Of a stretch of DNA of 64,000 nucleotides, positions 1 through 64,000 are shown in pieces; within the stretch, counting starts at the first letter, position 1; the number at the start of each line of letters is the position of its first letter. The position numbers and the translations under genes are program-made. Source of the stretch: Treponemataceae bacterium (GTDB lineage: Bacteria; Spirochaetota; Spirochaetia; Treponematales; Rectinemataceae); NCBI GenBank assembly GCA_963667725.2, contig CAXXHO010000003.1, positions 480,001 to 544,000 of the forward strand, given 5' to 3'. The notes under the pieces were generated by a model that was not told the origin of the DNA, did not search any database, and worked only from the letters and a program-made list of their open reading frames with translations.

Positions 1-13
1 AAGGGCAGGTAGC

Positions 14-958
14 TTACTTATTCTCTTTATAGAACTTCTCGGCACCCGCATGCAGGGGAATGGACATGCCTTCGAGAGCGCTGGCGAGCTTAATGTTTGC
101 TCCCTGAGAATGCGCGGCTACAAGCCTCGGGCCGTTCGCGAACATGGTCTTCAGCATCTGATAGACCAGATCGGCGTCGAGTTTGGCACTGACGGCGAGC
201 ATGGATTTCATGCAGAGGGAGGGGGTATCCACCGTGATGCCATTATAGGTGTTGGCCGGAACGACCGTGGGGGCATAGAAGGACCATTTAGCCATAAGCT
301 TGTCCTGAAGGGCTTTGTCTACCGGCACGAGGATAGTCTTCTTGGAGATCGCGAGATCCTGGATAGCTGCGATCGGGAAACCGCCGGTCGTGAAGGCGGC
401 GTCGATGTTGCCGTCTTTCAGGTTGGAAGCGGATTCGGCGAACGAGAGGTACTGAACCTTGATGTCGGAATAGGTGAGTCCTGCTGCTTCGAGGTACTGC
501 TTGGCGTTCGCTTCAACGCCTGAACCGGCAGCGCCGACCGATACTTTCTTGCCCTTGAGGTCATAGACGGACTTGATCCCCGAAGACTGGAGGGCGATCA
601 GCTGGACGGTTTCATTGTAGAGGCTTGCCATGCCGCGGAGTTCGGGCACCGGTTTGCCGTTAAACTGGTCCAGGACAACGCCGTCGTGGGCATAATACGC
701 GACATCGTTCTGGATGATGACGACGTCTACCTTCCCATCTTTAAGCAAGGTGACATTCGCGGCCGACGCACCCGTGGCCTGAGCTGTGGCGTTCATCTTG
801 GCGATGTTCTTGTTCCAGATCTCGGCCATGGCGCCGCCGAGGGGATAGTAGGTTCCAGCGGTGCCGCCGGTACCTATCGTGATGAATCTCTGCTGCGCCG
901 ATACGGCGCCGACGGCGATAAGGAGACAGAACGAGATTGCCAATAGCTTCTTCATCAA
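14..958 (-). CDS. TAXI-family TRAP transporter solute-binding subunit
   Basis: Signal peptide; ITIGTGGTAGTYYPLG, LKGKKVSVGAAGSG and PLHAGAEKFYKE are TAXI signatures. Confidence 0.93.
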   Translation of the reverse strand: MMKKLLAISFCLLIAVGAVSAQQRFITIGTGGTAGTYYPLGGAMAEIWNKNIAKMNATAQATGASAANVTLLKDGKVDVVIIQNDVAYYAHDGVVLDQFNGKPVPELRGMASLYNETVQLIALQSSGIKSVYDLKGKKVSVGAAGSGVEANAKQYLEAAGLTYSDIKVQYLSFAESASNLKDGNIDAAFTTGGFPIAAIQDLAISKKTILVPVDKALQDKLMAKWSFYAPTVVPANTYNGITVDTPSLCMKSMLAVSAKLDADLVYQMLKTMFANGPRLVAAHSQGANIKLASALEGMSIPLHAGAEKFYKENK

Positions 959-1379
959 AAACCTCCGGTAAACAATTTGGGGATGTAAAACAGCCTATTC
1001 CCCGACAGGCTCAACCGAAGCAGTATAGTATGGTTTTTGCTATTTCGCAATCTTGATTTTGCCAATCAAAAATGATTTATTGAAGCGGGAAAGAAGCAAA
1101 AAAAGAAGGCTTCCGGAGAAGGAGGCACAACCCGGAAGTCTTCAGCGCCAAATTCTGGGCACGAAACCCGGAAATCGGCAGTCAGGAAAAAATATATAGT
1201 GAATTCTAAATAATGGTCAATACTTATCGATAAAAAAAGCCCTTTAAAATTCAAATTCTTTCTTTTCAAGAATGAGATTGCGCATCGACCGTCTCTCGTG
1301 TATGGTTCTTGCGGGTATTTTCCCATGGAAAAGGGGCGCTGCCGCGCCTCTTCACGCCGCGCATACGGGAGGCCGTTCC

Positions 1380-2681
1380 GTGATTTCTTTCGAGCGCTGG
1401 AGAGATGGCTTCGTCATGACCGTGGAAGGCCGAAGAATCCTGAGACACTCCTCTTCTTCCCCCGCCATTTTCTTGGGAACAACGAAGGTGAAAGCCTCGT
1501 CCAAGAAGGTTCAAGGCATTGGGGATGGGCAAGTCTGGAAAAATCCCGGAGCCTGCGAGATCATCAATGAAGGCCCTGATCTGACTGTCCTGGAATTCGG
1601 CTCCTTCTGTACTATCCGGATTTCGTATGTAGACAGAGTGCTTCGTCTTCGTTTTTTCCCCTCTTCAGCCATAAACGGGGGAATCAGGATAAAACTGGGA
1701 GCGAATCCCAAGGAAAAGCTGTTCGGCGCCGGCCCGTCGACACTCTACGACCTGAAAGGCAAGAAGCTTCTGACGCGTCCCTCTGACGACAAGACAAAAC
1801 TCCGCGGCAACCTTTCGGTCATGTCGAATATGGGCACCTGGATGAATGTCGACGGCGGGGAAATCCTCAGCTGGAACTTCGGGGCTTCTCTTACCGACCT
1901 GTCCTGTTCCGTATTGCCGGCTGAGATCGCGCTGGGCTTCGGGAATTCGACCGCGATGGGCATAGAAATGCTTACGCGTCATTTGGCCGGAAAGCTGGGA
2001 AAGACCGTCAGGGAAAGACTTCCGCAAAGCATACAGAGCGGGTTCTTTCTTGAAGAGGCTTTCGCCGAACCGCTTCCTGCCGACGCCGGAAGGCTGAAAA
2101 GCGCCGAAGATCTCGTCACCATGATTCTCTCCCTCTCCCTTGCGGGAAAGGGCAATGTGTACATGCCCCTTGACGGTTTCAGAATGAAGGATGCGGCAAA
2201 CTCGCGGAGTGACGCGGCTCATGCGCTGGAAATCGCGGCATTTGGTCCGCTCTTCACCATGTCCGAACCGGAGAATGTTCAGGATGAGGTTCTCGGACGT
2301 CGGATGAAGGCCGCCCTCACGATTCATGAGATGCTGAAGCCTTATAGGGATTTTTGTTCGGAAAACTGGGTTGAAAAAGGTATACCGATCCTGATCCATC
2401 CCGCCGTCTATTATCCCGAGGAAGAAGGGCTCTGGGAACTCAGGGATCAGTATATGTTCGGTCCCGATCTCCTGATAGCCCCGACTCCCGAGGGCGGGAC
2501 GCGAACGCGCCGTCTCTGTTTGCCCCGTGATGAATGGATACACCTTTGGACATCGCGCCATTATCGAAACGGCGCGACAGTCGTCGACGCCCCGGAGGGG
2601 AAACCCGCGGTTTTCTATAGAAAAGAAAGCAGATTCGTCGAACTTTTTAACGCGATACGGCAGAAGGCGACCAGGTTCTAG
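1380..2681 (+). CDS. GH31 (YihQ/alpha-glucosidase-like) protein with a shortened central domain
   Basis: C-terminal DQYMFGPDLLIAP...LPRDEWIHLWT...DAPEGKPAVFYR is typical of GH31. GTG start at 1380 follows GGGAGG. Much shorter than typical GH31 and no catalytic WxD motif seen. Confidence 0.65.
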   Translation: MISFERWRDGFVMTVEGRRILRHSSSSPAIFLGTTKVKASSKKVQGIGDGQVWKNPGACEIINEGPDLTVLEFGSFCTIRISYVDRVLRLRFFPSSAINGGIRIKLGANPKEKLFGAGPSTLYDLKGKKLLTRPSDDKTKLRGNLSVMSNMGTWMNVDGGEILSWNFGASLTDLSCSVLPAEIALGFGNSTAMGIEMLTRHLAGKLGKTVRERLPQSIQSGFFLEEAFAEPLPADAGRLKSAEDLVTMILSLSLAGKGNVYMPLDGFRMKDAANSRSDAAHALEIAAFGPLFTMSEPENVQDEVLGRRMKAALTIHEMLKPYRDFCSENWVEKGIPILIHPAVYYPEEEGLWELRDQYMFGPDLLIAPTPEGGTRTRRLCLPRDEWIHLWTSRHYRNGATVVDAPEGKPAVFYRKESRFVELFNAIRQKATRF

Positions 2682-2707
2682 GATTTTATCCAGGCATTTC
2701 CGTCGAC

Positions 2708-3979
2708 TTACCGATGTTTGCGGAGCATAAGCACTACCGCGCGGGCTTCGATGGCGTTTCCCGCGCCGATTTCCCCGAATCCCTCATTGGTCTTGGCCTT
2801 GACCGAAACAGCGTCGGCAGGAATTCCGAGCCGGCTGGCGATGGAGGCGCGGATCTCGTCGCGCCGCGGCCCCAGCCTGGGTTTTTCTAGGATAACGGTG
2901 CAGTCCATATTGCCAATCTTCCAACCCGCTTCGGCTGCTTTTTGGGCGGCGAGAGCGGCCAATTGCCCCGAATCGGCGTCTTTCCAGAGAGGATCCGACG
3001 GCGGAAAATGGGAACCGATATCGCCCAACGCCAATGCTCCGATGAGGGCATCGGTGATGGCATGCCAGAGGACATCACCGTCGGAATGACCGGCTTCGCC
3101 CCTGTCGTGTTCGAGGCGGATTCCCCCGATCAGCAGCCTTCTGCCCGGAACGAGGGGGTGGATGTCCCAGCCCTCGCCGATCCTGAACGCGGGTGCGTCT
3201 TCTTCCATGGGCAAATCTTCCCTGTAGGTGATTTTTCTGTTTTTCCTGTCGCCGGGGACGGAGGCCACTTTTCCGATATAGCGATCCCATAGCGAGGCGT
3301 CATCCGTGCAGGTCCAGCCTTCGGCGGCGGCGGCGCCGTGGGCGGCGGCGAGGGCCGCGAGGGCGAATCCCTGGGGGGTCTGAGCGGCCTTTACCGAATC
3401 GCGCTCAAGGTGGGTTTGGATGAAGCCGTCGGCCGATATCGCTTTGGGAGTGTCGGGGAGATCGCTCAGGGGAATGCAGGCGCCGTTGGCTCTGGCGGCG
3501 GCAAGGACAGCGTCGACGGTATCGGCCGCCACCCAGGGACGAGCCGCGTCATGCACGAGGACGACTGCCCCGGCCGGATCGATGGCGGTGCCGGGAAGAG
3601 CGGCGCCACAGGCTTCGATGAGCGCGTCGAGCCCGCTTTTCACCGAGGCTTGTCTCGTTTCTCCGCCCTGGATGAAACGAAGGCCGCATGCCAGCGCGGT
3701 CAGTTTTCCTGCCAGCTCTTCGTCGATGCTCGCCCGTATCTCGTCGAGCCGGCCGGCTGGATAGGTAACGACGACGCCGGCGAGATCCTCGAGATGGAGA
3801 AAGCCCTCAAGCGAATGCTGAAGTATGCTTTTGCCTTCTAGAGAAAGGAGTTCTTTTTTTGTGCCGCCGAACCGCGAACTGGATCCGGCCGCTGTCAGAA
3901 GGAGAAAGGCTCCGTGGCCGAGGGGCAGGCGAGGAGCCTCCAGGCAGCGATGAGCATCCAGCTGGTCTGTGCCGGACAT
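2708..3979 (-). CDS. ispDF: Bifunctional IspD/IspF
   Basis: AAGSSSRFGG, GGETRQASV, VHDAARP and QTPQGF (IspD), followed by RIGEGWDIH, HSDGDVLWHAITDA and VKAKTNE (IspF). Confidence 0.95.
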   Translation of the reverse strand: MSGTDQLDAHRCLEAPRLPLGHGAFLLLTAAGSSSRFGGTKKELLSLEGKSILQHSLEGFLHLEDLAGVVVTYPAGRLDEIRASIDEELAGKLTALACGLRFIQGGETRQASVKSGLDALIEACGAALPGTAIDPAGAVVLVHDAARPWVAADTVDAVLAAARANGACIPLSDLPDTPKAISADGFIQTHLERDSVKAAQTPQGFALAALAAAHGAAAAEGWTCTDDASLWDRYIGKVASVPGDRKNRKITYREDLPMEEDAPAFRIGEGWDIHPLVPGRRLLIGGIRLEHDRGEAGHSDGDVLWHAITDALIGALALGDIGSHFPPSDPLWKDADSGQLAALAAQKAAEAGWKIGNMDCTVILEKPRLGPRRDEIRASIASRLGIPADAVSVKAKTNEGFGEIGAGNAIEARAVVLMLRKHR

Positions 3980-3985
3980 CGGATA

Positions 3986-4486
3986 TCAGCTCTCGAGGCG
4001 CGCGTGGATGAGTTCGGCGATTTCTTCCTTCGGCTTTCCGAGCGAGAAAGAAATCTCGTCCTGCAGGAGGTTTATCGCCGAATCGTAGAGCTTCCGCTCG
4101 AGGATGGGGAGTTCCTTGATCTTCGAGCGATGATAGAGAGAGCGTACGACAGATGCTATATCCATTATAGAACCTTTCTTGAGGAGGTCCAGGTTCATCT
4201 GGTAGCGAAGTTTCCAGTCTGATGGTATGGGGGCGTAGTCCTCCGAAATGAAGGTCAGCGCCAGTTCGGCCTCGGTCTGGGGAACGATGGGGCGCAGTCC
4301 CAGGAATTCCGCCTTGTCCACGGGCACCATCACGGTCATGTCGGAAAACTCGAGATAGATGATGTAGTAGAGAATCTTGGAATCCTTGAAGGATTTTTCC
4401 CTGATCTCGAGGATGCGTCCGACACCCTGGCTGGGATAGACGACGCGCTGATCTATTTTATAGGCGGGGACCGTTTTGTTCTCCAT
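3986..4486 (-). CDS. carD: CarD-family transcriptional regulator
   Basis: VVYPSQGVGRI and WKLRY motifs; directly upstream of ispDF. Confidence 0.92.
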   Translation of the reverse strand: MENKTVPAYKIDQRVVYPSQGVGRILEIREKSFKDSKILYYIIYLEFSDMTVMVPVDKAEFLGLRPIVPQTEAELALTFISEDYAPIPSDWKLRYQMNLDLLKKGSIMDIASVVRSLYHRSKIKELPILERKLYDSAINLLQDEISFSLGKPKEEIAELIHARLES

Positions 4487-4593
4487 AGTAGGTCATTGTA
4501 TCAAAAAAAAGGGCTTTCGTCAAAGCATTGACATCGCAATGACGATTTCCACGCTTGCGGGGATCAAATTCGAAGTGTATCGTTCAGCCTGGT

Positions 4594-5298
4594 ATGAAAA
4601 AGGTCAGACCTCTGCCCCCAGAAGCCTGGGTTTTCCCCTTCATAATAGCCGCCGTCGCCCTGGCTAGCATTGTCTTCAGAGCGGAAATCGCTGATGTCTA
4701 CAGGAACAGAGAGGCCGTCAGGACATGGATGGAAGGGCTCGGCACCCTGGGTCCCATCGTCTTCATCGGCATGCAGATACTCCAAGTCGTCGTCTTCGTG
4801 ATCCCCGGCGAGCTCACCCAGGCTTCGGGCGGCTTTATTTTCGGGTTCTGGGGAGGCGGCATCCTCAGCATGGTCGGGATAGCGGCCGGGTCTCTCATCA
4901 ACTATGGAATAGGCCGATTTTCCGGCCGCCCCTTTATCCGCGGCATTTTGGGCAACGAGCGCCTGGAAAAGGCGGAAAAAGCCCTGACCGAAAACCGAAG
5001 GGCCGAAGCGGGATATTTCCTCCTCTTTCTCCTGCCCGGCATCCCCAAGGATATTCTCTGCTACATCGCCGGCATGGCGAAAACGCCCCTCGTCGAATTC
5101 CTGGCCGAATCCATGTCGGCTCGCCTCCCCGGTATCGCTGGCAGCACCCTCATTGGAATGGCCGCCTATTCCGGCCGGATAGCCCTTACCCTCTGGCTCT
5201 TCGCCGCGGCCGTTATCCTTTTCATCGCCGGGCTTGTCTGGCGCAAGCCGCTCGAAGTCTGGCTCGCCAGGCGCTTTGGCGGGCTGAGAAATCGCTGA
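4594..5298 (+). CDS. TVP38/TMEM64 (VTT/DedA-like) membrane protein
   Basis: QVVVFVIPGE...GFIFG and LFLLPGIPKDILCYIAG motifs; hydrophobic; ATG at 4594. Confidence 0.88.
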   Translation: MKKVRPLPPEAWVFPFIIAAVALASIVFRAEIADVYRNREAVRTWMEGLGTLGPIVFIGMQILQVVVFVIPGELTQASGGFIFGFWGGGILSMVGIAAGSLINYGIGRFSGRPFIRGILGNERLEKAEKALTENRRAEAGYFLLFLLPGIPKDILCYIAGMAKTPLVEFLAESMSARLPGIAGSTLIGMAAYSGRIALTLWLFAAAVILFIAGLVWRKPLEVWLARRFGGLRNR

Positions 5299-5312
5299 AA
5301 CTGGAGGAAACC

Positions 5313-6941
5313 ATGGGCAGAGCCTGGTGGACAGAAGCCGTTTTCTATCAAATCTATCCCCGGAGTTTCAGGGACGCGAACGGCGATGGGACTGGGGACC
5401 TGGCCGGCATAGCGGAAAAAATTGAGTATCTCGAGTGGCTGGGCGTCGATGCCCTCTGGATCTCGCCCTTCTTTCCGAGCCCCATGAAGGACTTCGGCTA
5501 CGATGTTGCCGACTATAGGGACATAGATCCGCTCTTCGGGAGCGCCGAAGATTTCAGGCTGCTTGTAGGAAAAGCCAAGAAGCGCGGGATCAGGATTGTC
5601 CTCGACCTCGTCGCCAACCATAGCTCAGACGAGCATCTCTGGTTCAAGGAGGCGAGGACTTCGCGAGCGTCGCCAAAGCATGGATGGTATCTCTGGGCGC
5701 CCGAGACGGGGAGAGCTCCCAACAACTGGAAGGCGATCTTCGAGCTGGGCACGGCCTGGCACCCCAACCCCGCGACGGGCGAGCGCTATCTCGGAACCTT
5801 CACCCGGCATCAACCGGAATTCGACTGGCGGAACCCGGAAGTCCGGGAAGCCTTCTATGACATCATGCGATACTGGTACGATCTGGGCGTGGACGGATTC
5901 AGGCTCGACGTCGCCACCGCGTACATGAAGGATCCCGAGCTGCGCTCCAATCCGTTCTCCTTCAAGGCTGTCCCGGATTTCTTCCAGAACCATATCAGGG
6001 ATCGCAATCATCCCGATTTTCATGGGGTGTTCAAGGAGATGCGGCGCGTAGCCGACGAATGGGAATCAGCGCGCCCCGGGGCGAGCGTAGCCGGCGAGCG
6101 CGTGCTTATCGGGGAGACCCACGGCGAGAACCCGGCTCTCGCCGCGTCCTGCCATGGCGAACGGGGCGACGAGCTGCACATGGCGTTCAATTTCGATTTC
6201 CTGAACCAGCCCTGGAAGGCCGAAGCCTTTCGGAGCTCGGCGGAGCGCTGGTATTCCCTTCTGCCAGCCGGGGCATGGCCCAATTTTACCTTGAGCAATC
6301 ATGACAGGCCGCGCCATGCCTGGCGCTACCGCTCGCGCGACCCGAAAATCACCGAGGCGAGGGCGAGGATCGCCGCCGCCATGCTCCTTACGCTCAAAGG
6401 TACTCCCTTTCTCTATTACGGAGAAGAGATCGGCCTGACCTGTTACAGGCTGCCCCGCGCCGCCCTCCGCGACCCCCTCGGGATTAAAACCTGGCCACTG
6501 ACCTCCCTCGGCCGCGATCCGGAGCGCAGACCCATGCAATGGGACGGGAGCCCCGACGGCGGATTCGGCTCCGAAAAGCCATGGCTTCCTCTCGGTCCCG
6601 ATTGGCGCGAGCGCAACGTGGAAGCCCAGCGCGGGCGGCCCGACTCCATTCTCGTATGGTACAGGGCTCTTATCGCGCTCAGGCGGACGAGCGTTGCCCT
6701 GAAGAGCGGCTCCCTGCGTTTCCTCGATGCCGCGCCCGGCGTCCTCGCCTATGAAAGGAAGGACGAGGCTTCCGGAGAGAGTATCGCGATTTTTCTCAAT
6801 TTCGCGTCGCGCGGGAGGAAGATCGAATTAAAGGAGAATCTAGTCATCCTGCTTGGAACCGCCCGCCCCGAGGGCGCTGTCCTCGCCGCCGGCGGATCTC
6901 TTCTCGGTCCCTGCGAAGCGCTCATCGCCCGCCAAGGCTGA
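5313..6941 (+). CDS. GH13 alpha-glucosidase/oligo-1,6-glucosidase
   Basis: WWTEAVFYQIYPRSF, DLVANHSS, GVDGFRLDV and SNHD motifs; ATG at 5313 after GGAGG. Confidence 0.93.
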   Translation: MGRAWWTEAVFYQIYPRSFRDANGDGTGDLAGIAEKIEYLEWLGVDALWISPFFPSPMKDFGYDVADYRDIDPLFGSAEDFRLLVGKAKKRGIRIVLDLVANHSSDEHLWFKEARTSRASPKHGWYLWAPETGRAPNNWKAIFELGTAWHPNPATGERYLGTFTRHQPEFDWRNPEVREAFYDIMRYWYDLGVDGFRLDVATAYMKDPELRSNPFSFKAVPDFFQNHIRDRNHPDFHGVFKEMRRVADEWESARPGASVAGERVLIGETHGENPALAASCHGERGDELHMAFNFDFLNQPWKAEAFRSSAERWYSLLPAGAWPNFTLSNHDRPRHAWRYRSRDPKITEARARIAAAMLLTLKGTPFLYYGEEIGLTCYRLPRAALRDPLGIKTWPLTSLGRDPERRPMQWDGSPDGGFGSEKPWLPLGPDWRERNVEAQRGRPDSILVWYRALIALRRTSVALKSGSLRFLDAAPGVLAYERKDEASGESIAIFLNFASRGRKIELKENLVILLGTARPEGAVLAAGGSLLGPCEALIARQG

Positions 6942-7592
6942 ATCCGCGCTCCTGGGAAGGTGGCGGGGCTTGCCGCCAACTGAGGCCCGCTCTATCTGGT
7001 ATTCCTGCATGCGCGAAAATGCGTTGAGAAGCCTCCGCTTGTCAGGATAATCCTCCAATCCGGCCGATTCCAGGGTACAGAGCAGTTCGTGCACGGTCTC
7101 CAGGGTGGAGAGGCAGAGAGGGCCGGGTTGTCGCTTGATTAGCCACCGGCTCGGCGTTTGGGGCGTGAACATCAGCCTGGGAAGCCTCATCAGTCCGGGA
7201 CTCTCACGGAGGACGGCCTTGGAACAGGCCCAGGTAGCGTCGACGAGGAAGGCGACGATCTTCCGCCCGGAAACCTCGCCCGCGAACCGTTCCGCCATTC
7301 CTGGGTTGGAGAGATCGAAGGAGCCGCTGCTAGGGTAGAGGAGGACGGGAAAATTCTCGGGATCGTCGATGAGTTCCCTGACCCGATTATGCCCGTCGAA
7401 GGCGATTCCCGGTAGCAATTCCGCGCCGGCTATATTCAGACAGGTCATCCGCCCCGTGCCGCAGCGCTCGCGCCGCCATTCCTTGGGGTGCATGAGAAGG
7501 ACGATTTTCGTGCGCAGGACCATCGGAGGCTCGACAGGGCAGAGGCAGGATTCCCGAGGACGGCGGCAGCGGGGACAAACATTCCGAAACAA
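6840..7592 (-). CDS. DTW-domain tRNA-uridine aminocarboxypropyltransferase
   Basis: CPRC..CLC, LMHPKE, DATW and LSTLE motifs. Confidence 0.88.
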   Translation of the reverse strand: MFRNVCPRCRRPRESCLCPVEPPMVLRTKIVLLMHPKEWRRERCGTGRMTCLNIAGAELLPGIAFDGHNRVRELIDDPENFPVLLYPSSGSFDLSNPGMAERFAGEVSGRKIVAFLVDATWACSKAVLRESPGLMRLPRLMFTPQTPSRWLIKRQPGPLCLSTLETVHELLCTLESAGLEDYPDKRRLLNAFSRMQEYQIERASVGGKPRHLPRSADSALAGDERFAGTEKRSAGGEDSALGAGGSKQDD

Positions 7593-7756
7593 TCTTTATC
7601 GCTCCTGGCGAGTACTATACAATAAATCGAACATCCTGGGGATAGACGAGCGGAAGAGGAATAGCTTCCAGTCTTTGGCTCCGGAGCTTTTTTTTATTAT
7701 TATAAATGAGAATGATCGCGAAAATACAAACCCCGATATAGCCAGGAGCCATACTC

Positions 7757-9595
<1,839 letters not shown>

Positions 9596-9607
9596 AAGAG
9601 GTGATGC

Positions 9608-11146
9608 TTGAAGCGGCTACAGAAGATTTTATCGAGCAAGGCGAACCTGGTGTTCTTCGCGATGCTCATCCAGCTGGCGATCCTCGTAGCTGGCCTCATC
9701 GCGTTCATGGATTCCTTCTATATTTTTTATAGTTTGAGCATCGTGTTGAGCTTTGCCGTCGTCCTATGGATTCTCAACGACACGAGCAATCCCGCGTATA
9801 AGATAGCCTGGCTCATCCCGATTCTCGTCTTCCCCATTTTTGGAGGAATCTTCTATCTCTTTTTCGGCAAGATTCGCCTGAGCGGGAAAATGAAGCAGCA
9901 GATCAAGGAAGGCGAAAAATGGGTGCGTCCGCTGACGACGCGGGGGAGCGAGGACCTCAGGAGACTGGAATCCCTGAATATTGACGCCGCCATGCAGTCG
10001 CGCTATCTCAGCGTCAACGCCAGGAACCCGGTCTGGACCCATACGGCCTCAGAATATCTTCCCAGCGGGGAAATAGCCTTTGCGCGCATAACCGAAGCGC
10101 TGAAAAAGGCCGAACATTTCATATTCATCGAATTCTTCATCATCGGGGAAGGCCGGATGTGGGAGACCATCCTCTCCATCCTCGCGGAGAAGGCGAAGCT
10201 GGGCGTGGACGTGCGCGTCATGTACGACGATTTCGGCTGCCTCGGGCGATTGCCGTCCAACTATGAGAAGCGGCTGGAAGCCATGGGCATCAAATGCGCG
10301 GTCTTCAACCTGCTCAAGCCCCTTCTCTCCGCCAGCTACAATCACCGCGATCACCGGAAGATCCTGGTGATAGACGGCAGGGTGGGATTCACCGGCGGCA
10401 TAAATCTGGCCGACGAGTACATCAACGAATTCCCTCGATTCGGTCACTGGAAGGACAACGCCATCATGCTGGAAGGGGATGCCGTGGCCAGCTTCACGTC
10501 CATGTTCCTCAAGCTGTGGAGCTTCGCGAGGCGGAAGCATGATGACGACCTGCGGTACGAAATCTTCCCCCAGGAAGGATGGCCCGTCTTGGAATCCGAC
10601 GGATTCGTCCAGCCCTACGAGGACAGCCCCCTGGACTCTGAACTTGTCGGGGAAAATGTCTACCTGAATATCATCGGCAAGGCAAAACGATATCTCTACA
10701 TCACGACGCCTTACCTCATCATCGACAACGAAATGCTGATGGCGCTCACCCTGGCCGCGAAGAACGGACTGGATGTCCGCATCATAACTCCTCATATTCC
10801 CGACAAATGGTATGTCCATGCCGTCACCCGCGCCAACTATCGCGCGCTTGTCGCCGGCGGCGTGCGGATCTTCGAGTATCTGCCCGGTTTCATCCATTCG
10901 AAGACCTTCGTGGCGGACGATATTTTCGGCACTGTGGGCACCATAAACCTGGATTTCAGGAGCCTCTACCTCCATTTTGAATGCGGCGTCTGGCTTTACG
11001 GCTGCAGAAGCCTTTTTGCCATGCGCGACGACTTTCTCGCCACCTTGGGGAAATGCCAGGAAGTGACCATCGCTGAGCTCGATGCCATTAAAATTCATCG
11101 CAAGGTTGCCGGCTGGCTGCTGAAGGTCTTTTCGCCCTTGCTCTAA
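9608..11146 (+). CDS. cls: Cardiolipin synthase
   Basis: N-terminal TM segments and two HKD motifs (DHRKILVIDG, HSKTFVADD). Confidence 0.95.
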   Translation: MKRLQKILSSKANLVFFAMLIQLAILVAGLIAFMDSFYIFYSLSIVLSFAVVLWILNDTSNPAYKIAWLIPILVFPIFGGIFYLFFGKIRLSGKMKQQIKEGEKWVRPLTTRGSEDLRRLESLNIDAAMQSRYLSVNARNPVWTHTASEYLPSGEIAFARITEALKKAEHFIFIEFFIIGEGRMWETILSILAEKAKLGVDVRVMYDDFGCLGRLPSNYEKRLEAMGIKCAVFNLLKPLLSASYNHRDHRKILVIDGRVGFTGGINLADEYINEFPRFGHWKDNAIMLEGDAVASFTSMFLKLWSFARRKHDDDLRYEIFPQEGWPVLESDGFVQPYEDSPLDSELVGENVYLNIIGKAKRYLYITTPYLIIDNEMLMALTLAAKNGLDVRIITPHIPDKWYVHAVTRANYRALVAGGVRIFEYLPGFIHSKTFVADDIFGTVGTINLDFRSLYLHFECGVWLYGCRSLFAMRDDFLATLGKCQEVTIAELDAIKIHRKVAGWLLKVFSPLL

Positions 11147-11270
11147 GCTTCTCGGGAGATCAGGGAAATCTTGCCATTTTGCTTTTTTTCTTGGATCAAG
11201 TCCCTTTTTTAAGTATCTTTGACATATAAGTATTCCTGAATATAGGAAAATCTTATTTAAGGAGTGTTAT

Positions 11271-11885
11271 ATGTCATTTACCGTACCCGAACTGAAATAT
11301 TCTCTTGACGCCCTCGAGCCGCACATCGACGCGGAGACTATGCGCATCCATCACGACAAGCATCATGCCGCCTATGTCGCGAATCTCAACAAGGCAATCG
11401 AAGGAACCGATTACGCGGCCTGGAATCTTGAAGCTCTCGTCCGCGACTGGAAGGAACTTCCCTCGTCGATCCAGACCGCCGTGCGGAACAACGGCGGCGG
11501 CCATTACAATCACGGCTTTTTCTGGGAGAGCATCGCCCCGAACGCGGGCGGCAAACCCTCGGGCGCTCTTGCCGCCGCCATGGAAAAAGAGCTGGGCGGC
11601 TTCGACGCATTCAAGGCCGAATTCAGCAAGGCGGCCATGGGCCGATTCGGTTCGGGCTGGGCATGGCTGTCCTTCGACGGAAAATCCAGGAAGCTCGTCA
11701 TCGGATCCACGGCCAACCAGGACAGTCCTATGGCTGAAGGCTTGACGCCTCTCCTCGGCGTGGATGTTTGGGAACATGCTTATTATCTGAAATACCAGAA
11801 TCGCAGAGCCGATTATCTGGAGGCATTCTTCAATGTCATCGACTGGGGAAAGGTCGAGGAACGATTCGAGAGGGTGGCGGGCTGA
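11271..11885 (+). CDS. sodA: Mn/Fe superoxide dismutase
   Basis: [15 protein letters not shown] and DVWEHAYY; the GGG motif favours the Mn type. Confidence 0.93.
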
Positions 11886-11961
11886 GGCCGAAATCCAGCC
11901 GCGGCCACGGTCGCGCGCATGGCCGCGGTGACGGTCATAATCGCGGTCGCAGGCCATTAAC

Positions 11962-12001
11962 GAAAAGAGCTCCTTGCATGCCAGGGGGCTCTTTTCTTTT
12001 T
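11962..12001 (+). terminator. Intrinsic terminator after sod
   Basis: GAAAAGAGC...GCTCTTTTC stem followed by a T run. Confidence 0.75.
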
Positions 12002-12051
12002 AGTTAATAAAGCCATAAGATAGCGCAAAGATCGTTCATTGGAGACAGCAT

Positions 12052-12498
12052 ATGAATATCAGCCTGATGACAGCCGATGATTATGAAGCCGTGTATTCGC
12101 TATGGATTAATACGGCCGGCATGGGGCTTAACAGCCTGGATGATTCAAGAGAAGGAATTGAAACCTACCTGAAGAGAAATCCCGCCACCTGTTTTGTGGC
12201 CAAAGAAGAAAAAAGAGTGGTCGGCGTCATTCTCAGCGGCCACGATGGGCGAAGAGGGTACATTTACCATACGGCGGTGGATATGGATGAAAGAGGGAAG
12301 GGCATAGGGAAGCGATTGGTAGAGAAAGCCATGGAGGCTTTGAGGCAAGAAGGGATACATAAGGTAGGCCTTGTCGTCTTCGGGAAGAATGAGACTGGCA
12401 ATAATTTTTGGGAAAGAATCGGATTTGAGGAGAGGAAAGACTTAATCTATAGAAGCAAGATAATCACGTCGAGGAATATGGAAAGAATCGATACCTGA
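12052..12498 (+). CDS. GNAT acetyltransferase (YpeA-like)
   Basis: GHDGRRGYIYH and RGKGIGKRLV acetyl-CoA motif. Confidence 0.9.
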   Translation: MNISLMTADDYEAVYSLWINTAGMGLNSLDDSREGIETYLKRNPATCFVAKEEKRVVGVILSGHDGRRGYIYHTAVDMDERGKGIGKRLVEKAMEALRQEGIHKVGLVVFGKNETGNNFWERIGFEERKDLIYRSKIITSRNMERIDT

Positions 12499-12572
12499 TT
12501 GAGCGGGCAGGATCTATCGCCTAACGGCAGCTCCTGCCATGCTCATGAAATAAGGACTATTTTAATTTCTCC

Positions 12573-13844
12573 CTAAGCATCTGAAATGTTTTCTCCCGTT
12601 TCCGTGGATAAGGTCGCGCAACCTTCTCGGTAAAAATTCCCGGACAGGAAGATGCTAAAGCCAAGAAGAATCATGAACACGGCGCATACGATAACCAGCG
12701 TCTGAATTCGAACAACGTCAGCCAGCGGTCCGAAGATGACCATGCCAAGAGGCATGAAGCCCGTAAACATCACGTTGACCAGACTGAAAACCCTGCCCAT
12801 CATGGTCGGAGCGGTCTTTTCCTGAACAAGGGTAAACACCGCGGTTTGAGCCGCCGGTATGGTCATGCCGATAAAGAACATGAGAGCGGCGAAAAGCCAG
12901 AACGCGTTGGTGAGGCCGACGGCAAAAGAAGCGGCGCCATTGATCATGACTCCCAGGAACAATGTCTTGTTCCGATTCTTGAAGCCTCCGGTCGCGCCTA
13001 GCAGAAGTCCGCCGGCCAACGCTCCCGCGAAACCCACCGTCTCATTGATGGTCAGCAACAGCACATTGTCGCCGAAGGTTCTTCCGATCATGAGCGCCGT
13101 CAGGAATCCGGAAGGCACGCAGAGAAAAATATACGCCCCGTAGGTCGCGAGCAGTCTTCTCAAGAATCGGTGATTCCACGTGAACGAAAAACCTTCCTTC
13201 ATTTCCTTTAATACGGACGTGGGTTCCGTTCTTTCGGTCGGCCTATGCTTTGGCGTTTTTATTAATGCCAATATGCCGATGCCGATGACCGCGGTAGCTA
13301 CGTCAATGAACAGAATGTTGTGGATGGGGCCGACAGACATCAGCGCTCCCGCGGCTATGGGAGAAGCGAACTGGACAAAAGACTGAATGCTTCCGTTTAT
13401 TCCGTTCACCCGCATAAGCTTGTCTTCGGGAACGAGCTGCGGAATCATGGCGTTCACGGCAGGCGTCTGAATTCCGCTGCCGAGAGAACGGATGGCGGAG
13501 GCGATAATTATCGCAGGGAGGACCGTCGCGCCCATGTTGCCGGATATCATGTAAACCGCGAGCAGCAGGGTCGTCGCGGCGATGGCCGCGTCGGCGATCA
13601 GGATTATGCTTTTTCTGTTGTAGCGATCCGCCCAGACCCCCGCGAATAGAGACATGATCATCTGGGGCAAAAACGCCGCCAGCGTCAGGACAGTGACCCA
13701 GCCGCCCGATGATGTTTCGAGAGCCACATGCCAGATGATCGCCATTTGCACGATTTGCGATCCGAAAAGCGAAATTCCCTGGCCCGCCAGGAACGCGGTT
13801 ATCTTTCCCCGCCATTCCGGCATGCGCTGATTATCCGAATCCAT
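12573..13844 (-). CDS. MFS efflux transporter (Mef/DHA3-like)
   Basis: GQGISLFGS..VQMAIIW and GVWADRYNRK motifs; about 12 TM segments. Confidence 0.88.
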   Translation of the reverse strand: MDSDNQRMPEWRGKITAFLAGQGISLFGSQIVQMAIIWHVALETSSGGWVTVLTLAAFLPQMIMSLFAGVWADRYNRKSIILIADAAIAATTLLLAVYMISGNMGATVLPAIIIASAIRSLGSGIQTPAVNAMIPQLVPEDKLMRVNGINGSIQSFVQFASPIAAGALMSVGPIHNILFIDVATAVIGIGILALIKTPKHRPTERTEPTSVLKEMKEGFSFTWNHRFLRRLLATYGAYIFLCVPSGFLTALMIGRTFGDNVLLLTINETVGFAGALAGGLLLGATGGFKNRNKTLFLGVMINGAASFAVGLTNAFWLFAALMFFIGMTIPAAQTAVFTLVQEKTAPTMMGRVFSLVNVMFTGFMPLGMVIFGPLADVVRIQTLVIVCAVFMILLGFSIFLSGNFYREGCATLSTETGENISDA

Positions 13845-13938
13845 GATACCCCTCCGGTATATATTTGATGAAAAAGCTTACCACTCGATTTTTGACTGGT
13901 GGCATACTGGAGGCTTAATTATTTTTTTATTCGCGGCC

Positions 13939-14679
13939 TTAGCTTTCCCGTATGGCATTGAGAATGGCCAGCATTTCCAGCGCATCGTTTTCAGCCATGC
14001 TCAGCGCGGTGATATATCGATCGGCGGCGCAAACGATATCTTCGTCTTCATCGGGCGTATCGATCGCTTTCCTTACATTCGTATCGCCTCTGTCCAGTCG
14101 ATTCAGCATTCTTAGTATGGACATCATGGAATAGTGAGCGTTTCGAAGCGTTCGGATGATTTTCAGCCTATTCATATCCGCCAATCCGAATTTCCTGCGC
14201 CCGTTAGCGCTTCGCGGCACCCGGATCAAGCCGTTTCTTTCCCAATCGCGCAGAACATCGATGGTGACGCCGAGAATGCCCGCCGCCATGAGCCTGCCGT
14301 TGAGCAATACCGCTTTATCCGATTTTTCGTTTTTTTCAACGATGTTTGAGGCGATGAGGATAGCCTCTTCCGCTCTGGCCCTCTCCTCTCTCAGGTGCTC
14401 CAAATACTTCTTTGTGCCTCGATACGCCGCGTCGATATCGTTCGCGGCCGCTGTCTTCACGATGTCATAGGCTTCTTGCCTGAGCCTGTCCCCGATTATC
14501 TCCGCGTGGAAAGCCCTGCGCAACAGCCTAAGCTGCCTAAGATGGGCATCGTTGAAAATTCGGTATCCGCTTTCCGTCCTGGGTATCGCGGGAAGCAGTT
14601 CCATCGCTTCGTAAAACCTTATGGTATTGGGATGAACTCCGATAAGCTTCGCTATCTGGGAGGTCTTATAAGTGTTCAA
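13939..14679 (-). CDS. MerR-family regulator with two MerR HTH domains
   Basis: IAKLIGVHPNTIRFYE...RTESGYRIF and a second LGVTIDVLRDWERNGLI. Confidence 0.9.
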   Translation of the reverse strand: MNTYKTSQIAKLIGVHPNTIRFYEAMELLPAIPRTESGYRIFNDAHLRQLRLLRRAFHAEIIGDRLRQEAYDIVKTAAANDIDAAYRGTKKYLEHLREERARAEEAILIASNIVEKNEKSDKAVLLNGRLMAAGILGVTIDVLRDWERNGLIRVPRSANGRRKFGLADMNRLKIIRTLRNAHYSMMSILRMLNRLDRGDTNVRKAIDTPDEDEDIVCAADRYITALSMAENDALEMLAILNAIRES

Positions 14680-14736
14680 GGAAGGGCCTCCTCATTTTTT
14701 TTCTGGATTAGGTCGACAAATTTTTCCATTAATTAA

Positions 14737-14785
14737 AAAAGAGAAGGGCAATTCCTTTTATTATAAGGAATTGCCCTTCTCTTTT
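14737..14785 (-). terminator. 21-bp perfect inverted repeat (terminator-like) abutting the left att copy
   Basis: AAAAGAGAAGGGCAATTCCTT-TTATTAT-AAGGAATTGCCCTTCTCTTTT. Confidence 0.75.
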
Positions 14786-14796
14786 AGCCCCTAGGG
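14782..14796. repeat. att core, left copy (tRNA-Glu 3' end duplication)
   Basis: TTTTAGCCCCTAGGG, identical to 54201-54215. Confidence 0.88.
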
Positions 14797-15051
14797 CTAT
14801 AAAATGGCCTGTATTTGACCATTTTAACCAATCTTTTATTAGGTTTTCTTTCTTTGGGTATGGGCCTGAATCGGCAATTTACCCGAGTAAAAACATACCC
14901 GTATGTGTTTATAAATTTACATTAAGGAAGCTTCGGTGTCTAGCTGGTGCACAAGGTCCACTCTTAAAATAAAATGATAAAGAAGTAAAACCTGTACCAA
15001 TACAAGGATAGACGAATAGGTCGCTTTAGTTTTTATCCCAAATGTTGTTTT

Positions 15052-16161
15052 CTATATATTAAAATCTTGGCCTTTAATTGAAAACCAATAAAGGTTACTT
15101 TGTTTAAAGTATCGATTTTCATAAAGAACACTTGGAAAGGGCGAGCGCATAACGATATTTTTTATTACATCTTTGGCATCCTGTAACAATGGGGAGGTAG
15201 GTCCTATTGAGATTTGGGTTGTCCGCAATGGTGCAACTTCAAATTCTTTTTGCATGCTGCCTTCAACGGAAGAAAAAAAGGTCATTCGAATAATTACTGC
15301 GGCCGATGTCTCATCACTTCCAAGGTCATCAAAAATTAGATTACCTATACTGTAGCAAATGAGCGAACCATGGTACTCCTCAAGCCCTTGGAGCACATGC
15401 GGTCCGCTTCCGACTACTAAATCAGCCCCAGCGTCTATTAAGGATCTTGCGAGATGCTGTTGTGAATAAGTATAAGTTGTCTCATATTCGAAACCCCAGT
15501 GAAGCATAACCACCACAGCGAGAGAGGTTGCTTTGCATGTATGAATCTTATCTTTGAGCATTTCAACATTTATTGGTGCGATAACTGCGCCAAAGGATTC
15601 AGTAAAAGAAGTCTCATCGTCGTCAAAGCCGCATGACAGAACTGAGAGCGTCCCTCCGGGGCAGTTGATCCGAGCTTCTTTCCATGCAGCTTCCATTGTA
15701 TTTCCCGCACCTGTATGTACAATATGGGCTTCGTCGAGGGCGGCAATGCTTGCCAGTAATCCAGCAGGTCCATAATCCATGGAATGATTGTTAGCTAGTG
15801 CAACGACTGGGCTTTTAAATTGTGAAAGAGGATATAGTGCTTCAATTGGTGCACGAAATACGAACTGTTTATTCTTTGGGGAGCCGCCTTGACCAATAGT
15901 GGTCTCGAGGTTGAACAGGAATGCATTGCTATTTCGGGCGGCTTTGGCTAACGTGTCCCACCTATGGTCTTCCCATGAGTTAACACCAGTTTTGCCATTG
16001 TAGCGGTCAAGGAGGCAATCGCCTCCAACCAGCAGAGTCAAGACAGGCTGGCGCCGGTTTGAGCAAGATACAGTTACTACGTAGATTGTGATCACAATGA
16101 TTAGGAGGATCCATAGAACTGGACTTCCCTGTTTATTGCTTCGGGTGTTACGCTTAGCCAT
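15052..16161 (-). CDS. CapA/PGA_cap-family metallophosphoesterase
   Basis: GGDCLL, NLET, LANNHSMDYG, LHWGFEY, GPHVLQ and YSIGN motifs; N-terminal TM; start taken at MAKRN. Confidence 0.88.
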   Translation of the reverse strand: MAKRNTRSNKQGSPVLWILLIIVITIYVVTVSCSNRRQPVLTLLVGGDCLLDRYNGKTGVNSWEDHRWDTLAKAARNSNAFLFNLETTIGQGGSPKNKQFVFRAPIEALYPLSQFKSPVVALANNHSMDYGPAGLLASIAALDEAHIVHTGAGNTMEAAWKEARINCPGGTLSVLSCGFDDDETSFTESFGAVIAPINVEMLKDKIHTCKATSLAVVVMLHWGFEYETTYTYSQQHLARSLIDAGADLVVGSGPHVLQGLEEYHGSLICYSIGNLIFDDLGSDETSAAVIIRMTFFSSVEGSMQKEFEVAPLRTTQISIGPTSPLLQDAKDVIKNIVMRSPFPSVLYENRYFKQSNLYWFSIKGQDFNI

Positions 16162-16174
16162 GGCACGGCTCAGT

Positions 16175-17620
16175 ATGAAATTTTTTTGCATCATCGTTTG
16201 CACTATCCTCATTTCTTGCGCCCCGCAGGAAGTCCATCTCCATGATCGGCATTCTCTATCGTATGACCTTGTGAAATCCTATGCGAAGAACCATCCGGGC
16301 ACAACACTTGTCCTGCTAGATTATCATCATGATGTTAGCCCAATCGGCAAAATACCACTTAGCTCAAACTGGGTTGCCATGCTTTTACATGAAAATATTG
16401 TTTCTCGAGTTGTATGGGTTTCAGGACGAGATTTACTCCTTCCAAACAAGAATGCTCGGATTGTATGGCTGAATCGAAAGCTTGCTTCATTCTCGCCAAG
16501 CGATGCCGTATCAATCGAAAACCGTATCATCCTTACTGATTGGCATGAACTCGAGAAACAACGAATCAAAGGTCCCCTCGTTGTGAGTCTCGATTTTGAT
16601 ATATTCTGTCATGATCCAGGAACCCCGCCCGAACGTTTCTTGGAAGAAATATGTGTTTGGATGGGAAAACAATCTCCTGGTCTTGTGACCGTCGCTCTTT
16701 CTGCCGCATACGAAAACGATGCTTCCTCCGCATGGCAGCGCCTTCAGCGTTTTGTGGAAGACTATAAGCATAAAGCAAGGAATTCTGTGTGGTACCTTGA
16801 GGCTGGGGCAAGAGCTGCTGTTCCCGAGGGAGGCGAAGAAAGCACCGCTTGGCAGGTTTGGGAAAAGCAAAATGAAAGATTCGGCAGGCGAAATGAAGGG
16901 TTCCTCCCTGGTGCCAGCGTTTGGATGGTTTCGCCTCCTTCTCTTCGCTCAAGTTTGAAGAAGATAAATATCAAGCCGGGCGATTCAACGGCCAGAGATA
17001 TTATCTCGGGCTGGAATGATGATGATTTTGTAACTCTTGAGCAGCTGTTCCCTCAATCGGTGACAGATAAAGCGCTCGCTGCGGCAGCAGCAGCTGTAGA
17101 GGATTATTGGCTAGATAAAAGGCAGCCTCAGATTGAAACCGGTAAGAATGAGATAGGGATAGCGCTACGTATTCAAGGTGCACATGGCGATCGAGGCTGT
17201 CTTGCGCTCTATCACGGAGTCTCTAGTCTAGATGCTGCAGCAAGATATTGTGCTCAGTTAGCCGCTGATGATCCACGATATCCAGCGCTCCTCCCCTCAG
17301 AACGATCTGATCTCTTCCTTGAACTCTCGGTCTTTGGCCCATGGTATGACATGTGTGATCCTCTTGACTTTAGGCCCGGCCTGGATAGCCTCATCCTCAA
17401 AAATGGAAACGAAGTAACTTTGCTCCAAGCTTCCATCGCCGCACAGAGGGGCTACGAGCAGGAGGATTTTCTTGCACGCCTTTCAAACAAAGCCAGTCTA
17501 GGTTTGATGGGTTGGAAGAACCCGGGAATCAAGTTCATGCGTTCGCCTACAATTTGGTCTAGAAGAGCAATGACCTTCATTGAAGAGATGCCTGACTACC
17601 AGAAAAACGAGAAAAAATAG
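16175..17620 (+). CDS. Lipoprotein with an arginase/UPF0489-like N-terminus and a C-terminal AMMECR1 domain
   Basis: Lipobox LISC; LLDYHHD and SLDFDIF; C-terminal RGCL...AADDPRY...ELSVFGP...FLARLSNKA. Confidence 0.7.
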   Translation: MKFFCIIVCTILISCAPQEVHLHDRHSLSYDLVKSYAKNHPGTTLVLLDYHHDVSPIGKIPLSSNWVAMLLHENIVSRVVWVSGRDLLLPNKNARIVWLNRKLASFSPSDAVSIENRIILTDWHELEKQRIKGPLVVSLDFDIFCHDPGTPPERFLEEICVWMGKQSPGLVTVALSAAYENDASSAWQRLQRFVEDYKHKARNSVWYLEAGARAAVPEGGEESTAWQVWEKQNERFGRRNEGFLPGASVWMVSPPSLRSSLKKINIKPGDSTARDIISGWNDDDFVTLEQLFPQSVTDKALAAAAAAVEDYWLDKRQPQIETGKNEIGIALRIQGAHGDRGCLALYHGVSSLDAAARYCAQLAADDPRYPALLPSERSDLFLELSVFGPWYDMCDPLDFRPGLDSLILKNGNEVTLLQASIAAQRGYEQEDFLARLSNKASLGLMGWKNPGIKFMRSPTIWSRRAMTFIEEMPDYQKNEKK

Positions 17621-18447
17621 CTTGTGATATCTTCTTTATTTTGCCCAGTTAAGTCGAAAGAATTACAGTGGAATAAAATGGCGCTTTGTACTTCTGGGGT
17701 GAATAGTCTGGCAAGAACATAGATGCCTGGCCTGTTGTCACATCCTGCAACTATCCAACTAGACTGTGATGGAAATTGGAAAAAAGCTCGAGAGCGCTCA
17801 TCTTTTTCTTTCGTTGCTGATAAATCACCATGATGCGAAAAGTCAGTCGACACAAGTAGGAAATTCTTCTCTTTACCTTTTTTATCGAAGGCTGGCTGTA
17901 GCGCGGAAGCTAGGCGTTCTGCCATGGGTTGATCAAGGGGGGGCTCACCTTGACAAGCGATCGCTAGGACTTTTGCATTGGGGAAGTATTTAATAATATA
18001 GGGCGCTAGAACGGAAATGCCGTGTTCGTGATCAAAAACCGTCGGCTCAAGACTCACTCCTAGCTTCTTTGCGAGAGCTTTCATTCGTTGCTGATCTGAG
18101 GCGAGCTGCCCCTTTGATAAGAGCCAAGAACCATCGGTTAGTGAATAAGTTTGGGTCGAGAGCCCCCAATGGGATGGGCAAATGATATAGAACTGCTCCA
18201 CATTTCTTCGAGCTGCTAGTTCAAAAAACCAACGGTCGATTTGGGTGTCTGTCAGAAGATGATGACTCACTGTTCCTCCCCAAGGATGCGCATCTAGCGG
18301 AGGAAGGGCCTCGATTGGTATAGAAATGGACTTCGCAGGTCTTTCACCGAGTGATGCCCAAGTCGAATAGGTACGTACATTCTTTGAGCATCCTATGAGC
18401 AAAAAAACTGACGAGACTGCGAATGTTAACGCTCTACTTGCTCTCAC
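17596..18447 (-). CDS. MEMO1-like (AmmeMemoRadiSam protein B-like) lipoprotein
   Basis: Lipobox LIGC; SHHLL, PSH, EHGI and STDFSH motifs. Confidence 0.85.
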   Translation of the reverse strand: MRASRALTFAVSSVFLLIGCSKNVRTYSTWASLGERPAKSISIPIEALPPLDAHPWGGTVSHHLLTDTQIDRWFFELAARRNVEQFYIICPSHWGLSTQTYSLTDGSWLLSKGQLASDQQRMKALAKKLGVSLEPTVFDHEHGISVLAPYIIKYFPNAKVLAIACQGEPPLDQPMAERLASALQPAFDKKGKEKNFLLVSTDFSHHGDLSATKEKDERSRAFFQFPSQSSWIVAGCDNRPGIYVLARLFTPEVQSAILFHCNSFDLTGQNKEDITSYFFSFFW

Positions 18448-21269
18448 TTTTTTGCTTTTTCAGGTTCAGGCGGGAGGAGCATGCCTTTTAGCCAGAAAGG
18501 TTGGTATTTTTTCAAATCTGTATTCGGAGTATAAATGATTTCTTTCCACTTTTCGTCGGTCATGCGCTCGCTGATGGGTTGTATAAATTCATAATAACTA
18601 AATACATAACCTACGGCGATGCGTTTTCCTCCCTGTTGATCGTTGAGTGGAATATAAATCCGGTAAGGTATCCCCACTCCTGTCTCTAATACAACTTTCA
18701 ATTCGGCATTTGTAAATACATCAGCAATGATAGCCATCTTAAGTTGATCAGCATCTTCAACATCTCCACCCTCTATATGGACTAAGACGAGACTTACGAG
18801 CTCTGCAGGTATCGTGGCAATCCATTTGATATCAGTTGCTGCAACAGGCTTGTCCGAGGCTTCTAAAGCCGCAATCTCTGCAGCTTTAGAATAGATTTCC
18901 TGTAGACGCCCAAATGTTTTTGCACTCTCCTCATCAAGCAATTCGTATGCATCAAGAACTTTTAGGAATGTTTGTATTGCGGTGGCTGAGCTTTGCCAGA
19001 AAGGAAGGTTAGGTTCAAGGTAATGAATAGGCTCAGGGATAGCCTCTGTGCGGAAGGTTGGCTCGAAATCACCATCCCCAGCTCGTTCCGCATATGTCTG
19101 CTTCGCATAGAGCAGGGTATCATGCCTGAGTTCAGACCATGTCCCATGGGAGGAAAGCATCGCCTTGATTCCCCATGCAGGACTTTCTGTGAAGTAAAAG
19201 CCAGCCCCAGGTTCGAACTGCGCTTGGGTTTTTACTTGGAAAAGTACATTGTTATAGTATGTCTGCTTCCAGAAGCTCGCATCGTAGGAATTAAATTCTT
19301 GCTCTAGGGTATCCAGTCTTTGATTGAGACCTTCCATTTTTGGGTAGTCTGATTGTTGAAGGAATGATTCTGCAGTATGTGATCCAAATGCTTTCATGAT
19401 ATCAAGTCCGCGCACTATATCTCGACTCATTAGTCTAGGAGGAGAGACTTGCTGATGAATCGCTGAGTCGTAGGTAAATCTTTGTCCAAAAAGTCTCCAA
19501 CCCATTGGAGGTTTTCGATCGATGCTCTTAATATCGCCTTGTTCAATTACATTTCCTGTACCTTCTGCTGGACCCCAGAAAACTGAACTACTAGAAATTG
19601 CAGGTGGCTTGAGCTTTTCATGAGCCCGCTCCATGAATGTAATAAGGTTATCCTTGTTCCCAGCCCATGCGTTAAATTCCTGCTTGCTTACGCTTTGCTC
19701 CTTCCAAAGCGGCATAATATCTTTAAAACTCAGGTCATCGGAGAGACCTATAAGGGCGGTAATGGGATCGAATAGATTGCACCAAGATTGATAGAGCGTA
19801 GTGTTGTTTTTTACTGTATCAGTAATTAGTAGGGCTATCGGTTCCATCGCTAAAGTAAGAGCAGTCGAGTCAGAAGACTGCCCGTTCTGTGAGCCGACGG
19901 GGACGGGGCCTGATCTAGCTATAAGAAAATGAATTCGGCCAAACCACATCATTGTGCGAAAATAGGCTGATAGCGCGCCGTTCTTTGTGTAATGCCCTCG
20001 AGGCTTATACTGAGAGTAATCCTCAAGAGACTGCGTCCCGTTTTTAAAAGTGAAGACACTAGAGTTCTCAAAACCTTCAGCCTTGTCCATTTTCACGATT
20101 TCATCACGGACTTCGGTGGGATACGCTGAAAGGACGGCATCTTTGTCTTTGTCCGTATAAGCGATAGTTCTTGGTTCCCATCTTTGCGTCGGCGCTACCT
20201 CAACTCGATCTGGTGCCAAATCTAGCAGAGCCTGAGCGACTTGGAAGTAGAGTATAGCTTTATCAAGGAATTCCTGATTACCATCGGTCCCCGACGTTCT
20301 CGCTCTAAGATCAGCAATGAAAGCTTCGTTCAGCTTTCTCAAGCGAGGCAGAAAAATGGCTTCCTCAATATATTGAAGGGTTCTGTCAAACATGAGATGT
20401 TGAGCATGTGACGCAAGATCTGTTGTTACAAATATAGGTGTCTGCCGATTCCAGCCTACTGGGTTATTTGTCTTACGGTGTTTTGAATAGAGGGCGAGCA
20501 TGTCATCGGGCATGGGATCGGATCTATATCCCCAAAGATCGTATTCGAGCTTGCTAACTTCCTGGAATGCGAGTTTGTCTCTCTCTAATCTTTCAGTAAC
20601 TTGGGTTGGAAGCTCATGATAGCCAACAATGGGGTAGAATGCTTCGTACTTCCCTCCAGTTTGGTATAAACGGGCTGAGATGCGATTTGCTTCATTCGTA
20701 TCATTCAAACCATAGAGGTCTGCACCGTATACAATCCCTTCTTTCCCGTTATATGTAGTTCTATAGAACCAATTCCAATTGTCTTGAAATGAGAACATAC
20801 CATAGCGTTCAGTATTATTAGGATCGACGATTTTATCTCCTATGAGAGGAATTATCGTTCCAAAAGGGATGGGGATCCCGGAAGGGAGGTTATGCAAATC
20901 TGCAGCGCTTTCGAGCGTAGCATTGGGATATAACACACATACTCTGCTCCCAACTACTGCTGTCGAACCTTCTGGTAAGTCTTGATCAGGCAATGATATG
21001 AATCTCATGGGATCGGCCAGGTAATTTTTATGAGCTTCTGTGTGGAATGGCTTAACATCGAACTTGAAGTCTTTAAAATCGCTAGAATCGAGTTTTACTA
21101 AAGTTACTTCGATGTCCTTTTTTTCGCCTTTGGAGGTTTCCTCTTGTGATACTGTCCTGGAGGATGTATCTGCCTGTGACTCGCGAACAGGAGATTTTTT
21201 TTGACAAGAGAAGAGTATCAAGGAAGTTAGAATAAGTATGATGAATGTCAAGCGGGGCAGTTTTTTCAT
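18444..21269 (-). CDS. DUF3160-domain lipoprotein
   Basis: Lipobox LFSC; EDYSQYKPRGHYT, YFRTMMWFG, FGQRFTYDS, WSELRHDTLLYAKQ and GYVFSYYEF. Confidence 0.88.
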   Translation of the reverse strand: MKKLPRLTFIILILTSLILFSCQKKSPVRESQADTSSRTVSQEETSKGEKKDIEVTLVKLDSSDFKDFKFDVKPFHTEAHKNYLADPMRFISLPDQDLPEGSTAVVGSRVCVLYPNATLESAADLHNLPSGIPIPFGTIIPLIGDKIVDPNNTERYGMFSFQDNWNWFYRTTYNGKEGIVYGADLYGLNDTNEANRISARLYQTGGKYEAFYPIVGYHELPTQVTERLERDKLAFQEVSKLEYDLWGYRSDPMPDDMLALYSKHRKTNNPVGWNRQTPIFVTTDLASHAQHLMFDRTLQYIEEAIFLPRLRKLNEAFIADLRARTSGTDGNQEFLDKAILYFQVAQALLDLAPDRVEVAPTQRWEPRTIAYTDKDKDAVLSAYPTEVRDEIVKMDKAEGFENSSVFTFKNGTQSLEDYSQYKPRGHYTKNGALSAYFRTMMWFGRIHFLIARSGPVPVGSQNGQSSDSTALTLAMEPIALLITDTVKNNTTLYQSWCNLFDPITALIGLSDDLSFKDIMPLWKEQSVSKQEFNAWAGNKDNLITFMERAHEKLKPPAISSSSVFWGPAEGTGNVIEQGDIKSIDRKPPMGWRLFGQRFTYDSAIHQQVSPPRLMSRDIVRGLDIMKAFGSHTAESFLQQSDYPKMEGLNQRLDTLEQEFNSYDASFWKQTYYNNVLFQVKTQAQFEPGAGFYFTESPAWGIKAMLSSHGTWSELRHDTLLYAKQTYAERAGDGDFEPTFRTEAIPEPIHYLEPNLPFWQSSATAIQTFLKVLDAYELLDEESAKTFGRLQEIYSKAAEIAALEASDKPVAATDIKWIATIPAELVSLVLVHIEGGDVEDADQLKMAIIADVFTNAELKVVLETGVGIPYRIYIPLNDQQGGKRIAVGYVFSYYEFIQPISERMTDEKWKEIIYTPNTDLKKYQPFWLKGMLLPPEPEKAKK

Positions 21270-21574
21270 TTTTTTTCCTTATCTTTGCTGAACTCAAGGC
21301 TATCATGACATTTATATGCTGACAAGAATTTGTTGGTCTTGATAGTCTCATGAAAACCTTAGTCAAGTATGAAGCTTAATATTAGCATGCATCCTTCGCT
21401 CGCAACGGATGCCCCCCTTACCCCCTGAATCCGTAGTGTGGGAGTCAGCCGAAACGCTGCGGTTTACACTAAATAGCCATAGAGATTGCACCCCCCCCTC
21501 CCCATGGGTAAGAAGCTGCAGGAGGCGCCAGTCGACGCGAATGCATCGGCTTCAATCTGCTGTGGTCCGTGTCC

Positions 21575-21880
21575 TTCAGGTCGATATTGTTGGAGTATGC
21601 ACGACGATCCTGTCTTTCTTGGCCATAACGCGCTTCTTCACAGTGGTCACGGCGATCGAGATGAAGCTCCCATCATGAATCTGTATCTCCAGCTTGCCGA
21701 ATCCACGCTTTCGAGCGACTACTCTTAGTTCCTCGATACCCTCGTATTCCGGAGGGATCGCTGTACCTCAATCAATGTATGCGTAATAGTTCGCCGGCAG
21801 AGACAACCGCCTCATTATGCCCAGATTCTGCATGAAATTCAGAAATTTTCGAGCATTTCTGGCCTATTCGTCTTCAGAAA
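21575..21880 (-). pseudogene. Degenerate copy of the rep 3' end and the small YezD-like gene
   Basis: Aligns by eye with 25385-25690 (e.g. cccagattctg, catgaatctg, tcgtattcc blocks); frame disrupted. Confidence 0.7.
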
Positions 21881-21965
21881 GGTTTTGTTTTTTGAAGGGA
21901 ATTCCTGTTGGGTACTAAGCCAATGTCATGTTGACACTTCGCACCAAGAAAAGATTAATAGAATG

Positions 21966-22066
21966 TGGTGCAAAATCTGTGAAAATGGTACATAAATCGA
22001 TTACATGTACCAAAAATAAAAGATATGGTACAAATCCTTGACAAGTGTACCAAATAGATCAATACT
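21966..22066 (+). promoter_or_regulatory. fic promoter with phased TGGTACA/TGTACCA operator half-sites
   Basis: Motifs at 21966, 21986, 22006, 22026 and 22046 (20-bp period); TTGACA at 22038 and AATACT at 22061. Confidence 0.65.
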
Positions 22067-22073
22067 GGGATAT

Positions 22074-23156
22074 ATGAAGTCCTTTGATCCCAGTAAACCG
22101 TATGATGCCCTTCCTCTTTTACCTCCCGATCGCTCTAGAGTTGAGACTATTGCAGTATTGCGCCAGGAAAATAAGGCTATAGCTGCATTAGCAGAATTAA
22201 AGGGCTTGGCTAATATTATACCTAATCAGTCGATACTGATAAATGCGATTGTGCTTCAAGAAGCTAAAGATAGTTCAGAAATAGAAAACATCATTACGAC
22301 AAAGGATGAATTGTATAAAGCTATTTCTTCAACTACAAAAAAATATGATCCAGCAACAAAAGAAGTAATGTTTTATAGGGAAGCATTATATGAAGGATTT
22401 AAGAAAATAAAAGAAAGAGATCTTTTATCCATGAATGATATTATTACTTTACAGCAAATATTGGTACAAAATAATGCTGGCATAAGGAAGTTACCTGGTA
22501 CTACATTAGCCAATGATAAGACAGGCGAGATTATCTATACGCCTCCTCAGAGTGAAGAAGCTATCAATTCGTTGACGGCCAACTTGGTTAAGTATCTTAA
22601 TGATGGTGAAGTAACCTTAATAAAGATGGCAATTTTGCATTACCAGTTTGAATCGATACATCCTTTTTATGATGGAAATGGAAGAACAGGACGGATAGTA
22701 AATATACTATATTTACTATTAAAGCAGTATTTAGATATACCAATACTTTACCTAAGTTCATATATAATAAAAAATAAGGAATTATATTACAAACTTTTGC
22801 TTGGTGTCACTAAAGATGAGAAATGGGAAGACTGGATTATTTACATATTAAAAGGAGTTGAAGAAACTTCCAGAGAGACTATTGTCAAAATAAAGCAAAT
22901 AAAGAATCTATTAGATAGAACGATAGAGAGAGTAAAAGAACAAGCTCCCAAAATATATTCTAAAGAGCTTGTTGAGACATTATTTGTAAATCCGTATTGT
23001 AAAGTCGAGTTTATAACCAGTTCGATTGGCGTAGAGCGAAAAGCAGCTTCAAGATACCTACATCAGTTAGTAGAAGTTGGAATACTCGAAGAATATAAGG
23101 TTGGAAAAGAAAATATTTTTATTAATAAGGATTTACTGGAAATCCTGAAAAAGTAA
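22074..23156 (+). CDS. Fic-family adenylyltransferase with a C-terminal HTH (cassette-borne)
   Basis: HPFYDGNGRTGR active site; EAKDSSEIEN; ATG at 22074. Confidence 0.93.
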   Translation: MKSFDPSKPYDALPLLPPDRSRVETIAVLRQENKAIAALAELKGLANIIPNQSILINAIVLQEAKDSSEIENIITTKDELYKAISSTTKKYDPATKEVMFYREALYEGFKKIKERDLLSMNDIITLQQILVQNNAGIRKLPGTTLANDKTGEIIYTPPQSEEAINSLTANLVKYLNDGEVTLIKMAILHYQFESIHPFYDGNGRTGRIVNILYLLLKQYLDIPILYLSSYIIKNKELYYKLLLGVTKDEKWEDWIIYILKGVEETSRETIVKIKQIKNLLDRTIERVKEQAPKIYSKELVETLFVNPYCKVEFITSSIGVERKAASRYLHQLVEVGILEEYKVGKENIFINKDLLEILKK

Positions 23157-23159
23157 AAA

Positions 23160-23284
23160 ACATGACACACGCTTCAACCTTATAACGCTCTTTGTCACGC
23201 ATCTTGCGGGAAGAGTTCACAAGATGCGCGCCAATCCCTCGCTTCGCTCGGGAGCGAGTGGTTAAGGTTATGCCAACGATAGAC
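23160..23284 (+). other. attC-like site (degenerate)
   Basis: Shares cttcaacc.tataacgc...cgccaatc...gcttcgctc...ggtta with the attC sites at 39671 and 40662. R'' ACATGAC is complementary to GTCATGT at 21925. Confidence 0.75.
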
Positions 23285-23478
23285 CGATAGCCGCCTTAAA
23301 AAACAGAAAGATTGAAATAACCTCTCCAATATTCAATCAAAATCGAGAAAGCACGATGTTTTTCATATAGCTGTCATTTTTTAAAATTATTTTAAAATAG
23401 GTCTTGTAAAGCATTTTTAATCAATATATCCCTTGTTTTAAGGATATCCCCTACATCTTAACAAAGGAAGTTGATTGT

Positions 23479-24456
23479 ATGAATCAGGAAAAAATCAAAG
23501 AGCTTGAAAAGACGATAAGCAGTGACTACAGCAATATTGCTGGCATTATTGTTCAAAAATGCGGCGTAAAATTATTTGAAAACTACTTTAATGGATATAC
23601 CGCCGATAAGGCCGTTCATATGTATTCGGTGACTAAAAGCGTTATTTCCGCGTTGATCGGTATCGCCATCGATAAAGGTTATATAAAAAGCGTAGACCAA
23701 AAGGTATTGGACTTTTTTCCCGATTACGTTGTCGTAACAGGTGAAAAAACAATACAGCACGTTACGGTCAAAAATCTTCTTACCATGACGGCCCCCTATA
23801 AATATAAGACGGAACCATACGTGGAGTTTTTCGCAAGCCAGAACCCGATTCTAGATGCACTCAATTTATTGGGCGGGGATGGAGTCATCGGGGAATTTAA
23901 TTATTCTGCCATCGGAGGAACCCATATTTTGTCAGGTATCCTTGTGAGGTCGACGGGACAGTCCATACTTGATTTCGCTATGAAAAACTTATTTTCTCCA
24001 CTGGGAATCAACGTTATGCACAATCTGGTGTTGCGTAGTAAAGAAGAACATTTCGCCGTTATGAATGATAAAAACACAAGTGGCTGGGTTGTTGACCCAC
24101 AAGGGATAAACACGGCTAGCTGGGGCCTTTTTTTAACGCCTGCGGATATGACAAAAATTGGTCAATTGTACTTAAATGATGGAACGTGGGGTGGTAACCA
24201 AATTATACCGACCGCGTGGATAAATGAGAGTACAAGAGAACATAGCCGATGCGTCCAATGGGGCAATCTAGCTTATGGCTATCTTTGGTGGATCATTGAC
24301 GGGGATAGCTATGCGGCTCTGGGCGATGGCGGCAATGTTATCTATGTCAATTCAAAGAAAGAAATTATTGTTTCCATCGCTTCGCTTTTCTTGCCAGAGG
24401 CCAAGGATAGAATAGAGTTTATTAAAAAATATATCGAACCAGTTTTTAAGGATTGA
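23479..24456 (+). CDS. Serine hydrolase, beta-lactamase class C-like
   Basis: SVTK (SxxK), LLTMT, FNYS and YGYLWW motifs; no signal peptide. Confidence 0.88.
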   Translation: MNQEKIKELEKTISSDYSNIAGIIVQKCGVKLFENYFNGYTADKAVHMYSVTKSVISALIGIAIDKGYIKSVDQKVLDFFPDYVVVTGEKTIQHVTVKNLLTMTAPYKYKTEPYVEFFASQNPILDALNLLGGDGVIGEFNYSAIGGTHILSGILVRSTGQSILDFAMKNLFSPLGINVMHNLVLRSKEEHFAVMNDKNTSGWVVDPQGINTASWGLFLTPADMTKIGQLYLNDGTWGGNQIIPTAWINESTREHSRCVQWGNLAYGYLWWIIDGDSYAALGDGGNVIYVNSKKEIIVSIASLFLPEAKDRIEFIKKYIEPVFKD

Positions 24457-24563
24457 GAATAACGAATCCTTATTTACCGGGGAGATTGAAAGTATTATAC
24501 GAAGCAGGCGAGTTTAAATTTCATTATTGGTTTGTAGAAGTGTATTGATTTTCAGCGGGTAGA

Positions 24564-24647
24564 TTCAACCTGACTCGGCTATTGTCACAGTTTGTGCTTC
24601 TGGGTTATGCCCAGCACAAACTGTGACAATGTACGCCTCACAGGTTA
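24564..24647 (+). other. Truncated attC-like palindrome
   Basis: ttcaacctg...caggtta with a perfect 18-bp inner inverted repeat (24581-24598/24613-24630); R boxes missing. Confidence 0.6.
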
Positions 24648-25149
24648 GATGATGGCTCCTTCATGAATCTGAACCTCCACCTTGTCGAATTCCACGTTTG
24701 CGAGCACCTTTCTCAGTTCCTCGATATCTTCGTATTCCAGGGTCATTGCTGCACCTCCCCGCAACTTGCCACGGGCTAGTTCGTTGGTGAAAAGGTAGGC
24801 GCGGCTGCCGTAAATTAAGGTACTGACATGGTTCGTTTCAATCAATCATCCCTTGTTTCCTCCAGAAAGTATACAAGATTGATACATACTGGAGGAGAAT
24901 GTGATTAAGTTGCATCTTGTGAATATGGAAGAACTCAAAGACTATTACTCAATCAAGGTATGAGTAATAGTTCGCCGGCAGAGCCATCCGCTTCATTATG
25001 CCGAGATTCTGCCGAAATATAGTCAATTTCTTCAAGTTTTCGGTGCGTTTTTCCTCGATATTTTTCTACCATTGAAAAATGCTTCTGTACTCCAATGTTC
25101 CGAATACTCGGTACTTGAAAATATATACCTTGATAATGGAACATTCGGT

Positions 25150-25395
25150 ATGGCCAGCTCAAATTCCAAACTCATCGCGGCGTTCACCCAGTCCCCTGTT
25201 ATGCGTTCTCGGGATCTTGTGAAAGCCGGCATTCCTCGCATCGAGCTGTCGCGTGCCCTGGCCGCGGGACAGATTCGGAAGCTTGTTCGTGGGATCTATT
25301 GCCTGAAGGATTACCGACCAAGCGAGCATGGTGATCTCGCCCTCATCATAGGGAAGGCAATAGGTCATCTATGGACTGTACTAGCTTATCTTTGA
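25150..25395 (+). pseudogene. Truncated AbiEi-type (type IV TA) antitoxin
   Basis: RSRDLVKAGIPRIELSR...RKLVRGIY N-terminal wHTH; ends after about 80 aa; no AbiEii partner. Confidence 0.7.
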
Positions 25396-25569
25396 TGCCG
25401 CTGGAGTATGGACCACGATTCGATCTTTCTTCGGAACAGGCTTCTTCTTTACGGTTGTCACCGTCATCGAGATAATGGCTCCTTCATGAATCTGAACCTC
25501 TACCTTGCCGAATTCAACATTGGCGAGCGCCTTCCTCAGTTCTTCAATATCTTCGTATTCCAGGGTCAT
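25381..25569 (-). CDS. Small YezD/DUF2292-like protein
   Basis: LANVEFGKVEVQIHEGAI pattern; GAGGAG RBS; two decayed copies nearby. Confidence 0.6.
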   Translation of the reverse strand: MTLEYEDIEELRKALANVEFGKVEVQIHEGAIISMTVTTVKKKPVPKKDRIVVHTPAASKIS

Positions 25570-25596
25570 CGATGCTCCTCACATGGTGTATATCTA

Positions 25597-27072
25597 TTAA
25601 TTTGCCAGCAACGAAACCCGCTTCGCTTTACCCAGATTCTGTACGAAACTCGCTAGTTTTCGCGCATTTTCTACCCGTTCTTCTTCGGGTATGTGCTCCT
25701 CATCGAAGGATATCCCCGTGCTCCAACGCTCAGGCGTGGTCCGTGGACTCGTTGATGTTGGAGAGGCTTGCATGAGCGAGAGGATCTCCTGGATGTTCTT
25801 CGTGAAGCTTATGAACGTGAAGGACCACTGTCGTTTCTCAAGAGGCGTCTCTTTCGGCATACGCTTCTGAGCGAACCAGAGTTCCCGCCAGTTCTCGAAG
25901 TAGTAATCCACCGCGCGCTGCGCGAGTGTGTTGTTCTTCCCTAAGGCTTCATAAAGCTCCTTTGCCGCGTGGTTTGCCCGTTCATCAGGAAGGAGCGTGA
26001 TCCCCGTCACTTGATTGTACTTTCTGAACCAATAGCCGGCGATCTTGAATTGGGGGAGTTCCGAAAAGATGATGGGCTCATTTGCCGACGCCCCGCGGGA
26101 TGAAGTCTCTTGGATTGGAGTCTGATCCTCACACGCGCGCGTCTTCTCTTCTTCTGCTTCTTTATATGAGTCTATATATGCAGGCGTGACATCGTGTGAC
26201 ATGTCACAAAACGGGAGGCGTGACGTCACGCGTGACATGTCCGTGACATCGACCGTGACATCGACCGTGACAGGGGGCGTGACATCAGCCGTGACATCGG
26301 GTGTGACATCAGCCGTGACATCGGGTGTGACATCGGATGTGACATTGGCTGTGACATTAGGCGTGACATTAGGCGTGACATTAGGCGTGACATCGGCGGT
26401 TCTTTCTCCCGATGCATCATGATCCTGAGGTTGCGTTCCTGCGAGCGCCTTCCTGCGTTCCCGCTCTCGCCGCTTGCGTTCGAGTGCGGAGGAATCACCA
26501 CCATCGGATGCAAATTGCCGCTTCTCCCATCCATGGATCCGGAACTCGTCCTGCTCGTCCGTCTCAAGCAGACCGGCGCCTTTCAACTGGGTGAGCGCTG
26601 TCTCGACCGCCCCGCCATCCATCCGCAGAAAAAAAGCAAGGTCTTCATTACCAGGCAGATAGCCTTCCCTGCCTTCTTCCTTCACGATGCACAGGAGGTT
26701 GATCCACGTCTTGAACAGGTCGCCGGGGAGCCGTTGTACCTTCGGATCGTTGTACAGCTCGACATACAGGCGAAGCCATCCGTAGGAAGCGCCATTCTGC
26801 CGCTCTTCCCAGTTGTGGATACACCAGGCACCTTCAGGATCGACATCAAGAAGCTTTGCCTCGTGAAGTCTTTCAAGGGCCAGCCTGGCTGCTTCTGGCT
26901 CCTTCCTGAGGTAGTACGCGATATCCTCGAGTGGCGGAAGCCGCCCGCTCGTGTCCTTGTTCTTCGCGATGCACAAGAGGTTTATCCATGTCTTGAACTG
27001 CTCTCCCGATACTCTCTGAACCTTTGGCTTGTTCGGAATATCCGTGTAGAGTCTGAACCATGGCTGTTGCAT
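25597..27072 (-). CDS. Phage-type replication initiator with a duplicated N-terminal domain
   Basis: WFRLY...PKVQ...FKTWINLLCI occurs twice, then ERKRRERERRK and a repeat linker; ATG at 27072 after AAGGAG. Confidence 0.8.
   Translation of the reverse strand: MQQPWFRLYTDIPNKPKVQRVSGEQFKTWINLLCIAKNKDTSGRLPPLEDIAYYLRKEPEAARLALERLHEAKLLDVDPEGAWCIHNWEERQNGASYGWLRLYVELYNDPKVQRLPGDLFKTWINLLCIVKEEGREGYLPGNEDLAFFLRMDGGAVETALTQLKGAGLLETDEQDEFRIHGWEKRQFASDGGDSSALERKRRERERRKALAGTQPQDHDASGERTADVTPNVTPNVTPNVTANVTSDVTPDVTADVTPDVTADVTPPVTVDVTVDVTDMSRVTSRLPFCDMSHDVTPAYIDSYKEAEEEKTRACEDQTPIQETSSRGASANEPIIFSELPQFKIAGYWFRKYNQVTGITLLPDERANHAAKELYEALGKNNTLAQRAVDYYFENWRELWFAQKRMPKETPLEKRQWSFTFISFTKNIQEILSLMQASPTSTSPRTTPERWSTGISFDEEHIPEEERVENARKLASFVQNLGKAKRVSLLAN
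26243..26392. repeat. 13 GTGACA units at exact 12-bp period; putative iteron origin
   Basis: GTGACA at 26243, 26255, ... 26387, plus off-register copies (26186-26237) and an AT-rich patch near 26160-26180. Confidence 0.85.
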
Positions 27073-27130
27073 ACGACGCTCCTTCTCTCTTTCCGTTCCT
27101 TCCGTTACCGTCTCCGAAATTGACCCTTGC

Positions 27131-27775
27131 CTACGCCACAGCGGCGATTGCCCCGTTTGAAATCCTTCCCTTGAGCTCACCAATCAACTCGCCAAGTTTC
27201 GCCCCCAAATCCTCGACCGCTGTGTATGCCATGAGTTCGTCCTGGATCACTTCGAGTTTTCCGATGAGTTCCCGGATCCCCTGCGGCACCTGATCACCCT
27301 CTGATTCCCTCGCATCACTTACCGCCGGCACCGGATCGTCATAGGGACGCATCGTCTCGGGTTTTGCCGAAACCGTCTCACGAGGGAAGGGCTGTGGCCC
27401 TGGGAAAGGCTTCTTCGTCTCAGCTCTGCCTGCGTTTGTCTCACCTCTGACTTCGATCCGTACTTTTACAGGCGCCTCGATGACCTGGGGATTGTCCACG
27501 AAGGCCAACACTTCCTGAGGGCCGTGTTTCGTACTCTCCACTTTGACGAGGGAGAAGAGGATCTCCTTCGCCTGGGACTTCCGGTACTCGATGGCCGCGA
27601 CGGTATTGTCCCACTCGAAGCATTTGTGGAGTTCGGAGTTCTTCTTCAAGTACGCTTCCTGAACCAGATCCTTCGGCCGTACCGACGCCCCGCCGATTGT
27701 CAGGATCTCGCGCGCGATCGCCTGAGGGTCCGCCTTCTTCGCTAGGGGGGAGTCCTCTTTCCACTTGTACACCAT
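27131..27775 (-). CDS. Conserved phage-type protein downstream of the RAMP-like gene and RNA
   Basis: ELHKCFEWDNTVAAIEYRKSQA motif recalled from phage hypothetical proteins; AAGGAG RBS. Confidence 0.7.
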   Translation of the reverse strand: MVYKWKEDSPLAKKADPQAIAREILTIGGASVRPKDLVQEAYLKKNSELHKCFEWDNTVAAIEYRKSQAKEILFSLVKVESTKHGPQEVLAFVDNPQVIEAPVKVRIEVRGETNAGRAETKKPFPGPQPFPRETVSAKPETMRPYDDPVPAVSDARESEGDQVPQGIRELIGKLEVIQDELMAYTAVEDLGAKLGELIGELKGRISNGAIAAVA

Positions 27776-27787
27776 TCACTACTCCTT

Positions 27788-27927
27788 ACTGTGTTTCCAC
27801 AGTGCCGTCTGATGCCACCTTGCAGGGAGATCCCCTTCAAGGCCATTCTTTGCCGGGCATATGACACGCCCAACCGCGCCTCGCCATGACTAGCAAAACC
27901 TCGCCGGACCAAACCTTTACCTATCTG
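27788..27927 (-). ncRNA. Putative guide RNA: GGY-NN pentamer tract plus 3' hairpins
   Basis: Minus strand reads GGTAA-A-GGTTT GGTCC GGCGA GGTTT TGCTA GTCAT GGCGA GGCGC GGTTG GGCGT GTCAT, then CCTTG...CAAGG and ACTGTG-GAAA-CACAGT hairpins. Boundaries approximate. Confidence 0.72.
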
Positions 27928-28548
27928 CTACTTTGAAGATTCTTCTGTTTTGTTGGCCGACTCGATGGCCACATGGAAACAGCCGAACTGACCATCGCAC
28001 TCCGGTCTCCATTCCCCCACACCGACACCGAATCCCGCCAGGTTGAACAGGTTTACGAGCTGTTCGAGGCTGATCTTGTCCGCGTTGAACCGTACCCGCA
28101 CTGACGTCGTCCATGTCCTGAACTCAGGTCGATAGCGTATGTCGGCGACGCCCATGCCGACGCGGACCGTGTCCTCCCTCATCGAAGGCTCGCCCTCGAT
28201 GGCGACGAGATCGCTTCCGTTCTCTCCATCGATGAAGAAGGATCCCCGGAGCTCCGTCATCTTCATGCCTTCGGCGAACCGTCCGCCGGCGGATACCGCG
28301 GCAGCCTTGAACCCGATAGCGGGGAAGCCATAACGCCCGTCCGGAAGACGGTAGAACGATGCCTGGTATTCCTCTTCCGGATCCTTGGCAACTCGTGCGT
28401 TTTTGGCTTTCTTCATCTGCTTGTCGAGCATGGCTTTCTTAACCTTCTCGCTCCATGCATGGACGATGAGGGGTGTATCCCCGATGATGCGGATCTCGGT
28501 GTATTTGACGTTGATCGGTTTGATTTCGATGACTTCAAGATTTGCCAT
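27928..28548 (-). CDS. Solo Cas7/RAMP-like protein
   Basis: IRIIGDTPLIVH (RAMP beta1-like), FPAIGFKAA (Csm3/Cas7 PxxxxKGa-like) and a C-terminal G-rich loop AGFGVGVGEWRP..GQFGCFHV. Confidence 0.75.
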   Translation of the reverse strand: MANLEVIEIKPINVKYTEIRIIGDTPLIVHAWSEKVKKAMLDKQMKKAKNARVAKDPEEEYQASFYRLPDGRYGFPAIGFKAAAVSAGGRFAEGMKMTELRGSFFIDGENGSDLVAIEGEPSMREDTVRVGMGVADIRYRPEFRTWTTSVRVRFNADKISLEQLVNLFNLAGFGVGVGEWRPECDGQFGCFHVAIESANKTEESSK

Positions 28549-28966
28549 GTACGTACTCCTTTGACTTTTCTGTCTTCTCTTTAATCCAGGAAACGGGGAT
28601 CGCCCCGCGGTATAGGTACCAATGGGAACCGTCGGAATGCCCCGCGAGATTGAACAGCATGAGATCCATGGGGCTCATGTGGAAGATCATGCGGGCAGCC
28701 GTATTCCATGGAACCACGCTTGAACCTTCTTGGATCTCGATCGTGAAGCGAACCTCCGTGCGGTCACCGCACTTTCCCGTCAGGTTCGTCGCCCAGTGTT
28801 GAGCGGTGAACCTGGGATCATCGGTGAGCCAGAGATAGCCGCGGAATACCCTGGATCCGTCTTTGTAGGGGAGGTACACGCCGCCCACGGCTATTCCTTC
28901 CCGTACTATCCCTTTTGCGCATTCGCGGTTCGTAAAATGGTACAGCTTCACTCTTTCTGCCTCCAT
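28535..28966 (-). CDS. Small ADP-ribosyltransferase-fold-like phage protein
   Basis: KLYHFT...IVREGI...LWLTDD...WYLYRGAIP pattern; fold assignment is inferred. Confidence 0.5.
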   Translation of the reverse strand: MEAERVKLYHFTNRECAKGIVREGIAVGGVYLPYKDGSRVFRGYLWLTDDPRFTAQHWATNLTGKCGDRTEVRFTIEIQEGSSVVPWNTAARMIFHMSPMDLMLFNLAGHSDGSHWYLYRGAIPVSWIKEKTEKSKEYVHGKS

Positions 28967-29039
28967 CAGGCACCCCTCTCATGATGGTGTCATGATCCGT
29001 CATGACAGCGTCATGATTCACTTCAGTTTCATCTCTTCC

Positions 29040-29294
29040 TCAAAACGGGATATCATCATCGCCAGCTGCGTCAGGAGCTGTGGGTACGGAATTCTCACGA
29101 GGGAACCATGCTTCGATGAAATAGAGCGGGAATTTGCCGCCTTCGACATACTTTTCATTCTTCACGAGCCGGCAGAAAAGCTTCTCCCCTGCAGGCAGAT
29201 TGATACCGATATCGCTCTCGATTTCTCCGGAGACCGAAACGATCTTTACTCCATTCTCTTCTTTCACCTTCTTCCACAGCGATCCTATCCTCAC
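29040..29294 (-). CDS. DUF736-like/SSB-like small protein
   Basis: RIGSLWKK...SGEI; acidic DDDIPF SSB-type tail; AAGGAGG RBS. Confidence 0.7.
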   Translation of the reverse strand: MRIGSLWKKVKEENGVKIVSVSGEIESDIGINLPAGEKLFCRLVKNEKYVEGGKFPLYFIEAWFPRENSVPTAPDAAGDDDIPF

Positions 29295-29318
29295 CTCAAA
29301 CCTCCTTTACTAACGTCA

Positions 29319-29386
29319 AAGATTGTAAAAACCCTCCCTAGGGCGTACTCTTGAAGTACGACCAACAATTTCTTCCCGAAGGAGGG
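29319..29386 (-). repeat. Structured attenuator-like repeat, copy 1
   Basis: 29341-29386 matches 36251-36296 at 43 of 46 nt. Confidence 0.8.
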
Positions 29387-29508
29387 ACAAACGCGCACTT
29401 TTGGAATTGAAGAATGGGAAGTTTTTGCTGTTCTAAACTGCCCTATCTGCGGTGAACCAATCGGATTGAGTCGTGAACAAATCACGAGCATGCTTGAATC
29501 GAGGAAGT

Positions 29509-29922
29509 TCACGTTCTCTTGCTCCCGGGGGCTTGTCTCTGAATTTCATCCCCTTGCGTTGAAGAAGGCTCTCGAGAAAGGCGATCGGGATCAAATGCAG
29601 AAACGGGAATCAAGATCGGGAAGATGATCCCCTCAGGAGCACCGTAGAAATTGTTGTAGATGGAGGCGCCCATCTCCTCCAGGAGTGCAGCGAGCTTGGC
29701 TTCAAAGGCGATTCTTCCGCCCCACCGGGTGTAGCGCATCATGTTTTCCCAACATTCCGGCTGTATTGCCGAAACGCCCCGCACAGTGTCTTCCTTTCCG
29801 ATCTCCAGGAGTTCCGAATAGAAGACTTTGAACGCTTCGAGCATCATTTCTTCATAGGATTGATTAGGCATTCTTTTCCTCTTGTTTCCTGTGGGGGTGC
29901 ATCCTGGGGGCGAAAAATTCAA
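29509..29922 (-). CDS. Hypothetical protein
   Basis: Co-oriented ORF overlapping its neighbours; start uncertain. Confidence 0.5.
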   Translation of the reverse strand: MNFSPPGCTPTGNKRKRMPNQSYEEMMLEAFKVFYSELLEIGKEDTVRGVSAIQPECWENMMRYTRWGGRIAFEAKLAALLEEMGASIYNNFYGAPEGIIFPILIPVSAFDPDRLSREPSSTQGDEIQRQAPGSKRT

Positions 29923-30194
29923 TCATGGACGGGGTTCTCCTTGCTCTTTGAATCAGCGACACCGCTCGCTTGATCAACCAAAAGGGTTGTACCGTCATCC
30001 GGAAGTCTGATCTCGATGTTGAGTGTGTTGAATGCATTTGAACCGCGGATGATGACCTCGGCATCGAGACCGGCGTCCTTGAGCATCCCTGCGATCTCAT
30101 CGAAGATGGCGCGGACTGCTTTCTGTCGAATGGCTTTCGCCTTTGTATAGGCGACAACCGATTCCCGCATTGAATCACTCGCTTTCAAATACAA
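29919..30194 (-). CDS. Hypothetical protein
   Basis: AAGGAGG RBS before TTG; sits within the operon. Confidence 0.6.
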   Translation of the reverse strand: MYLKASDSMRESVVAYTKAKAIRQKAVRAIFDEIAGMLKDAGLDAEVIIRGSNAFNTLNIEIRLPDDGTTLLVDQASGVADSKSKENPVHD

Positions 30195-30201
30195 CCTCCT
30201 T

Positions 30202-30537
30202 TCATGCTTCTTGCGGTAGTTTCACCGCACTCAAGTCAAAACGATCCTTCAGCCAAGAAACCGCATTGGCGATCGCCTCCTCGCGGGAATGGGCCGCATA
30301 CGCAGGTCCATGTGCCCTGAAGGGCTGGAAATCACCGCCGCATCCTTTCACGGGGATGGCATAGCGCATGCCCCATATCCATAGACCATTCTCGAGCTTC
30401 CGAAGCTTGACCTTTCCATACTGGAAGGGGACTTCCTCGACCGGGATCCGCGCATCGAGCGCATAGGGATCCTCGGCGTGGAGCGCCTCCTTGGGGATCT
30501 GCTTCGTCATGTCAAGCTCGAGTTGCCCTTTGCTCAT
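30202..30537 (-). CDS. Hypothetical protein
   Basis: ATGA-coupled to the upstream gene. Confidence 0.65.
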   Translation of the reverse strand: MSKGQLELDMTKQIPKEALHAEDPYALDARIPVEEVPFQYGKVKLRKLENGLWIWGMRYAIPVKGCGGDFQPFRAHGPAYAAHSREEAIANAVSWLKDRFDLSAVKLPQEA

Positions 30538-31472
30538 AGCGCCTTGTCCTTCGGAAGTCCGGCAGTGAGCGCCTCGCCGGGATCCTCAGCACACGGGGCG
30601 GTATCCGTCCCTGCAGGTGCAGCATCGTTCGCCTGTCTGGGTTCCGGATCTTCCAATGCCTCGATTTCGCGCGAGAGTTCGTCGATCCTGCGTTCCACCC
30701 GTTCTTTCTTCTTGTATTCCCCGGAGAGTTCCTTCTTGGCGCGCTCAAGACGCTCTTCGTCCGTTTCCGCTTCCCCCGGATCGAAGCGGGGATCGATTAC
30801 TTTCTTCTGTCGGCAAACCGCCTTGATCTGTTGGATCGAGCATCCCTGGTTCGCCATAGCGGCCGCGTGGCTCATGTCCTCGCCCTGGCTCACGATCGCT
30901 TCCACGAGGGAAGGCGAGCCCGCGGTCTCGACATTGCTCAACGCGACGTTGTGCTGCGCTTTGACGAGGTTCTGGGCGTGGTTCCTTGGGATCCGCGCAT
31001 GACGATCGAGGAAGTCCTCCAAGCGGGCGCCCTTTTCCTGGGAGAGGGTCTCCATCTCGGCGATTGCTTGCCCTAGCTTTCTATTGAGTTCGTTCTGCTG
31101 CCGCTGAAGTTCGAGGATCTCTTCACGTTTCGCCTTCAGCGCTTCGTCCTCGAGGTAGGGATCCACATAGACACCGGCTTCGATCGCCAGCTTCAGAAGG
31201 GAGTGGAAGAGCGCCCAGAAGGCGATCGAGTGCGCGTTCCTTCCTGAGACGAGATTGCGGGTATGTGCAAGGTGGTGCGTAAACTCGTGGAGGGCGGTAT
31301 ATATGAGAGCGTTGTCGTTCGTGAAATTCTTGTTGTGAAGGACGATCGAGGCGAGGGCAGGCTTGTAGAGGCCGTTCACCCGGCAGGAGGCTTTTCCTGA
31401 GAACACGAGGGTGAAGTCCGGACAGGGAACCTTCAAAGAAAGAAGCTTCTCCTTCACCTGATCCTGGTTCAT
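30534..31472 (-). CDS. HExxH (SprT-like) metallopeptidase-domain protein
   Basis: VNGLY...ALHEFTHH...AHSIAFW, followed by coiled coil. Confidence 0.75.
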   Translation of the reverse strand: MNQDQVKEKLLSLKVPCPDFTLVFSGKASCRVNGLYKPALASIVLHNKNFTNDNALIYTALHEFTHHLAHTRNLVSGRNAHSIAFWALFHSLLKLAIEAGVYVDPYLEDEALKAKREEILELQRQQNELNRKLGQAIAEMETLSQEKGARLEDFLDRHARIPRNHAQNLVKAQHNVALSNVETAGSPSLVEAIVSQGEDMSHAAAMANQGCSIQQIKAVCRQKKVIDPRFDPGEAETDEERLERAKKELSGEYKKKERVERRIDELSREIEALEDPEPRQANDAAPAGTDTAPCAEDPGEALTAGLPKDKAL

Positions 31473-33025
31473 ACGGTTGCCTCCGCAATCGTCGTATCGC
31501 GGGCACTTTCATCGTTAGGAATCTCGTCTTCAGTGGCATCGTCAGCATCATCGTTTTCGCCGGGGGCGCCCCGCGGGTCGATATCGTCTGCGGTCAGGCC
31601 GTAGGCTCCGGCGATCTCCTCGAGGAGCGGGGCGGTCTCGATTCCCGCGGCTGTGGCTCCTTCAACGAGAGAGCGATCGACGCCTGCGCTGTACTGGTTC
31701 ACTTTCGTATGGATCCCGAAGGCGAAGACGAGAAGAAGCCGCTCGAGGCTTCCCCGGTAGAGCGTCTCCAGGTGGTTTTTCAGGAAGGTGTTGTTATAGT
31801 CCGGATCCTCCCATCCTTGGAGCTTCGTGATCCGGCTCTGGCCGTCGAAGCCAAGGCTCTTCCATATCTGAAGGAGCGAACGCCTGAGGAGAGGCAGGGA
31901 AATCCCTTCCTCTTCATGGAAGGAGCCCATGATCCCTTCGTAGAGCCCCAGGGCGTATTCATTCCTCGCCTTCTCGATCTTCTTCTCCCGGGCTCGCGCT
32001 TCCTTCTTCTCCCCCGGGGGTTTTACGTAGTCTTTCTTCTTCCCCCAGGTGAGGCGCCCGGGCTTGTTTCCTCCGACGACGAGGACTCGAACCGCACCTT
32101 CATCCTTCTTCCTGCACTCAGTCCACTCGTGAGGCTCAAGGGCATCCGCCCGGTGCTCTCCCGAATAGCCGTCCATAACCTCAAGGTGTTCGATCCCTTC
32201 AAGCTCCGCCTGCTTCCCTCCGATGAACGCCTTCTCCTTCGCCTCGAAGCAGGTCTTGTCGGCGCAGCAGTCCTTCTTGCCGAGTTCCGCGAAGAGCTGT
32301 GGTTCGGCGCCGGTCCGTTTTGAGCAGGAAGAGCATGGCCCCGCGGCAGGCAGGAGATCGGCATCATGAAGCTTCCAGGCTGCCTGGGAGAGTTCCATGA
32401 GGATCTCGTGCCTGATCTGTTCATCGAAGGCCTTGATCGAAATCGGCCAGGGGCGGTCGAGGATCTTAAGCGCCGCCTTCTGCTGCTCAGAAGGGAGCCG
32501 GGCGATGAGGTTTGCATGCCCCGCCGAGAGCTTTCCTCCGGCGAGAAGATTCCTGGCCGCGGGAACGAGCTTCCGAAGCCTCAGGCGCTGATAGACATAG
32601 ACGACGGAGCGGCCGAGCTCCTTCGCGATGGACTCGATCTCGTAGTGCCCTTCCTCGATGAGCCTATGGAAGCCTTCGGCCTCATCGAGCGGATGGATGT
32701 CTTCCCGCTGCAGATTTTCGATGAGCTGGATATGAAGTGCGGCTGCGTCATCGAGATCGCGGACGATACAGGGGAGGGTGGAAACCCCGGCGAGTGAAGA
32801 GGCCCTCCACCGGCGCTCCCCGGCGATGAGTTCGAAGTTCTCGCCCGCGGGGCGTACAATGGCCGGCTGCTGGACGCCGATCGAGCGGATGCTGTCGGCG
32901 AGCTGCTCGAGTTTCTCCTTGTCGAACCCGCCGACACTTCGGTTCTTTGGAGAGGGTACAATCTTCTCGAGCGGGATATGATGGATTCGATCGTTCATGG
33001 GATCACTCGATTCTTCCGTTTTCAT
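31469..33025 (-). CDS. ParB/RepB/Spo0J-family protein
   Basis: LADSIRSIGVQQP, IAGERRWRAS, IENLQREDI and an HTH. Confidence 0.92.
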   Translation of the reverse strand: MKTEESSDPMNDRIHHIPLEKIVPSPKNRSVGGFDKEKLEQLADSIRSIGVQQPAIVRPAGENFELIAGERRWRASSLAGVSTLPCIVRDLDDAAALHIQLIENLQREDIHPLDEAEGFHRLIEEGHYEIESIAKELGRSVVYVYQRLRLRKLVPAARNLLAGGKLSAGHANLIARLPSEQQKAALKILDRPWPISIKAFDEQIRHEILMELSQAAWKLHDADLLPAAGPCSSCSKRTGAEPQLFAELGKKDCCADKTCFEAKEKAFIGGKQAELEGIEHLEVMDGYSGEHRADALEPHEWTECRKKDEGAVRVLVVGGNKPGRLTWGKKKDYVKPPGEKKEARAREKKIEKARNEYALGLYEGIMGSFHEEEGISLPLLRRSLLQIWKSLGFDGQSRITKLQGWEDPDYNNTFLKNHLETLYRGSLERLLLVFAFGIHTKVNQYSAGVDRSLVEGATAAGIETAPLLEEIAGAYGLTADDIDPRGAPGENDDADDATEDEIPNDESARDTTIAEATV

Positions 33026-33375
33026 CGTGCTTTCAACTCCCTTGTCTCGAAATGTCCCGAAAGACAGGGCTCGTTTTTCATCATCAGGCGGACGTACCGT
33101 GACGCGAAGCTGTTGTCCAGCTTGAAGATCGCCGTTGTGTGATCGGTCGAAATATCGCTGTCGCGCAATTCCTCGAAGAGTGCCGCAATGCCCCGCGGGC
33201 GCTTGCGGGCAGCATCGTCCAAGGCAAGACTGACCAGGTTCCGATAGATGTGCGGATTTTCTCGGTGAAAGACAGCAAACCGCTCATCGATTGTCGCCCG
33301 GCGACCGGGAATGTCTGCAAAGAGTTCAGGTTGCCCATCAGCTTCCAGCTCCACTTCCGGGATAACGCCTTTCAT
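33022..33375 (-). CDS. Conserved phage hypothetical protein
   Basis: FHRENPHIY...FKLDNSFASRYVR...FETREL; start at MKGV. Confidence 0.65.
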   Translation of the reverse strand: MKGVIPEVELEADGQPELFADIPGRRATIDERFAVFHRENPHIYRNLVSLALDDAARKRPRGIAALFEELRDSDISTDHTTAIFKLDNSFASRYVRLMMKNEPCLSGHFETRELKAR

Positions 33376-33536
33376 CTCATCCCCCCTCCGCGGCGATCCT
33401 TCCTTTCGGTCACGCGCGTGTTCAGAAGCAGATTCTCTATACTCCACGATCTTCATCCATCGCTTTCCAACTCGGATATGTCCTTCCTGCGAGCTGAAGA
33501 ACGCATGGAGCTTCTGTTTCAGACGGTGCCACATGT

Positions 33537-33764
33537 TCACCCCCATCTCGCGGGGCGATCCCCCGGTTCGAAAAGAAGAGGCGGGATCAGGGCCGCTTCT
33601 CGCTTTTTCCCGGGCGCGGCGAGTTCGACGCAATGTCCCTTGTAGGGACGCCCCGCCTCGAGGCAGCTCCGCGCTTCCTTCATCGCTTCGGGCGTGTACG
33701 CTCCAAGTTCGTTGTAGATGGCCGTGAGGCCCGTGAACTTCCGCCCGTCGATCCATACCGTCAT
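33537..33764 (-). CDS. Hypothetical protein
   Basis: ATGA-coupled to the RusA-like gene. Confidence 0.5.
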   Translation of the reverse strand: MTVWIDGRKFTGLTAIYNELGAYTPEAMKEARSCLEAGRPYKGHCVELAAPGKKREAALIPPLLFEPGDRPARWG

Positions 33765-34306
33765 GGCCGGGCTCCGGAAAAGGAACCTCGCCCCCCGGAG
33801 CGGGGTAAGGAGGTTATGAACCCCCGCTCCGAGGTTTGAGGCAAAGTGACGATTTCTACATGCACTCCCGGTTTTTCTTCCTGAAGCGCATACCGCTCGA
33901 AGCTTTGGCACCTGATGACTTGGGCAGTGTCCTGCCATGCCCTGGCTTGGGTGAGGGCCTTGATCATGGCTTCCTCGAGGACTCCGTCTGCAGGCTTCGA
34001 GTCCTGCCAGAATCTGACCGCATCCTTCTTCGGTCTCTCGAAAATAAACTGCAGGTTCAGTTCGACACGCCCCGCCAGCGGTACCTGCTTGAGGGCAGTG
34101 AAAGCGGAGACTACCAGGCTCTTCCAGGAGTCGGCGTGGTTGTCATGGCAGACGTTGAAGCGGCTTGCCCTTGTTTGCGGCATTGCGATAGGCGCCCCGC
34201 AGACGAAGAAGGATGCGACGGGCTTTCCCTCGAGGGATGCCATCGGAGCGACGTAGACGCCGTCCTTCAGGGTGAAGAAGCCCGCTTCGGCCGGGGAGAC
34301 GCTCAT
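33761..34306 (-). CDS. RusA-like Holliday junction resolvase (divergent)
   Basis: GAPIAMPQTR, FIFERPK, KPADGVLEEAMIKAL and WQDTAQV; acidic catalytic positions look degenerate. Confidence 0.7.
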   Translation of the reverse strand: MSVSPAEAGFFTLKDGVYVAPMASLEGKPVASFFVCGAPIAMPQTRASRFNVCHDNHADSWKSLVVSAFTALKQVPLAGRVELNLQFIFERPKKDAVRFWQDSKPADGVLEEAMIKALTQARAWQDTAQVIRCQSFERYALQEEKPGVHVEIVTLPQTSERGFITSLPRSGGRGSFSGARP

Positions 34307-34818
34307 TCCTCGAATCCTGCCCGGAACGCTTCCGGGATATTGAAGCCCTCGTCATAGAGACTCTTCCAGCATTCTTCGCCGCATCCGGTGATGAGCTCTT
34401 TTCCATGCCCAAGGACGAAGGAGTACTCCTGCAGCAGTTCATACCAATCGATCCAGGTGAGATCGCCTTTCGTTCTGCCATCAAAGCTCTCAAGCCTCTT
34501 CTCTAGGCGCTCGATTCGGTCCCATTCGGCGGCGATGAGTGCGCCTGCTTTCTCGAGCTCCCGCTTCCGTCCCTGGAAGTACTCCCCTCGAGAAGGTTTC
34601 CACCAGGATGAATCCCAGGATGCAGGGAAGAGCACGCCGCCCCGGAAGTCCTGGAAGAGCATGGTCACGCCCTCTCCCTCCGGGTACGCATACGTTGCGG
34701 CAGCTTGGGCAAGCTCGCCGTTCCGGTGTGCATCATCATGGTCAGGCAAGAATCCTTCGCCCTCGATCTGGCGGATCCTCTCTGCTGTGATCGCCTCCAA
34801 TCCCGTCGTTGGTTTCAT
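34303..34818 (-). CDS. Conserved phage protein (AERxRQ..EG..PDHDD family)
   Basis: AERIRQIEGEGFLPDHDD...GELAQAA...ELEKAGALIAAEWDR. Confidence 0.75.
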   Translation of the reverse strand: MKPTTGLEAITAERIRQIEGEGFLPDHDDAHRNGELAQAAATYAYPEGEGVTMLFQDFRGGVLFPASWDSSWWKPSRGEYFQGRKRELEKAGALIAAEWDRIERLEKRLESFDGRTKGDLTWIDWYELLQEYSFVLGHGKELITGCGEECWKSLYDEGFNIPEAFRAGFEE

Positions 34819-35156
34819 TGCTCCTTCCTCCTTCGTTTCTCGAGCGATTCGAGCATCATCATTCCCGTGGCGCAGAGCTTTACGAGCTGCTCGGATACCA
34901 GGCTCATTTCCTCTTCGGCGAACACTTCGGCGAATGCGGAGTTCATGAGGTCGAACCATGTCGCCTCGCCTTTGTGCAGCCGATCCTCGAGCCGGTTCTT
35001 CCAGATCATCGCCTCCACGATCGCCTCGCTCCTGCTGGTCCCTTTGGGCTGCATTCTCAACTGCTGGCGCCCCACTTTCTTCTCGATGCGCGCGATCTCT
35101 TTGGTTATCTTCTCGAAGAGCTTCTTCCGTAGCTCCTCGCGCTCTCCTTCCGTCAC
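34815..35156 (-). CDS. MazG-like helical phage protein
   Basis: TWFDLM..AEVFAE..EQLVKLCAT pattern; fold inferred. Confidence 0.55.
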   Translation of the reverse strand: MTEGEREELRKKLFEKITKEIARIEKKVGRQQLRMQPKGTSRSEAIVEAMIWKNRLEDRLHKGEATWFDLMNSAFAEVFAEEEMSLVSEQLVKLCATGMMMLESLEKRRRKEQ

Positions 35157-35443
35157 TTGAGCGCCTCGGCAAAGGCGAGGGCGGAGGCTCGGTCGGCGAA
35201 GGTCTGCCCCTGGATCGCCCCGCCTTGCATGAAGGTGACGAGGGTGGAACCGTCGGGGCAGGGCATATGGACTGCCTGCAGGGTGATGTCTTCAAAGCTG
35301 GCTTCCTGGCGCTTAAGGGAGCATTTCCCAAGGGAGGCGAGGGCGAGCGACAGAAGAAGGGCGAACAAGAGATCGGCGATGAACTCGCGATTCTTCCTGA
35401 GCCAGAGGCTAAGGTCTCGTAGCCGCCACTGCGTCCTTGTCAT
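35153..35443 (-). CDS. Small membrane protein
   Basis: One hydrophobic segment; overlap-coupled on both sides. Confidence 0.55.
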   Translation of the reverse strand: MTRTQWRLRDLSLWLRKNREFIADLLFALLLSLALASLGKCSLKRQEASFEDITLQAVHMPCPDGSTLVTFMQGGAIQGQTFADRASALAFAEALK

Positions 35444-35913
35444 AGAGCGCTCCGTTCTGCTGTGGCTGCCTCTCGCCGCTGCCGGTTTCTCTGTTTGACA
35501 CCCTCGGCGAGATCGGGACGGACTCGTTTGCCCGAATCGTCGGCATGGCTCGCAATCCAGTCGATCATGGTTTGCCGATCGATATGGATGGGACGCTTTC
35601 TGCTATCGACGGGGAGAGCACCTGTGTATATCTGCTCCCTCAGAAAGCGATCGCTCATGCCGCAGTCCTTACAGAGTTCGGAAATCAGGGCCGGACCCTT
35701 GTCCATCGGGAGGGTTGAAAGCGGACCGGTAAGTTTCTCAAGAGCGGTTCGAGGGATGAGAATGCGAGTGCCGATCCTCGCAGCGAGGAGCTTTCCGGAA
35801 CGGATCCTGCTCCAGACGGTTTTAGGCACGTATCCCCAGATCTTTGCAGTCTCGGGGACAGAAAACGCAATCCTGTTCCGACAGGCTTGATCTCTCGATA
35901 GTCCGTTTCTCAT
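35440..35913 (-). CDS. Excisionase-like HTH_17 protein
   Basis: FSVPETAKIWG...IRSGKL.A.RIG.RILIP plus a second similar module; GAGGAGG RBS. Confidence 0.75.
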   Translation of the reverse strand: MRNGLSRDQACRNRIAFSVPETAKIWGYVPKTVWSRIRSGKLLAARIGTRILIPRTALEKLTGPLSTLPMDKGPALISELCKDCGMSDRFLREQIYTGALPVDSRKRPIHIDRQTMIDWIASHADDSGKRVRPDLAEGVKQRNRQRREAATAERSAL

Positions 35914-35930
35914 GGAAGTCCTCCTCTTGA

Positions 35931-36014
35931 TGGAAGCGGAGGGATTCGAACCCTCGTTGTTTTTCTCAATGCTGTTTTCGAGGCAACCGGTTCCTGCCTC
36001 TGACCTACGCTCCC
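35931..36014 (-). tRNA. tRNA-Ser(CGA)-like, long variable arm
   Basis: GGGAGCG/CGCTTCC acceptor stem, CTCGAAA loop, GAGGG-TTCGAAT-CCCTC T arm; one anticodon-stem mismatch. Confidence 0.7.
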
Positions 36015-36150
36015 GGATGCGGGGCGGCGTTATCTGGCGCCCCGCTTTGTGCAATCTATGAACCCACCGAATTGACGCCTCGGTGGAGGCGAGATACCTG
36101 CCCATACGGACAGGCCCAAATTGCGCCCGCGTGGTAAGTGCGGGGACGCT

Positions 36151-36223
36151 AGGCAGGCGCGGGAGTCGAACCCGCTGTCTCCGGCTTATAGGGCCGGCGT
36201 GGAAGCCGTTTCACCTGTCTGCC
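36151..36223 (-). tRNA. tRNA-Ile(TAT)-like
   Basis: GGCAGAC/GCCTGCC acceptor stem (1 mismatch), CCGGC-CCTATAA-GCCGG, GCGGG-TTCGACT-CCCGC. Confidence 0.68.
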
Positions 36224-36228
36224 AAACG

Positions 36229-36297
36229 AAGATTGAAAAACCCCTCTTCCGGGCGTATTCTTGAAGCACGACCAACAATTTCATCCCGAAGGAGGGG
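36229..36297 (-). repeat. Structured attenuator-like repeat, copy 2
   Basis: Homologous to 29319-29386; stem followed by a T5 tract on the minus strand. Confidence 0.8.
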
Positions 36298-36682
36298 AAA
36301 ATGATCCATAAAGGTGACAATGCTGAGACTAATCGGGGAGAAGGAATTAAGCTTGCGATCGAGATCCTCAAGACACAGCCTGAGCTTCTGTTCCATTCTC
36401 TAGACGGGAAAACGATAGCGTCATGCGTTATCAGCCTGTCGGAATCCTTGATTGAGTACGTGACAGAAGGGAAATCGCCTGCTACTTCTGGTCTGCCTGT
36501 TGGCTGATCACTAAAGCAGTCCGTCCAGTAGTATCGATTTCGCCAGAGGATCTCGTGACTTGCTCTGGGCTGATGCTGACAACCCGATAGCCGAGTGTGC
36601 CGAGCATCACGATTAGCTTTGTAAGGTCTTCGTTGCTCATAACTCTTCTCCTTTGTGAACTTGTAGAAAGCTGTTTGAGAAA

Positions 36683-37012
36683 TCATGCTATGTACGCCTT
36701 CAGCTTTCTTCGCTCTCGAACTGGCATCAGGTCCCATTTTGTCCGCCGTTCTATCTCTGGGATGGAGATCCATGTTTCATAGGTTTTCAGCCACCATCGC
36801 CTGGGGCTATTACCCGCGTCGGGGACTCCGAATCCAGGCATTCGCCAGGGTTGTCGGAGGAGGGTGCTTCGGGAGACCCCTTGCTTCTTCGAAATGTCCG
36901 AAAGGCTGACTTTCCCTGTTTCGAGGACGGAAACCATGGCGTTTTCCAACCTTAGCAGCCGCTCGAGTGCTTCATTGAGGGCTCCGGCCATATCGCTTCT
37001 TGCATCAATCAT
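36683..37012 (-). CDS. Putative HTH DNA-binding protein
   Basis: VSLSDISKKQGVSRSTL; start overlaps the upstream stop. Confidence 0.6.
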   Translation of the reverse strand: MIDARSDMAGALNEALERLLRLENAMVSVLETGKVSLSDISKKQGVSRSTLLRQPWRMPGFGVPDAGNSPRRWWLKTYETWISIPEIERRTKWDLMPVRERRKLKAYIA

Positions 37013-37415
37013 GGGCAGTCCCCCTATCCAATTTGAGTAATCCATTTCTGGCGTTCTTTTCACTGATGGAAGAGGAGTCCGGAGAGGCTTCGGTATCCGG
37101 CTTTGGTATAGCCAGGAGAGCCTTGAGGCGTTTCACCTCGAGGGCAAGGTCCTTAGCTGCTGTGATAACCGAGGCGTTGGCTAATGCTTCGATCGCCGTA
37201 CTGGTTGTCTTGCATGCGAGATGAGTATCTCCCTTGCTGGAAGATCCCGCGGAAAGTCCGAGATTGAAAATAATGCTTCCAAAAGCGTCTCCTGTAAGAG
37301 CGCTTGAAGGATCAGTTGTTCTGATTGTGCCATCCTCTGCCAGGAACCATTCCCCTGGGGACGCCCGTTCTACCGATGCCAGAGCATCGTCGATCCGTTG
37401 ATCTCGTGACCGCAT
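37005..37415 (-). CDS. Phage hypothetical protein (Ead/Ea22-like N-terminus)
   Basis: ERASPGEW...NASVITAA...LALEVKRLKA pattern. Confidence 0.55.
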   Translation of the reverse strand: MRSRDQRIDDALASVERASPGEWFLAEDGTIRTTDPSSALTGDAFGSIIFNLGLSAGSSSKGDTHLACKTTSTAIEALANASVITAAKDLALEVKRLKALLAIPKPDTEASPDSSSISEKNARNGLLKLDRGTAHD

Positions 37416-37430
37416 GGAAACCTCCAGCTT

Positions 37431-37649
37431 TTAAGAGCTTGCTTTCGAGTCTTGTTCGGTTGGGCTCTGCTTTGAATCAGGAATTAGCACCAACCTATCA
37501 CCATCTCGGTACATGGCCATTTTTTGACCAGGTTGAAGATTTGTGTCTTCTACGTATTCTCGTGGGAGGGTAATTCCATAGCCGCGTCGGCCGTTCTTAC
37601 TAAGTCGATAGCGCCTTAGAAGTATCAATATGTAGCTCCTTATATCCAA
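37431..37649 (-). CDS. AbrB/MazE-type DNA-binding protein in the Cro position
   Basis: GYGITLPREYVEDTNLQPGQK...GDRLVLIP; divergent from the repressor. Confidence 0.7.
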   Translation of the reverse strand: MDIRSYILILLRRYRLSKNGRRGYGITLPREYVEDTNLQPGQKMAMYRDGDRLVLIPDSKQSPTEQDSKASS

Positions 37650-37733
37650 TAGGCGTATTATTGGAGCAATAGAGCTACATTGTCAAGCAAATAATGTATT
37701 TATTTTTCTCTTTTTTTGGCTTAAAGTCAAAGC

Positions 37734-38417
37734 ATGGAATTTTATGAAAGAGTAAAGACTCTTGCAAAGCAAAATAGAATTACTATCGAAGGGGCTGCTG
37801 AGGCTGCCGGCATATCTAGAGCCCAGTACTACGGCTATAAGAAGCATGGGAATTTACCAAGAGCTGATGAAGCAGCGAACCTCGCAAAGGAATTAAATAC
37901 TTCAGTTGAGTATCTTGTTTTTGGAAAAGAAAGTACAAGAAAAGATATGCCTAGCGGTTTGGTCATAAGAGATGATAAAGGAAGAGAAATTGAAATCGAT
38001 AGTGAGCTATGTCTTCTGCCAATCCTTTCCCAGAAAGTAGCGGCTGGCATGGGCCAGGCCATGATCGACGATGTTGAGATCGTTGGTCAGCTTCCATTCC
38101 TAAACCGAATGCTTCGAGGCGAACAGCCGGCAGGCGCCAAGGCCCTCGAAGTCCGCGGAGACTCGATGACCGGCGTTAATATCTTCGATGGGGATATGGT
38201 TGTATTCATACCTGGAATAATTCGTGGCGATGGGATCTACGTGCTTGCCGTGGGCGATGAGCTGATTGTGAAACGTGTCGAGTTCGATGCAGTATCAAGG
38301 AAGATCCATATCATGTCCGAGAACCCTCGCTATAAAGATCGAGTAGAGTCCGCCGATGGCCAGACTCTCAGGGTTGTAGGGAAGGTGTTTGGTTGGGTAC
38401 ATGCGCATCCATATTGA
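37734..38417 (+). CDS. CI/LexA-like repressor (XRE HTH plus S24 peptidase)
   Basis: N-terminal HTH, AAG cleavage site, VRGDSM serine and VKR lysine. Confidence 0.93.
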   Translation: MEFYERVKTLAKQNRITIEGAAEAAGISRAQYYGYKKHGNLPRADEAANLAKELNTSVEYLVFGKESTRKDMPSGLVIRDDKGREIEIDSELCLLPILSQKVAAGMGQAMIDDVEIVGQLPFLNRMLRGEQPAGAKALEVRGDSMTGVNIFDGDMVVFIPGIIRGDGIYVLAVGDELIVKRVEFDAVSRKIHIMSENPRYKDRVESADGQTLRVVGKVFGWVHAHPY

Positions 38418-38961
38418 TTACTTGGTTAGTCACTTATGTTACATTAAATGAAGATACCACTGCATTCTTTATATAAAGAAGTATCGTTTACCGGTTGACT
38501 TCTCCGAGAAGCCCTTTATCATAACAGACAGTAACACAACTGTTGAATTTCATAATTAGAAAACGATGCTCGGCGTACCCATTCTGTTTCGGCGAAGAGT
38601 TTGCCGAGTGTCCGTAATCTTCCTCTGAAGACTTTAGCCTTAAAAGGGCTATAATGCAGAGATATAATTGGTTGCCTTGAATCTCGTTCATCAACAATAA
38701 AAAAAGAGAGATGCCTATATTACTGTCGCTATTGAGATAAGGTATTGTTTGAGCTTAAAACATATGGTTTTATTCCCTTCCGCATAAAATACCATCTGTT
38801 AGTTTATACAGGTTAAGATCTTTTATGTAGAAAGAGAAGTAACCCATCCATAGAGAAGCAGTCAAAGATTTTATACTGGTAGATTTTTACTGATTTCACG
38901 TTTATTTATAGATCAACCCAATTATTGTTATATGGACCTCCGGGCAGTTAAAGGAGATTAT

Positions 38962-39696
38962 ATGGAATATCAAAAAAAATTAATTTTATTTCTAGACCTT
39001 CTTGGATTTAAGTCATTTATTAACGAAAAAACACAACTAGATGATAACTATGTAATGCATATACAAAGTATTATAAACCTAATCGAAACCATACGTGATG
39101 ATTTTTGTTTAGATGCAAGTATTAATCCTAATCAACGGCTTAGAAGTAATTTGTTCTCAAACTCTAGAATTACACAATTTTCTGATTCAATTATTATGAG
39201 TTCATTTTACCTAGTTGAAGATCATCTTAAAGAAACATTAGTTGATATAGTGGCAATGCAATGTAATGCTATTTATAGTGGTTTTCTTTTCCGAGGTGCA
39301 TTAACATATGGAGATATTTTACATACAGATAAATATTTGTTTGGTCCTGGATTTATTGATGCATATGAGATGGAGAGAGATAAAGCAGTATATCCTCGAA
39401 TTATTATTAGCGACTCGGTTATTAATAATGTCAACAGTACATGTAAGGCTTGTGATGATTTAATAGTCACCGATAAAGATGGAATAAAATACCTAGATAT
39501 TTTCAGTGGATTCAAATATAGATTTAACAGAGAATCATCAATAAGAGTAATGATTTCAGCATTGGAAAGAATAATACTAGAAGGTAAAAAAAATCAGAAT
39601 AAAAACATTCTAGAGAAATACTTGTGGCTAGAAGAAGAGTTGCTGAAATATAAAAAAAGAGAAAAAAGACATATAACAAATGCTTCAACCCTATAA
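38962..39696 (+). CDS. Class III nucleotidyl-cyclase-like protein (cassette 1)
   Basis: FLDLLGFK, FSDSI, RGALTYG, FGPGFIDAYEME and YPRII motifs. Confidence 0.7.
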   Translation: MEYQKKLILFLDLLGFKSFINEKTQLDDNYVMHIQSIINLIETIRDDFCLDASINPNQRLRSNLFSNSRITQFSDSIIMSSFYLVEDHLKETLVDIVAMQCNAIYSGFLFRGALTYGDILHTDKYLFGPGFIDAYEMERDKAVYPRIIISDSVINNVNSTCKACDDLIVTDKDGIKYLDIFSGFKYRFNRESSIRVMISALERIILEGKKNQNKNILEKYLWLEEELLKYKKREKRHITNASTL

Positions 39697-39795
39697 CGCC
39701 TTTTGTCATGGTTTTTGCTTGAAGATGACGCAAAAACCACGCCAATCTTTCGCTTCGCTCAGGAACAGGCGTTAAGGGTTAAGCCAATGCTAGAT
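39671..39795 (+). other. attC site 1
   Basis: R'' ATATAAC; R' GCTAGAT; imperfect palindrome. Confidence 0.85.
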
Positions 39796-39832
39796 GGATG
39801 CCTTCAGCGAATAAATTGGTAAAAGGGATTAT

Positions 39833-40687
39833 ATGACTAATGAACTTCTTGAATTACTTAGAATTGAAAGTAATGATCTAGATAAAGAATTTAGCAAAGC
39901 ATCAATAAAGGGTAAAGGAACACCACAAGAAATAGCCGACTTTAGAGAAGGTTACTTTAATAGCATTATAAGGAAGTACTTTCCATTTCCTTATAGAGTT
40001 ACTAAAGGCGGGATTATCGATACATTCGGAAATAAATCTGCATCAATTGATTGTGTTTTATGTAATCCTGCTCATCCATATACAATAGATAATTCAGGAA
40101 AATATTCTGTTTTACTTGCTGATGGTATTGATGCTGCTATAGAGATTAAGCCTGATATTAAGTCAAAGCACGAATTGATTAGAGGCTTAAGCCAAATAAA
40201 AAGTGTAAAAATATTACGTAGATCAAAATCACCAATTGTTGTTACAAGTAGGGTTACTGAAGAAATTATTGAGTACTCAAAGACTATCCCTTCATTTATT
40301 TATTCAATTGAAGCAAAGAAAAATATTGAAAATACATTAAATGAAGTTATTGAATATTATGTTCAAAATGATATTCCATTAGAAGAACAGGTTGACTATA
40401 TCGTAATTCATAATATTGGAATATTTGTTAATTATAAATATCAAGAGTTAAATAAAGGATACGTACCTGAAGGAATTCCAAGATATGGATACTTTTTTGA
40501 AACTTGGAACGAGCTTACTTTTGCTGCTTTCTTATTATATCTGAACCTTAGCTTTACAGCAGTTCCAGTTATAACGAGTAGTGTATTAGAACGTTATCTA
40601 TATTCTATCAAACCTATTAAAACTGGAAGGTTTAATTGTGAAGTATTTTGGGAAAAGGGGCATCTAACAAATGCTTCAACCCTATAA
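39833..40687 (+). CDS. DUF6602/NucC-like restriction-fold nuclease (cassette 2)
   Basis: ADFRE...KYFP...KGGIID...SASIDCVL...AIEIK motifs. Confidence 0.72.
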   Translation: MTNELLELLRIESNDLDKEFSKASIKGKGTPQEIADFREGYFNSIIRKYFPFPYRVTKGGIIDTFGNKSASIDCVLCNPAHPYTIDNSGKYSVLLADGIDAAIEIKPDIKSKHELIRGLSQIKSVKILRRSKSPIVVTSRVTEEIIEYSKTIPSFIYSIEAKKNIENTLNEVIEYYVQNDIPLEEQVDYIVIHNIGIFVNYKYQELNKGYVPEGIPRYGYFFETWNELTFAAFLLYLNLSFTAVPVITSSVLERYLYSIKPIKTGRFNCEVFWEKGHLTNASTL

Positions 40688-40786
40688 CGCCTTTTGTCAT
40701 GGTTTTTGCTAGAAGATGACACAAAAAACAAACCAATCCTTTGCTTCGCTCAGGAACAGGCGTTAAGGGTTAAGGCAATGTTATGC
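40662..40786 (+). other. attC site 2
   Basis: R'' ATCTAAC; R' GTTATGC; near-identical to site 1. Confidence 0.88.
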
Positions 40787-40860
40787 GGATGCTTCGCGCA
40801 AGTAAATATTGTAGTATAGCAAATATTCTTAAAAACCTGTCTTAATAAAAGGCAAAAGAA

Positions 40861-42261
40861 ATGCCAAAACATCTATCATTAAAAATTTCAAATATGATAA
40901 TAAAGCTTTATCAAATATGGCCTTTTAATAGAGTTCCCGCAGCAAAAATTGTAAATAAATATTTGCATTCTGGAAGATTGTTAAATTTTAAATATAAAAC
41001 ATTAGATGAAATTCTAAATCTTGAGGCAATATGCCAATATTTTATTATTCCAATAGAAAAAAGGTTTAAGCTAATTAAGATTATTGATAAATTATATAAA
41101 AAATATGGAATAAAGCAGTTTGGAAATGATACAGATAGGTTGAAAGAGCAATTTGATAATTTATCATTGTCATCCGGTGGTTGGTCCAATTTATGTTATT
41201 TAAAGATAGATATTAATGGAAAAAATGGAGTTAATAGTGCTTTTATTAGCGTGGCACGGGTAGAAGAATCATTGCTTCTTGTAACAATTAAATCAATTCC
41301 CTCGGAAAAATTTAAATATAAGTATTATCAAGCAATAAAAATGCAAAACAAAGAATTTCCTATCCTTTATTATAGTTCGATAAAAGGCTATATAAAAAGC
41401 CCTGGATTTACAGATTATCTATATAATGTTCAGATATCATATGAATGCGATAAGCTAATTGATTGTTATAAAAAAATGTTAAATAAAGTATTCAAGATGT
41501 TAACAAAAGAATCATTAATTATTGCTCCGTTATCTATATTTATTTGTTATATAGATGGTCCACTTGCAGAAGACTATTATAAACGGGAACACCTTAAGTC
41601 ATGGAATAGGCTTGGGTTAATCGATGGAGAATCTTCAATAATTGGAGACGATGATAAAAAGTTTTATTTGATAAATAAGAAAAGTATTAAAAGTGACACT
41701 TTCTATTGCTTTGTTGATAAAACTAAAATGTTGTTAGAAGAGTTTTATTCTGAATACTGTGAAAAAATATTTTCATTACATGATGATATGCAAATTATTT
41801 TCGTATGGAATATTATAAAAGATAGTATTACTAATCGAATATATTCTCAACTTAACGATATCAGAGCAGATCTATATGAAAATGAGAATGGTTGGGAGAT
41901 ATTGAAGAATAAATACTTAAGTCCTTACGGAAATGTTATAAAAAATAAATATATTTTCGAAAGAATATTTGAAAATAATGGTAAAATCAGTGAAAGAGAA
42001 GCAAAATGGTTTGGAATAAGTACAATAAATATTGTTGATATATTTTCAAATAAAATTAAATTTACGGAATATATAAATAAGCAAATATCATATAAAACAA
42101 ATAGAATTAGTAAAATTATAAAAGATATTACTTTTGCGCTTGAAGGATATAAAAGCATAAGAAACGATCGTAGCAATTTAAAAATCCAAATTTGGTTATT
42201 TGCATTAACAATAATAACTGTATTAATTGGATTAATTCAAATAGTAATTGCGGTCGAATAA
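40861..42261 (+). CDS. AT-rich hypothetical protein with a C-terminal TM helix (cassette 3)
   Basis: 466-aa ORF whose stop codon lies in the R'' GAATAAC. Confidence 0.75.
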   Translation: MPKHLSLKISNMIIKLYQIWPFNRVPAAKIVNKYLHSGRLLNFKYKTLDEILNLEAICQYFIIPIEKRFKLIKIIDKLYKKYGIKQFGNDTDRLKEQFDNLSLSSGGWSNLCYLKIDINGKNGVNSAFISVARVEESLLLVTIKSIPSEKFKYKYYQAIKMQNKEFPILYYSSIKGYIKSPGFTDYLYNVQISYECDKLIDCYKKMLNKVFKMLTKESLIIAPLSIFICYIDGPLAEDYYKREHLKSWNRLGLIDGESSIIGDDDKKFYLINKKSIKSDTFYCFVDKTKMLLEEFYSEYCEKIFSLHDDMQIIFVWNIIKDSITNRIYSQLNDIRADLYENENGWEILKNKYLSPYGNVIKNKYIFERIFENNGKISEREAKWFGISTINIVDIFSNKIKFTEYINKQISYKTNRISKIIKDITFALEGYKSIRNDRSNLKIQIWLFALTIITVLIGLIQIVIAVE

Positions 42262-42340
42262 CAAATGCTTCAACCTTATAAATGCTTTGGCATGGCGTGT
42301 GTAAAACACCAATGCACAAACCACGCTAAGCCTTCGCTCA

Positions 42341-44265
42341 GCTGACGTTGTACAGCGTGTGGTATAATACAGTAAGCAATAAAGCAGCTTAATATATTAT
42401 ACTGACAACAAATAACTAAAAACGGACTGTACAAAAAGCATGATGCAAATGCGGTATAAGATATTTATAAATATTCGAAATAAAACTTTACAGATAAAAC
42501 ACTATGTTGTATAATTAGCGGTATAATGAACGTACGGAAATGTACCCTAAAGAATGCTCAAGGCGGTACCTATACGTACCTTCAACTTGTGCACAACTAC
42601 CGCGTCAAGGAAACAGGAAAGACCAAAACCAATGTCCTTATGAAGCTCGGACGGGAAGATCAGATCGAGCCTTCCTACATCCAGGCGATCATCAAGGCAC
42701 TGTCTGCGGTCTTAGGCGAATATCCTTCTGAAGTCCCCGCCGGATTTGACTTCCATTCAAGTCGGGAGCTTGGGGGCACCTGGCTTCTAGATGCCCTATG
42801 GAATCGTCTTGGCATGGCAAAGGCTATCAAAGGGCTTCTTAAGGAACGACAGTTCGCCACACCCGTCGAACGGCTCTGCTTTGCCATGGTTTCAGGAAGA
42901 ATACTCGCTCCGGGTTCGAAGCTTTCTCTTGAACACTGGGTTTCAAAGAAAGCATATATCAGGGATCTTGTGAACGTCGATGTTCACAATCTTTACCGGG
43001 CGATGGATCTTCTTGTGGAGTCGAGCGAAGAACTCCAGAAGCACATATTTACCGAAGTATCAAAGAATGCCCACCTTGATGTGGATCTTATCTTTCTTGA
43101 TACGACGAACACCTATTTCGAGACCGACGAAGATGCTTCCGGTTCAGGGCTTTTAAAACGTGGCCACAGTAAAGATGGACACCCCGAGCTACCGTTGGTT
43201 TCGATTGCCTTTGCGGTGACGCGTAGCGGCATTCCTATTCGCTGCTGGGTATTCCCGGGCAACACGAGCGACCAGACGATCGTCGAGCAGGTGAAAGGTG
43301 ATCTAGGACAGTGGAATCTTGGTCATGTCGTCATGGTCCAAGATGCAGGATTCAATAGTGCCGACAACAGAAGAATCCTTTTACGGGAATGCGGTGACTA
43401 TATCATCGGCGAAAAGCTCCGCGTTGGTACCGATGGCGCCGCGGTAGAAGCCCTACACCGGAAAGGGCGATTCAGGATCCTGGAAAGTGGCCTCGCGATT
43501 AAAGATGTCGTCCTCGATGCAGGGAAAGCCACGGAGCGCCGATTCATCATCGTCAAGAATCCGGAAGCCGAAACGCGCGACCATGTCATACGCGAACAAA
43601 TCGTCGATGCTACGAAGCGCAAGCTTGATGAACTGTCGCAGTATACGGGGAAAGCACACACGAAAGCGGCGTGTGCGCTACGCTCTCATTCCGCCTATGG
43701 CAGATACATTAGGCAGGATACGAAGGGTGTCTTGCACCTCGACACCGCCAAGATAGCCTCAGAGGAACTCCTTGATGGCAAGTTTCTAGTGTCGACGTCC
43801 AGCATGAAGCTGGATGCTGCCGATATTGTTGCCGGCTATAAGCAGCTCTGGGCCATAGAGCGGGTATTCAAGGATATGAAAAACACCTTGGATATTCGTC
43901 CCATATACCACCGACTTGATGATCGTATTCGAAGCCATATTCTTATTTGCTGGCTTGCCATGGTGCTGGTACGGTATGCAGAGAATATGGCGGACCGGTC
44001 GTGGTACCAGATTGAAAAAGTTCTGTCCGATGTTACTGCAGGGCTTATTGAGAGCGACAATGTAAGCCTCTGGTATTGCTCTGATATTTCCGACGAGGCG
44101 AAGGACATTTTCAAGCGCTTAACTATTGAATTACCAAAGAAAGTTCTTGCTACAGTAGCAAGAGATCCTGTTGCGGTATAAAAGATTTTCGACTGCAATC
44201 GTATAACTCTATTATTTATAGAGTATTAGCAAGATTTTCTATACCGCGCACTGTACAACGCCAGC
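42341..44265 (+). mobile_element. IS1634-family insertion sequence
   Basis: Terminal inverted repeats match at 21 of 25 nt (GCTGACGTTGTACAG.../...CTGTACAACGCCAGC); TCA on both flanks. Confidence 0.88.
42526..44181 (+). CDS. IS1634-family DDE transposase
   Basis: YLQLVHNYR, FLDTTNTYFE, GHSKD, FPGNTSD, QDAG and YKQLWAIERVFKDMK motifs. Confidence 0.93.
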   Translation: MNVRKCTLKNAQGGTYTYLQLVHNYRVKETGKTKTNVLMKLGREDQIEPSYIQAIIKALSAVLGEYPSEVPAGFDFHSSRELGGTWLLDALWNRLGMAKAIKGLLKERQFATPVERLCFAMVSGRILAPGSKLSLEHWVSKKAYIRDLVNVDVHNLYRAMDLLVESSEELQKHIFTEVSKNAHLDVDLIFLDTTNTYFETDEDASGSGLLKRGHSKDGHPELPLVSIAFAVTRSGIPIRCWVFPGNTSDQTIVEQVKGDLGQWNLGHVVMVQDAGFNSADNRRILLRECGDYIIGEKLRVGTDGAAVEALHRKGRFRILESGLAIKDVVLDAGKATERRFIIVKNPEAETRDHVIREQIVDATKRKLDELSQYTGKAHTKAACALRSHSAYGRYIRQDTKGVLHLDTAKIASEELLDGKFLVSTSSMKLDAADIVAGYKQLWAIERVFKDMKNTLDIRPIYHRLDDRIRSHILICWLAMVLVRYAENMADRSWYQIEKVLSDVTAGLIESDNVSLWYCSDISDEAKDIFKRLTIELPKKVLATVARDPVAV

Positions 44266-44355
44266 TCAAGCCCGGATTTAAAAGCTAAACCAATGTTAGG
44301 TAGACCCTTCGAGTAGGACTATTAATTTAATTTTTTACACTAAAAGGATAGATTA

Positions 44356-45555
44356 ATGTCAGGACGATCAGCAACTGAAACAATTCGTGGTTTTTATTAC
44401 CAATTTGATTATTCAATTCTGAAAATACTCCGTTCTGACAATGATACAGTCAGCTTTGATATCGAAAAGATTGAAGACCTTGATATCAACACAGTTGATG
44501 AAACAACGGCGGTGCAATGCAAGTACTATTCTGGGACTGGATATAATCATTCAGTGATTGCTGAACCAATTCGAAAAATGATTAAGCATTATTCTCAGCA
44601 TCTAGACCAATCGATAAGATATAAACTTTATGGTCATTTTGCTTCAGGTCAGGATAAGCTCACATTGCCAATTGATATCAATTTTCTTAAAAGTTATTTT
44701 TTGACTTACAATCACAAAAATGTTAAGCATGAGTTTCAGATTGACGAATCTATCGATGATGAAATATTAGCAAGCTTTTTAGATGTATTGGATATTGATA
44801 TAAACGCTGCTACATATGAATCACAATTTTCAGAAATACAAAAGTTATTATGCAATTTGCTTTCTTGTACAGAATTTGAAGCCGATTCTTTATACTACAA
44901 TAGCGCGCTTCGTATAATTAAGGAATTATCTGTTCAAAGGGATGATTCAAAGAGAAGAATAACTAAAGCAAAAATGGTAGAGAGCATTTCCTGTAAGGAT
45001 ACCCTATTTGGGATCTGGTACATGAACTTGAAGGGGAATGAAAAATATTGTAGAATAATTAGGAAGAAATATTTTACTCAGCTTAATACATCTCCGTTTG
45101 AGAGATTTTTTATTATTGAAACTTCTCCGAGCACATCGATTCAGAATTTGAAAAGCATTACATATATGCTAGCTAATAAATGGTCAAAAATATCACGAAG
45201 AACAGTAGACACTTATTGCGCCTTTGTTTTATTTCCCCAATTAGGTGCATCAAATCTTAAGGAACTAAAAGTACAGCTCTATAAAGAAGGACTTCCAATC
45301 ATTGATGGATATCCTTTCCATGGATCTAATTTATGTACAGATTTTCTTTCGATCGAACCTAGATATGATAATAGAATTAAACTAAAATTCATAAATTCAT
45401 TAGGTGACTTTGCAGAATATCTTGATTATTCTACTCATCGTAAGGAAGTGTATCAATTTTTTACCTCGCAATCAGTTGATTTAGGTACGACAAACTTCGA
45501 TTTGCATATTTCAATTTGCTTGAAGAACGTCATGGACATATTGGAGGTATTATAA
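44356..45555 (+). CDS. DUF4297 nuclease of a DUF4297-HerA anti-phage system
   Basis: RSATETIRGFYYQF, IEDLDI and VQCKYY (PD-(D/E)xK variant); TAATG-coupled to HerA. Confidence 0.85.
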   Translation: MSGRSATETIRGFYYQFDYSILKILRSDNDTVSFDIEKIEDLDINTVDETTAVQCKYYSGTGYNHSVIAEPIRKMIKHYSQHLDQSIRYKLYGHFASGQDKLTLPIDINFLKSYFLTYNHKNVKHEFQIDESIDDEILASFLDVLDIDINAATYESQFSEIQKLLCNLLSCTEFEADSLYYNSALRIIKELSVQRDDSKRRITKAKMVESISCKDTLFGIWYMNLKGNEKYCRIIRKKYFTQLNTSPFERFFIIETSPSTSIQNLKSITYMLANKWSKISRRTVDTYCAFVLFPQLGASNLKELKVQLYKEGLPIIDGYPFHGSNLCTDFLSIEPRYDNRIKLKFINSLGDFAEYLDYSTHRKEVYQFFTSQSVDLGTTNFDLHISICLKNVMDILEVL

Positions 45556-47330
45556 TGCCCGAAATAAATGCTGAAGTAGTTGGTGTTTTCCCAAGCAAAG
45601 TACGTATTTCTGTTGATAATATTAGTGATTTTAAGGTTGTTGAAGAAGAGCTTAAAATCGGATCGTACTTAAGGATCATTGGAGACAATGAAAATGTCAT
45701 TCTAATCGCAATGATCAATAGCTTCTCTATAGAGGCTACAATTGAAGGTGGCCGTAAGCATTTTATAGAAGCTTCTCCTTTAGGGATAATTACAGATGGC
45801 ATTTTTATTCGAGGAGGAGATTCTATCGCCATTCCTCCAAAGAAAGTTGAACCCGCAAAGAAAACAGAAATACAAGAGATATTTGGAAATTCCGTACCTG
45901 ACGCTAAAAAGTACATTTTTTCCACGCTAAATGCAAATCGATCAATTTCTGTTCCAGTTGATGGTGATAAATTCTTCAATAAACATATTGCCATCGTCGG
46001 ATCAACTGGTTCCGGGAAATCGCATACTGTAGCAAAACTCATTCAGAAAGCTCGCGATGCAAAAAATTCTGGATATTCTGGATTGAATAATTCTCATATT
46101 GTGATCTTTGATATTCATTCAGAATACAAATCAGCATTCCCTGAGGCTAATGTATTATCAATAGATAACTTGATTATTCCTTATTGGCTATTGAACAGTG
46201 ACGAGCTTGAGCAAATATTGCTTGATACTGGCGAGAGAGATAACTATAACCAAGCTTCAGTATTTCGAAGCTTGGTGACCGAAAATAAAAGACTAAAAAA
46301 TCCAACAGTAGATAAGGTTTTCTATGATAGTCCCCTTTTCTTCGATATTCAAGAAGTTCTCAATGCACTAACAAACATAAAAAATGAAACTGTAAATGCA
46401 AAAAATACAGACAGATATATGATTGTTGATCCTTCATATAAACTTGAAGCTGAAGGCAAAACAAATGTAGATTCAGGTATATTGTTAACTAACGATGAGA
46501 AAATGAGCAAATACTTTGAGAAGGTACTTTCATTCCACCCTAGAAAATCGCAGAGCATAACTTCAGGTGACTATTCTGATGGAACCTTGGATAAATTTGT
46601 TTCTAGGTTCCAAGCAAAAGTTTCCCAGGATAGACTCGAGTTTCTTTTTGGAGAGCATGCTAAATCAATATCCTTTTTAGATACTGTTAAGCAATTCATT
46701 GGATATGAAGAGAAAAAAGAAAAAAACGCTATAATTATAGACCTTAGTGGCGTGCCTTTTGAAGTCTTAAGTATTACCGTATCCTTAATTTCTCGTGTGA
46801 TATTTGAATATGGTTACCACTACAAGCGTTTTAGAACCAGAAAAGATCCATCTGAAAAAATCAATAATGACACACCAATTCTAGTAGTCTATGAGGAAGC
46901 TCATAAATATGCGCCAAGAAGTGATCTTGCGAAATACCGACCATCTTTGCTTGCTATTGAGCGGATAGCAAAAGAAGGTAGAAAATATGGCATTTCTCTA
47001 TTATTGGCTAGTCAACGGCCCTCAGAAATATCAGAAACAATCTTCTCGCAATGCAATAACTTTATAGCGATGCGTCTTACAAATCCTGATGACCAAAGTT
47101 TTGTAAAGAAACTCCTACCTGATACAATGGAAAGCCTGATTGATCAATTACCTGTATTAAGAGCTGGCGAGGCATTGCTAATAGGAGAAGCGGTTGTTAT
47201 ACCATCAATTGTAAAGATAGAAACATGTGATATCCCTCCTTCCTCAAATGACATCCCATATTGGCAATTATGGAAAGGTAGTTGGAAAGAATCTATACTC
47301 GAAACCATCGAGAAGGAATGGATGAAATAA
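45555..47330 (+). CDS. herA: HerA/FtsK-family ATPase
   Basis: KHIAIVGSTGSGKS, FDIHSEY, EEAHKY, IAKEGRKYG and SQRPSE motifs. Confidence 0.92.
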   Translation: MPEINAEVVGVFPSKVRISVDNISDFKVVEEELKIGSYLRIIGDNENVILIAMINSFSIEATIEGGRKHFIEASPLGIITDGIFIRGGDSIAIPPKKVEPAKKTEIQEIFGNSVPDAKKYIFSTLNANRSISVPVDGDKFFNKHIAIVGSTGSGKSHTVAKLIQKARDAKNSGYSGLNNSHIVIFDIHSEYKSAFPEANVLSIDNLIIPYWLLNSDELEQILLDTGERDNYNQASVFRSLVTENKRLKNPTVDKVFYDSPLFFDIQEVLNALTNIKNETVNAKNTDRYMIVDPSYKLEAEGKTNVDSGILLTNDEKMSKYFEKVLSFHPRKSQSITSGDYSDGTLDKFVSRFQAKVSQDRLEFLFGEHAKSISFLDTVKQFIGYEEKKEKNAIIIDLSGVPFEVLSITVSLISRVIFEYGYHYKRFRTRKDPSEKINNDTPILVVYEEAHKYAPRSDLAKYRPSLLAIERIAKEGRKYGISLLLASQRPSEISETIFSQCNNFIAMRLTNPDDQSFVKKLLPDTMESLIDQLPVLRAGEALLIGEAVVIPSIVKIETCDIPPSSNDIPYWQLWKGSWKESILETIEKEWMK

Positions 47331-47335
47331 AAGAC

Positions 47336-47457
47336 GCCTAACAACTACTTCAACTGGATAATTCCTTTGGCACGGTTTGTGAAATCGCTTCGCTCTTTAT
47401 GCACAAACCGCGCCACGCCCTTCGAGCACGGACTTAAGGGTTAAGCGAATGTTGTGT
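47336..47457 (+). other. attC site 4
   Basis: R'' GCCTAAC; R' GTTGTGT; inner ggtttgtg/cacaaacc stem. Confidence 0.88.
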
Positions 47458-47498
47458 AAACGCCTTCGGCGCTAAAGGAAATAAAAAAGGAGTAACGA

Positions 47499-47696
47499 AT
47501 GGATCAAATAATTAAATATTTTTCAGCAAATTATGAGTGGTTATTTTCCGGAATACTGTCAGGATTGATATTTTTTTTACTCGGTAACAAGCACGGATAT
47601 GATAAGGCAATAAAGCAGAAGCAAAAGGTTGGAAAAAACGGTAAAGGCATCCAGGTCAGTGGTAATTATACAGTAACAGGAAAAAGCAATGAATGA
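47499..47696 (+). CDS. Small membrane protein
   Basis: EWLFSGI TM segment, then KQKQKVG..GIQV; AAGGAG RBS. Confidence 0.7.
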   Translation: MDQIIKYFSANYEWLFSGILSGLIFFLLGNKHGYDKAIKQKQKVGKNGKGIQVSGNYTVTGKSNE

Positions 47697-48528
47697 AAAA
47701 CAAAATCAAAAAGTAGGTGATAATTCAACTGCCATTCAAGTTAATGGCGATTACCATGCTGGACTTCCTTATGATCAAGTAAAATCAATTTTTATGGATT
47801 TATTTGAGCTAAACTTCCCAAGAATACAGACATTGGCAAAAGCAGAAGCCGATAAACGAGTTCAAGAATTACTTAATAATTTAAGACAGTCAATGGAAGC
47901 TAAACAAAGCAACATTGATGTATTAAAATTTACTGATCCAGGAATTCAAATTGAGATGCAGCAAATGATTACAAGTGTTGCCTGCAGAGGAAACAAAAGT
48001 AATATTGATTTGCTTTCAGAATTATTTACAACTATAATCGAAAAAGATTGCCCAGAAATAATTGAGCAAATCGCTGGTGAAACTCTTAAAATAATACCAT
48101 TATTAGGGAAAAAGCAACTTGATGCTTTATCCGTTATGATTTTAACATTTGAAGCAAGTGTGGAAATTATAACAATCGAACAAGCAGAAAATGTTTTCAG
48201 AGATACTATGCCATTTATACGTCATGCAGAATATATAACATCCGGTGACCTTTCCTATTTGGTGTGTGTTAATTGTATATCTCGAAAGTCAATTACTCAT
48301 GTTAATGTTGTGCCAAATATCATTAGATGTATTCCAGGAATGGACAAAACTGGCATTGAAGAAGTAATTAATCAATCGAAACAAAAGCGGTTGTTAAATA
48401 TTCTATCATTCACAGAGTACATGGGAAAATGTCAAATAGGGCGATTTGATTTATCTCCAGTTGGAAAACTGATTGGATGGCTTAATATACAAAGCATTTC
48501 TAAAATCGATATTAAAACGTTATTTTGA
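47689..48528 (+). CDS. LPO_1073/Vpar_1526-like protein
   Basis: QNQKVGDNSTAIQ...YDQVKSIFMDLFELNFPRI...DPGIQ. Confidence 0.7.
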   Translation: MNEKQNQKVGDNSTAIQVNGDYHAGLPYDQVKSIFMDLFELNFPRIQTLAKAEADKRVQELLNNLRQSMEAKQSNIDVLKFTDPGIQIEMQQMITSVACRGNKSNIDLLSELFTTIIEKDCPEIIEQIAGETLKIIPLLGKKQLDALSVMILTFEASVEIITIEQAENVFRDTMPFIRHAEYITSGDLSYLVCVNCISRKSITHVNVVPNIIRCIPGMDKTGIEEVINQSKQKRLLNILSFTEYMGKCQIGRFDLSPVGKLIGWLNIQSISKIDIKTLF

Positions 48529-48531
48529 ATC

Positions 48532-48637
48532 GCACAACAACTGTTTTAAGCTGAAAATTCCTATTGGCATGGTTTGTGCTGTCGCTTTGTTCGGAACAAA
48601 CCACGCCAAGCCCTTCGGGCCGGAATTGAAGGTTAAT
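48532..48637 (+). other. attC site 5 (R' lost)
   Basis: R'' GCACAAC; body similar to site 4; no GTT after ggttaa. Confidence 0.72.
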
Positions 48638-48693
48638 CTTGGGATGGTACCTCCCAAGAAAAAATTCGATTGTTTATGCAATGAGAGTTACTG

Positions 48694-49323
48694 ATGAACT
48701 GCTTAAAGGAAAAAATGCTGAATAGAACTAACTCGAAAATTGAGATTGGATTCGTGAATGAACACACTGTAGAGTATGTTCTTGTTCAAAAACTTGTAGA
48801 AATTATAGGGAATATACCTCATGCTTTTCTTTTTCCTTACCAAACAAGAGAGGGAAACACAGTTTCCAGAGAAATACATAGAAATGATAATTTTAGTATG
48901 ATTGGAATATTTTCTAGAAGACCGAAAATTAGACTTGACCATAAAGAAGATATATATATAAAAATCAACCAAGAAATTATCGATTATTCAAATAAAGCAT
49001 ATACCTTTGGTATCCCTTTTATTGCAGGATGCCCAATAGCATCAAATTTTTGGGATCTTGGTAATAACATCGCCTGGTTTGATTTACAAAAAATGAAAAG
49101 AGAGTGCCTTATAAAAGTAAGCAGTCAAAGCTTAAGAAGTAATTCAAGTGAAGAATTGCTTACAACAAACAAATTACGAGATGTATTATTAAATAATAAG
49201 ACCATATTTAATATTACAAATGCAATGGATGCAATTAAATATTCTGTCAGCAAAATGAATCAGTATCGGTATTCACTATTCGGTCCGATTTATAAACCTT
49301 TTTATCTATTAATAAGAAAATAG
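48694..49323 (+). CDS. Hypothetical protein (cassette 6)
   Basis: 209-aa AT-rich ORF between attC-like sites. Confidence 0.7.
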   Translation: MNCLKEKMLNRTNSKIEIGFVNEHTVEYVLVQKLVEIIGNIPHAFLFPYQTREGNTVSREIHRNDNFSMIGIFSRRPKIRLDHKEDIYIKINQEIIDYSNKAYTFGIPFIAGCPIASNFWDLGNNIAWFDLQKMKRECLIKVSSQSLRSNSSEELLTTNKLRDVLLNNKTIFNITNAMDAIKYSVSKMNQYRYSLFGPIYKPFYLLIRK

Positions 49324-49353
49324 TGACTATCATAATTTTATGGTAAACTCGTT

Positions 49354-49473
49354 GCCTAGCAACCGCTTTATCCTAATTCGCAATGAAAAGGTTTTCGTAG
49401 GTTTTGATAAACTATAAGTTTTCCGTATGCGTAACAAAGCGTGACGGCTTAAAAGTCAAGCTAATTATCATGA
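49354..49473 (+). other. attC site 6 (degenerate)
   Basis: Shares aaccgcttt..attcg..gtatgc..gtgacgg with site 7. Confidence 0.6.
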
Positions 49474-49574
49474 TATAATAAATAAGAAATTAAGACATAT
49501 GGTCTAGATAATAGAATATAATAACTCTGCATTATTTGTTTTTACAGTATTATCGTTGTGCTTACGGGGAAAAA

Positions 49575-50387
49575 ATGTATTACAATAAATTGACTATTAT
49601 TCGAAAAATATTTGATGGTGGACAAAAAAATGTTTTTCTTGCGAATGATTCTAGTGACACAACTATAGTATATAAGCTTTGTAAACCGAAAAATGATTAT
49701 CAACTTGAGCGATTTAAAAGGGAGCTGATGTTTTTACACTCCCAACATAAATCTTGTTTTCCGTTTGTTATTGATTATCATATTGATGAAAGAACAAAAG
49801 AAATCGAAATAATTGAAGAGTTTATTGATGATGGATCATTAACCGATCGCTTGAATAATATCTGGACAGAGAATGATTGTGTTATTTTCCTTAAGAAAAT
49901 ACTAGAGCCCTGTATTGAATTATGGAGCAAGAATATAGTACATCGAGATATAAAACCTGATAATATAATGTTTAGAAAGAATGGCGAACTTGTGCTTATC
50001 GATTTAGGAATAGCTCGTTTCATTGACTACTCTTCAATAACTAATACCTTAAATATTATGGGTCCTTGTACTCCAATTTATGCAGCACCTGAGCAAATTA
50101 TTAATCAAAAAAGGTTTATCGATTTTCGCACAGATTTGTTTTCTATAGGCATAGTAGTTCTTCAGCTGTTTTTAGGTTTTCATCCATTTGATCCATGCAA
50201 AATAACTAACAGCAAAGCTGATATTATTCAAAACATTTTAGCGGGGGTTTATGCATCAGCGAAAAGCAAAAATTCTTGTAGCGAATACTTTAGTATTTTA
50301 ACTAATAAGCTGCTGAAAACAAGGCAATACCAAAGATTCAGTTCTGTCGATGAATTAAATAAGTTCATTTCTACAAACTGGGGGTAA
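49575..50387 (+). CDS. Ser/Thr protein kinase
   Basis: GGQKNVF, HRDIKPDN, DLGIAR, YAAPEQ and DLFSIG motifs. Confidence 0.92.
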   Translation: MYYNKLTIIRKIFDGGQKNVFLANDSSDTTIVYKLCKPKNDYQLERFKRELMFLHSQHKSCFPFVIDYHIDERTKEIEIIEEFIDDGSLTDRLNNIWTENDCVIFLKKILEPCIELWSKNIVHRDIKPDNIMFRKNGELVLIDLGIARFIDYSSITNTLNIMGPCTPIYAAPEQIINQKRFIDFRTDLFSIGIVVLQLFLGFHPFDPCKITNSKADIIQNILAGVYASAKSKNSCSEYFSILTNKLLKTRQYQRFSSVDELNKFISTNWG

Positions 50388-50391
50388 GAAC

Positions 50392-51582
50392 ATGCTTTTA
50401 TTACATCAAACTGGTAATAATTACAAATGGAACATTCAAAGCTTTACTGAAGATCATATTGGTGACGGATTAATTCTGTCGCCAATAAATACTAGTTATA
50501 AAAATCTTGAAGCGTTACCAAAAGCAATTATAGAAAAATCTGTTTTTGACCCTCAATTATTAATGCCATCTAATGGGAATGGAAAACTTACAACATACCC
50601 ATATTTTCCTACTTCAATATTGCCTTCGTATAGATCTACTGATTATGAATCAATAAAAAAAGAAATTGCACGACAATATACTCAGATGATTATTAAGCTT
50701 GGATTTAAAAAAATTATTATACCAAATAGATACAGTGATATTGAATCCTCGACATATCTTGAAAACATACAAAGCAATTTTATAGAACCATATTGCAATG
50801 AAATTCCTTCATCTCTGAAGATAGCAAAATATTTAACTATATTCGTCAACAAAACAAGGCTTATTGATGATGAAGCAAGAGATACAATGCTTGACTGGAT
50901 AACAGGTCTTTCAGAAATAGATGGTATATATCTTATATTTGATATTAAACGAACAACAAAGCAGATAAAGGACGTAGATATTTTAGCCGAAGCACTGTTT
51001 TTTGTAAAATCAGTTGAATCATCTGGTAAAAGAGTTATAATCGGCTTCACGAATACAGAAGGAATTTTATTTTCTATTGCTGGGCCTGAAGCTATAACAT
51101 GTGGCAGTTATGAAAACTTACGTAACTTTAGTATGTCAATAAGTCGATTTGCTAAAAAGGAAAAGGAAAAAAAAGGTAGACGGGGACCAAACGCACGATT
51201 GTATAGTGCCGTACTAATACAATGGATTGAATATAACTATGTTAAGGCTTTAGTAAAGAATCGTTATAGCCGATTATATGAAATATTCGCTGATTCAAAG
51301 TATCGGCCCTTATTCTTTGAGCCAACTTATAACTGGCATTTTGGAAGATCGGAACTATATAAACATTTTTTCATAGAGATTGATCGACAAGTAAAAGACC
51401 TCCCAGATGATCTTGATGAAAGAAAAAATTATTTGCTTTCAGCTATAAAGAATGCAATTACTATTTATGAAGATATTGCTCAGAGTGGTATATTACTTGA
51501 TTCTGATAGTAATGGAACGCATCTCAATGGATGGTTCAATGCAATCACTATATATGATAGATTAGTTAGGGAGCGGTTATAA
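50392..51582 (+). CDS. Hypothetical protein coupled to the kinase
   Basis: 396-aa ORF 4 bp after the kinase; GDGLILSP and FDPQ motifs. Confidence 0.75.
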   Translation: MLLLHQTGNNYKWNIQSFTEDHIGDGLILSPINTSYKNLEALPKAIIEKSVFDPQLLMPSNGNGKLTTYPYFPTSILPSYRSTDYESIKKEIARQYTQMIIKLGFKKIIIPNRYSDIESSTYLENIQSNFIEPYCNEIPSSLKIAKYLTIFVNKTRLIDDEARDTMLDWITGLSEIDGIYLIFDIKRTTKQIKDVDILAEALFFVKSVESSGKRVIIGFTNTEGILFSIAGPEAITCGSYENLRNFSMSISRFAKKEKEKKGRRGPNARLYSAVLIQWIEYNYVKALVKNRYSRLYEIFADSKYRPLFFEPTYNWHFGRSELYKHFFIEIDRQVKDLPDDLDERKNYLLSAIKNAITIYEDIAQSGILLDSDSNGTHLNGWFNAITIYDRLVRERL

Positions 51583-52013
51583 TGTTTCAATCAGAGAGTG
51601 ATTTATCTTTTGCATTTAAAAAAATTTTACCGACTACACATTGGGCAAATACTGAAGTGTTCGAAGAGGTTGAAGGACTATTAGGCATTCCTGATTTTAT
51701 TCTAATTAAAAAAAACAGAAAAACAAATGTTGCAATTGGTGTTGAACTCAAGTTATCTAACTGGCAAAGAGCAATGAATCAGGCGTTTAAGTATAAAACA
51801 TTCTGTAATATGAGTTATGTTATAATGGATGATGCACATATTGAACCGGCAAAGAAAAAACTTCCTGATTTCATCCGTTATAATATTGGTTTGGCTAGTA
51901 TTGATGATAATAAACATGAAATAAAATATTTTTATAAGCCTATAATGCAAGAACCATATTCTGAAGAGCTAAACACGAAACTATATCAGAAGTTATTCGC
52001 AAGTATATATTAA
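51582..52013 (+). CDS. Small PD-(D/E)xK nuclease-like protein (sce7726/MmcB-like)
   Basis: GIPDF...VELKLSNWQRAMNQA..Y..F...SYV; TAATG overlap with the upstream gene. Confidence 0.72.
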   Translation: MFQSESDLSFAFKKILPTTHWANTEVFEEVEGLLGIPDFILIKKNRKTNVAIGVELKLSNWQRAMNQAFKYKTFCNMSYVIMDDAHIEPAKKKLPDFIRYNIGLASIDDNKHEIKYFYKPIMQEPYSEELNTKLYQKLFASIY

Positions 52014-52018
52014 CAGCG

Positions 52019-52140
52019 GCATAATAACCGCTTTTACCTTATTCGAATTGACTAGAATATTCATAGGTCTTGAAAAACCATTGGTTCTCTGTATGCACAG
52101 TATCGAGTGACGGAATAAAGATTAAGCGAAAATGTTAGGT
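52019..52140 (+). other. attC site 7
   Basis: R'' GCATAAT; ttaagcgaaaat followed by R' GTTAGGT. Confidence 0.7.
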
Positions 52141-52258
52141 GGACGCTATACGCGGGAAAAAACAATCAAACTTGTGAAATATGAGGGAGAAACTGATGGA
52201 ATAACAGCCGCCTTGATTGTTTGTTTTGTCTTGTGGACAGCCTGGCGGCGTTAGTATT

Positions 52259-52585
52259 CTATTCTTGCGAAACGACTAAATCCCAAGCACTGTTCATTCC
52301 TTCCAGCACAAACTTTGATTCATGATTGTTTTTTACATAATACAGATAATTACGCTGGTAAAAATTATACTCTTTCCCTGCTGTTTGAGTGGGCAGAACG
52401 ATGATGATTAACTGCGTCTTTTCAGTTAGCGTCTTGCTTACATCAGTGCTCAAGTTACATGAAGCTTTTTTCCTTCCACCAAGACACTTTGATTTCCATA
52501 CTATACTTCCATCAGATGCTTTTACCTCAAAGGTTGCTGACATCATTACCGCAGCATTCTGAAATGATAAAACCTGTGCTTCCAT
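52259..52585 (-). CDS. Hypothetical protein
   Basis: AAGGAG RBS before ATG; no recognisable motif. Confidence 0.5.
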   Translation of the reverse strand: MEAQVLSFQNAAVMMSATFEVKASDGSIVWKSKCLGGRKKASCNLSTDVSKTLTEKTQLIIIVLPTQTAGKEYNFYQRNYLYYVKNNHESKFVLEGMNSAWDLVVSQE

Positions 52586-52905
52586 ACGATCTCCTTTTTT
52601 CTATTGATACGATAAATTATAAGTCCTATATTTAATAAAACAAGTAAATTCGTAAAAACAGAGAAAATCGGCTCCTTGTTATCTTCGAATAGAACCATAT
52701 GCGTAAGCCGCTTCCCTGGAATATAAGTATCCATCGGAAGACGAAGAAACTGGCATATGAACATGAGGGACTGTACCCGATGAGTATCCTGCCATTCAAC
52801 AAAAAGGGCAGGGGACTGGGACGGCATCCGAAATAGAGACCGGTCGCACTTTTCGAATACCTGATCCGGATGTAGGCGAATCCGGGCGCGATAGTATCCG
52901 AAAGT

Positions 52906-54087
52906 TCAGCCTTTTGTAGCTTTGTTGGCTCGTTTGTCGCCGCGGTCTTTGTCGAGTATGTCTTTCACCGAAAGTCCCTCTTTGTAGACTGTTTCGTCAT
53001 CCGGATGCTGGTACCCCTTCGAAGTGACCGAACTCGCGTGGCCCATAAGAAGCATAAGGGAAGCTTCGTCCAGAATTTCTAGCTTGTATGTTCCAAAACT
53101 GTGACGGAGGTAGTATGGCGTCCAGGTGGAATCCATGTATCCCAAACGCTTCATTGCACGTTCGAAGCAATTTCCTATTGAAGCTTCCGACACCGGGTTT
53201 GATCGGCCGGGAGCCGTAAACACGAAGTCCATATCGTCGGCAGTCATTGTCTGCTCTTTCCATATAAGCAATTCCTGAACCGTTCGCTCCGAAAGATATC
53301 CAGGTCGAACAATCCCCGTCTTTGTGGTCTTTACCTTGCTGTTTGTCCCTGATTCAATCGCTGTCCGGATAGGAACGAAACGCTTCTCAAGGTCTATCTG
53401 CCCCCACCTAATCGCCCGGAGTTCTCCAGGGCGTGCCCCCGTATCATTCATGGCGAAGAAGAATGCAACATACATTGGCGAACCATAGAGCTTGATGGCT
53501 TCGCCATGGGTAGCCGGATAAAGTATGACGATGACCTCACGGGGGAGGGCAGACCGGGGCTTTTCTGGGGCTTTATTGTATTTGACCACTCCTTCAAGAG
53601 GGTTTTCCTTGACGAGCCCTTGCTGGCGCCAATAGGTGAACATTAGAGAAAGCGCATAGAGCATCTTGTTCCGCGTGCCGCGGGCGTATGGGGAGCCATT
53701 GATCCTGTTGAGGCTTTTTATTGTGATATTGATCTCTGACGGCTCAAGCTCCTGGATGTTACAGGCACCGAAGACCTTCAGAAAATGGTTCTCGAGGAAG
53801 CCTTGATAGATGGCGAGGGTGGCATCGGTTCGCTTCCAGCCATGTTCTACCTGGTCGCGATCCCACGCCCCATCCTTGTTGAAGAATCCAACAGCGAGTT
53901 CGGAGAAGAGGTAGTCTTTCGCTCTGCCTAGAAGAACAAGGTGATTTCTCGACGCCCATTTCACGGCAGCTTCCCGGGTGCTCTCGGGAGACATGAACCA
54001 TTTTCCGGGGGCATCGTCGTATTCTACGCGAAAGCGTTTCTTCCCTGGTATCCACTGCGTCTTGATAGCTTTTTTCGGTCTGGGCAT
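52906..54087 (-). CDS. int: Tyrosine integrase
   Basis: TGARPGEL, TKT, YYLRHS, LMGH and GYQH motifs; adjacent to att and tRNA. Confidence 0.93.
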   Translation of the reverse strand: MPRPKKAIKTQWIPGKKRFRVEYDDAPGKWFMSPESTREAAVKWASRNHLVLLGRAKDYLFSELAVGFFNKDGAWDRDQVEHGWKRTDATLAIYQGFLENHFLKVFGACNIQELEPSEINITIKSLNRINGSPYARGTRNKMLYALSLMFTYWRQQGLVKENPLEGVVKYNKAPEKPRSALPREVIVILYPATHGEAIKLYGSPMYVAFFFAMNDTGARPGELRAIRWGQIDLEKRFVPIRTAIESGTNSKVKTTKTGIVRPGYLSERTVQELLIWKEQTMTADDMDFVFTAPGRSNPVSEASIGNCFERAMKRLGYMDSTWTPYYLRHSFGTYKLEILDEASLMLLMGHASSVTSKGYQHPDDETVYKEGLSVKDILDKDRGDKRANKATKG

Positions 54088-54151
54088 ATGTCATTCTGAG
54101 GCTTTGGGCAAATATTTGTCAATATAAACACATACTTTTTCACATACCCTA

Positions 54152-54204
54152 AAAAAAGAGGCTGATAAATCCTTATAATAAAAGGATTTATCAGCCTCTT
54201 TTTT
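54152..54204 (-). terminator. 23-bp perfect inverted repeat downstream of tRNA-Glu
   Basis: AAAAAAGAGGCTGATAAATCCTT-ATAATAA-AAGGATTTATCAGCCTCTTTTTT. Confidence 0.8.
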
Positions 54205-54275
54205 AGCCCCTAGGGGAGTCGAACCCCTCTTTAAAGATTGAGAATCTTTTGTCCTAACCGATAGACGAAGGGGCC
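54204..54275 (-). tRNA. tRNA-Glu(CTC)
   Basis: GGCCCCT/AGGGGCT acceptor stem, TTCTCAA anticodon loop, GGTTCGACTCC. Confidence 0.95.
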
Positions 54276-54377
54276 TCGTGAAAGAAATGGCTCTCTGTTC
54301 GAGAGCCATTTCTTTCACGAGCGAGATTTTCGCCCGCGGCTCAAATCTCGCATCGCATCCGATCGGTAAAACCCAAG

Positions 54378-54448
54378 TTCCCCAGGGAGGATTTGAACCC
54401 CCACAAGCAGATCCAGAGTCTGCCGTGCTACCATTACACAACCGGGGA
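54378..54448 (-). tRNA. tRNA-Gln(CTG)
   Basis: TCCCCGG/CTGGGGA acceptor stem, CTCTGGA loop, GGTTCAAATCC. Confidence 0.95.
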
Positions 54449-54647
54449 ATGACGTCAACGGCAGATAAAATAGCGCAGCTGGCGCCCTTAGTCAATACCT
54501 CGGGAAGTTCAAAAAATAATCATGCCGATGAATAATCTTCATTGACAAGCCGCTATAAGGGATTTATTCTTAAAGAGAAAAAGATATGCACAAATGTGCA
54601 TTATAAATCGACAGGAATCCTGGTTTAGCCCTGGAGAGGAGAGAAGG

Positions 54648-55376
54648 ATGACAGGTGGAATCGCGCGCGGAACGGAGCGACTTTTCGACGATAAGGGGCA
54701 TCTCTTTCTTCTCGCCCTCGACCACTCCCAGAGCGGCGTGATGCCGGGGCTGGAAAATTCCGGCGGACTCATGACGAAACTAGCCGCTTCTGCCCTGGAT
54801 GGCTTCATCCTCAACATAGGCATGAGCGGGCTGATGGCCGCGCCGCCATTCCTCAGGAAGAAACTCGTACTGCGCACATCCTTCGGAGGATCCATGCTCG
54901 CGAGCGATTACTCGACCGTGCACGCCAACCATGTGAGTCCGGAAACCGCTCTCTCCGTCGGCGCCGACGCCGTCCTCATGATGGCGGTGATCGGCGGCAC
55001 GGATTACAGGAGCCTTCAGGCGCTCGCCGCCGATATCGACCGGTTTCACCAGCTTTCCATTCCCGTGATCGTGGAGATTCTCGCCGCCGACTTCACCAAG
55101 ACCAGCAGTTTCGACATTCAGTATCACGGGGCGCGGATAGCCGCCGAGCTGGGAGCCGATGTGGTGAAAGCTTTCTTCGTGGAGGGTTTCGACAAGGTGA
55201 CGGCCTGCTGTCCGGTGCCGGTCATTCTCGCCGGCGGACCCAAGGACCGCGACATCGCCGCCGTGGCGGCTCAGGCGCTCTCCGAGGGGGCGAGGGGATT
55301 CGCCTTTGGCCGTAACATCTTCCAGGCTGCCGATCCCGAAGCTGTCGTGGCTAAGTTAGGCGGACTTCTGAAATGA
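54648..55376 (+). CDS. Class I aldolase (DhnA/LsrF-like)
   Basis: LALDH, ARIAAELGADVVK, LAGGP and GRNIFQ motifs. Confidence 0.88.
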   Translation: MTGGIARGTERLFDDKGHLFLLALDHSQSGVMPGLENSGGLMTKLAASALDGFILNIGMSGLMAAPPFLRKKLVLRTSFGGSMLASDYSTVHANHVSPETALSVGADAVLMMAVIGGTDYRSLQALAADIDRFHQLSIPVIVEILAADFTKTSSFDIQYHGARIAAELGADVVKAFFVEGFDKVTACCPVPVILAGGPKDRDIAAVAAQALSEGARGFAFGRNIFQAADPEAVVAKLGGLLK

Positions 55377-56389
55377 AGGCAGGTCCTGACGCTTCGACCA
55401 TCTACAGGATCGCTCGATATTACTATGTCGAGGGATTGTCTCAGGAGGAGATAGGAGCCAAGGAAGGTTTTTCCCGCTCCCAGATATCGAGGCTCCTCGA
55501 ACGGGCGAAGGATCTCGGATTAGTGAAGATCACCGTGCTTCCGCCGGCCGATCTGCGCACCGAAGAGTTGGCCAGGATCCTCGTGGACAGCCTGCGTCTG
55601 CGCACCGCGGTCGTGGTACCGGTGAGGAAGAACGCAGATGCCGACGACATAGCGCTGGCCATCGCCACGCGGGCGGCGGATTGTCTCCCCGGACTCCTGT
55701 CGAATTTCGGTGTCGTGGGGCTTGGCTGGGGCCACACCCTATACAGGACGGCCGAGCTGCTGCCCAGGAATTCCGACAAGGCAGGCAAGCCTCTTTTCGT
55801 GCCTCTCATCGGAACTTCCGGCGATGACAATCCCGATCTGCAGATAAACACGATCATCGATAGGTTCAGCTCCTCGTTCCGGTCCAAGGGCCTCTTCGTG
55901 AACATGCCTTCGGTGCGCGAAAAAGGCAGGCCGCTCTCGAAAATCGAGGAGAAGAGGATAGCGAGCCTTGAGGAATACTGGAACGCGATGGAAGCCGTGG
56001 TGATCGGGCTGGGCGTTCCTCCCTCGGAGTCCCCGAATCTGATAGCCGAACTCCCCATGGAATACAGGGACGAGCTCAAGAAAAGCGCGTCTTGCGGGGA
56101 TATTCTTGCCCATTATTTCGACGCCGGCGGAAAGATATTCGAGCCCGAGAACAGCTGCGATCTTCTGGCCTTCGACATCACGAAGCTCCCCGGAATCAGG
56201 CAATCGATCTGCCTTGCGGGGGGACGCAACAAGCACAGGGGGATCTTGGCCGCGGCCCGCTCCGGGTACATCACCGATCTCGTCACCGACGAATGGACGG
56301 CGCTCGCGGTTCTGGAACTCCTGGGCGAGGGGGGCAAGCTGCCGGCGGGAGCCCTTCATAAATCCGGACAGAAAGGGAGCGGCGCATGA
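55373..56389 (+). CDS. SorC/LsrR-family sugar-binding regulator
   Basis: ARYYYVEGLSQEEI..SRSQISRLL, GLGWGHTL and LVTDE motifs. Confidence 0.92.
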   Translation: MKAGPDASTIYRIARYYYVEGLSQEEIGAKEGFSRSQISRLLERAKDLGLVKITVLPPADLRTEELARILVDSLRLRTAVVVPVRKNADADDIALAIATRAADCLPGLLSNFGVVGLGWGHTLYRTAELLPRNSDKAGKPLFVPLIGTSGDDNPDLQINTIIDRFSSSFRSKGLFVNMPSVREKGRPLSKIEEKRIASLEEYWNAMEAVVIGLGVPPSESPNLIAELPMEYRDELKKSASCGDILAHYFDAGGKIFEPENSCDLLAFDITKLPGIRQSICLAGGRNKHRGILAAARSGYITDLVTDEWTALAVLELLGEGGKLPAGALHKSGQKGSGA

Positions 56390-57354
56390 AAGCACTCGTC
56401 TATACGGGCATCGGATGCCTGGAAATGCGGGACATCCCCAAACCGGATGCCGATTTTATCGTAAAGGTCTCCGGTTGCGGCATATGCGGAACCGATCTTA
56501 AAACCTATCTCAAGGGGCATCATTTTTTCCCGCCTCCCGCGGTTCTGGGCCACGAGTTTTTCGGCGTCGTGGACAAGGCTTCCCCCGGAAGCGGATACAA
56601 GACAGGAGATCCCGTGGTTGTCGCGCCCTACGCTGAGTGCGGCTCCTGCTCGCTGTGCCGCGTGGGCGCGGGAACGCTCTGCAAACATAAGATGTTCGTG
56701 GACGGAGGCGCTTTCTGCGAATATGTGGGAATACCCGCCGGCTATGTAGGCACCGGGGTATTCCGCGTTCCCGCGGCCGATGACAGCTTTACCCTCGTGG
56801 AACCGCTCGCCTGCGTCCTGAACGGCATCGAGCACCTGAGGCTCAGGGAAGGAAGCAAGGCCCTCGTGGTGGGCTCAGGCCCCATGGGCGCGCTGTTCGC
56901 GCTGGTGTTCAAGGCTAAGGGAATCCCCGTCACCGTGGTCGAACTCGGAGCCCTGCGCAGGGAAAAAGTGGCGTCCTGGGGCATCGACGCGAGAGAGCCC
57001 GGGGCCGTGGCCGCCGCGGACTACGACAATATCGTCATCGCCGTGAATAAAAAGGAACTGGTGGCCGATTACGCTAAAGCCGTGGGGGACGCCGGCACCG
57101 TCCTCATGTTCGCCGGTCTCGGGAAGGAAGAGTCGGTCGCGATAGACGCCTACTCTATTCATTACAGGGAAGTGGCGCTCGTGGGCTGCTCGGGATACGC
57201 GATACGGCATTTCAGGCAGGCTCTCGCCCTCATCAAGGATCACAGGGAAGAATTCTCCCGCGTCATAACGCACAGGATGCCTCTCGCGGAAGGGGCGGAA
57301 GCCTTCAATCTGCTCTCTGGCGGTCAGGCCTTCAAGATAGTCCTGAAACCATAG
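56386..57354 (+). CDS. Zn-dependent sugar-alcohol dehydrogenase
   Basis: GICGTD, GHEF, CxxCxxC and GSGPMG motifs. Confidence 0.9.
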   Translation: MKALVYTGIGCLEMRDIPKPDADFIVKVSGCGICGTDLKTYLKGHHFFPPPAVLGHEFFGVVDKASPGSGYKTGDPVVVAPYAECGSCSLCRVGAGTLCKHKMFVDGGAFCEYVGIPAGYVGTGVFRVPAADDSFTLVEPLACVLNGIEHLRLREGSKALVVGSGPMGALFALVFKAKGIPVTVVELGALRREKVASWGIDAREPGAVAAADYDNIVIAVNKKELVADYAKAVGDAGTVLMFAGLGKEESVAIDAYSIHYREVALVGCSGYAIRHFRQALALIKDHREEFSRVITHRMPLAEGAEAFNLLSGGQAFKIVLKP

Positions 57355-57366
57355 GAACGGCGAACC

Positions 57367-58425
57367 ATGAAGCTTGGAATACTTTTCGGACCTGGCTCGG
57401 GCGACGGCGGTTCGATCCGCGCCGAGAAACTGCTCGCGCGGAGGCTCGAGGGGCAGGGCGTCGCCGTCTGCGAGGGCCTCTTCGGGGGAAGTTGGCGGCC
57501 GGGAGATGCCGGGGACTCCAGGGATTCAGGGGGCGCGGGAAATTCTGGGAATTCCGGAGCCCCAACACTCTGGCGGAGACTCGCCGTCGCGTCTTCGGGG
57601 CATCCTTCAGGCTACGTGGAAGAACTGCGCGCCGCGGTCGCCGCGCTCTCCGCCTGGGGAGCCGAACTCCTCGTATGCGTGGGAGGGGACGGGCTCGCCT
57701 CCTACGCGGCGGACGCCATGCTCGCTGGGATCAGGCCCATGCCGCTTCTGGGCATCGCCGCGGGCACGATAAACGTGGGGCCGATCGTCTCGCTGGGGCT
57801 GGACGGGATCGCCGATCTCGATCCGGAAAAGCTGAAGACAGAAAAGGTCGGCGCTGTCGAAGTATCGCTGGATGGCGCCCACCTCGCGTATGGATTCAAC
57901 GACATCGTCATCGGCGACACCTTTCTCGGCATGATGGATGGCGCGGCGAAAAGCCTCTCGGTCCGGGCCATGCTGGAGAAAGGCGAGAAACAAGAAGCTT
58001 CGCCTTCCCCCGACATCGTCGGCCCAGCCTTCGCGGTGAGGAAAAATGGGATCGGCATCGAGCCCGGCATGCGCGACCCTGCCCAGATCATCGTTTCGCC
58101 ACTCGGGAAGCGCGAATTCTACGCCAGGGCGATCGTTGGAGTCCTCTGCGACGCCGCATACATGAAGGGCGCGGCGGCCATGGCGCTCTTCGATTCGGTC
58201 ATCGTGAGAGCCGGAAGCCCGGAACGCGGCATATCCGATTTTTCCGCGACCGAGCAGCTTCTTTTCGGCCCGGGAGACTGGGTGGAAATAAGCGGCCTCG
58301 CCGCCTCCGGACAGATCGTCGTCGATGGGAATCCCTTCGCCCGCGTGGGCGATCGCGTTCGGTTCAGGTCGATGCCGGATCTGGTCGAGGTAGCCAAGCC
58401 GCATCATTTCGGTATGGAGGCATAG
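57367..58425 (+). CDS. NAD kinase/DAGK-fold protein
   Basis: VGGDG, GIAAGTIN, FNDI and VDG motifs. Confidence 0.7.
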   Translation: MKLGILFGPGSGDGGSIRAEKLLARRLEGQGVAVCEGLFGGSWRPGDAGDSRDSGGAGNSGNSGAPTLWRRLAVASSGHPSGYVEELRAAVAALSAWGAELLVCVGGDGLASYAADAMLAGIRPMPLLGIAAGTINVGPIVSLGLDGIADLDPEKLKTEKVGAVEVSLDGAHLAYGFNDIVIGDTFLGMMDGAAKSLSVRAMLEKGEKQEASPSPDIVGPAFAVRKNGIGIEPGMRDPAQIIVSPLGKREFYARAIVGVLCDAAYMKGAAAMALFDSVIVRAGSPERGISDFSATEQLLFGPGDWVEISGLAASGQIVVDGNPFARVGDRVRFRSMPDLVEVAKPHHFGMEA

Positions 58426-58426
58426 G

Positions 58427-59344
58427 ATGGATTCCGGCAGAAGCATGCCCAGGATGAAGAACAATCTCCAGGCCAGGGAACAGAGGAGGGCCGCCGCGGT
58501 GATGATGACGCCGCTTCTCCTCACCCTGTTTTTCCTCTTCCTCCTGCCGGTGGCCTTCGTCGTCATGATGAGCTTCACCAACTGGAGCCTGACTACGCCG
58601 ACGCGAGCCTTCGTGGGACTGAAAAACTTCCTCTTCGTCCTCAAGGATGAGCGATTCTGGAAGGCGCTCGGCAACACGGTTTTCTATACGGCGATAAAGC
58701 TCGTGGCCGATACCGGCCTCGCTCTCTTTATAGCCACCCTCCTGGACAGGAAACTGCATCTGCGGCGCTTCTTCAGGATCGCGCATTTCGCGCCCGTCGT
58801 GGTTCCCATCACCGCCTCGAGCCTGATCTGGCTCTGGTTCTACGACCCCGGCATCGGCCCCCTCAATCAGATCCTCGTAAGCCTCGGCCTTCCGGCCATG
58901 CAATGGCTCTACAGCGAAAAGACGGCCTTGCTGTCGGTGATCCTGTTCTCCGTCTGGAAAGGATTGGGCTACAACGTCATCCTCTTCCTTGCCGGCCTCC
59001 AGAGCATCCCCGAATCCTATCTCGAGGCGGCGCGCATCGATGGAGCGAGCGAGAACCAGGTATTCTTCAAGATAAAACTGCCGCTTCTCGCGCCCGTCAC
59101 CTCCTTCGTGATCATGATGGGCGTCATCAACTGCCTGAAAGTCTTCACGGAGGTGGATGTGATGACACCCAATCACGGGCCTCTGGAATCGACGCTCCTC
59201 CTCGTCTCGTACATCTATGACCAGTCATTCACAAGAGGGAAGATGGGCCGCGGCGCCGCGACAGCCCTCCTTCTGTTCCTGCTCATATTTGGGTTCACCC
59301 TGCTGCAGAGAGCCTTCGGGCGTAAAAACGTAAGTTACGACTGA
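58427..59344 (+). CDS. Carbohydrate ABC permease
   Basis: EAARIDGA EAA loop; TM segments. Confidence 0.93.
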   Translation: MDSGRSMPRMKNNLQAREQRRAAAVMMTPLLLTLFFLFLLPVAFVVMMSFTNWSLTTPTRAFVGLKNFLFVLKDERFWKALGNTVFYTAIKLVADTGLALFIATLLDRKLHLRRFFRIAHFAPVVVPITASSLIWLWFYDPGIGPLNQILVSLGLPAMQWLYSEKTALLSVILFSVWKGLGYNVILFLAGLQSIPESYLEAARIDGASENQVFFKIKLPLLAPVTSFVIMMGVINCLKVFTEVDVMTPNHGPLESTLLLVSYIYDQSFTRGKMGRGAATALLLFLLIFGFTLLQRAFGRKNVSYD

Positions 59345-59355
59345 GGGAGGAAAGC

Positions 59356-60183
59356 ATGAACAAAAAAAAGCGCAAGCGCTATCCGGCCGTCTTCATATTT
59401 TTGACGCTGAGCTCCCTGCTCATGATTTTTCCCTTCGTATGGATGTTCCTGTCCTCTTTCAAGACCTCGGCCGATGTCTACAGCTACCCGCCCCAGTGGA
59501 TACCGAGCTCCTTCCAGCTGGGCAATTTCTTGGAAGTGTTCAAGAAGATTCCCTTCCTGAGATTCTACGCGAACAGCATCGTCATCGCCATCGTGCAGAC
59601 CTTCCTGCAGATCCTCATCTCGGCGATGGGCGCCTTCGCCCTAACGAAGCTGGAGTTTCCGGGTAGGAAAAAGATGTTCACCTTCATGCAGAGCAGCATG
59701 TATGTCCCCGAAGTGGTGACGATGATACCGCTCTTTCTCCTCGCTTCCTGGGCGGGACTGGTGGACACCTACGCGGGACTCATCCTGGGAGGCCTCATCT
59801 GCGCCTTCACGACGATACTCCTCATGTCCTTCTTCGAGATCATACCGAACGACCTCCTGGACGCGGCCAAGATCGACGGCTGCGGCTATTACAGGATTTT
59901 CCTGCAGGTGGTCATACCCAACTCCCGGACCGCCATCGGGACGGCGTCTCTCTTCGCCTTCCTCACCCACTGGCGGAGCTACATGTGGCCGTTGATCATC
60001 ACGAACAACGTGAAGCTGAGAACGCTGCCTATCGGACTGAAATACCTGGTCCAGGAGACCTCCTCCGAATACCAGGTTCTCATGGCCGCCTCTCTCATGG
60101 CGATAATACCTGTGCTTCTGGTGTACATGCTGATGGAAAAGGAGTTCGTGCAGTCCATAACGCTGACCGGACTCAAGTCATAG
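59356..60183 (+). CDS. Carbohydrate ABC permease
   Basis: DAAKIDGC loop; TM segments. Confidence 0.93.
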   Translation: MNKKKRKRYPAVFIFLTLSSLLMIFPFVWMFLSSFKTSADVYSYPPQWIPSSFQLGNFLEVFKKIPFLRFYANSIVIAIVQTFLQILISAMGAFALTKLEFPGRKKMFTFMQSSMYVPEVVTMIPLFLLASWAGLVDTYAGLILGGLICAFTTILLMSFFEIIPNDLLDAAKIDGCGYYRIFLQVVIPNSRTAIGTASLFAFLTHWRSYMWPLIITNNVKLRTLPIGLKYLVQETSSEYQVLMAASLMAIIPVLLVYMLMEKEFVQSITLTGLKS

Positions 60184-60250
60184 CTCGAGATACGGAGCCG
60201 ACCTGCGCGCGGCTCGATACGGGAAGGATAGCCTTCCAGGAGGTAGGGGA

Positions 60251-61495
60251 ATGAAACGAACGGTATTGGTTTTGGCTGCTCTGCTCGCCCTATGCGCGGC
60301 GGTGATCCCCGTCGCGGCCCAGACGAAGCTCAAGGTTTGGTACGCCATTTCGGGGGATTCGGGCGAAGCGTTCAAGGCGATGCTGGAAAAATACGACGCG
60401 GCGAACGACGATGTAGCGCTCGAGTATTCCTATTCGGGCAACTACGGCGACACGGCCACGAAGGTCAGCGCCGCCCTCGTCTCCAACACGGCCCCCGACG
60501 TCGCTCTGATGGCGGCGGGACCGCTCTACACGGGCGCCCGCAATGATTTCTTCATCGAAGAGAAAATCAACGAACCCGATTTCCAGAAGAACGACATCTA
60601 TCCCGGCGTATGGGACTATGCCAAATTCAACGGCAGGGTCTGCGCGGTTCCCTACGGCATCTCCACGCCGGTTCTCTACTACAACAAGGCCGTCATCGAA
60701 AAGGCAGGAATCAGCCTCAAGAATCCACCCAAGACATGGGCTGAATTCGCCCAGGTCGCCAAGACCGCCCAGGCCAAGGGCAATATCAACGGCGGCGCCG
60801 ATTTCTGGGGTTTCGATGTCACGGATGTGGGCTGGCTCTTCAAGACAATGCTCAACCAGAACGGGAACGGCGTCATCTCGGTGAAAGGCGGCAAGATCAC
60901 GCCCGCCTTCAACGATGAAAAAGCCGTCGAGGTGGCGACCTTCTGGGAAAAACTCACGGCCGATAAGCTGATGGCCGTCGGGCAGCATTCCAACGCCGAG
61001 AAGAAGTTCCTCGCCGGGAACCTGGCTTTCCTCGTGGCCACGTCGGCCAGAGTAGCCCGTTGGTCGGCCGACCCCGCGCTGAAGATCGGCGCCATTCCGA
61101 TGCCCTATTTCCAGAAACCCTCGGTAGCCCTGGGCGGCAACGTCCTCATCATCCTCAGCAAAGATCAGAAGATGAAGGAAGCTTCCTGGAAGCTCGTGAA
61201 GTACCTCGCCAGCAAGGAAAACCAGACCGCCTTCGCCTTGAAGACCGGCTATCTGCCGATACGCAAATCCGGCCTCACCCTTCCCGCTGCCGCGGCTGCG
61301 GTGGAAAAGAACGCGATGTTCTCGGTCGCCTTCGATCAGCTCGACAACAGCTGGTCATACTGGCACTTCGACCAGATGGGGACCATGGACCAGATCCTGG
61401 CGCAGACGATCGACACCATCGAGCGAAAGGTCCGCGATCCGAAAGCGGCGCTCGAGAAAGCAGCGGCTGAACTCCAGACCGAAATCGACGGCTGA
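60251..61495 (+). CDS. ABC substrate-binding protein (UgpB-like)
   Basis: Signal peptide; STPVLYYNK, PPKTWAE and TGYLP motifs. Confidence 0.92.
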   Translation: MKRTVLVLAALLALCAAVIPVAAQTKLKVWYAISGDSGEAFKAMLEKYDAANDDVALEYSYSGNYGDTATKVSAALVSNTAPDVALMAAGPLYTGARNDFFIEEKINEPDFQKNDIYPGVWDYAKFNGRVCAVPYGISTPVLYYNKAVIEKAGISLKNPPKTWAEFAQVAKTAQAKGNINGGADFWGFDVTDVGWLFKTMLNQNGNGVISVKGGKITPAFNDEKAVEVATFWEKLTADKLMAVGQHSNAEKKFLAGNLAFLVATSARVARWSADPALKIGAIPMPYFQKPSVALGGNVLIILSKDQKMKEASWKLVKYLASKENQTAFALKTGYLPIRKSGLTLPAAAAAVEKNAMFSVAFDQLDNSWSYWHFDQMGTMDQILAQTIDTIERKVRDPKAALEKAAAELQTEIDG

Positions 61496-61499
61496 TTCG

Positions 61500-62288
61500 A
61501 TGAACAAGTATTCCTTTTCCACGGCCGCGCTCTATCCGAGAAGCGCGGCCGAGAGCCTGCGCCTCATCCGGGGCGCGGGTTTCTCGCACGCCGAGCTGAT
61601 GCCCCAGTGCTTTTCCGAGGCTCGCGAGAGCTTCGCCCTGGACGCCGAGAAGTGCGGGATACATGTCGCCTCCATCCACTATCCCCTCGCCATGTTCTCC
61701 ATGCTCTACAACGCGGGGGAGGGCATGGCAGCCGAGGCGCGGAGCTTCGGAAACGGACTCGTGCGGCTCTGTTCTCGCCTCGGGGCCGAGGTCCTCGTCG
61801 TCCATCCCCATGAGCCGCAGAAAGATCCCGCGCTCCGGCTCCTCCTCGAGGAACCGATACGGCGGAATCTCCAGTTGCTGGGCGAAGCCTGCGAAAAGGC
61901 GGGCCTTACGCTCGCGATAGAGAACAACCCCAAGGGGCCGGGCAGGACACCCTCCGGCCTGCTTTCCTATATCGCCTCCCTGGAAGCGGGACCGGCGGCC
62001 TGGCCGATGGTGGATACCACCGAAGCCTGCGAGGCGGAGGAAGATCCCGCGGCCTTCATCTCGGCGGTGAAACCGCGGCACATGCATTTAAGCGACCACG
62101 CTGGCGACAAGAAGCATATTCCCGCCGGCGAAGGGGAGAACGATTGGGCCGCGATCAAGAAAGCCCTCGCGGGCTATGAAGGCTACTACACGCTCGAACC
62201 CCTCTATCGCTTCTATATCGACGAGCCGGAGAAAAAGCTCGCGAAGGCATACGACTTCATCGCCGGGCTCATGGAGGCCAACGCATGA
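61500..62288 (+). CDS. Sugar phosphate isomerase/epimerase (TIM barrel)
   Basis: LAIEN, DTT, HLSD and HIPAGEG motifs. Confidence 0.85.
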   Translation: MNKYSFSTAALYPRSAAESLRLIRGAGFSHAELMPQCFSEARESFALDAEKCGIHVASIHYPLAMFSMLYNAGEGMAAEARSFGNGLVRLCSRLGAEVLVVHPHEPQKDPALRLLLEEPIRRNLQLLGEACEKAGLTLAIENNPKGPGRTPSGLLSYIASLEAGPAAWPMVDTTEACEAEEDPAAFISAVKPRHMHLSDHAGDKKHIPAGEGENDWAAIKKALAGYEGYYTLEPLYRFYIDEPEKKLAKAYDFIAGLMEANA

Positions 62289-63298
62289 GCGAAGGCGCGT
62301 ATCCCGCTGCCAGCCTCCGGTCCATGCTCGAGGCTTTTGCTGTGGGAGATGCCTTGGGCATGGCCACCGAATTCATGACGCGGCAGGAGATTCGCGATCG
62401 TTTCGGCTTTGTGGAGGGGCTGGTCGCGCCGGAACTGTCGAAAAACCACGGCGATCTGCGCAGAGGCCAGGTTACCGATGACACGGAACAGGTTCTGGCC
62501 CTCCTGGACGAATACCTCGTCCGCGGGAGGATAGACCCGCGCGAGACGGCCGAAAGGCTCCTGCGCTGGGTGAGGGAGAGCGGCGCCATCGAAAAGCGCT
62601 ACATCGGGCCCAGCTCGAAGGCCGCCCTCCTGGCGATATCAGGCGGGGCTGATCCCGCCGTCACGGGGCTCGGCGGAACCACCTGCGGGGGCGTGATGCG
62701 CAGCCCCGCCGCCATCCTCTTCGCGCTTTGCGCCGGACTACCCCTCGAAAAAAGCGTCCATGACTGCCTTTTGCCCACGCATAATACGAGGCCAGCCCTG
62801 GAAGCGGCCACAGCCTGCGCCTACGCGTTGAGGGAAGCTCTCAGCGGCGGGGATATACCGGAAATCATGGCGGCCGCCGGCATGGGGGCTGTGGCGGGGG
62901 CCGCCCTCGCTCCCTGGAATACCTGCGGTCCGTCGCTGCTGGCTCGACTGGAGCATTTCGCGGCGGCCGAACCCGGATTCGCGAGTCCCGACGATGCCCT
63001 GGATTTCCTCTACTATGTGTACGGAACGGGACTGGAATCCGTCGACGTGGCTTCCGCGGCCCTCTGCGTCTTTTCCCGCGCGCCTCAGGATACATGGCTC
63101 TGCCTGCGGATGGGCGCTTCCGTAGGAGGCGACACCGACACCATAGCGGCTCTGGCGGGCATGCTCTCGGCGGCCTATCTTTCGGCCCGCGGGAAAAGCC
63201 ACAATATCCCTGTTGAGGCTTTGGACGACGTGATGGAATGCAACGGGCTGGATCTCGTTTCCCTGACCGACAGGCTCGTGGTGGTCGATGAGCGCTAA
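62285..63298 (+). CDS. ADP-ribosylglycohydrolase family protein
   Basis: GDALGMATE, TDDTEQ and GGDTDT motifs. Confidence 0.92.
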   Translation: MSEGAYPAASLRSMLEAFAVGDALGMATEFMTRQEIRDRFGFVEGLVAPELSKNHGDLRRGQVTDDTEQVLALLDEYLVRGRIDPRETAERLLRWVRESGAIEKRYIGPSSKAALLAISGGADPAVTGLGGTTCGGVMRSPAAILFALCAGLPLEKSVHDCLLPTHNTRPALEAATACAYALREALSGGDIPEIMAAAGMGAVAGAALAPWNTCGPSLLARLEHFAAAEPGFASPDDALDFLYYVYGTGLESVDVASAALCVFSRAPQDTWLCLRMGASVGGDTDTIAALAGMLSAAYLSARGKSHNIPVEALDDVMECNGLDLVSLTDRLVVVDER

Positions 63299-64000
63299 AA
63301 GAAAGGTTCTCCATAAAAACGCGTTCGCCTGCCTCGTCTTTCTTCCCTTCTGGGGCGTTTCCTATTCCTTGAGCTTTTTCTACCTTGGCCTCTACTTCAG
63401 GGAATTCGGCGTGAGCGACGCCCAGCTGGGTCTTCTCGTGACGGCCGGCGCAGGCGCTTCCATCGTCTTCTCCTTTCTCGCCGCGCCCATCGTGAACAGA
63501 TTGGGCCGTAGGAGAGCCACGCTCATTTTTGACCTCCTGGGCACGGCCCTGCCTTTCCTCATCTACGCGCTGCATGGAAGCTTCGTTTTCGCCCTGGCGG
63601 GCACGATTCTTTCCAACGCGAGCAGAGTGACGAATATCGGCTATTACCTTCTGATGACAGAGGATTCGGGAAACGGGGAAAGAGCGGACGCGTTCAACAT
63701 TTTCAACATAATCATCATCGCTTCGGGGCTTTTCGTGCCCGTGGCGGGAAGTTTTGTCGCGCGCGCCGGTCTGGTGCGGGCCGAACGCGTTTTCCTTTTC
63801 GTGTCGGCCGCGGTGATCGCCGGGGCGGCCTTCGGCCGAAATCATTTCGCCGTCGAAACGGCCGCGGGCAAGGCTATGATCGAGAAAACCAAGATCGGGA
63901 AGGGTAAGATCGGGAAGGGTCGCGCTGCGATACTGGGCTCCTATGAGGCCGCCCTGCGCTTCATCCGCGCGGACAGGGCTGCGGCGGCCGCCGTCGCCGC
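63288..64000 (+). CDS. MFS transporter (runs off the window)
   Basis: Starts MSAKRKVLHKNAFACLVFLPFWG; NRLGRRR motif A; hydrophobic. Confidence 0.8.
   Translation, partial: MSAKRKVLHKNAFACLVFLPFWGVSYSLSFFYLGLYFREFGVSDAQLGLLVTAGAGASIVFSFLAAPIVNRLGRRRATLIFDLLGTALPFLIYALHGSFVFALAGTILSNASRVTNIGYYLLMTEDSGNGERADAFNIFNIIIIASGLFVPVAGSFVARAGLVRAERVFLFVSAAVIAGAAFGRNHFAVETAAGKAMIEKTKIGKGKIGKGRAAILGSYEAALRFIRADRAAAAAVA

Follow-up and report, generated by a model that had tools for sequence, protein, structure and literature searches.

A probable single-guide VIPR locus on a prophage-like element of a Treponemataceae bacterium, and the predicted target of its guide in a sister element

The DNA considered here, referred to below as the window, is a stretch of 64,000 nucleotides (C3:480001-544000) from the 4.22-Mb assembly of a Treponemataceae bacterium, a genome that is 97%-complete. 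On its minus strand the window carries a group of small genes arranged around an ORF of 206 aa, the vipr gene, which is followed by a short tract of pentamers and by a gene that accompanies vipr in many related loci. The features to which the text refers are the following:

27928..28548, minus strand: vipr, coding for the 206-aa Vipr protein, an ancestral RAMP that is Cas7/Csm3-like (ATG start, PHROG match, fold, PDB match)
27866..27915, minus strand: predicted guide region of the vrRNA, 10 pentamer units (sequence, statistics, target match, natural variant)
27788..27865, minus strand: candidate 3′ part of the vrRNA, made up of a degenerate 11th unit, GTCAT, followed by two predicted hairpins (RNA fold)
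27131..27775, minus strand: candidate accessory gene, vap-like, 214 aa, phrog_15946 (tblastn linkage to vipr)
28535..28966, minus strand: ORF of 143 aa with a 14-nt overlap onto the start of vipr (shared only with the sister element)
29040..29294, minus strand: the 'self' allele, the copy of the predicted target gene found in the window, 84 aa, ending in DDDIPF
29132..29104, minus strand: self site, homologous to the predicted target site and scoring 15/20

The spacer between vipr and the next gene measures 152 nt and ends at the ribosome-binding site of that gene, whose ATG lies at 27775. A search of positions 27000..29500 against Rfam gave no match at E ≤ 1. Scanning 27000..31600 revealed no sigma-70-like promoter, terminator-like sites occurred at chance level, and no intrinsic terminator was found flanking the tract. 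The absence of a promoter or terminator at these places counts against reading the locus as a VIPR system, and it is also why we infer that the spacer would be co-transcribed with the operon. A 56-aa ORF that runs across the tract (27742..27912, minus strand) was ruled out as a gene, since conservation follows a period of 5 nt instead of 3. The 143-aa ORF has no match in Pfam or PHROG; tblastn recovered it in 2 of 179 loci, both in the same genome (L081, the window, and L082, the sister element described below), and in 0/80 viral loci.

The 206-aa ORF encodes a RAMP of the Vipr family with a Cas7/Csm3-like fold. The original prediction, made from the letters of the sequence, had attributed to it RAMP motifs and a C-terminal glycine-rich loop, which is found as GFGVGVGEWRP at residues 172-182. 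A Pfam search with the protein gave no match, and the PHROGs collection returned phrog_4652 (function unknown) at E 1.5e-38. Structure prediction followed by Foldseek, which had been proposed as a check, recovered the RAMP fold: the AlphaFold2 model, built on 75 sequences (pLDDT 90.7, pTM 0.83), gave 74 matches in the PDB at E ≤ 1e-3, the best being 9g9b_E at E 1.5e-6. The top chains belong to type III-A Csm complexes (9g9b_E, 8do6_E, 6xn3_F, 5yjd_B titled Csm3), to type VII Cas7 and to Cmr6. At the level of sequence, the sole PDB match is 36pp_D, 'SUSP1 Vipr protein', reached by the single sequence at E 1.6e-7 over residues 128-200 only and by the family profile at E 1.9e-13 over profile positions 63-197 (~135 positions). 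Five residues of SUSP1 Vipr, H17, R138, D177, W178 and R179, are described as holding the GGY of the guide RNA in the accessible text of the corresponding preprint (10.64898/2026.04.26.720927). HMMER alignments place R138, D177, W178 and R179 opposite R140, E179, W180 and R181 of the window protein, three of which are identical to SUSP1 (R140, W180, R181) while E179 stands in place of D177; H17 pairs with H30 by a weak N-terminal alignment. R140 does not vary among 75 homologues, and R181 and H30 show at least 90% conservation. The family is very large, with 7528 proteins at E ≤ 1e-3 among 7626 candidates of a 90%-clustered collection, and the Vipr clade counts 4022 representatives of 50%-identity clusters.

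VIPR systems are the subject of three bioRxiv preprints dated April to October 2026 (10.64898/2026.04.26.720920, 10.64898/2026.04.26.720927 and 10.64898/2026.10.15.759431), and what is said of them here follows the accessible parts of these sources. VIPR was first described in 2026 as a CRISPR-related RNA-guided DNA silencer of phages (10.64898/2026.04.26.720920). Vipr is presented in the three preprints as a minimal RAMP that binds vrRNAs of 9-16 GGY-NN units, one protomer per unit. Double-stranded DNA is recognized through the NN dinucleotides, with one base skipped between them, and this leads to transcriptional silencing of targets found in rival phages, in satellites and in other VIPR systems. 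Seven types and six vap genes are distinguished in the same preprints, which also mention staggered arrays and systems with a single guide. A Vipr protein is characterized by an RRM core, a G-loop and a thumb, and a vrRNA gene by tandem GGY-NN (YNNGG) pentamers, at least 4 and typically 9-16 of them, located beside vipr (10.64898/2026.04.26.720920).

In the window, such a tract starts 12 nt after the vipr stop, on the same strand, and keeps a 5-nt register from 27915 onwards (27915..27861). Its units are GGTTT, GGTCC, GGCGA, GGTTT, TGCTA, GTCAT, GGCGA, GGCGC, GGTTG, GGCGT and GTCAT. The original prediction had described this 5-nt periodicity, with eight of 11 units starting in GGY, as well as an extra GGTAA just upstream, and both are present, the latter at 27921-27917 and one base out of register. 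On the two strands of the 64-kb window a score of 8/11 is reached nowhere else, the next best being two places with 6/11; when the window was randomised 100 times with a first-order Markov model, the best place had 4 GGY units in 68 cases, 5 in 31 and 6 in one. Because the 11th, non-GGY unit does not match the target discussed below, we take the guide to consist of 10 units, with the NN string TT CC GA TT TA AT GA GC TG GT. Units 5 (TGCTA) and 6 (GTCAT) carry a degenerate GGY that lacks GG. In SUSP1, GGY substitutions abolished silencing, as stated for the constructs listed in the legend of fig. S12 (10.64898/2026.04.26.720920), and by analogy these two units would count against function. RNA folding of the 152-nt spacer gave -55.9 kcal/mol (z = -3.0), a stability attained by 0/200 shuffles, and it includes the two hairpins that had been anticipated 3′ of the tract, at about 27843..27817 and 27803..27788. 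These hairpins are not conserved in the sister locus, where only AGGGGATC is common to both, and the 3′ hairpin stretch is for this reason treated here as a candidate tail. With its 10-11 units, 8 of them GGY, beside vipr and on the same strand, the tract fits the published description, and in its GGY-NN architecture, its strand and its position this predicted vrRNA agrees with published vrRNAs.

Relatives of the locus provide a broader view of this association. Eighty viral loci whose Vipr proteins are 48-66% identical to that of the window were fetched and combined with 17 genome and 80 metagenome loci to a set of 177, of which 150 were kept after removing duplicate vipr DNA; a tract was scored where at least 7/9 units were GGY. 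Same-strand tracts occur in 66 of the 80 viral loci (opposite-strand in 1/80) and in 121 of the 150 distinct loci from all sources (opposite-strand in 1/150), and in 89/94 of those with at least 1200 nt of downstream DNA. As foreseen for homologues, the GGY appears conserved and the NN hypervariable among these relatives (entropies of 1.88 and 1.98 bits at unit positions 4 and 5), the search criterion itself fixing the GGY columns in part. In 51 loci the first tract follows the conserved downstream gene; in 18 it is placed between vipr and that gene, which is the arrangement of the window, in 17 it is upstream of vipr, and in 35 it is downstream of vipr with the gene undetected. Many relatives have long arrays, and in these a 4-nt step, 'GGCaGGC', links one run of ~9-11 units to the next. 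Judged by their sequence, these arrays match the published 'staggered arrays', which are named in the legend of fig. S18 (10.64898/2026.04.26.720920). Compared with them, the window tract is single, shorter and more degenerate, and the absence of the 'GGCaGGC' junction from it is a further point against the VIPR reading. Note also that vipr was not found in the 100 related genomes searched.

The gene that follows the spacer encodes a protein of 214 aa with the N-terminus MVYKWK and an FEWD...YR..QA motif. A tblastn match to it lies on the vipr strand in 55/80 viral loci, 53 of which have it starting within ~510 nt downstream of vipr, and matches are found in 117/179 loci overall. All of the aligned members (61/61) match phrog_15946, a family annotated as function unknown. 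The structural model of the protein reached a pLDDT of 79, with most of the N-terminal 90 residues above 90. Foldseek gave no match to this model at E ≤ 1e-3, the weak rows (E > 1) including several winged-helix proteins; in a VIA wide search the C-terminal helical hairpin was the only part aligned (Z ≤ 6.7), and a search of the ESM Atlas returned unnamed viral clusters only. We regard the phrog_15946 neighbour as the natural vap candidate of this Vipr clade, and do not equate it with any of vap1-6.

The same chromosome carries a second vipr, 88% identical to the first, at C3:1632341-1632928. Collinearity between the two elements extends over ~10.5 kb (window 25403-35955), with 78-93% identity, and the stretches between them that blastn could not align include the tract region (27787-27971) and 28950-30222. 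The sister tract consists of the units GGTTA, GGTGC, GGCTA, GGCCG, GGAAG, GGCAT, GGCTT, TGTAA, GGCAA, GGCAT, GGCAG and GGACG; in comparison with the window tract the GGY frame is kept and the NN are different. A metagenome locus related to the sister element (L100) has a tract identical to the sister tract except for one Y position. Neighbouring genes are of a phage type in both cases. Those of the window element encode a CI-like S24 repressor (37734..38417), an excisionase-like HTH protein, RusA, ParB and a replisome organiser, and those of the sister element an HTH protein, ParB and a replication initiator. In the sister element, the small gene that carries the predicted target site is followed, on one strand and with short gaps, by a winged-helix-like ORF, a 138-aa ORF, vipr, the tract, the vap-like gene and the replication initiator; the first of these ORFs is called winged-helix-like from its sequence, no family match having been obtained. 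Capsid, tail and integrase genes are absent near either element, so we consider the two to be defective prophages or satellite-like.

The original prediction had also stated that the window contains no other cas genes and no CRISPR array, and the searches bear this out. Those ORFs of the window that were scanned against Pfam and PHROG gave no cas family, Tandem Repeats Finder reported no CRISPR-like array in the window (4 short unrelated rows), and the whole genome has no match to Pfam Cas1 or Pfam RAMPs.

Candidate targets were sought on both strands of the 4.22-Mb genome by the published procedure, in which each GGY is replaced by one wildcard. The 10-unit guide of the window has one site scoring 18/20, at C3:1631539-1631567, and the next best score, 15/20, is shared by 27 sites. 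A score of 18 was reached by 0/200 guides with shuffled unit order, by 2/200 base permutations and in 0/10 Markov surrogate genomes. With a skip of 0 or 2 the maximum was 16, and with a skip of 3 it was likewise 16 apart from a single 20/20 match that we take to be the tract's own DNA. The 18/20 site lies in an 82-aa ORF of the sister element, ~800 bp upstream of the sister vipr. Read in frame it is TAT CCG GAT TTT TAT GTT GAA GCC TGG GTG, that is YPDFYVEAWV, and every skipped base falls on a wobble position. Natural VIPR targets are described as codon-phased, with the skipped base at the wobble position, and a match of at least 80% of the NN bases is the published acceptance level (10.64898/2026.04.26.720920); at a 1-nt skip, 18/20 corresponds to 90%. 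Since 2/200 base-permuted guides also reach 18/20, the case for this target depends on where the site lies, on its codon phase and on the pattern of alleles, and part of the match reflects shared ancestry, because target and self allele are homologous.

This pattern of alleles can be followed through the family of the target gene, which comprises 24 sequences with lengths of about 71-88 aa. The majority, among them the copy of the window, end in DDDIPF, the sequence of the C-terminal tip of bacterial SSB; the sister copy and the closest relative, P0337, end in DDDYPF. The segment that corresponds to the target site has the consensus [FY]PDFYIEAWV, and because the residues of this motif fix the first two bases of their codons, the score of the guide can be read from the proteins. 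The P0337 allele (FPDFYIEAWV) implies 20/20 and the P0346 allele (YPDFYIEAWV) 19/20, both from protein sequence, and the sister element and four others, also of the 'PDFY' class, score 18/20. By comparison, the 13 members with 'PL[YF]' score 13-16/20, among them the window's own allele, FPLYFIEAWF, at 15, and the remaining four, with further variants at the site, score 14-18. Of 200 related genomes, one contains the target-gene family, and its copy scores 14/20. The exact 1-nt-skip pattern of the guide had 0 matches in IMG/VR, a search that disallows mismatches and thus says little. From these data the predicted natural target of the window guide is the small gene of 'PDFY'-class sister elements, one of which resides in the same chromosome. 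When the sister guide was scanned in the same manner against its own genome in 9-12-unit versions, the maxima (16/20 to 18/24) stayed within the range of shuffles; one chance-level 16/20 match falls in the window at 45788..45760.

A natural variant of the guide comes from contigs of three metagenome runs of one study, in which the element is ~97% identical to that of the window (72 differences in 2193 nt). On the RNA strand, unit 5 has a T>G change that turns TGCTA into GGCTA and restores GG, unit 2 has T>C at its Y position, unit 1 has T>A at its last base, converting the NN from TT to TA, and a fourth change affects the upstream GGTAA that is out of register. Two of the runs show the changes in units 1 and 2; the contigs of the third do not cover these positions. 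Every GGY is kept. The variant guide scores 19/20 at one genome site, taken from the score count to be the same sister site, and it equals the NN string implied by the P0346 allele. Such a pattern is the one expected of a working guide, in which the scaffold would be fixed and the specificity letters would follow the target.

It is probable, in our view, that the locus is a single-guide VIPR system on a prophage-like element and that its guide is aimed at the small gene of the sister element. As far as its sequence allows one to judge, it is a genuine VIPR system, a new member of a class already published. The proposal of a candidate non-CRISPR RNA-guided system therefore stands as regards a VIPR-type locus, and does not stand as regards a new class, since VIPR systems have already been published. 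The name 'VIPR', which had been put forward with that proposal, was the right one, as seen from the homology to SUSP1 Vipr, the tracts of the relatives, the phage-type setting and the codon-phased target with its 1-nt skip. Following the published mechanism, one Vipr protomer would bind each pentamer and sequester its GGY, the 10 exposed NN dinucleotides would read double-stranded DNA with one base skipped between them, and the resulting filament would block transcription. The segment read would be the codon-phased [FY]PDFYIEAWV stretch in the small gene, with its SSB-like acidic tip, of 'PDFY'-class sister elements. Since the sister site lies upstream of the winged-helix-like ORF, vipr, the vrRNA, the vap-like gene and the replication initiator, the window element would shut the early and replication operon of its rival when both are derepressed, and its own allele would escape silencing. 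That the two sister VIPR elements stand in a relation of one-way silencing, with guide alleles (TT/TA in unit 1) tracking target alleles (F/Y), is a more tentative proposal, to which we give somewhat less than an even chance. If it is true, the locus would represent an ongoing arms race in which nearly identical satellites or defective prophages oppose each other by means of a minimal single-guide VIPR that lacks a tail.

An alternative that we find unlikely is that of a decaying locus, in which the protein gene is intact while the guide degenerates within a defective prophage and silencing has been lost. Both elements may indeed be relics, in view of the structural and integrase genes missing nearby, and the two units without GG, the lack of a staggered-array junction and of a conserved tail, and the presence of one guide only where relatives carry arrays would all be in keeping with decay. 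However, the ORFs of the operon around vipr are all open, and the metagenomic variant keeps or restores GGY while its one NN change fits another real allele of the target. In addition, single-vrRNA systems and 'frequently observed internal degeneracy' are reported in the accessible text of the first preprint (10.64898/2026.04.26.720920).

Less likely still, and very improbable in our estimation, is an autoregulatory guide that would pair partially with the element's own allele (15/20) and thereby act on its own early operon instead of on a rival. The self site at 29132..29104 is among the 27 best sub-threshold sites of the genome and lies upstream of vipr in the same operon, as such a function would have it, but its match of 75% falls short of the minimum of 80% at which targets were accepted in the published work, three of its adjacent units match 0, 1 and 1 of 2 bases, and alleles of rival elements match at 18-20/20; moreover, the accessible text of the preprint reports no self-targeting at 80% or above (10.64898/2026.04.26.720920). 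That the tract is a feature of the DNA, such as iterons near replication genes (the replisome-organiser gene lies 0.7 kb downstream) or a G-rich spacer arisen by chance, and not an RNA guide, is hardly credible given the strand bias among relatives (121/150 against 1/150), the linkage to a RAMP homologous to the solved 'SUSP1 Vipr protein', the chance controls, which exclude coincidence, and the codon-phased match in a rival gene.

Set beside the published VIPR systems, the single-guide VIPR locus proposed here shares with them a lone small RAMP and, as read from its sequence, an adjoining same-strand gene for a GGY-NN pentamer RNA. It also shares the phage or prophage setting, the absence of cas genes, a conserved accessory neighbour, and a codon-phased 1-nt-skip target in a rival mobile element, upstream of that rival's own VIPR. 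It differs in its single 10-unit guide with two degenerate units and no recognisable conserved tail, in its accessory, a phrog_15946 protein whose fold has no significant match and which is not equated with vap1-6, and in a predicted target that lies in the same chromosome, in a sister element. Targeting of other VIPR systems and of sister satellites by vrRNAs is described in the accessible text of the first preprint (10.64898/2026.04.26.720920). The type II VIPR of the Escherichia phage SUSP1 (PDB 36pp) has a homologous protein in which the GVG[DE]WRP motif of the G-loop and the thumb arginine are conserved, although the window Vipr is only distantly similar to it in sequence. SUSP1 is described as having four vrRNAs, each about 100 nt long and bearing a pseudoknot tail (10.64898/2026.04.26.720920); unlike these tailed vrRNAs, the relatives of the window Vipr have staggered arrays without tails. 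Finally, Cas7/Csm3 of type III and type VII effectors has the same fold as the window Vipr and provides its best structural matches, and Vipr and Cas7/Csm3 are both described as covering the RNA in fixed steps, one for each subunit, and as flipping bases by means of a thumb (10.64898/2026.04.26.720927). In VIPR, whose target is double-stranded DNA, the RNA is held with a period of 5 nt and three bases of each unit are sequestered, whereas crRNA complexes of class 1 have a 6-nt period (10.64898/2026.04.26.720920). CRISPR-Cas type III, with its repeat-spacer array and its partner genes for Cas10, Cas5, Cas6 and Cas1/2, is further set apart from the locus by the lack of an array in the window and of a Cas1 or Pfam RAMPs match in the genome.

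The locus is of value as a natural example of small size, in which a single guide has a single, clearly predicted target. The co-resident sister target and the own allele, which differs in three adjacent units, form a pair suited to tests of self/non-self discrimination and of mismatch tolerance, and in the natural variant a change of the guide follows an allele of the target. The Vipr clade, very large as it is, travels with the phrog_15946 neighbour. Homologues of the window Vipr occur in 37 phage records, which include cultivated Mycobacterium and Gordonia phages, and these phages would offer tractable experimental hosts.

A second VIPR locus lies on the same contig, about 1.12 Mb from that of the window, in a sister element (extracted as locus L082) that is collinear with the window's prophage-like element:

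G000:C3:1632341-1632928 (L082 1501-2103): second vipr, its Vipr 88% identical to the window's Vipr
About L082 2121-2180: second GGY-NN tract, 12 units

The NN dinucleotides of this tract differ from those of the window tract, and no outstanding target of the sister-element guide was found in this genome. The predicted target of the window's own guide falls in the sister-element copy of a small gene present in both elements:

Window 29040..29294 (-): window copy of the small target-family protein, C-terminus DDDIPF
L082 549..797 (+): sister-element copy, C-terminus DDDYPF

Proteins of this family are about 71-88 aa long. Where the guide reads the gene, their alleles are mainly of two classes, PDFY and PL[YF]. 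The window copy has no match in Pfam or PHROG and shares with the majority of the family the DDDIPF terminus, which is similar to the C-terminal tip of bacterial SSB.

Homologues of vipr were also found in the records of Mycobacterium phages (29) and Gordonia phages (6), and among the matches listed all of them (30/30) are annotated as 'hypothetical'. The arrangement in Mycobacterium phage Donkeykong (NC_051648.1; locus L186) is as follows:

L186 about 1991-2350: gp48/GGY-NN array
L186 2345-3091: gp49, vipr homologue, with the array immediately upstream
L186 3106-3561: gp50, with the vap-like family motif FEW(N/D)D...YQAR

Here gp48, an annotated CDS ('hypothetical protein'), coincides with a long GGY-NN array on the same strand. 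The word 'Mycobacterium' is absent from the main text of the VIPR discovery preprint (bioRxiv 10.64898/2026.04.26.720920).

Several further genes were identified in the window:

24645..24845: near-duplicate look-alike of the DUF2292-like ORF
25072..25395: AbiEi-antitoxin-like short ORF, between the two near-duplicate small ORFs (24645-25569)
25381..25569: DUF2292-like small ORF
39833..40687: DUF6602 protein
45516..47330: HerA/FtsK-like ATPase (DUF87)

Window positions 25403-26162 are 93% identical to the end of the sister element. Since the ATPase and the DUF6602 protein adjoin the window's element, a defence island may lie next to it. An approximately 150-nt repeat occurs at 39646-39809, 40660-40809 and 47325-47480; it exists in dozens of copies of 70-90% identity, most densely between about 400 and 545 kb of contig C5. 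The window also contains an insertion sequence (42259-44311; DDE_Tnp_1 transposase ORF 42526..44181), with at least 9 more copies elsewhere in the genome at 93-99.6% identity. Finally, the replisome-organiser gene, 25597..27183 (-), includes 14 copies of a 12-nt tandem repeat (26231-26397), coding for a run of (D/N)VT(P/A/S) tetrapeptides.

What the first reader, a model, noticed from the sequence alone, without database searches (positions are those of the whole stretch)
29100..29135. The guide's dinucleotides decode to a variant of the element's own SSB-like gene
Seen: the NN string is AA TT CC GA TT TA AT GA GC TG GT AT. Read as NNx it aligns with codons aaa ttc ccg ctc tat ttc atc gaa gca tgg ttc cct (KFPLYFIEAWFP) of ORF 29040-29294: 7 of 12 dinucleotides exact, 17 of the first 22 nt. 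The skipped base is the wobble position, and the guide can spell K-F-P-D-F-Y-I-E-A-W-V, where PD-aromatic resembles the DUF736 motif as I recall it. A hand binomial gives about 4e-7 per site, about 0.05 over both strands of the window; this is post hoc and only suggestive. The RNA is sense to the mRNA, so it would pair with template DNA. Inference: the true target is the homologous gene of a competing relative, with self mismatched.
Basis: partly seen in the sequence, partly recalled or inferred. Interest (0 to 1): 0.88.

Follow-up and report, generated by a model that had tools for sequence, protein, structure and literature searches.

The report
Phage VIPR guide aimed at rivals
A prophage carries a recently described VIPR RNA-guided silencing system. 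Its single guide RNA spells, two letters per codon, a conserved stretch of a small replication-region gene as it reads in rival phages, while the prophage's own copy of that gene is mismatched.

Summary
The 12 dinucleotides come from a GGY/NN pentamer tract at 27861-27921 (minus). Read as NNx, they match codons KFPLYFIEAWFP at 29100-29135 at 17/24.

Alone, that self match is near chance: shuffled guides reach it in 35-46% of trials for 12 units and 4.6% for 11 units.

The locus is a VIPR system (2026 preprints):
- a Cas7-like Vipr protein that matches the solved SUSP1 Vipr;
- a conserved accessory gene;
- one vrRNA.

Homologues of the 84-aa gene match the guide better than self, always at the same codons:
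- 19/24 in a second prophage of the same genome;
- 20/24 and 21/24 in VIPR-less viral contigs.

No shuffled guide reached 20 (0 of 20,000). A 97%-identical relative in metagenome contigs has one guide-letter change, which makes 22/22 over the first 11 units.

The gene has an SSB-type DDDIPF tail. No OB fold and no Pfam DUF736 hit were found.

Verdict: a new member of a known kind, with a clear natural target and a co-resident prophage pair to test. Expression and silencing are not shown here.

The parts
27861..27921 (-). vrRNA repeat tract. It has 12 GGY-like triplets (8 canonical GGY, plus TGC, GTC, GTC and a first GGT followed by an extra A), alternating with the 12 NN guide dinucleotides. 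Units 1-11 match targets; unit 12 (AT) matches no allele.
   Evidence: It is one of only 3 windows in the 4.22-Mb genome with >=7/11 GGY at 5-nt period. In a 97%-identical relative, TGC reads GGC and GGT reads GGC, so the scaffold is kept.
27790..27860 (-). Possible 3' tail of the vrRNA. Predicted hairpins include a 6-bp stem with a GAAA loop just before the vap ribosome-binding site. The extent is uncertain.
   Evidence: The fold of the tail alone is not better than shuffles (z -1.29). No Rfam family matches. The ends are not mapped.
27928..28548 (-). vipr gene, 206 aa, a Cas7-like RAMP.
   Evidence: phrog_4652, E 1.5e-38. PDB 36pp_D 'SUSP1 Vipr protein', E 1.6e-7. AF2 model pLDDT 83.3, with top Foldseek hits to Csm3/Cas7 at prob 1.0. 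115 relatives in IMG/VR.
27131..27775 (-). Candidate vap (Vipr-accessory) gene, 214 aa. Its N-terminal ~95 aa are conserved.
   Evidence: tblastn finds the N-terminal domain next to vipr in 55 of 80 IMG/VR loci, mostly directly downstream. phrog_15946, unknown function. No Pfam family.
28535..28966 (-). 143-aa gene between the target-family gene and vipr. It is part of the cassette only in the two prophages of this genome. Function unknown.
   Evidence: hits only in the own-genome loci (L081 and L093 at the second prophage, L094 the window's own copy), and in 0 of 80 Vipr loci. No Pfam or PHROG family.
29040..29294 (-). 84-aa gene of the family the guide is aimed at. It has a beta-rich ~65-aa domain, a disordered linker and an SSB-type C-terminal tip, DDDIPF.
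   Evidence: D81, P83 and F84 are invariant in 15 sequences. No fold match. No Pfam family.
29100..29135 (-). Self copy of the target site (KFPLYFIEAWFP). It is mismatched to the guide at units 4, 5, 6, 11 and 12 (17/24).
25597..27183 (-). Replication-initiator / replisome-organiser gene, downstream in the same direction. In VIPR-less relatives it lies within about 1.2 kb downstream of the target gene.
   Evidence: PF09681 and phrog_3926. Synteny.

Best explanation
Window 27131-28966 (minus strand) is a VIPR cassette in the replication module of a prophage. It comprises a 143-aa gene, vipr, one vrRNA and a vap-like gene.

Inferred from the published SUSP1 and P. fulva systems: Vipr protomers line up on the GGY triplets of the vrRNA and present the NN dinucleotides. 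These pair with double-stranded DNA while skipping every third base, and the bound complex blocks transcription.

Shown here by sequence comparison: the guide spells codons of the conserved motif K-Y-P-D-F-Y-I-E-A-W-V near the end of the folded domain of a small SSB-tail gene, as that gene reads in rival relatives. These rivals include a second prophage in the same genome. The carrier's own allele (K-F-P-L-Y-F-I-E-A-W-F) is mismatched in three consecutive central units.

Inferred: in rivals the target gene heads the operon that runs into the replication initiator. Binding there would therefore shut down the rival's replication genes and favour the carrier, which is spared.
For: System identity.
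- Vipr matches the solved SUSP1 Vipr, with the GGY-contact residues kept. SUSP1 H17/R138/D177/W178/R179 align with H30/R140/E179/W180/R181 here. All five are invariant or >=90% conserved in 25 relatives (residue roles from 10.64898/2026.04.26.720927, Results).
- The model has a Cas7/Csm3 fold.
- GGY/NN arrays accompany the gene in 72 of 80 IMG/VR loci, nearly all on the gene's strand.
- A vap-like gene is present in 55 of 80 loci.

Target.
- The guide's best NNx hit in the whole 4.22-Mb genome is 19/24, at the homologous codons of the second prophage's 82-aa gene.
- Nulls for that hit: >=19/24 in 4/1000 shuffles on the 64 kb around it, and 19/22 in 0/1000. Genome-wide, 19/22 is reached in 6/300.
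- In the 10 further fetched loci that carry a homologue (L082, L084-L092), the best hit is the homologous site. Scores are 17-21/24.
- The 21/24 match (87.5%, above the published >=80% cut-off) is unmatched by 20,000 shuffles over the 7 alleles.
- All hits are wobble-aligned. Read positions are more conserved than skipped ones: 0.88 and 0.86 against 0.64.
- The 97%-identical relative has a single NN change, and it gives 22/22 over 11 units.
- The best-matched phage records carry no Vipr and no GGY array on 21-38 kb.
Against: - No perfect target for the window's own guide was found. Searched: viral, genome and metagenome contigs, and 69 family genomes.
- With all 12 units, the co-resident prophage site is 79%, just under the published cut-off. 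Its genome-wide significance is then weak: >=19/24 in 84/300 shuffles.
- Database-wide, chance hits of similar score exist. L096, an unrelated gene, scores 20/24 by my reading.
- PDFY-type alleles are related to each other, so they amount to about one independent observation. The conditional test (5 of 6 changed letters move toward the guide) gives p about 0.018.
- By the 11-unit count the self site is 77% and the self-like allele L084 is 82%, so the margin between self and target is small.
- The variant guide rests on contigs from one study.
- Expression, processing, RNP formation and silencing are not shown for this clade. It is only distantly related to the tested type II systems.
Confidence: 0.8

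Rival explanations
1. Coincidence. The guide has some other, unsampled target (for example a satellite or an unrelated phage), and its likeness to the 84-aa gene family is a chance best hit inflated by post hoc reading.
For: - The self hit alone is at chance level.
- With 12 units, the genome-wide best of 19/24 is reached by 84/300 shuffles.
- An unrelated viral gene scores 20/24.
- A second exact-core hit, L083, looks random.
Against: - 0 of 20,000 shuffles reach 20 on the 7 alleles, and 0 of 3000 reach 21 on 53 kb of relatives' loci.
- The window-best and genome-best hits fall on homologous codons of paralogous genes.
- All hits are in frame, with the skip at the wobble position.
- The only NN change in a near-identical relative completes the match.
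- The core pattern read backwards finds nothing in the viral collection, against 2 hits for the real one.
Confidence: 0.08
2. Autoregulation. The guide is meant to bind its own element's imperfect site at 29100-29135. This would throttle the operon that contains the 84-aa gene, the VIPR cassette and the replication initiator, for example to keep the prophage quiet.
For: - The self site is the best hit in the window and lies upstream in the same transcription direction as vipr and rep.
- By 11 units it is 77%, close to the 80% cut-off.
- Mismatch tolerance of this clade is unknown.
Against: - Three consecutive central units are mismatched (4 of 6 letters), as is unit 11.
- Rivals' alleles match better.
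- The variant guide moves away from self (16/22) and toward rivals.
- The discovery preprint reports no self hit at >=80% for the vrRNA sets it checked against their own contigs (P. fulva clade, types III and V) (Methods).
Confidence: 0.08
3. Relic. The array is a decaying vrRNA that once targeted this gene family but no longer works.
For: - Three of 11 triplets depart from GGY (TGC, GTC, GTC), and the first unit has an extra base.
- Relatives carry cleaner arrays of 9-11/11.
- No RNA data exist.
- The window's guide is one letter further from the best target than its relative's guide.
Against: - vipr and vap are intact and conserved.
- The discovery preprint notes frequent internal degeneracy of vrRNAs.
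- The relative's differences restore or keep GGY rather than erode it.
- The NN letters still give 21/24.
Confidence: 0.04

Closest known systems
VIPR systems, type II, of Escherichia phage SUSP1 and the Pseudomonas fulva prophage (bioRxiv 10.64898/2026.04.26.720920, Results and Methods read; 10.64898/2026.04.26.720927, Results part 1 read)
   Same: - A Cas7-like Vipr with the same GGY-contact residues.
- A vrRNA of GGY/NN pentamers (12 here; 9-16 published).
- The one-base-skip code, aligned to codon wobble.
- An adjacent accessory gene and a phage/prophage carrier.
- Targets in competing mobile elements, and no strong self target.
   Different: - The protein is only distantly similar: E 1.6e-7 over the last 73 residues.
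- There is a single vrRNA, placed between vipr and vap.
- No tail like the published conserved tail/pseudoknot was recognised.
- The accessory gene has no recognised DNA-binding domain.
- The type (I-VII) could not be assigned, because the data tables were not available to me.
- Nothing was tested experimentally for this clade.
VIPR guides that read near-invariant codon positions of an essential rival gene (10.64898/2026.10.15.759431; abstract, one Methods section and search passages read)
   Same: The guide is wobble-aligned on a conserved protein motif, so synonymous changes cannot escape it. Read positions are more conserved than skipped ones.
   Different: The target here is a small SSB-tail gene at the head of a rival phage's replication operon, not a satellite recombinase. 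One rival is a co-resident prophage with its own VIPR.
VIPR loci with staggered, head-to-tail vrRNA arrays (Fig. S18 legend of the discovery preprint)
   Same: The nearest Vipr relatives in IMG/VR (50-66% identity) carry long pentamer arrays punctuated by GGCAGGC.
   Different: The window and its sister prophage each have one short tract, without that punctuation in the window.
Class 1 CRISPR backbone proteins (Csm3/Cas7)
   Same: The fold: Foldseek prob 1.0, E 2.7e-6 to Csm3 chains. Both use a thumb plus G-loop RNA-binding mode, according to the preprints.
   Different: There is no CRISPR array and there are no other cas genes. The repeat is 5 nt with 2 read bases, rather than 6 nt with 5.
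Bacterial SSB C-terminal tip (acidic DDDIPF peptide; recalled from general knowledge)
   Same: The 84-aa family ends in D-[DE]-D-[IY]-P-F after a disordered linker.
   Different: No OB fold was recognised, and the folded part is only about 65 aa. ssDNA binding is not shown.
Pfam DUF736 (PF05284)
   Same: An ESM Atlas neighbour cluster (score 0.92) has DUF736 on 23% of its members.
   Different: The Pfam model does not hit 5 of 5 members at E<=10. This is a lead only.

Membership tests
VIPR system | Vipr protein: a minimal RAMP (RRM core, thumb, G-loop) related to Cas7 | tested here: met
   AF2 model pLDDT 83.3. Top Foldseek hits are Csm3/Cas7 chains at prob 1.0, with 66 hits at E<=0.001.
VIPR system | Sequence kinship to an experimentally defined Vipr, with the GGY-contact residues kept | tested here: met
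   PDB 36pp_D 'SUSP1 Vipr protein', E 1.6e-7. H17, R138, W178 and R179 are kept, and D177 is replaced by E. These columns are invariant or >=90% conserved in 25 relatives.
VIPR system | vrRNA of 9-16 tandem GGY/NN pentamers, with conserved GGY and variable NN | tested here: met
   12 units, 8 of 11 canonical. 72 of 80 related loci have arrays with variable NN. The relative's changes keep GGY.
VIPR system | Conserved structured 3' tail capping the repeat tract | tested here: inconclusive
   Hairpins are predicted, but the tail alone folds no better than shuffles (z -1.29). The tails of the two prophages differ.
VIPR system | Adjacent accessory (vap) gene | tested here: met
   The N-terminal domain of the 214-aa gene lies next to vipr in 55 of 80 loci. 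Which of vap1-6 it is could not be told.
VIPR system | Natural target obeying the one-base-skip rule at >=80% NN match, in another mobile element, wobble-aligned | tested here: met
   21/24 (87.5%) in provirus contig L082=L087, and 20/24 in L085-type contigs, all in frame. Null: 0 of 20,000.
VIPR system | No self target at >=80% NN match | tested here: met
   The best self hit is 17/24 = 71% (17/22 = 77%).
VIPR system | vrRNA is expressed, bound by Vipr, and silences transcription of the target | not testable with these tools
   No RNA run holds the stretch.
Pfam DUF736 (for the 84-aa target gene) | Match to the PF05284 model | tested here: not met
   0 families for 5 of 5 members at E<=10. 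The Atlas neighbour with DUF736 on 23% of members is only a lead.
SSB family (for the 84-aa target gene) | OB-fold ssDNA-binding domain | tested here: inconclusive
   No Foldseek hit at E<=0.001. The best VIA-align Z is 3.6, and OB domains appear only at E 3-7. The model pLDDT is 75.
SSB family (for the 84-aa target gene) | Acidic C-terminal tip ending in D-D-D-I-P-F after a flexible linker | tested here: met
   Read directly: DDDIPF in the window. D81, P83 and F84 are invariant in 15 sequences, and the linker has pLDDT <50. The motif as an SSB hallmark is recalled, not taken from a call.

The most novel reading that the evidence does not exclude
The VIPR cassette and a resistant allele of its own target gene sit side by side and travel together as a 'weapon plus immunity' haplotype. 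The cassette is inserted directly downstream of the SSB-tail gene. Its guide reads the rival (PDFY) version of that gene. The carrier's version is recoded at three central codons.

In this very genome the system would act inside one cell. Prophage A's guide sits on prophage B's copy (19/22), upstream of B's own VIPR and replication initiator. On co-induction A would therefore silence both B's replication and B's weapon.
Probability: 0.25. Interest if true: 0.65.

Novelty: new member of a known kind. Interest (0 to 1): 0.45.

Why it matters
VIPR was described only in 2026, and natural targets are known for few clades. This locus offers several things:

- A clean natural example outside the tested type II systems: one guide, one target motif, and a graded series of alleles (17 to 22 of 22-24 letters). 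That series could calibrate how many mismatches the system tolerates.
- A single genome holding both attacker and likely victim prophages, so the conflict can be tested by induction without any engineering of targets.
- A caution for the field. The self match that drew attention was at chance level, and an unrelated gene reached 20/24. Target calls need family context and shuffled-guide controls, not the 80% rule alone.

Tried and rejected
- Rfam (gathering thresholds) finds only tRNAs in the window and nothing on the tract.
- My first ideas were a TRAP-like ring-protein site or a G2N3 quadruplex. I dropped them once the VIPR literature and the PDB match were found.
- No perfect target was found. 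The exact NNx core in viral contigs gave 2 hits: one homologue and one random-looking (L083). Units 1-9 gave one hit in an unrelated gene (L096). 69 family genomes gave 0 hits at <=3 mismatches. Genome contigs gave no relatives of the 84-aa gene. Cultured phages gave no relative of the 82-aa gene.
- The second prophage's guide (TA GC TA CG AG AT TT AA AA AT AG) found no target: nothing >=19/22 in the genome or in any fetched locus, nothing in three rival records, and no exact 9-unit hit in viral contigs.
- No RNA holder was listed for the stretch, so expression could not be examined.
- Fold searches for the 84-aa protein gave no clear match.
- The VIPR type could not be assigned. The supplementary PDF of PMC13142463 holds methods and legends only, and the data tables (data S3, S4) were not available. 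They may list this clade.
- The relative's own allele at 29100-29135 could not be read, because the table of differences was cut.
- Other skip lengths (periods 2, 4, 6) gave 16/24 at best in the window.

Full report
WHERE THE GUIDE IS

The finding gives only the target coordinates. A scan for the twelve dinucleotides at any fixed spacing found them once, at 5-nt period, on the minus strand at 27917..27861. The tract lies 10 nt after the stop of a 206-aa ORF (27928-28548, minus). It lies 85 nt before the start of a 214-aa ORF (27131-27775, minus). It reads GGT-A-AA GGT TT GGT CC GGC GA GGT TT TGC TA GTC AT GGC GA GGC GC GGT TG GGC GT GTC AT. Rfam has no family for it.

CHECKING THE OBSERVATION

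Read as NNx, the string aligns with aaa ttc ccg ctc tat ttc atc gaa gca tgg ttc cct at 29100-29135 (minus). These are codons KFPLYFIEAWFP of ORF 29040-29294.
- The match is 7 of 12 dinucleotides, 17/24 letters, and 17/22 over the first eleven units.
- The skipped base is the wobble position.
- It is the best NNx hit in the window; the runner-up scores 16/24.

Shuffled eleven-unit guides reach 17/22 in 46 of 1000 trials. With all twelve units, shuffled guides reach 17/24 in 184/400 and 140/400 trials. Taken alone, the self match is therefore not beyond chance.

WHAT THE ELEMENT IS

The 206-aa protein belongs to phrog_4652 and has 115 relatives in IMG/VR.
- In 72 of the 80 loci fetched, arrays with at least 6 of 11 GGY triplets at 5-nt period lie near the gene. 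Nearly all are on its strand, with variable NN.
- The whole 4.22-Mb genome has only three such windows at >=7/11. One is a coding tandem repeat.

Notes of this scan on other genomes pointed to the VIPR preprints. I read the Results and three Methods sections of 10.64898/2026.04.26.720920. I read Results part 1 of 10.64898/2026.04.26.720927. I read the abstract, one Methods section and search passages of 10.64898/2026.10.15.759431. According to these:
- VIPR consists of a Cas7-like Vipr protein and vrRNAs of 9-16 GGY/NN pentamers.
- The NN letters pair with double-stranded DNA while every third target base is skipped, mostly the codon wobble base.
- Natural targets are called at >=80% NN match and lie in competing mobile elements.

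MEMBERSHIP TESTS
- The protein matches PDB 36pp_D, 'SUSP1 Vipr protein', at E 1.6e-7. The residues that the cryo-EM preprint names as GGY contacts are kept (H30, R140, E179 for D177, W180, R181). They are conserved in 25 relatives.
- An AlphaFold model (pLDDT 83.3) hits Csm3/Cas7 chains at probability 1.0.
- The N-terminal domain of the downstream 214-aa gene accompanies vipr in 55 of 80 loci, so it is the likely vap gene.
- A structured tail could not be established.
- The type could not be assigned.
- No RNA data exist.

The guide's best NNx hit in the whole genome is 19/24 at C3:1631536-1631570. That site is the codons RYPDFYVEAWVA of an 82-aa homologue of the window's gene. It lies at the homologous position, in a second, syntenic prophage that has its own vipr and vrRNA.

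Homologues of the gene were collected without regard to the site. Viral contigs gave 4 loci, metagenome contigs gave 5, genome contigs gave none, and 69 family genomes gave only the two own copies.

In all 10 further fetched loci that carry a homologue (L082, L084-L092), the guide's best hit is the homologous site. The seven distinct alleles score as follows:

| Allele | Peptide | Score /24 |
|---|---|---|
| self | KFPLYFIEAWFP | 17 |
| L084 | KFPLYYIEAWFP | 18 |
| L088 | KFPLYYIEAWFP | 18 |
| L089 | KLPLYYIEAWIR | 17 |
| second prophage | RYPDFYVEAWVA | 19 |
| L085-type (5 contigs) | KYPDFYIEAWFP | 20 |
| L082=L087 | KYPDFYIEAWVA | 21 |

Unit 12 matches none of the alleles. Over eleven units the top score is 21/22.

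Controls:
- Shuffled guides over the seven alleles never reached 20: 0 of 20,000, by either kind of shuffle.
- Over 53 kb of the relatives' loci they reached 21 in 0 of 3000 trials and 20 in 1 of 3000.
- On the 64 kb around the second prophage, 19/24 is reached in 4/1000 and 19/22 in 0/1000.
- Genome-wide, 19/22 is reached in 6/300 but 19/24 in 84/300.
- The core pattern read backwards found nothing in the viral collection, against two hits for the real one.

AN INDEPENDENT PIECE OF EVIDENCE

Contigs of three metagenome runs of one study hold a relative about 97% identical across 27206-29300. Within and just upstream of the tract it differs at four letters:
- TGC becomes GGC.
- GGT becomes GGC.
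- The first GGT becomes GGA.
- Unit 2 changes from TT to TA.

That single NN change turns the match to L087 into 22/22 over eleven units, and raises the second prophage to 20/22. It lowers self to 16/22. A random NN substitution would do this about once in 72 tries (my arithmetic).

CAVEATS
- PDFY-type alleles are related to one another, so they are roughly one independent observation. Given the self match, 5 of the 6 letters that differ at self-mismatched positions move toward the guide, p about 0.018.
- Database-wide, chance hits of this strength occur. An unrelated viral gene scores 20/24.
- By the eleven-unit count, self (77%) and the self-like allele L084 (82%) lie near the published cut-off.
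- No perfect target for the window's own guide was found.
- The variant guide comes from one study's contigs.

CONTEXT AND LIKELY MECHANISM

In VIPR-less relatives, the target gene is followed within about 1.2 kb, on the same strand, by the replication-initiator gene. In the two prophages of this genome, a cassette is inserted between them: a 138-143-aa gene, vipr, the vrRNA and vap. The three viral records that carry the gene (two with the better-matched PDFY-type alleles, L085 and L087, and one self-like, L084) have no Vipr and no GGY array on 21-38 kb. Their completeness is 42-81%.

I infer that the complex sits on the rival's gene and blocks transcription into its replication genes, as shown for reporters and lambda in the discovery preprint. 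The carrier's allele escapes through three mismatched central units.

THE TARGET GENE

It encodes a beta-rich domain of about 65 aa, a disordered linker and a DDDIPF tip, the last being invariant in 15 sequences at D81, P83 and F84.
- No OB fold or other fold was recognised.
- Pfam DUF736 does not hit.
- An Atlas neighbour cluster carries DUF736 on 23% of its members.

VERDICT

The self match alone is weak. The system is a new member of the published VIPR kind. The scan has found VIPR loci before on other DNA. What is new here is the target, the graded allele series, and a co-resident attacker-victim prophage pair.

Noticed in passing
window 26231-26397: About 14 copies of a 12-nt unit containing GTGACAT lie inside the replication-initiator gene (25597-27183, minus), where they encode a D-V-T-x peptide repeat. 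This looks like an iteron-type origin embedded in the initiator gene.
   Followed up: partly
L081 (G000:C3:1622001-1641000), vipr at 10335-10943, array about 10963-11019: This is a second, syntenic prophage in the same genome, with its own Vipr (87% identical) and a different guide (TA GC TA CG AG AT TT AA AA AT AG). No target was found for that guide in the genome, the fetched loci or the viral contigs.
   Followed up: yes
L001-L080, e.g. L002 3611-3800 and 4361-4500, L024 4057-4250: The nearest Vipr relatives carry long runs of pentamers punctuated by GGCAGGC every 11-13 units. These are apparently head-to-tail or staggered vrRNA arrays with hardly any tail. Several loci have 3-5 such blocks.
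   Followed up: partly
phage records H1-H10 (e.g. NC_051648.1 37379-37966): 37 cultured phage records encode Vipr relatives (44% identity for the listed top hits, under 60% for all) annotated only as hypothetical proteins: 29 Mycobacterium, 6 Gordonia, 1 cyanophage and 1 Pseudomonas. They could serve as tractable models for this clade.
   Followed up: no
L096 301-326 (IMGVR_UViG_3300047480_000212): An unrelated viral gene (…NFPEFYIEAKGV…, followed by a zinc-ribbon-like CGKCG) matches the guide at 20/24 in frame. This probably shows that the 80% rule alone gives false targets in very large collections.
   Followed up: partly
window 24645-24845, 25381-25569 (minus) and 25072-25395 (plus): Two small DUF2292 genes flank an AbiEi-antitoxin-like gene just past the replication gene. 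This may be a defence or addiction module at the prophage edge.
   Followed up: no
window 28535-28966 (minus): A 143-aa gene sits between the target gene and vipr. It is found only in the two prophages of this genome (76% identical) and in none of the 80 other Vipr loci. It has no family assignment.
   Followed up: partly
window 31469-33025 (minus): A 518-aa ParB-like protein (ParB_N plus HTH_ParB) lies in the prophage early region. It is conserved in the second prophage and in L084 and L089.
   Followed up: no
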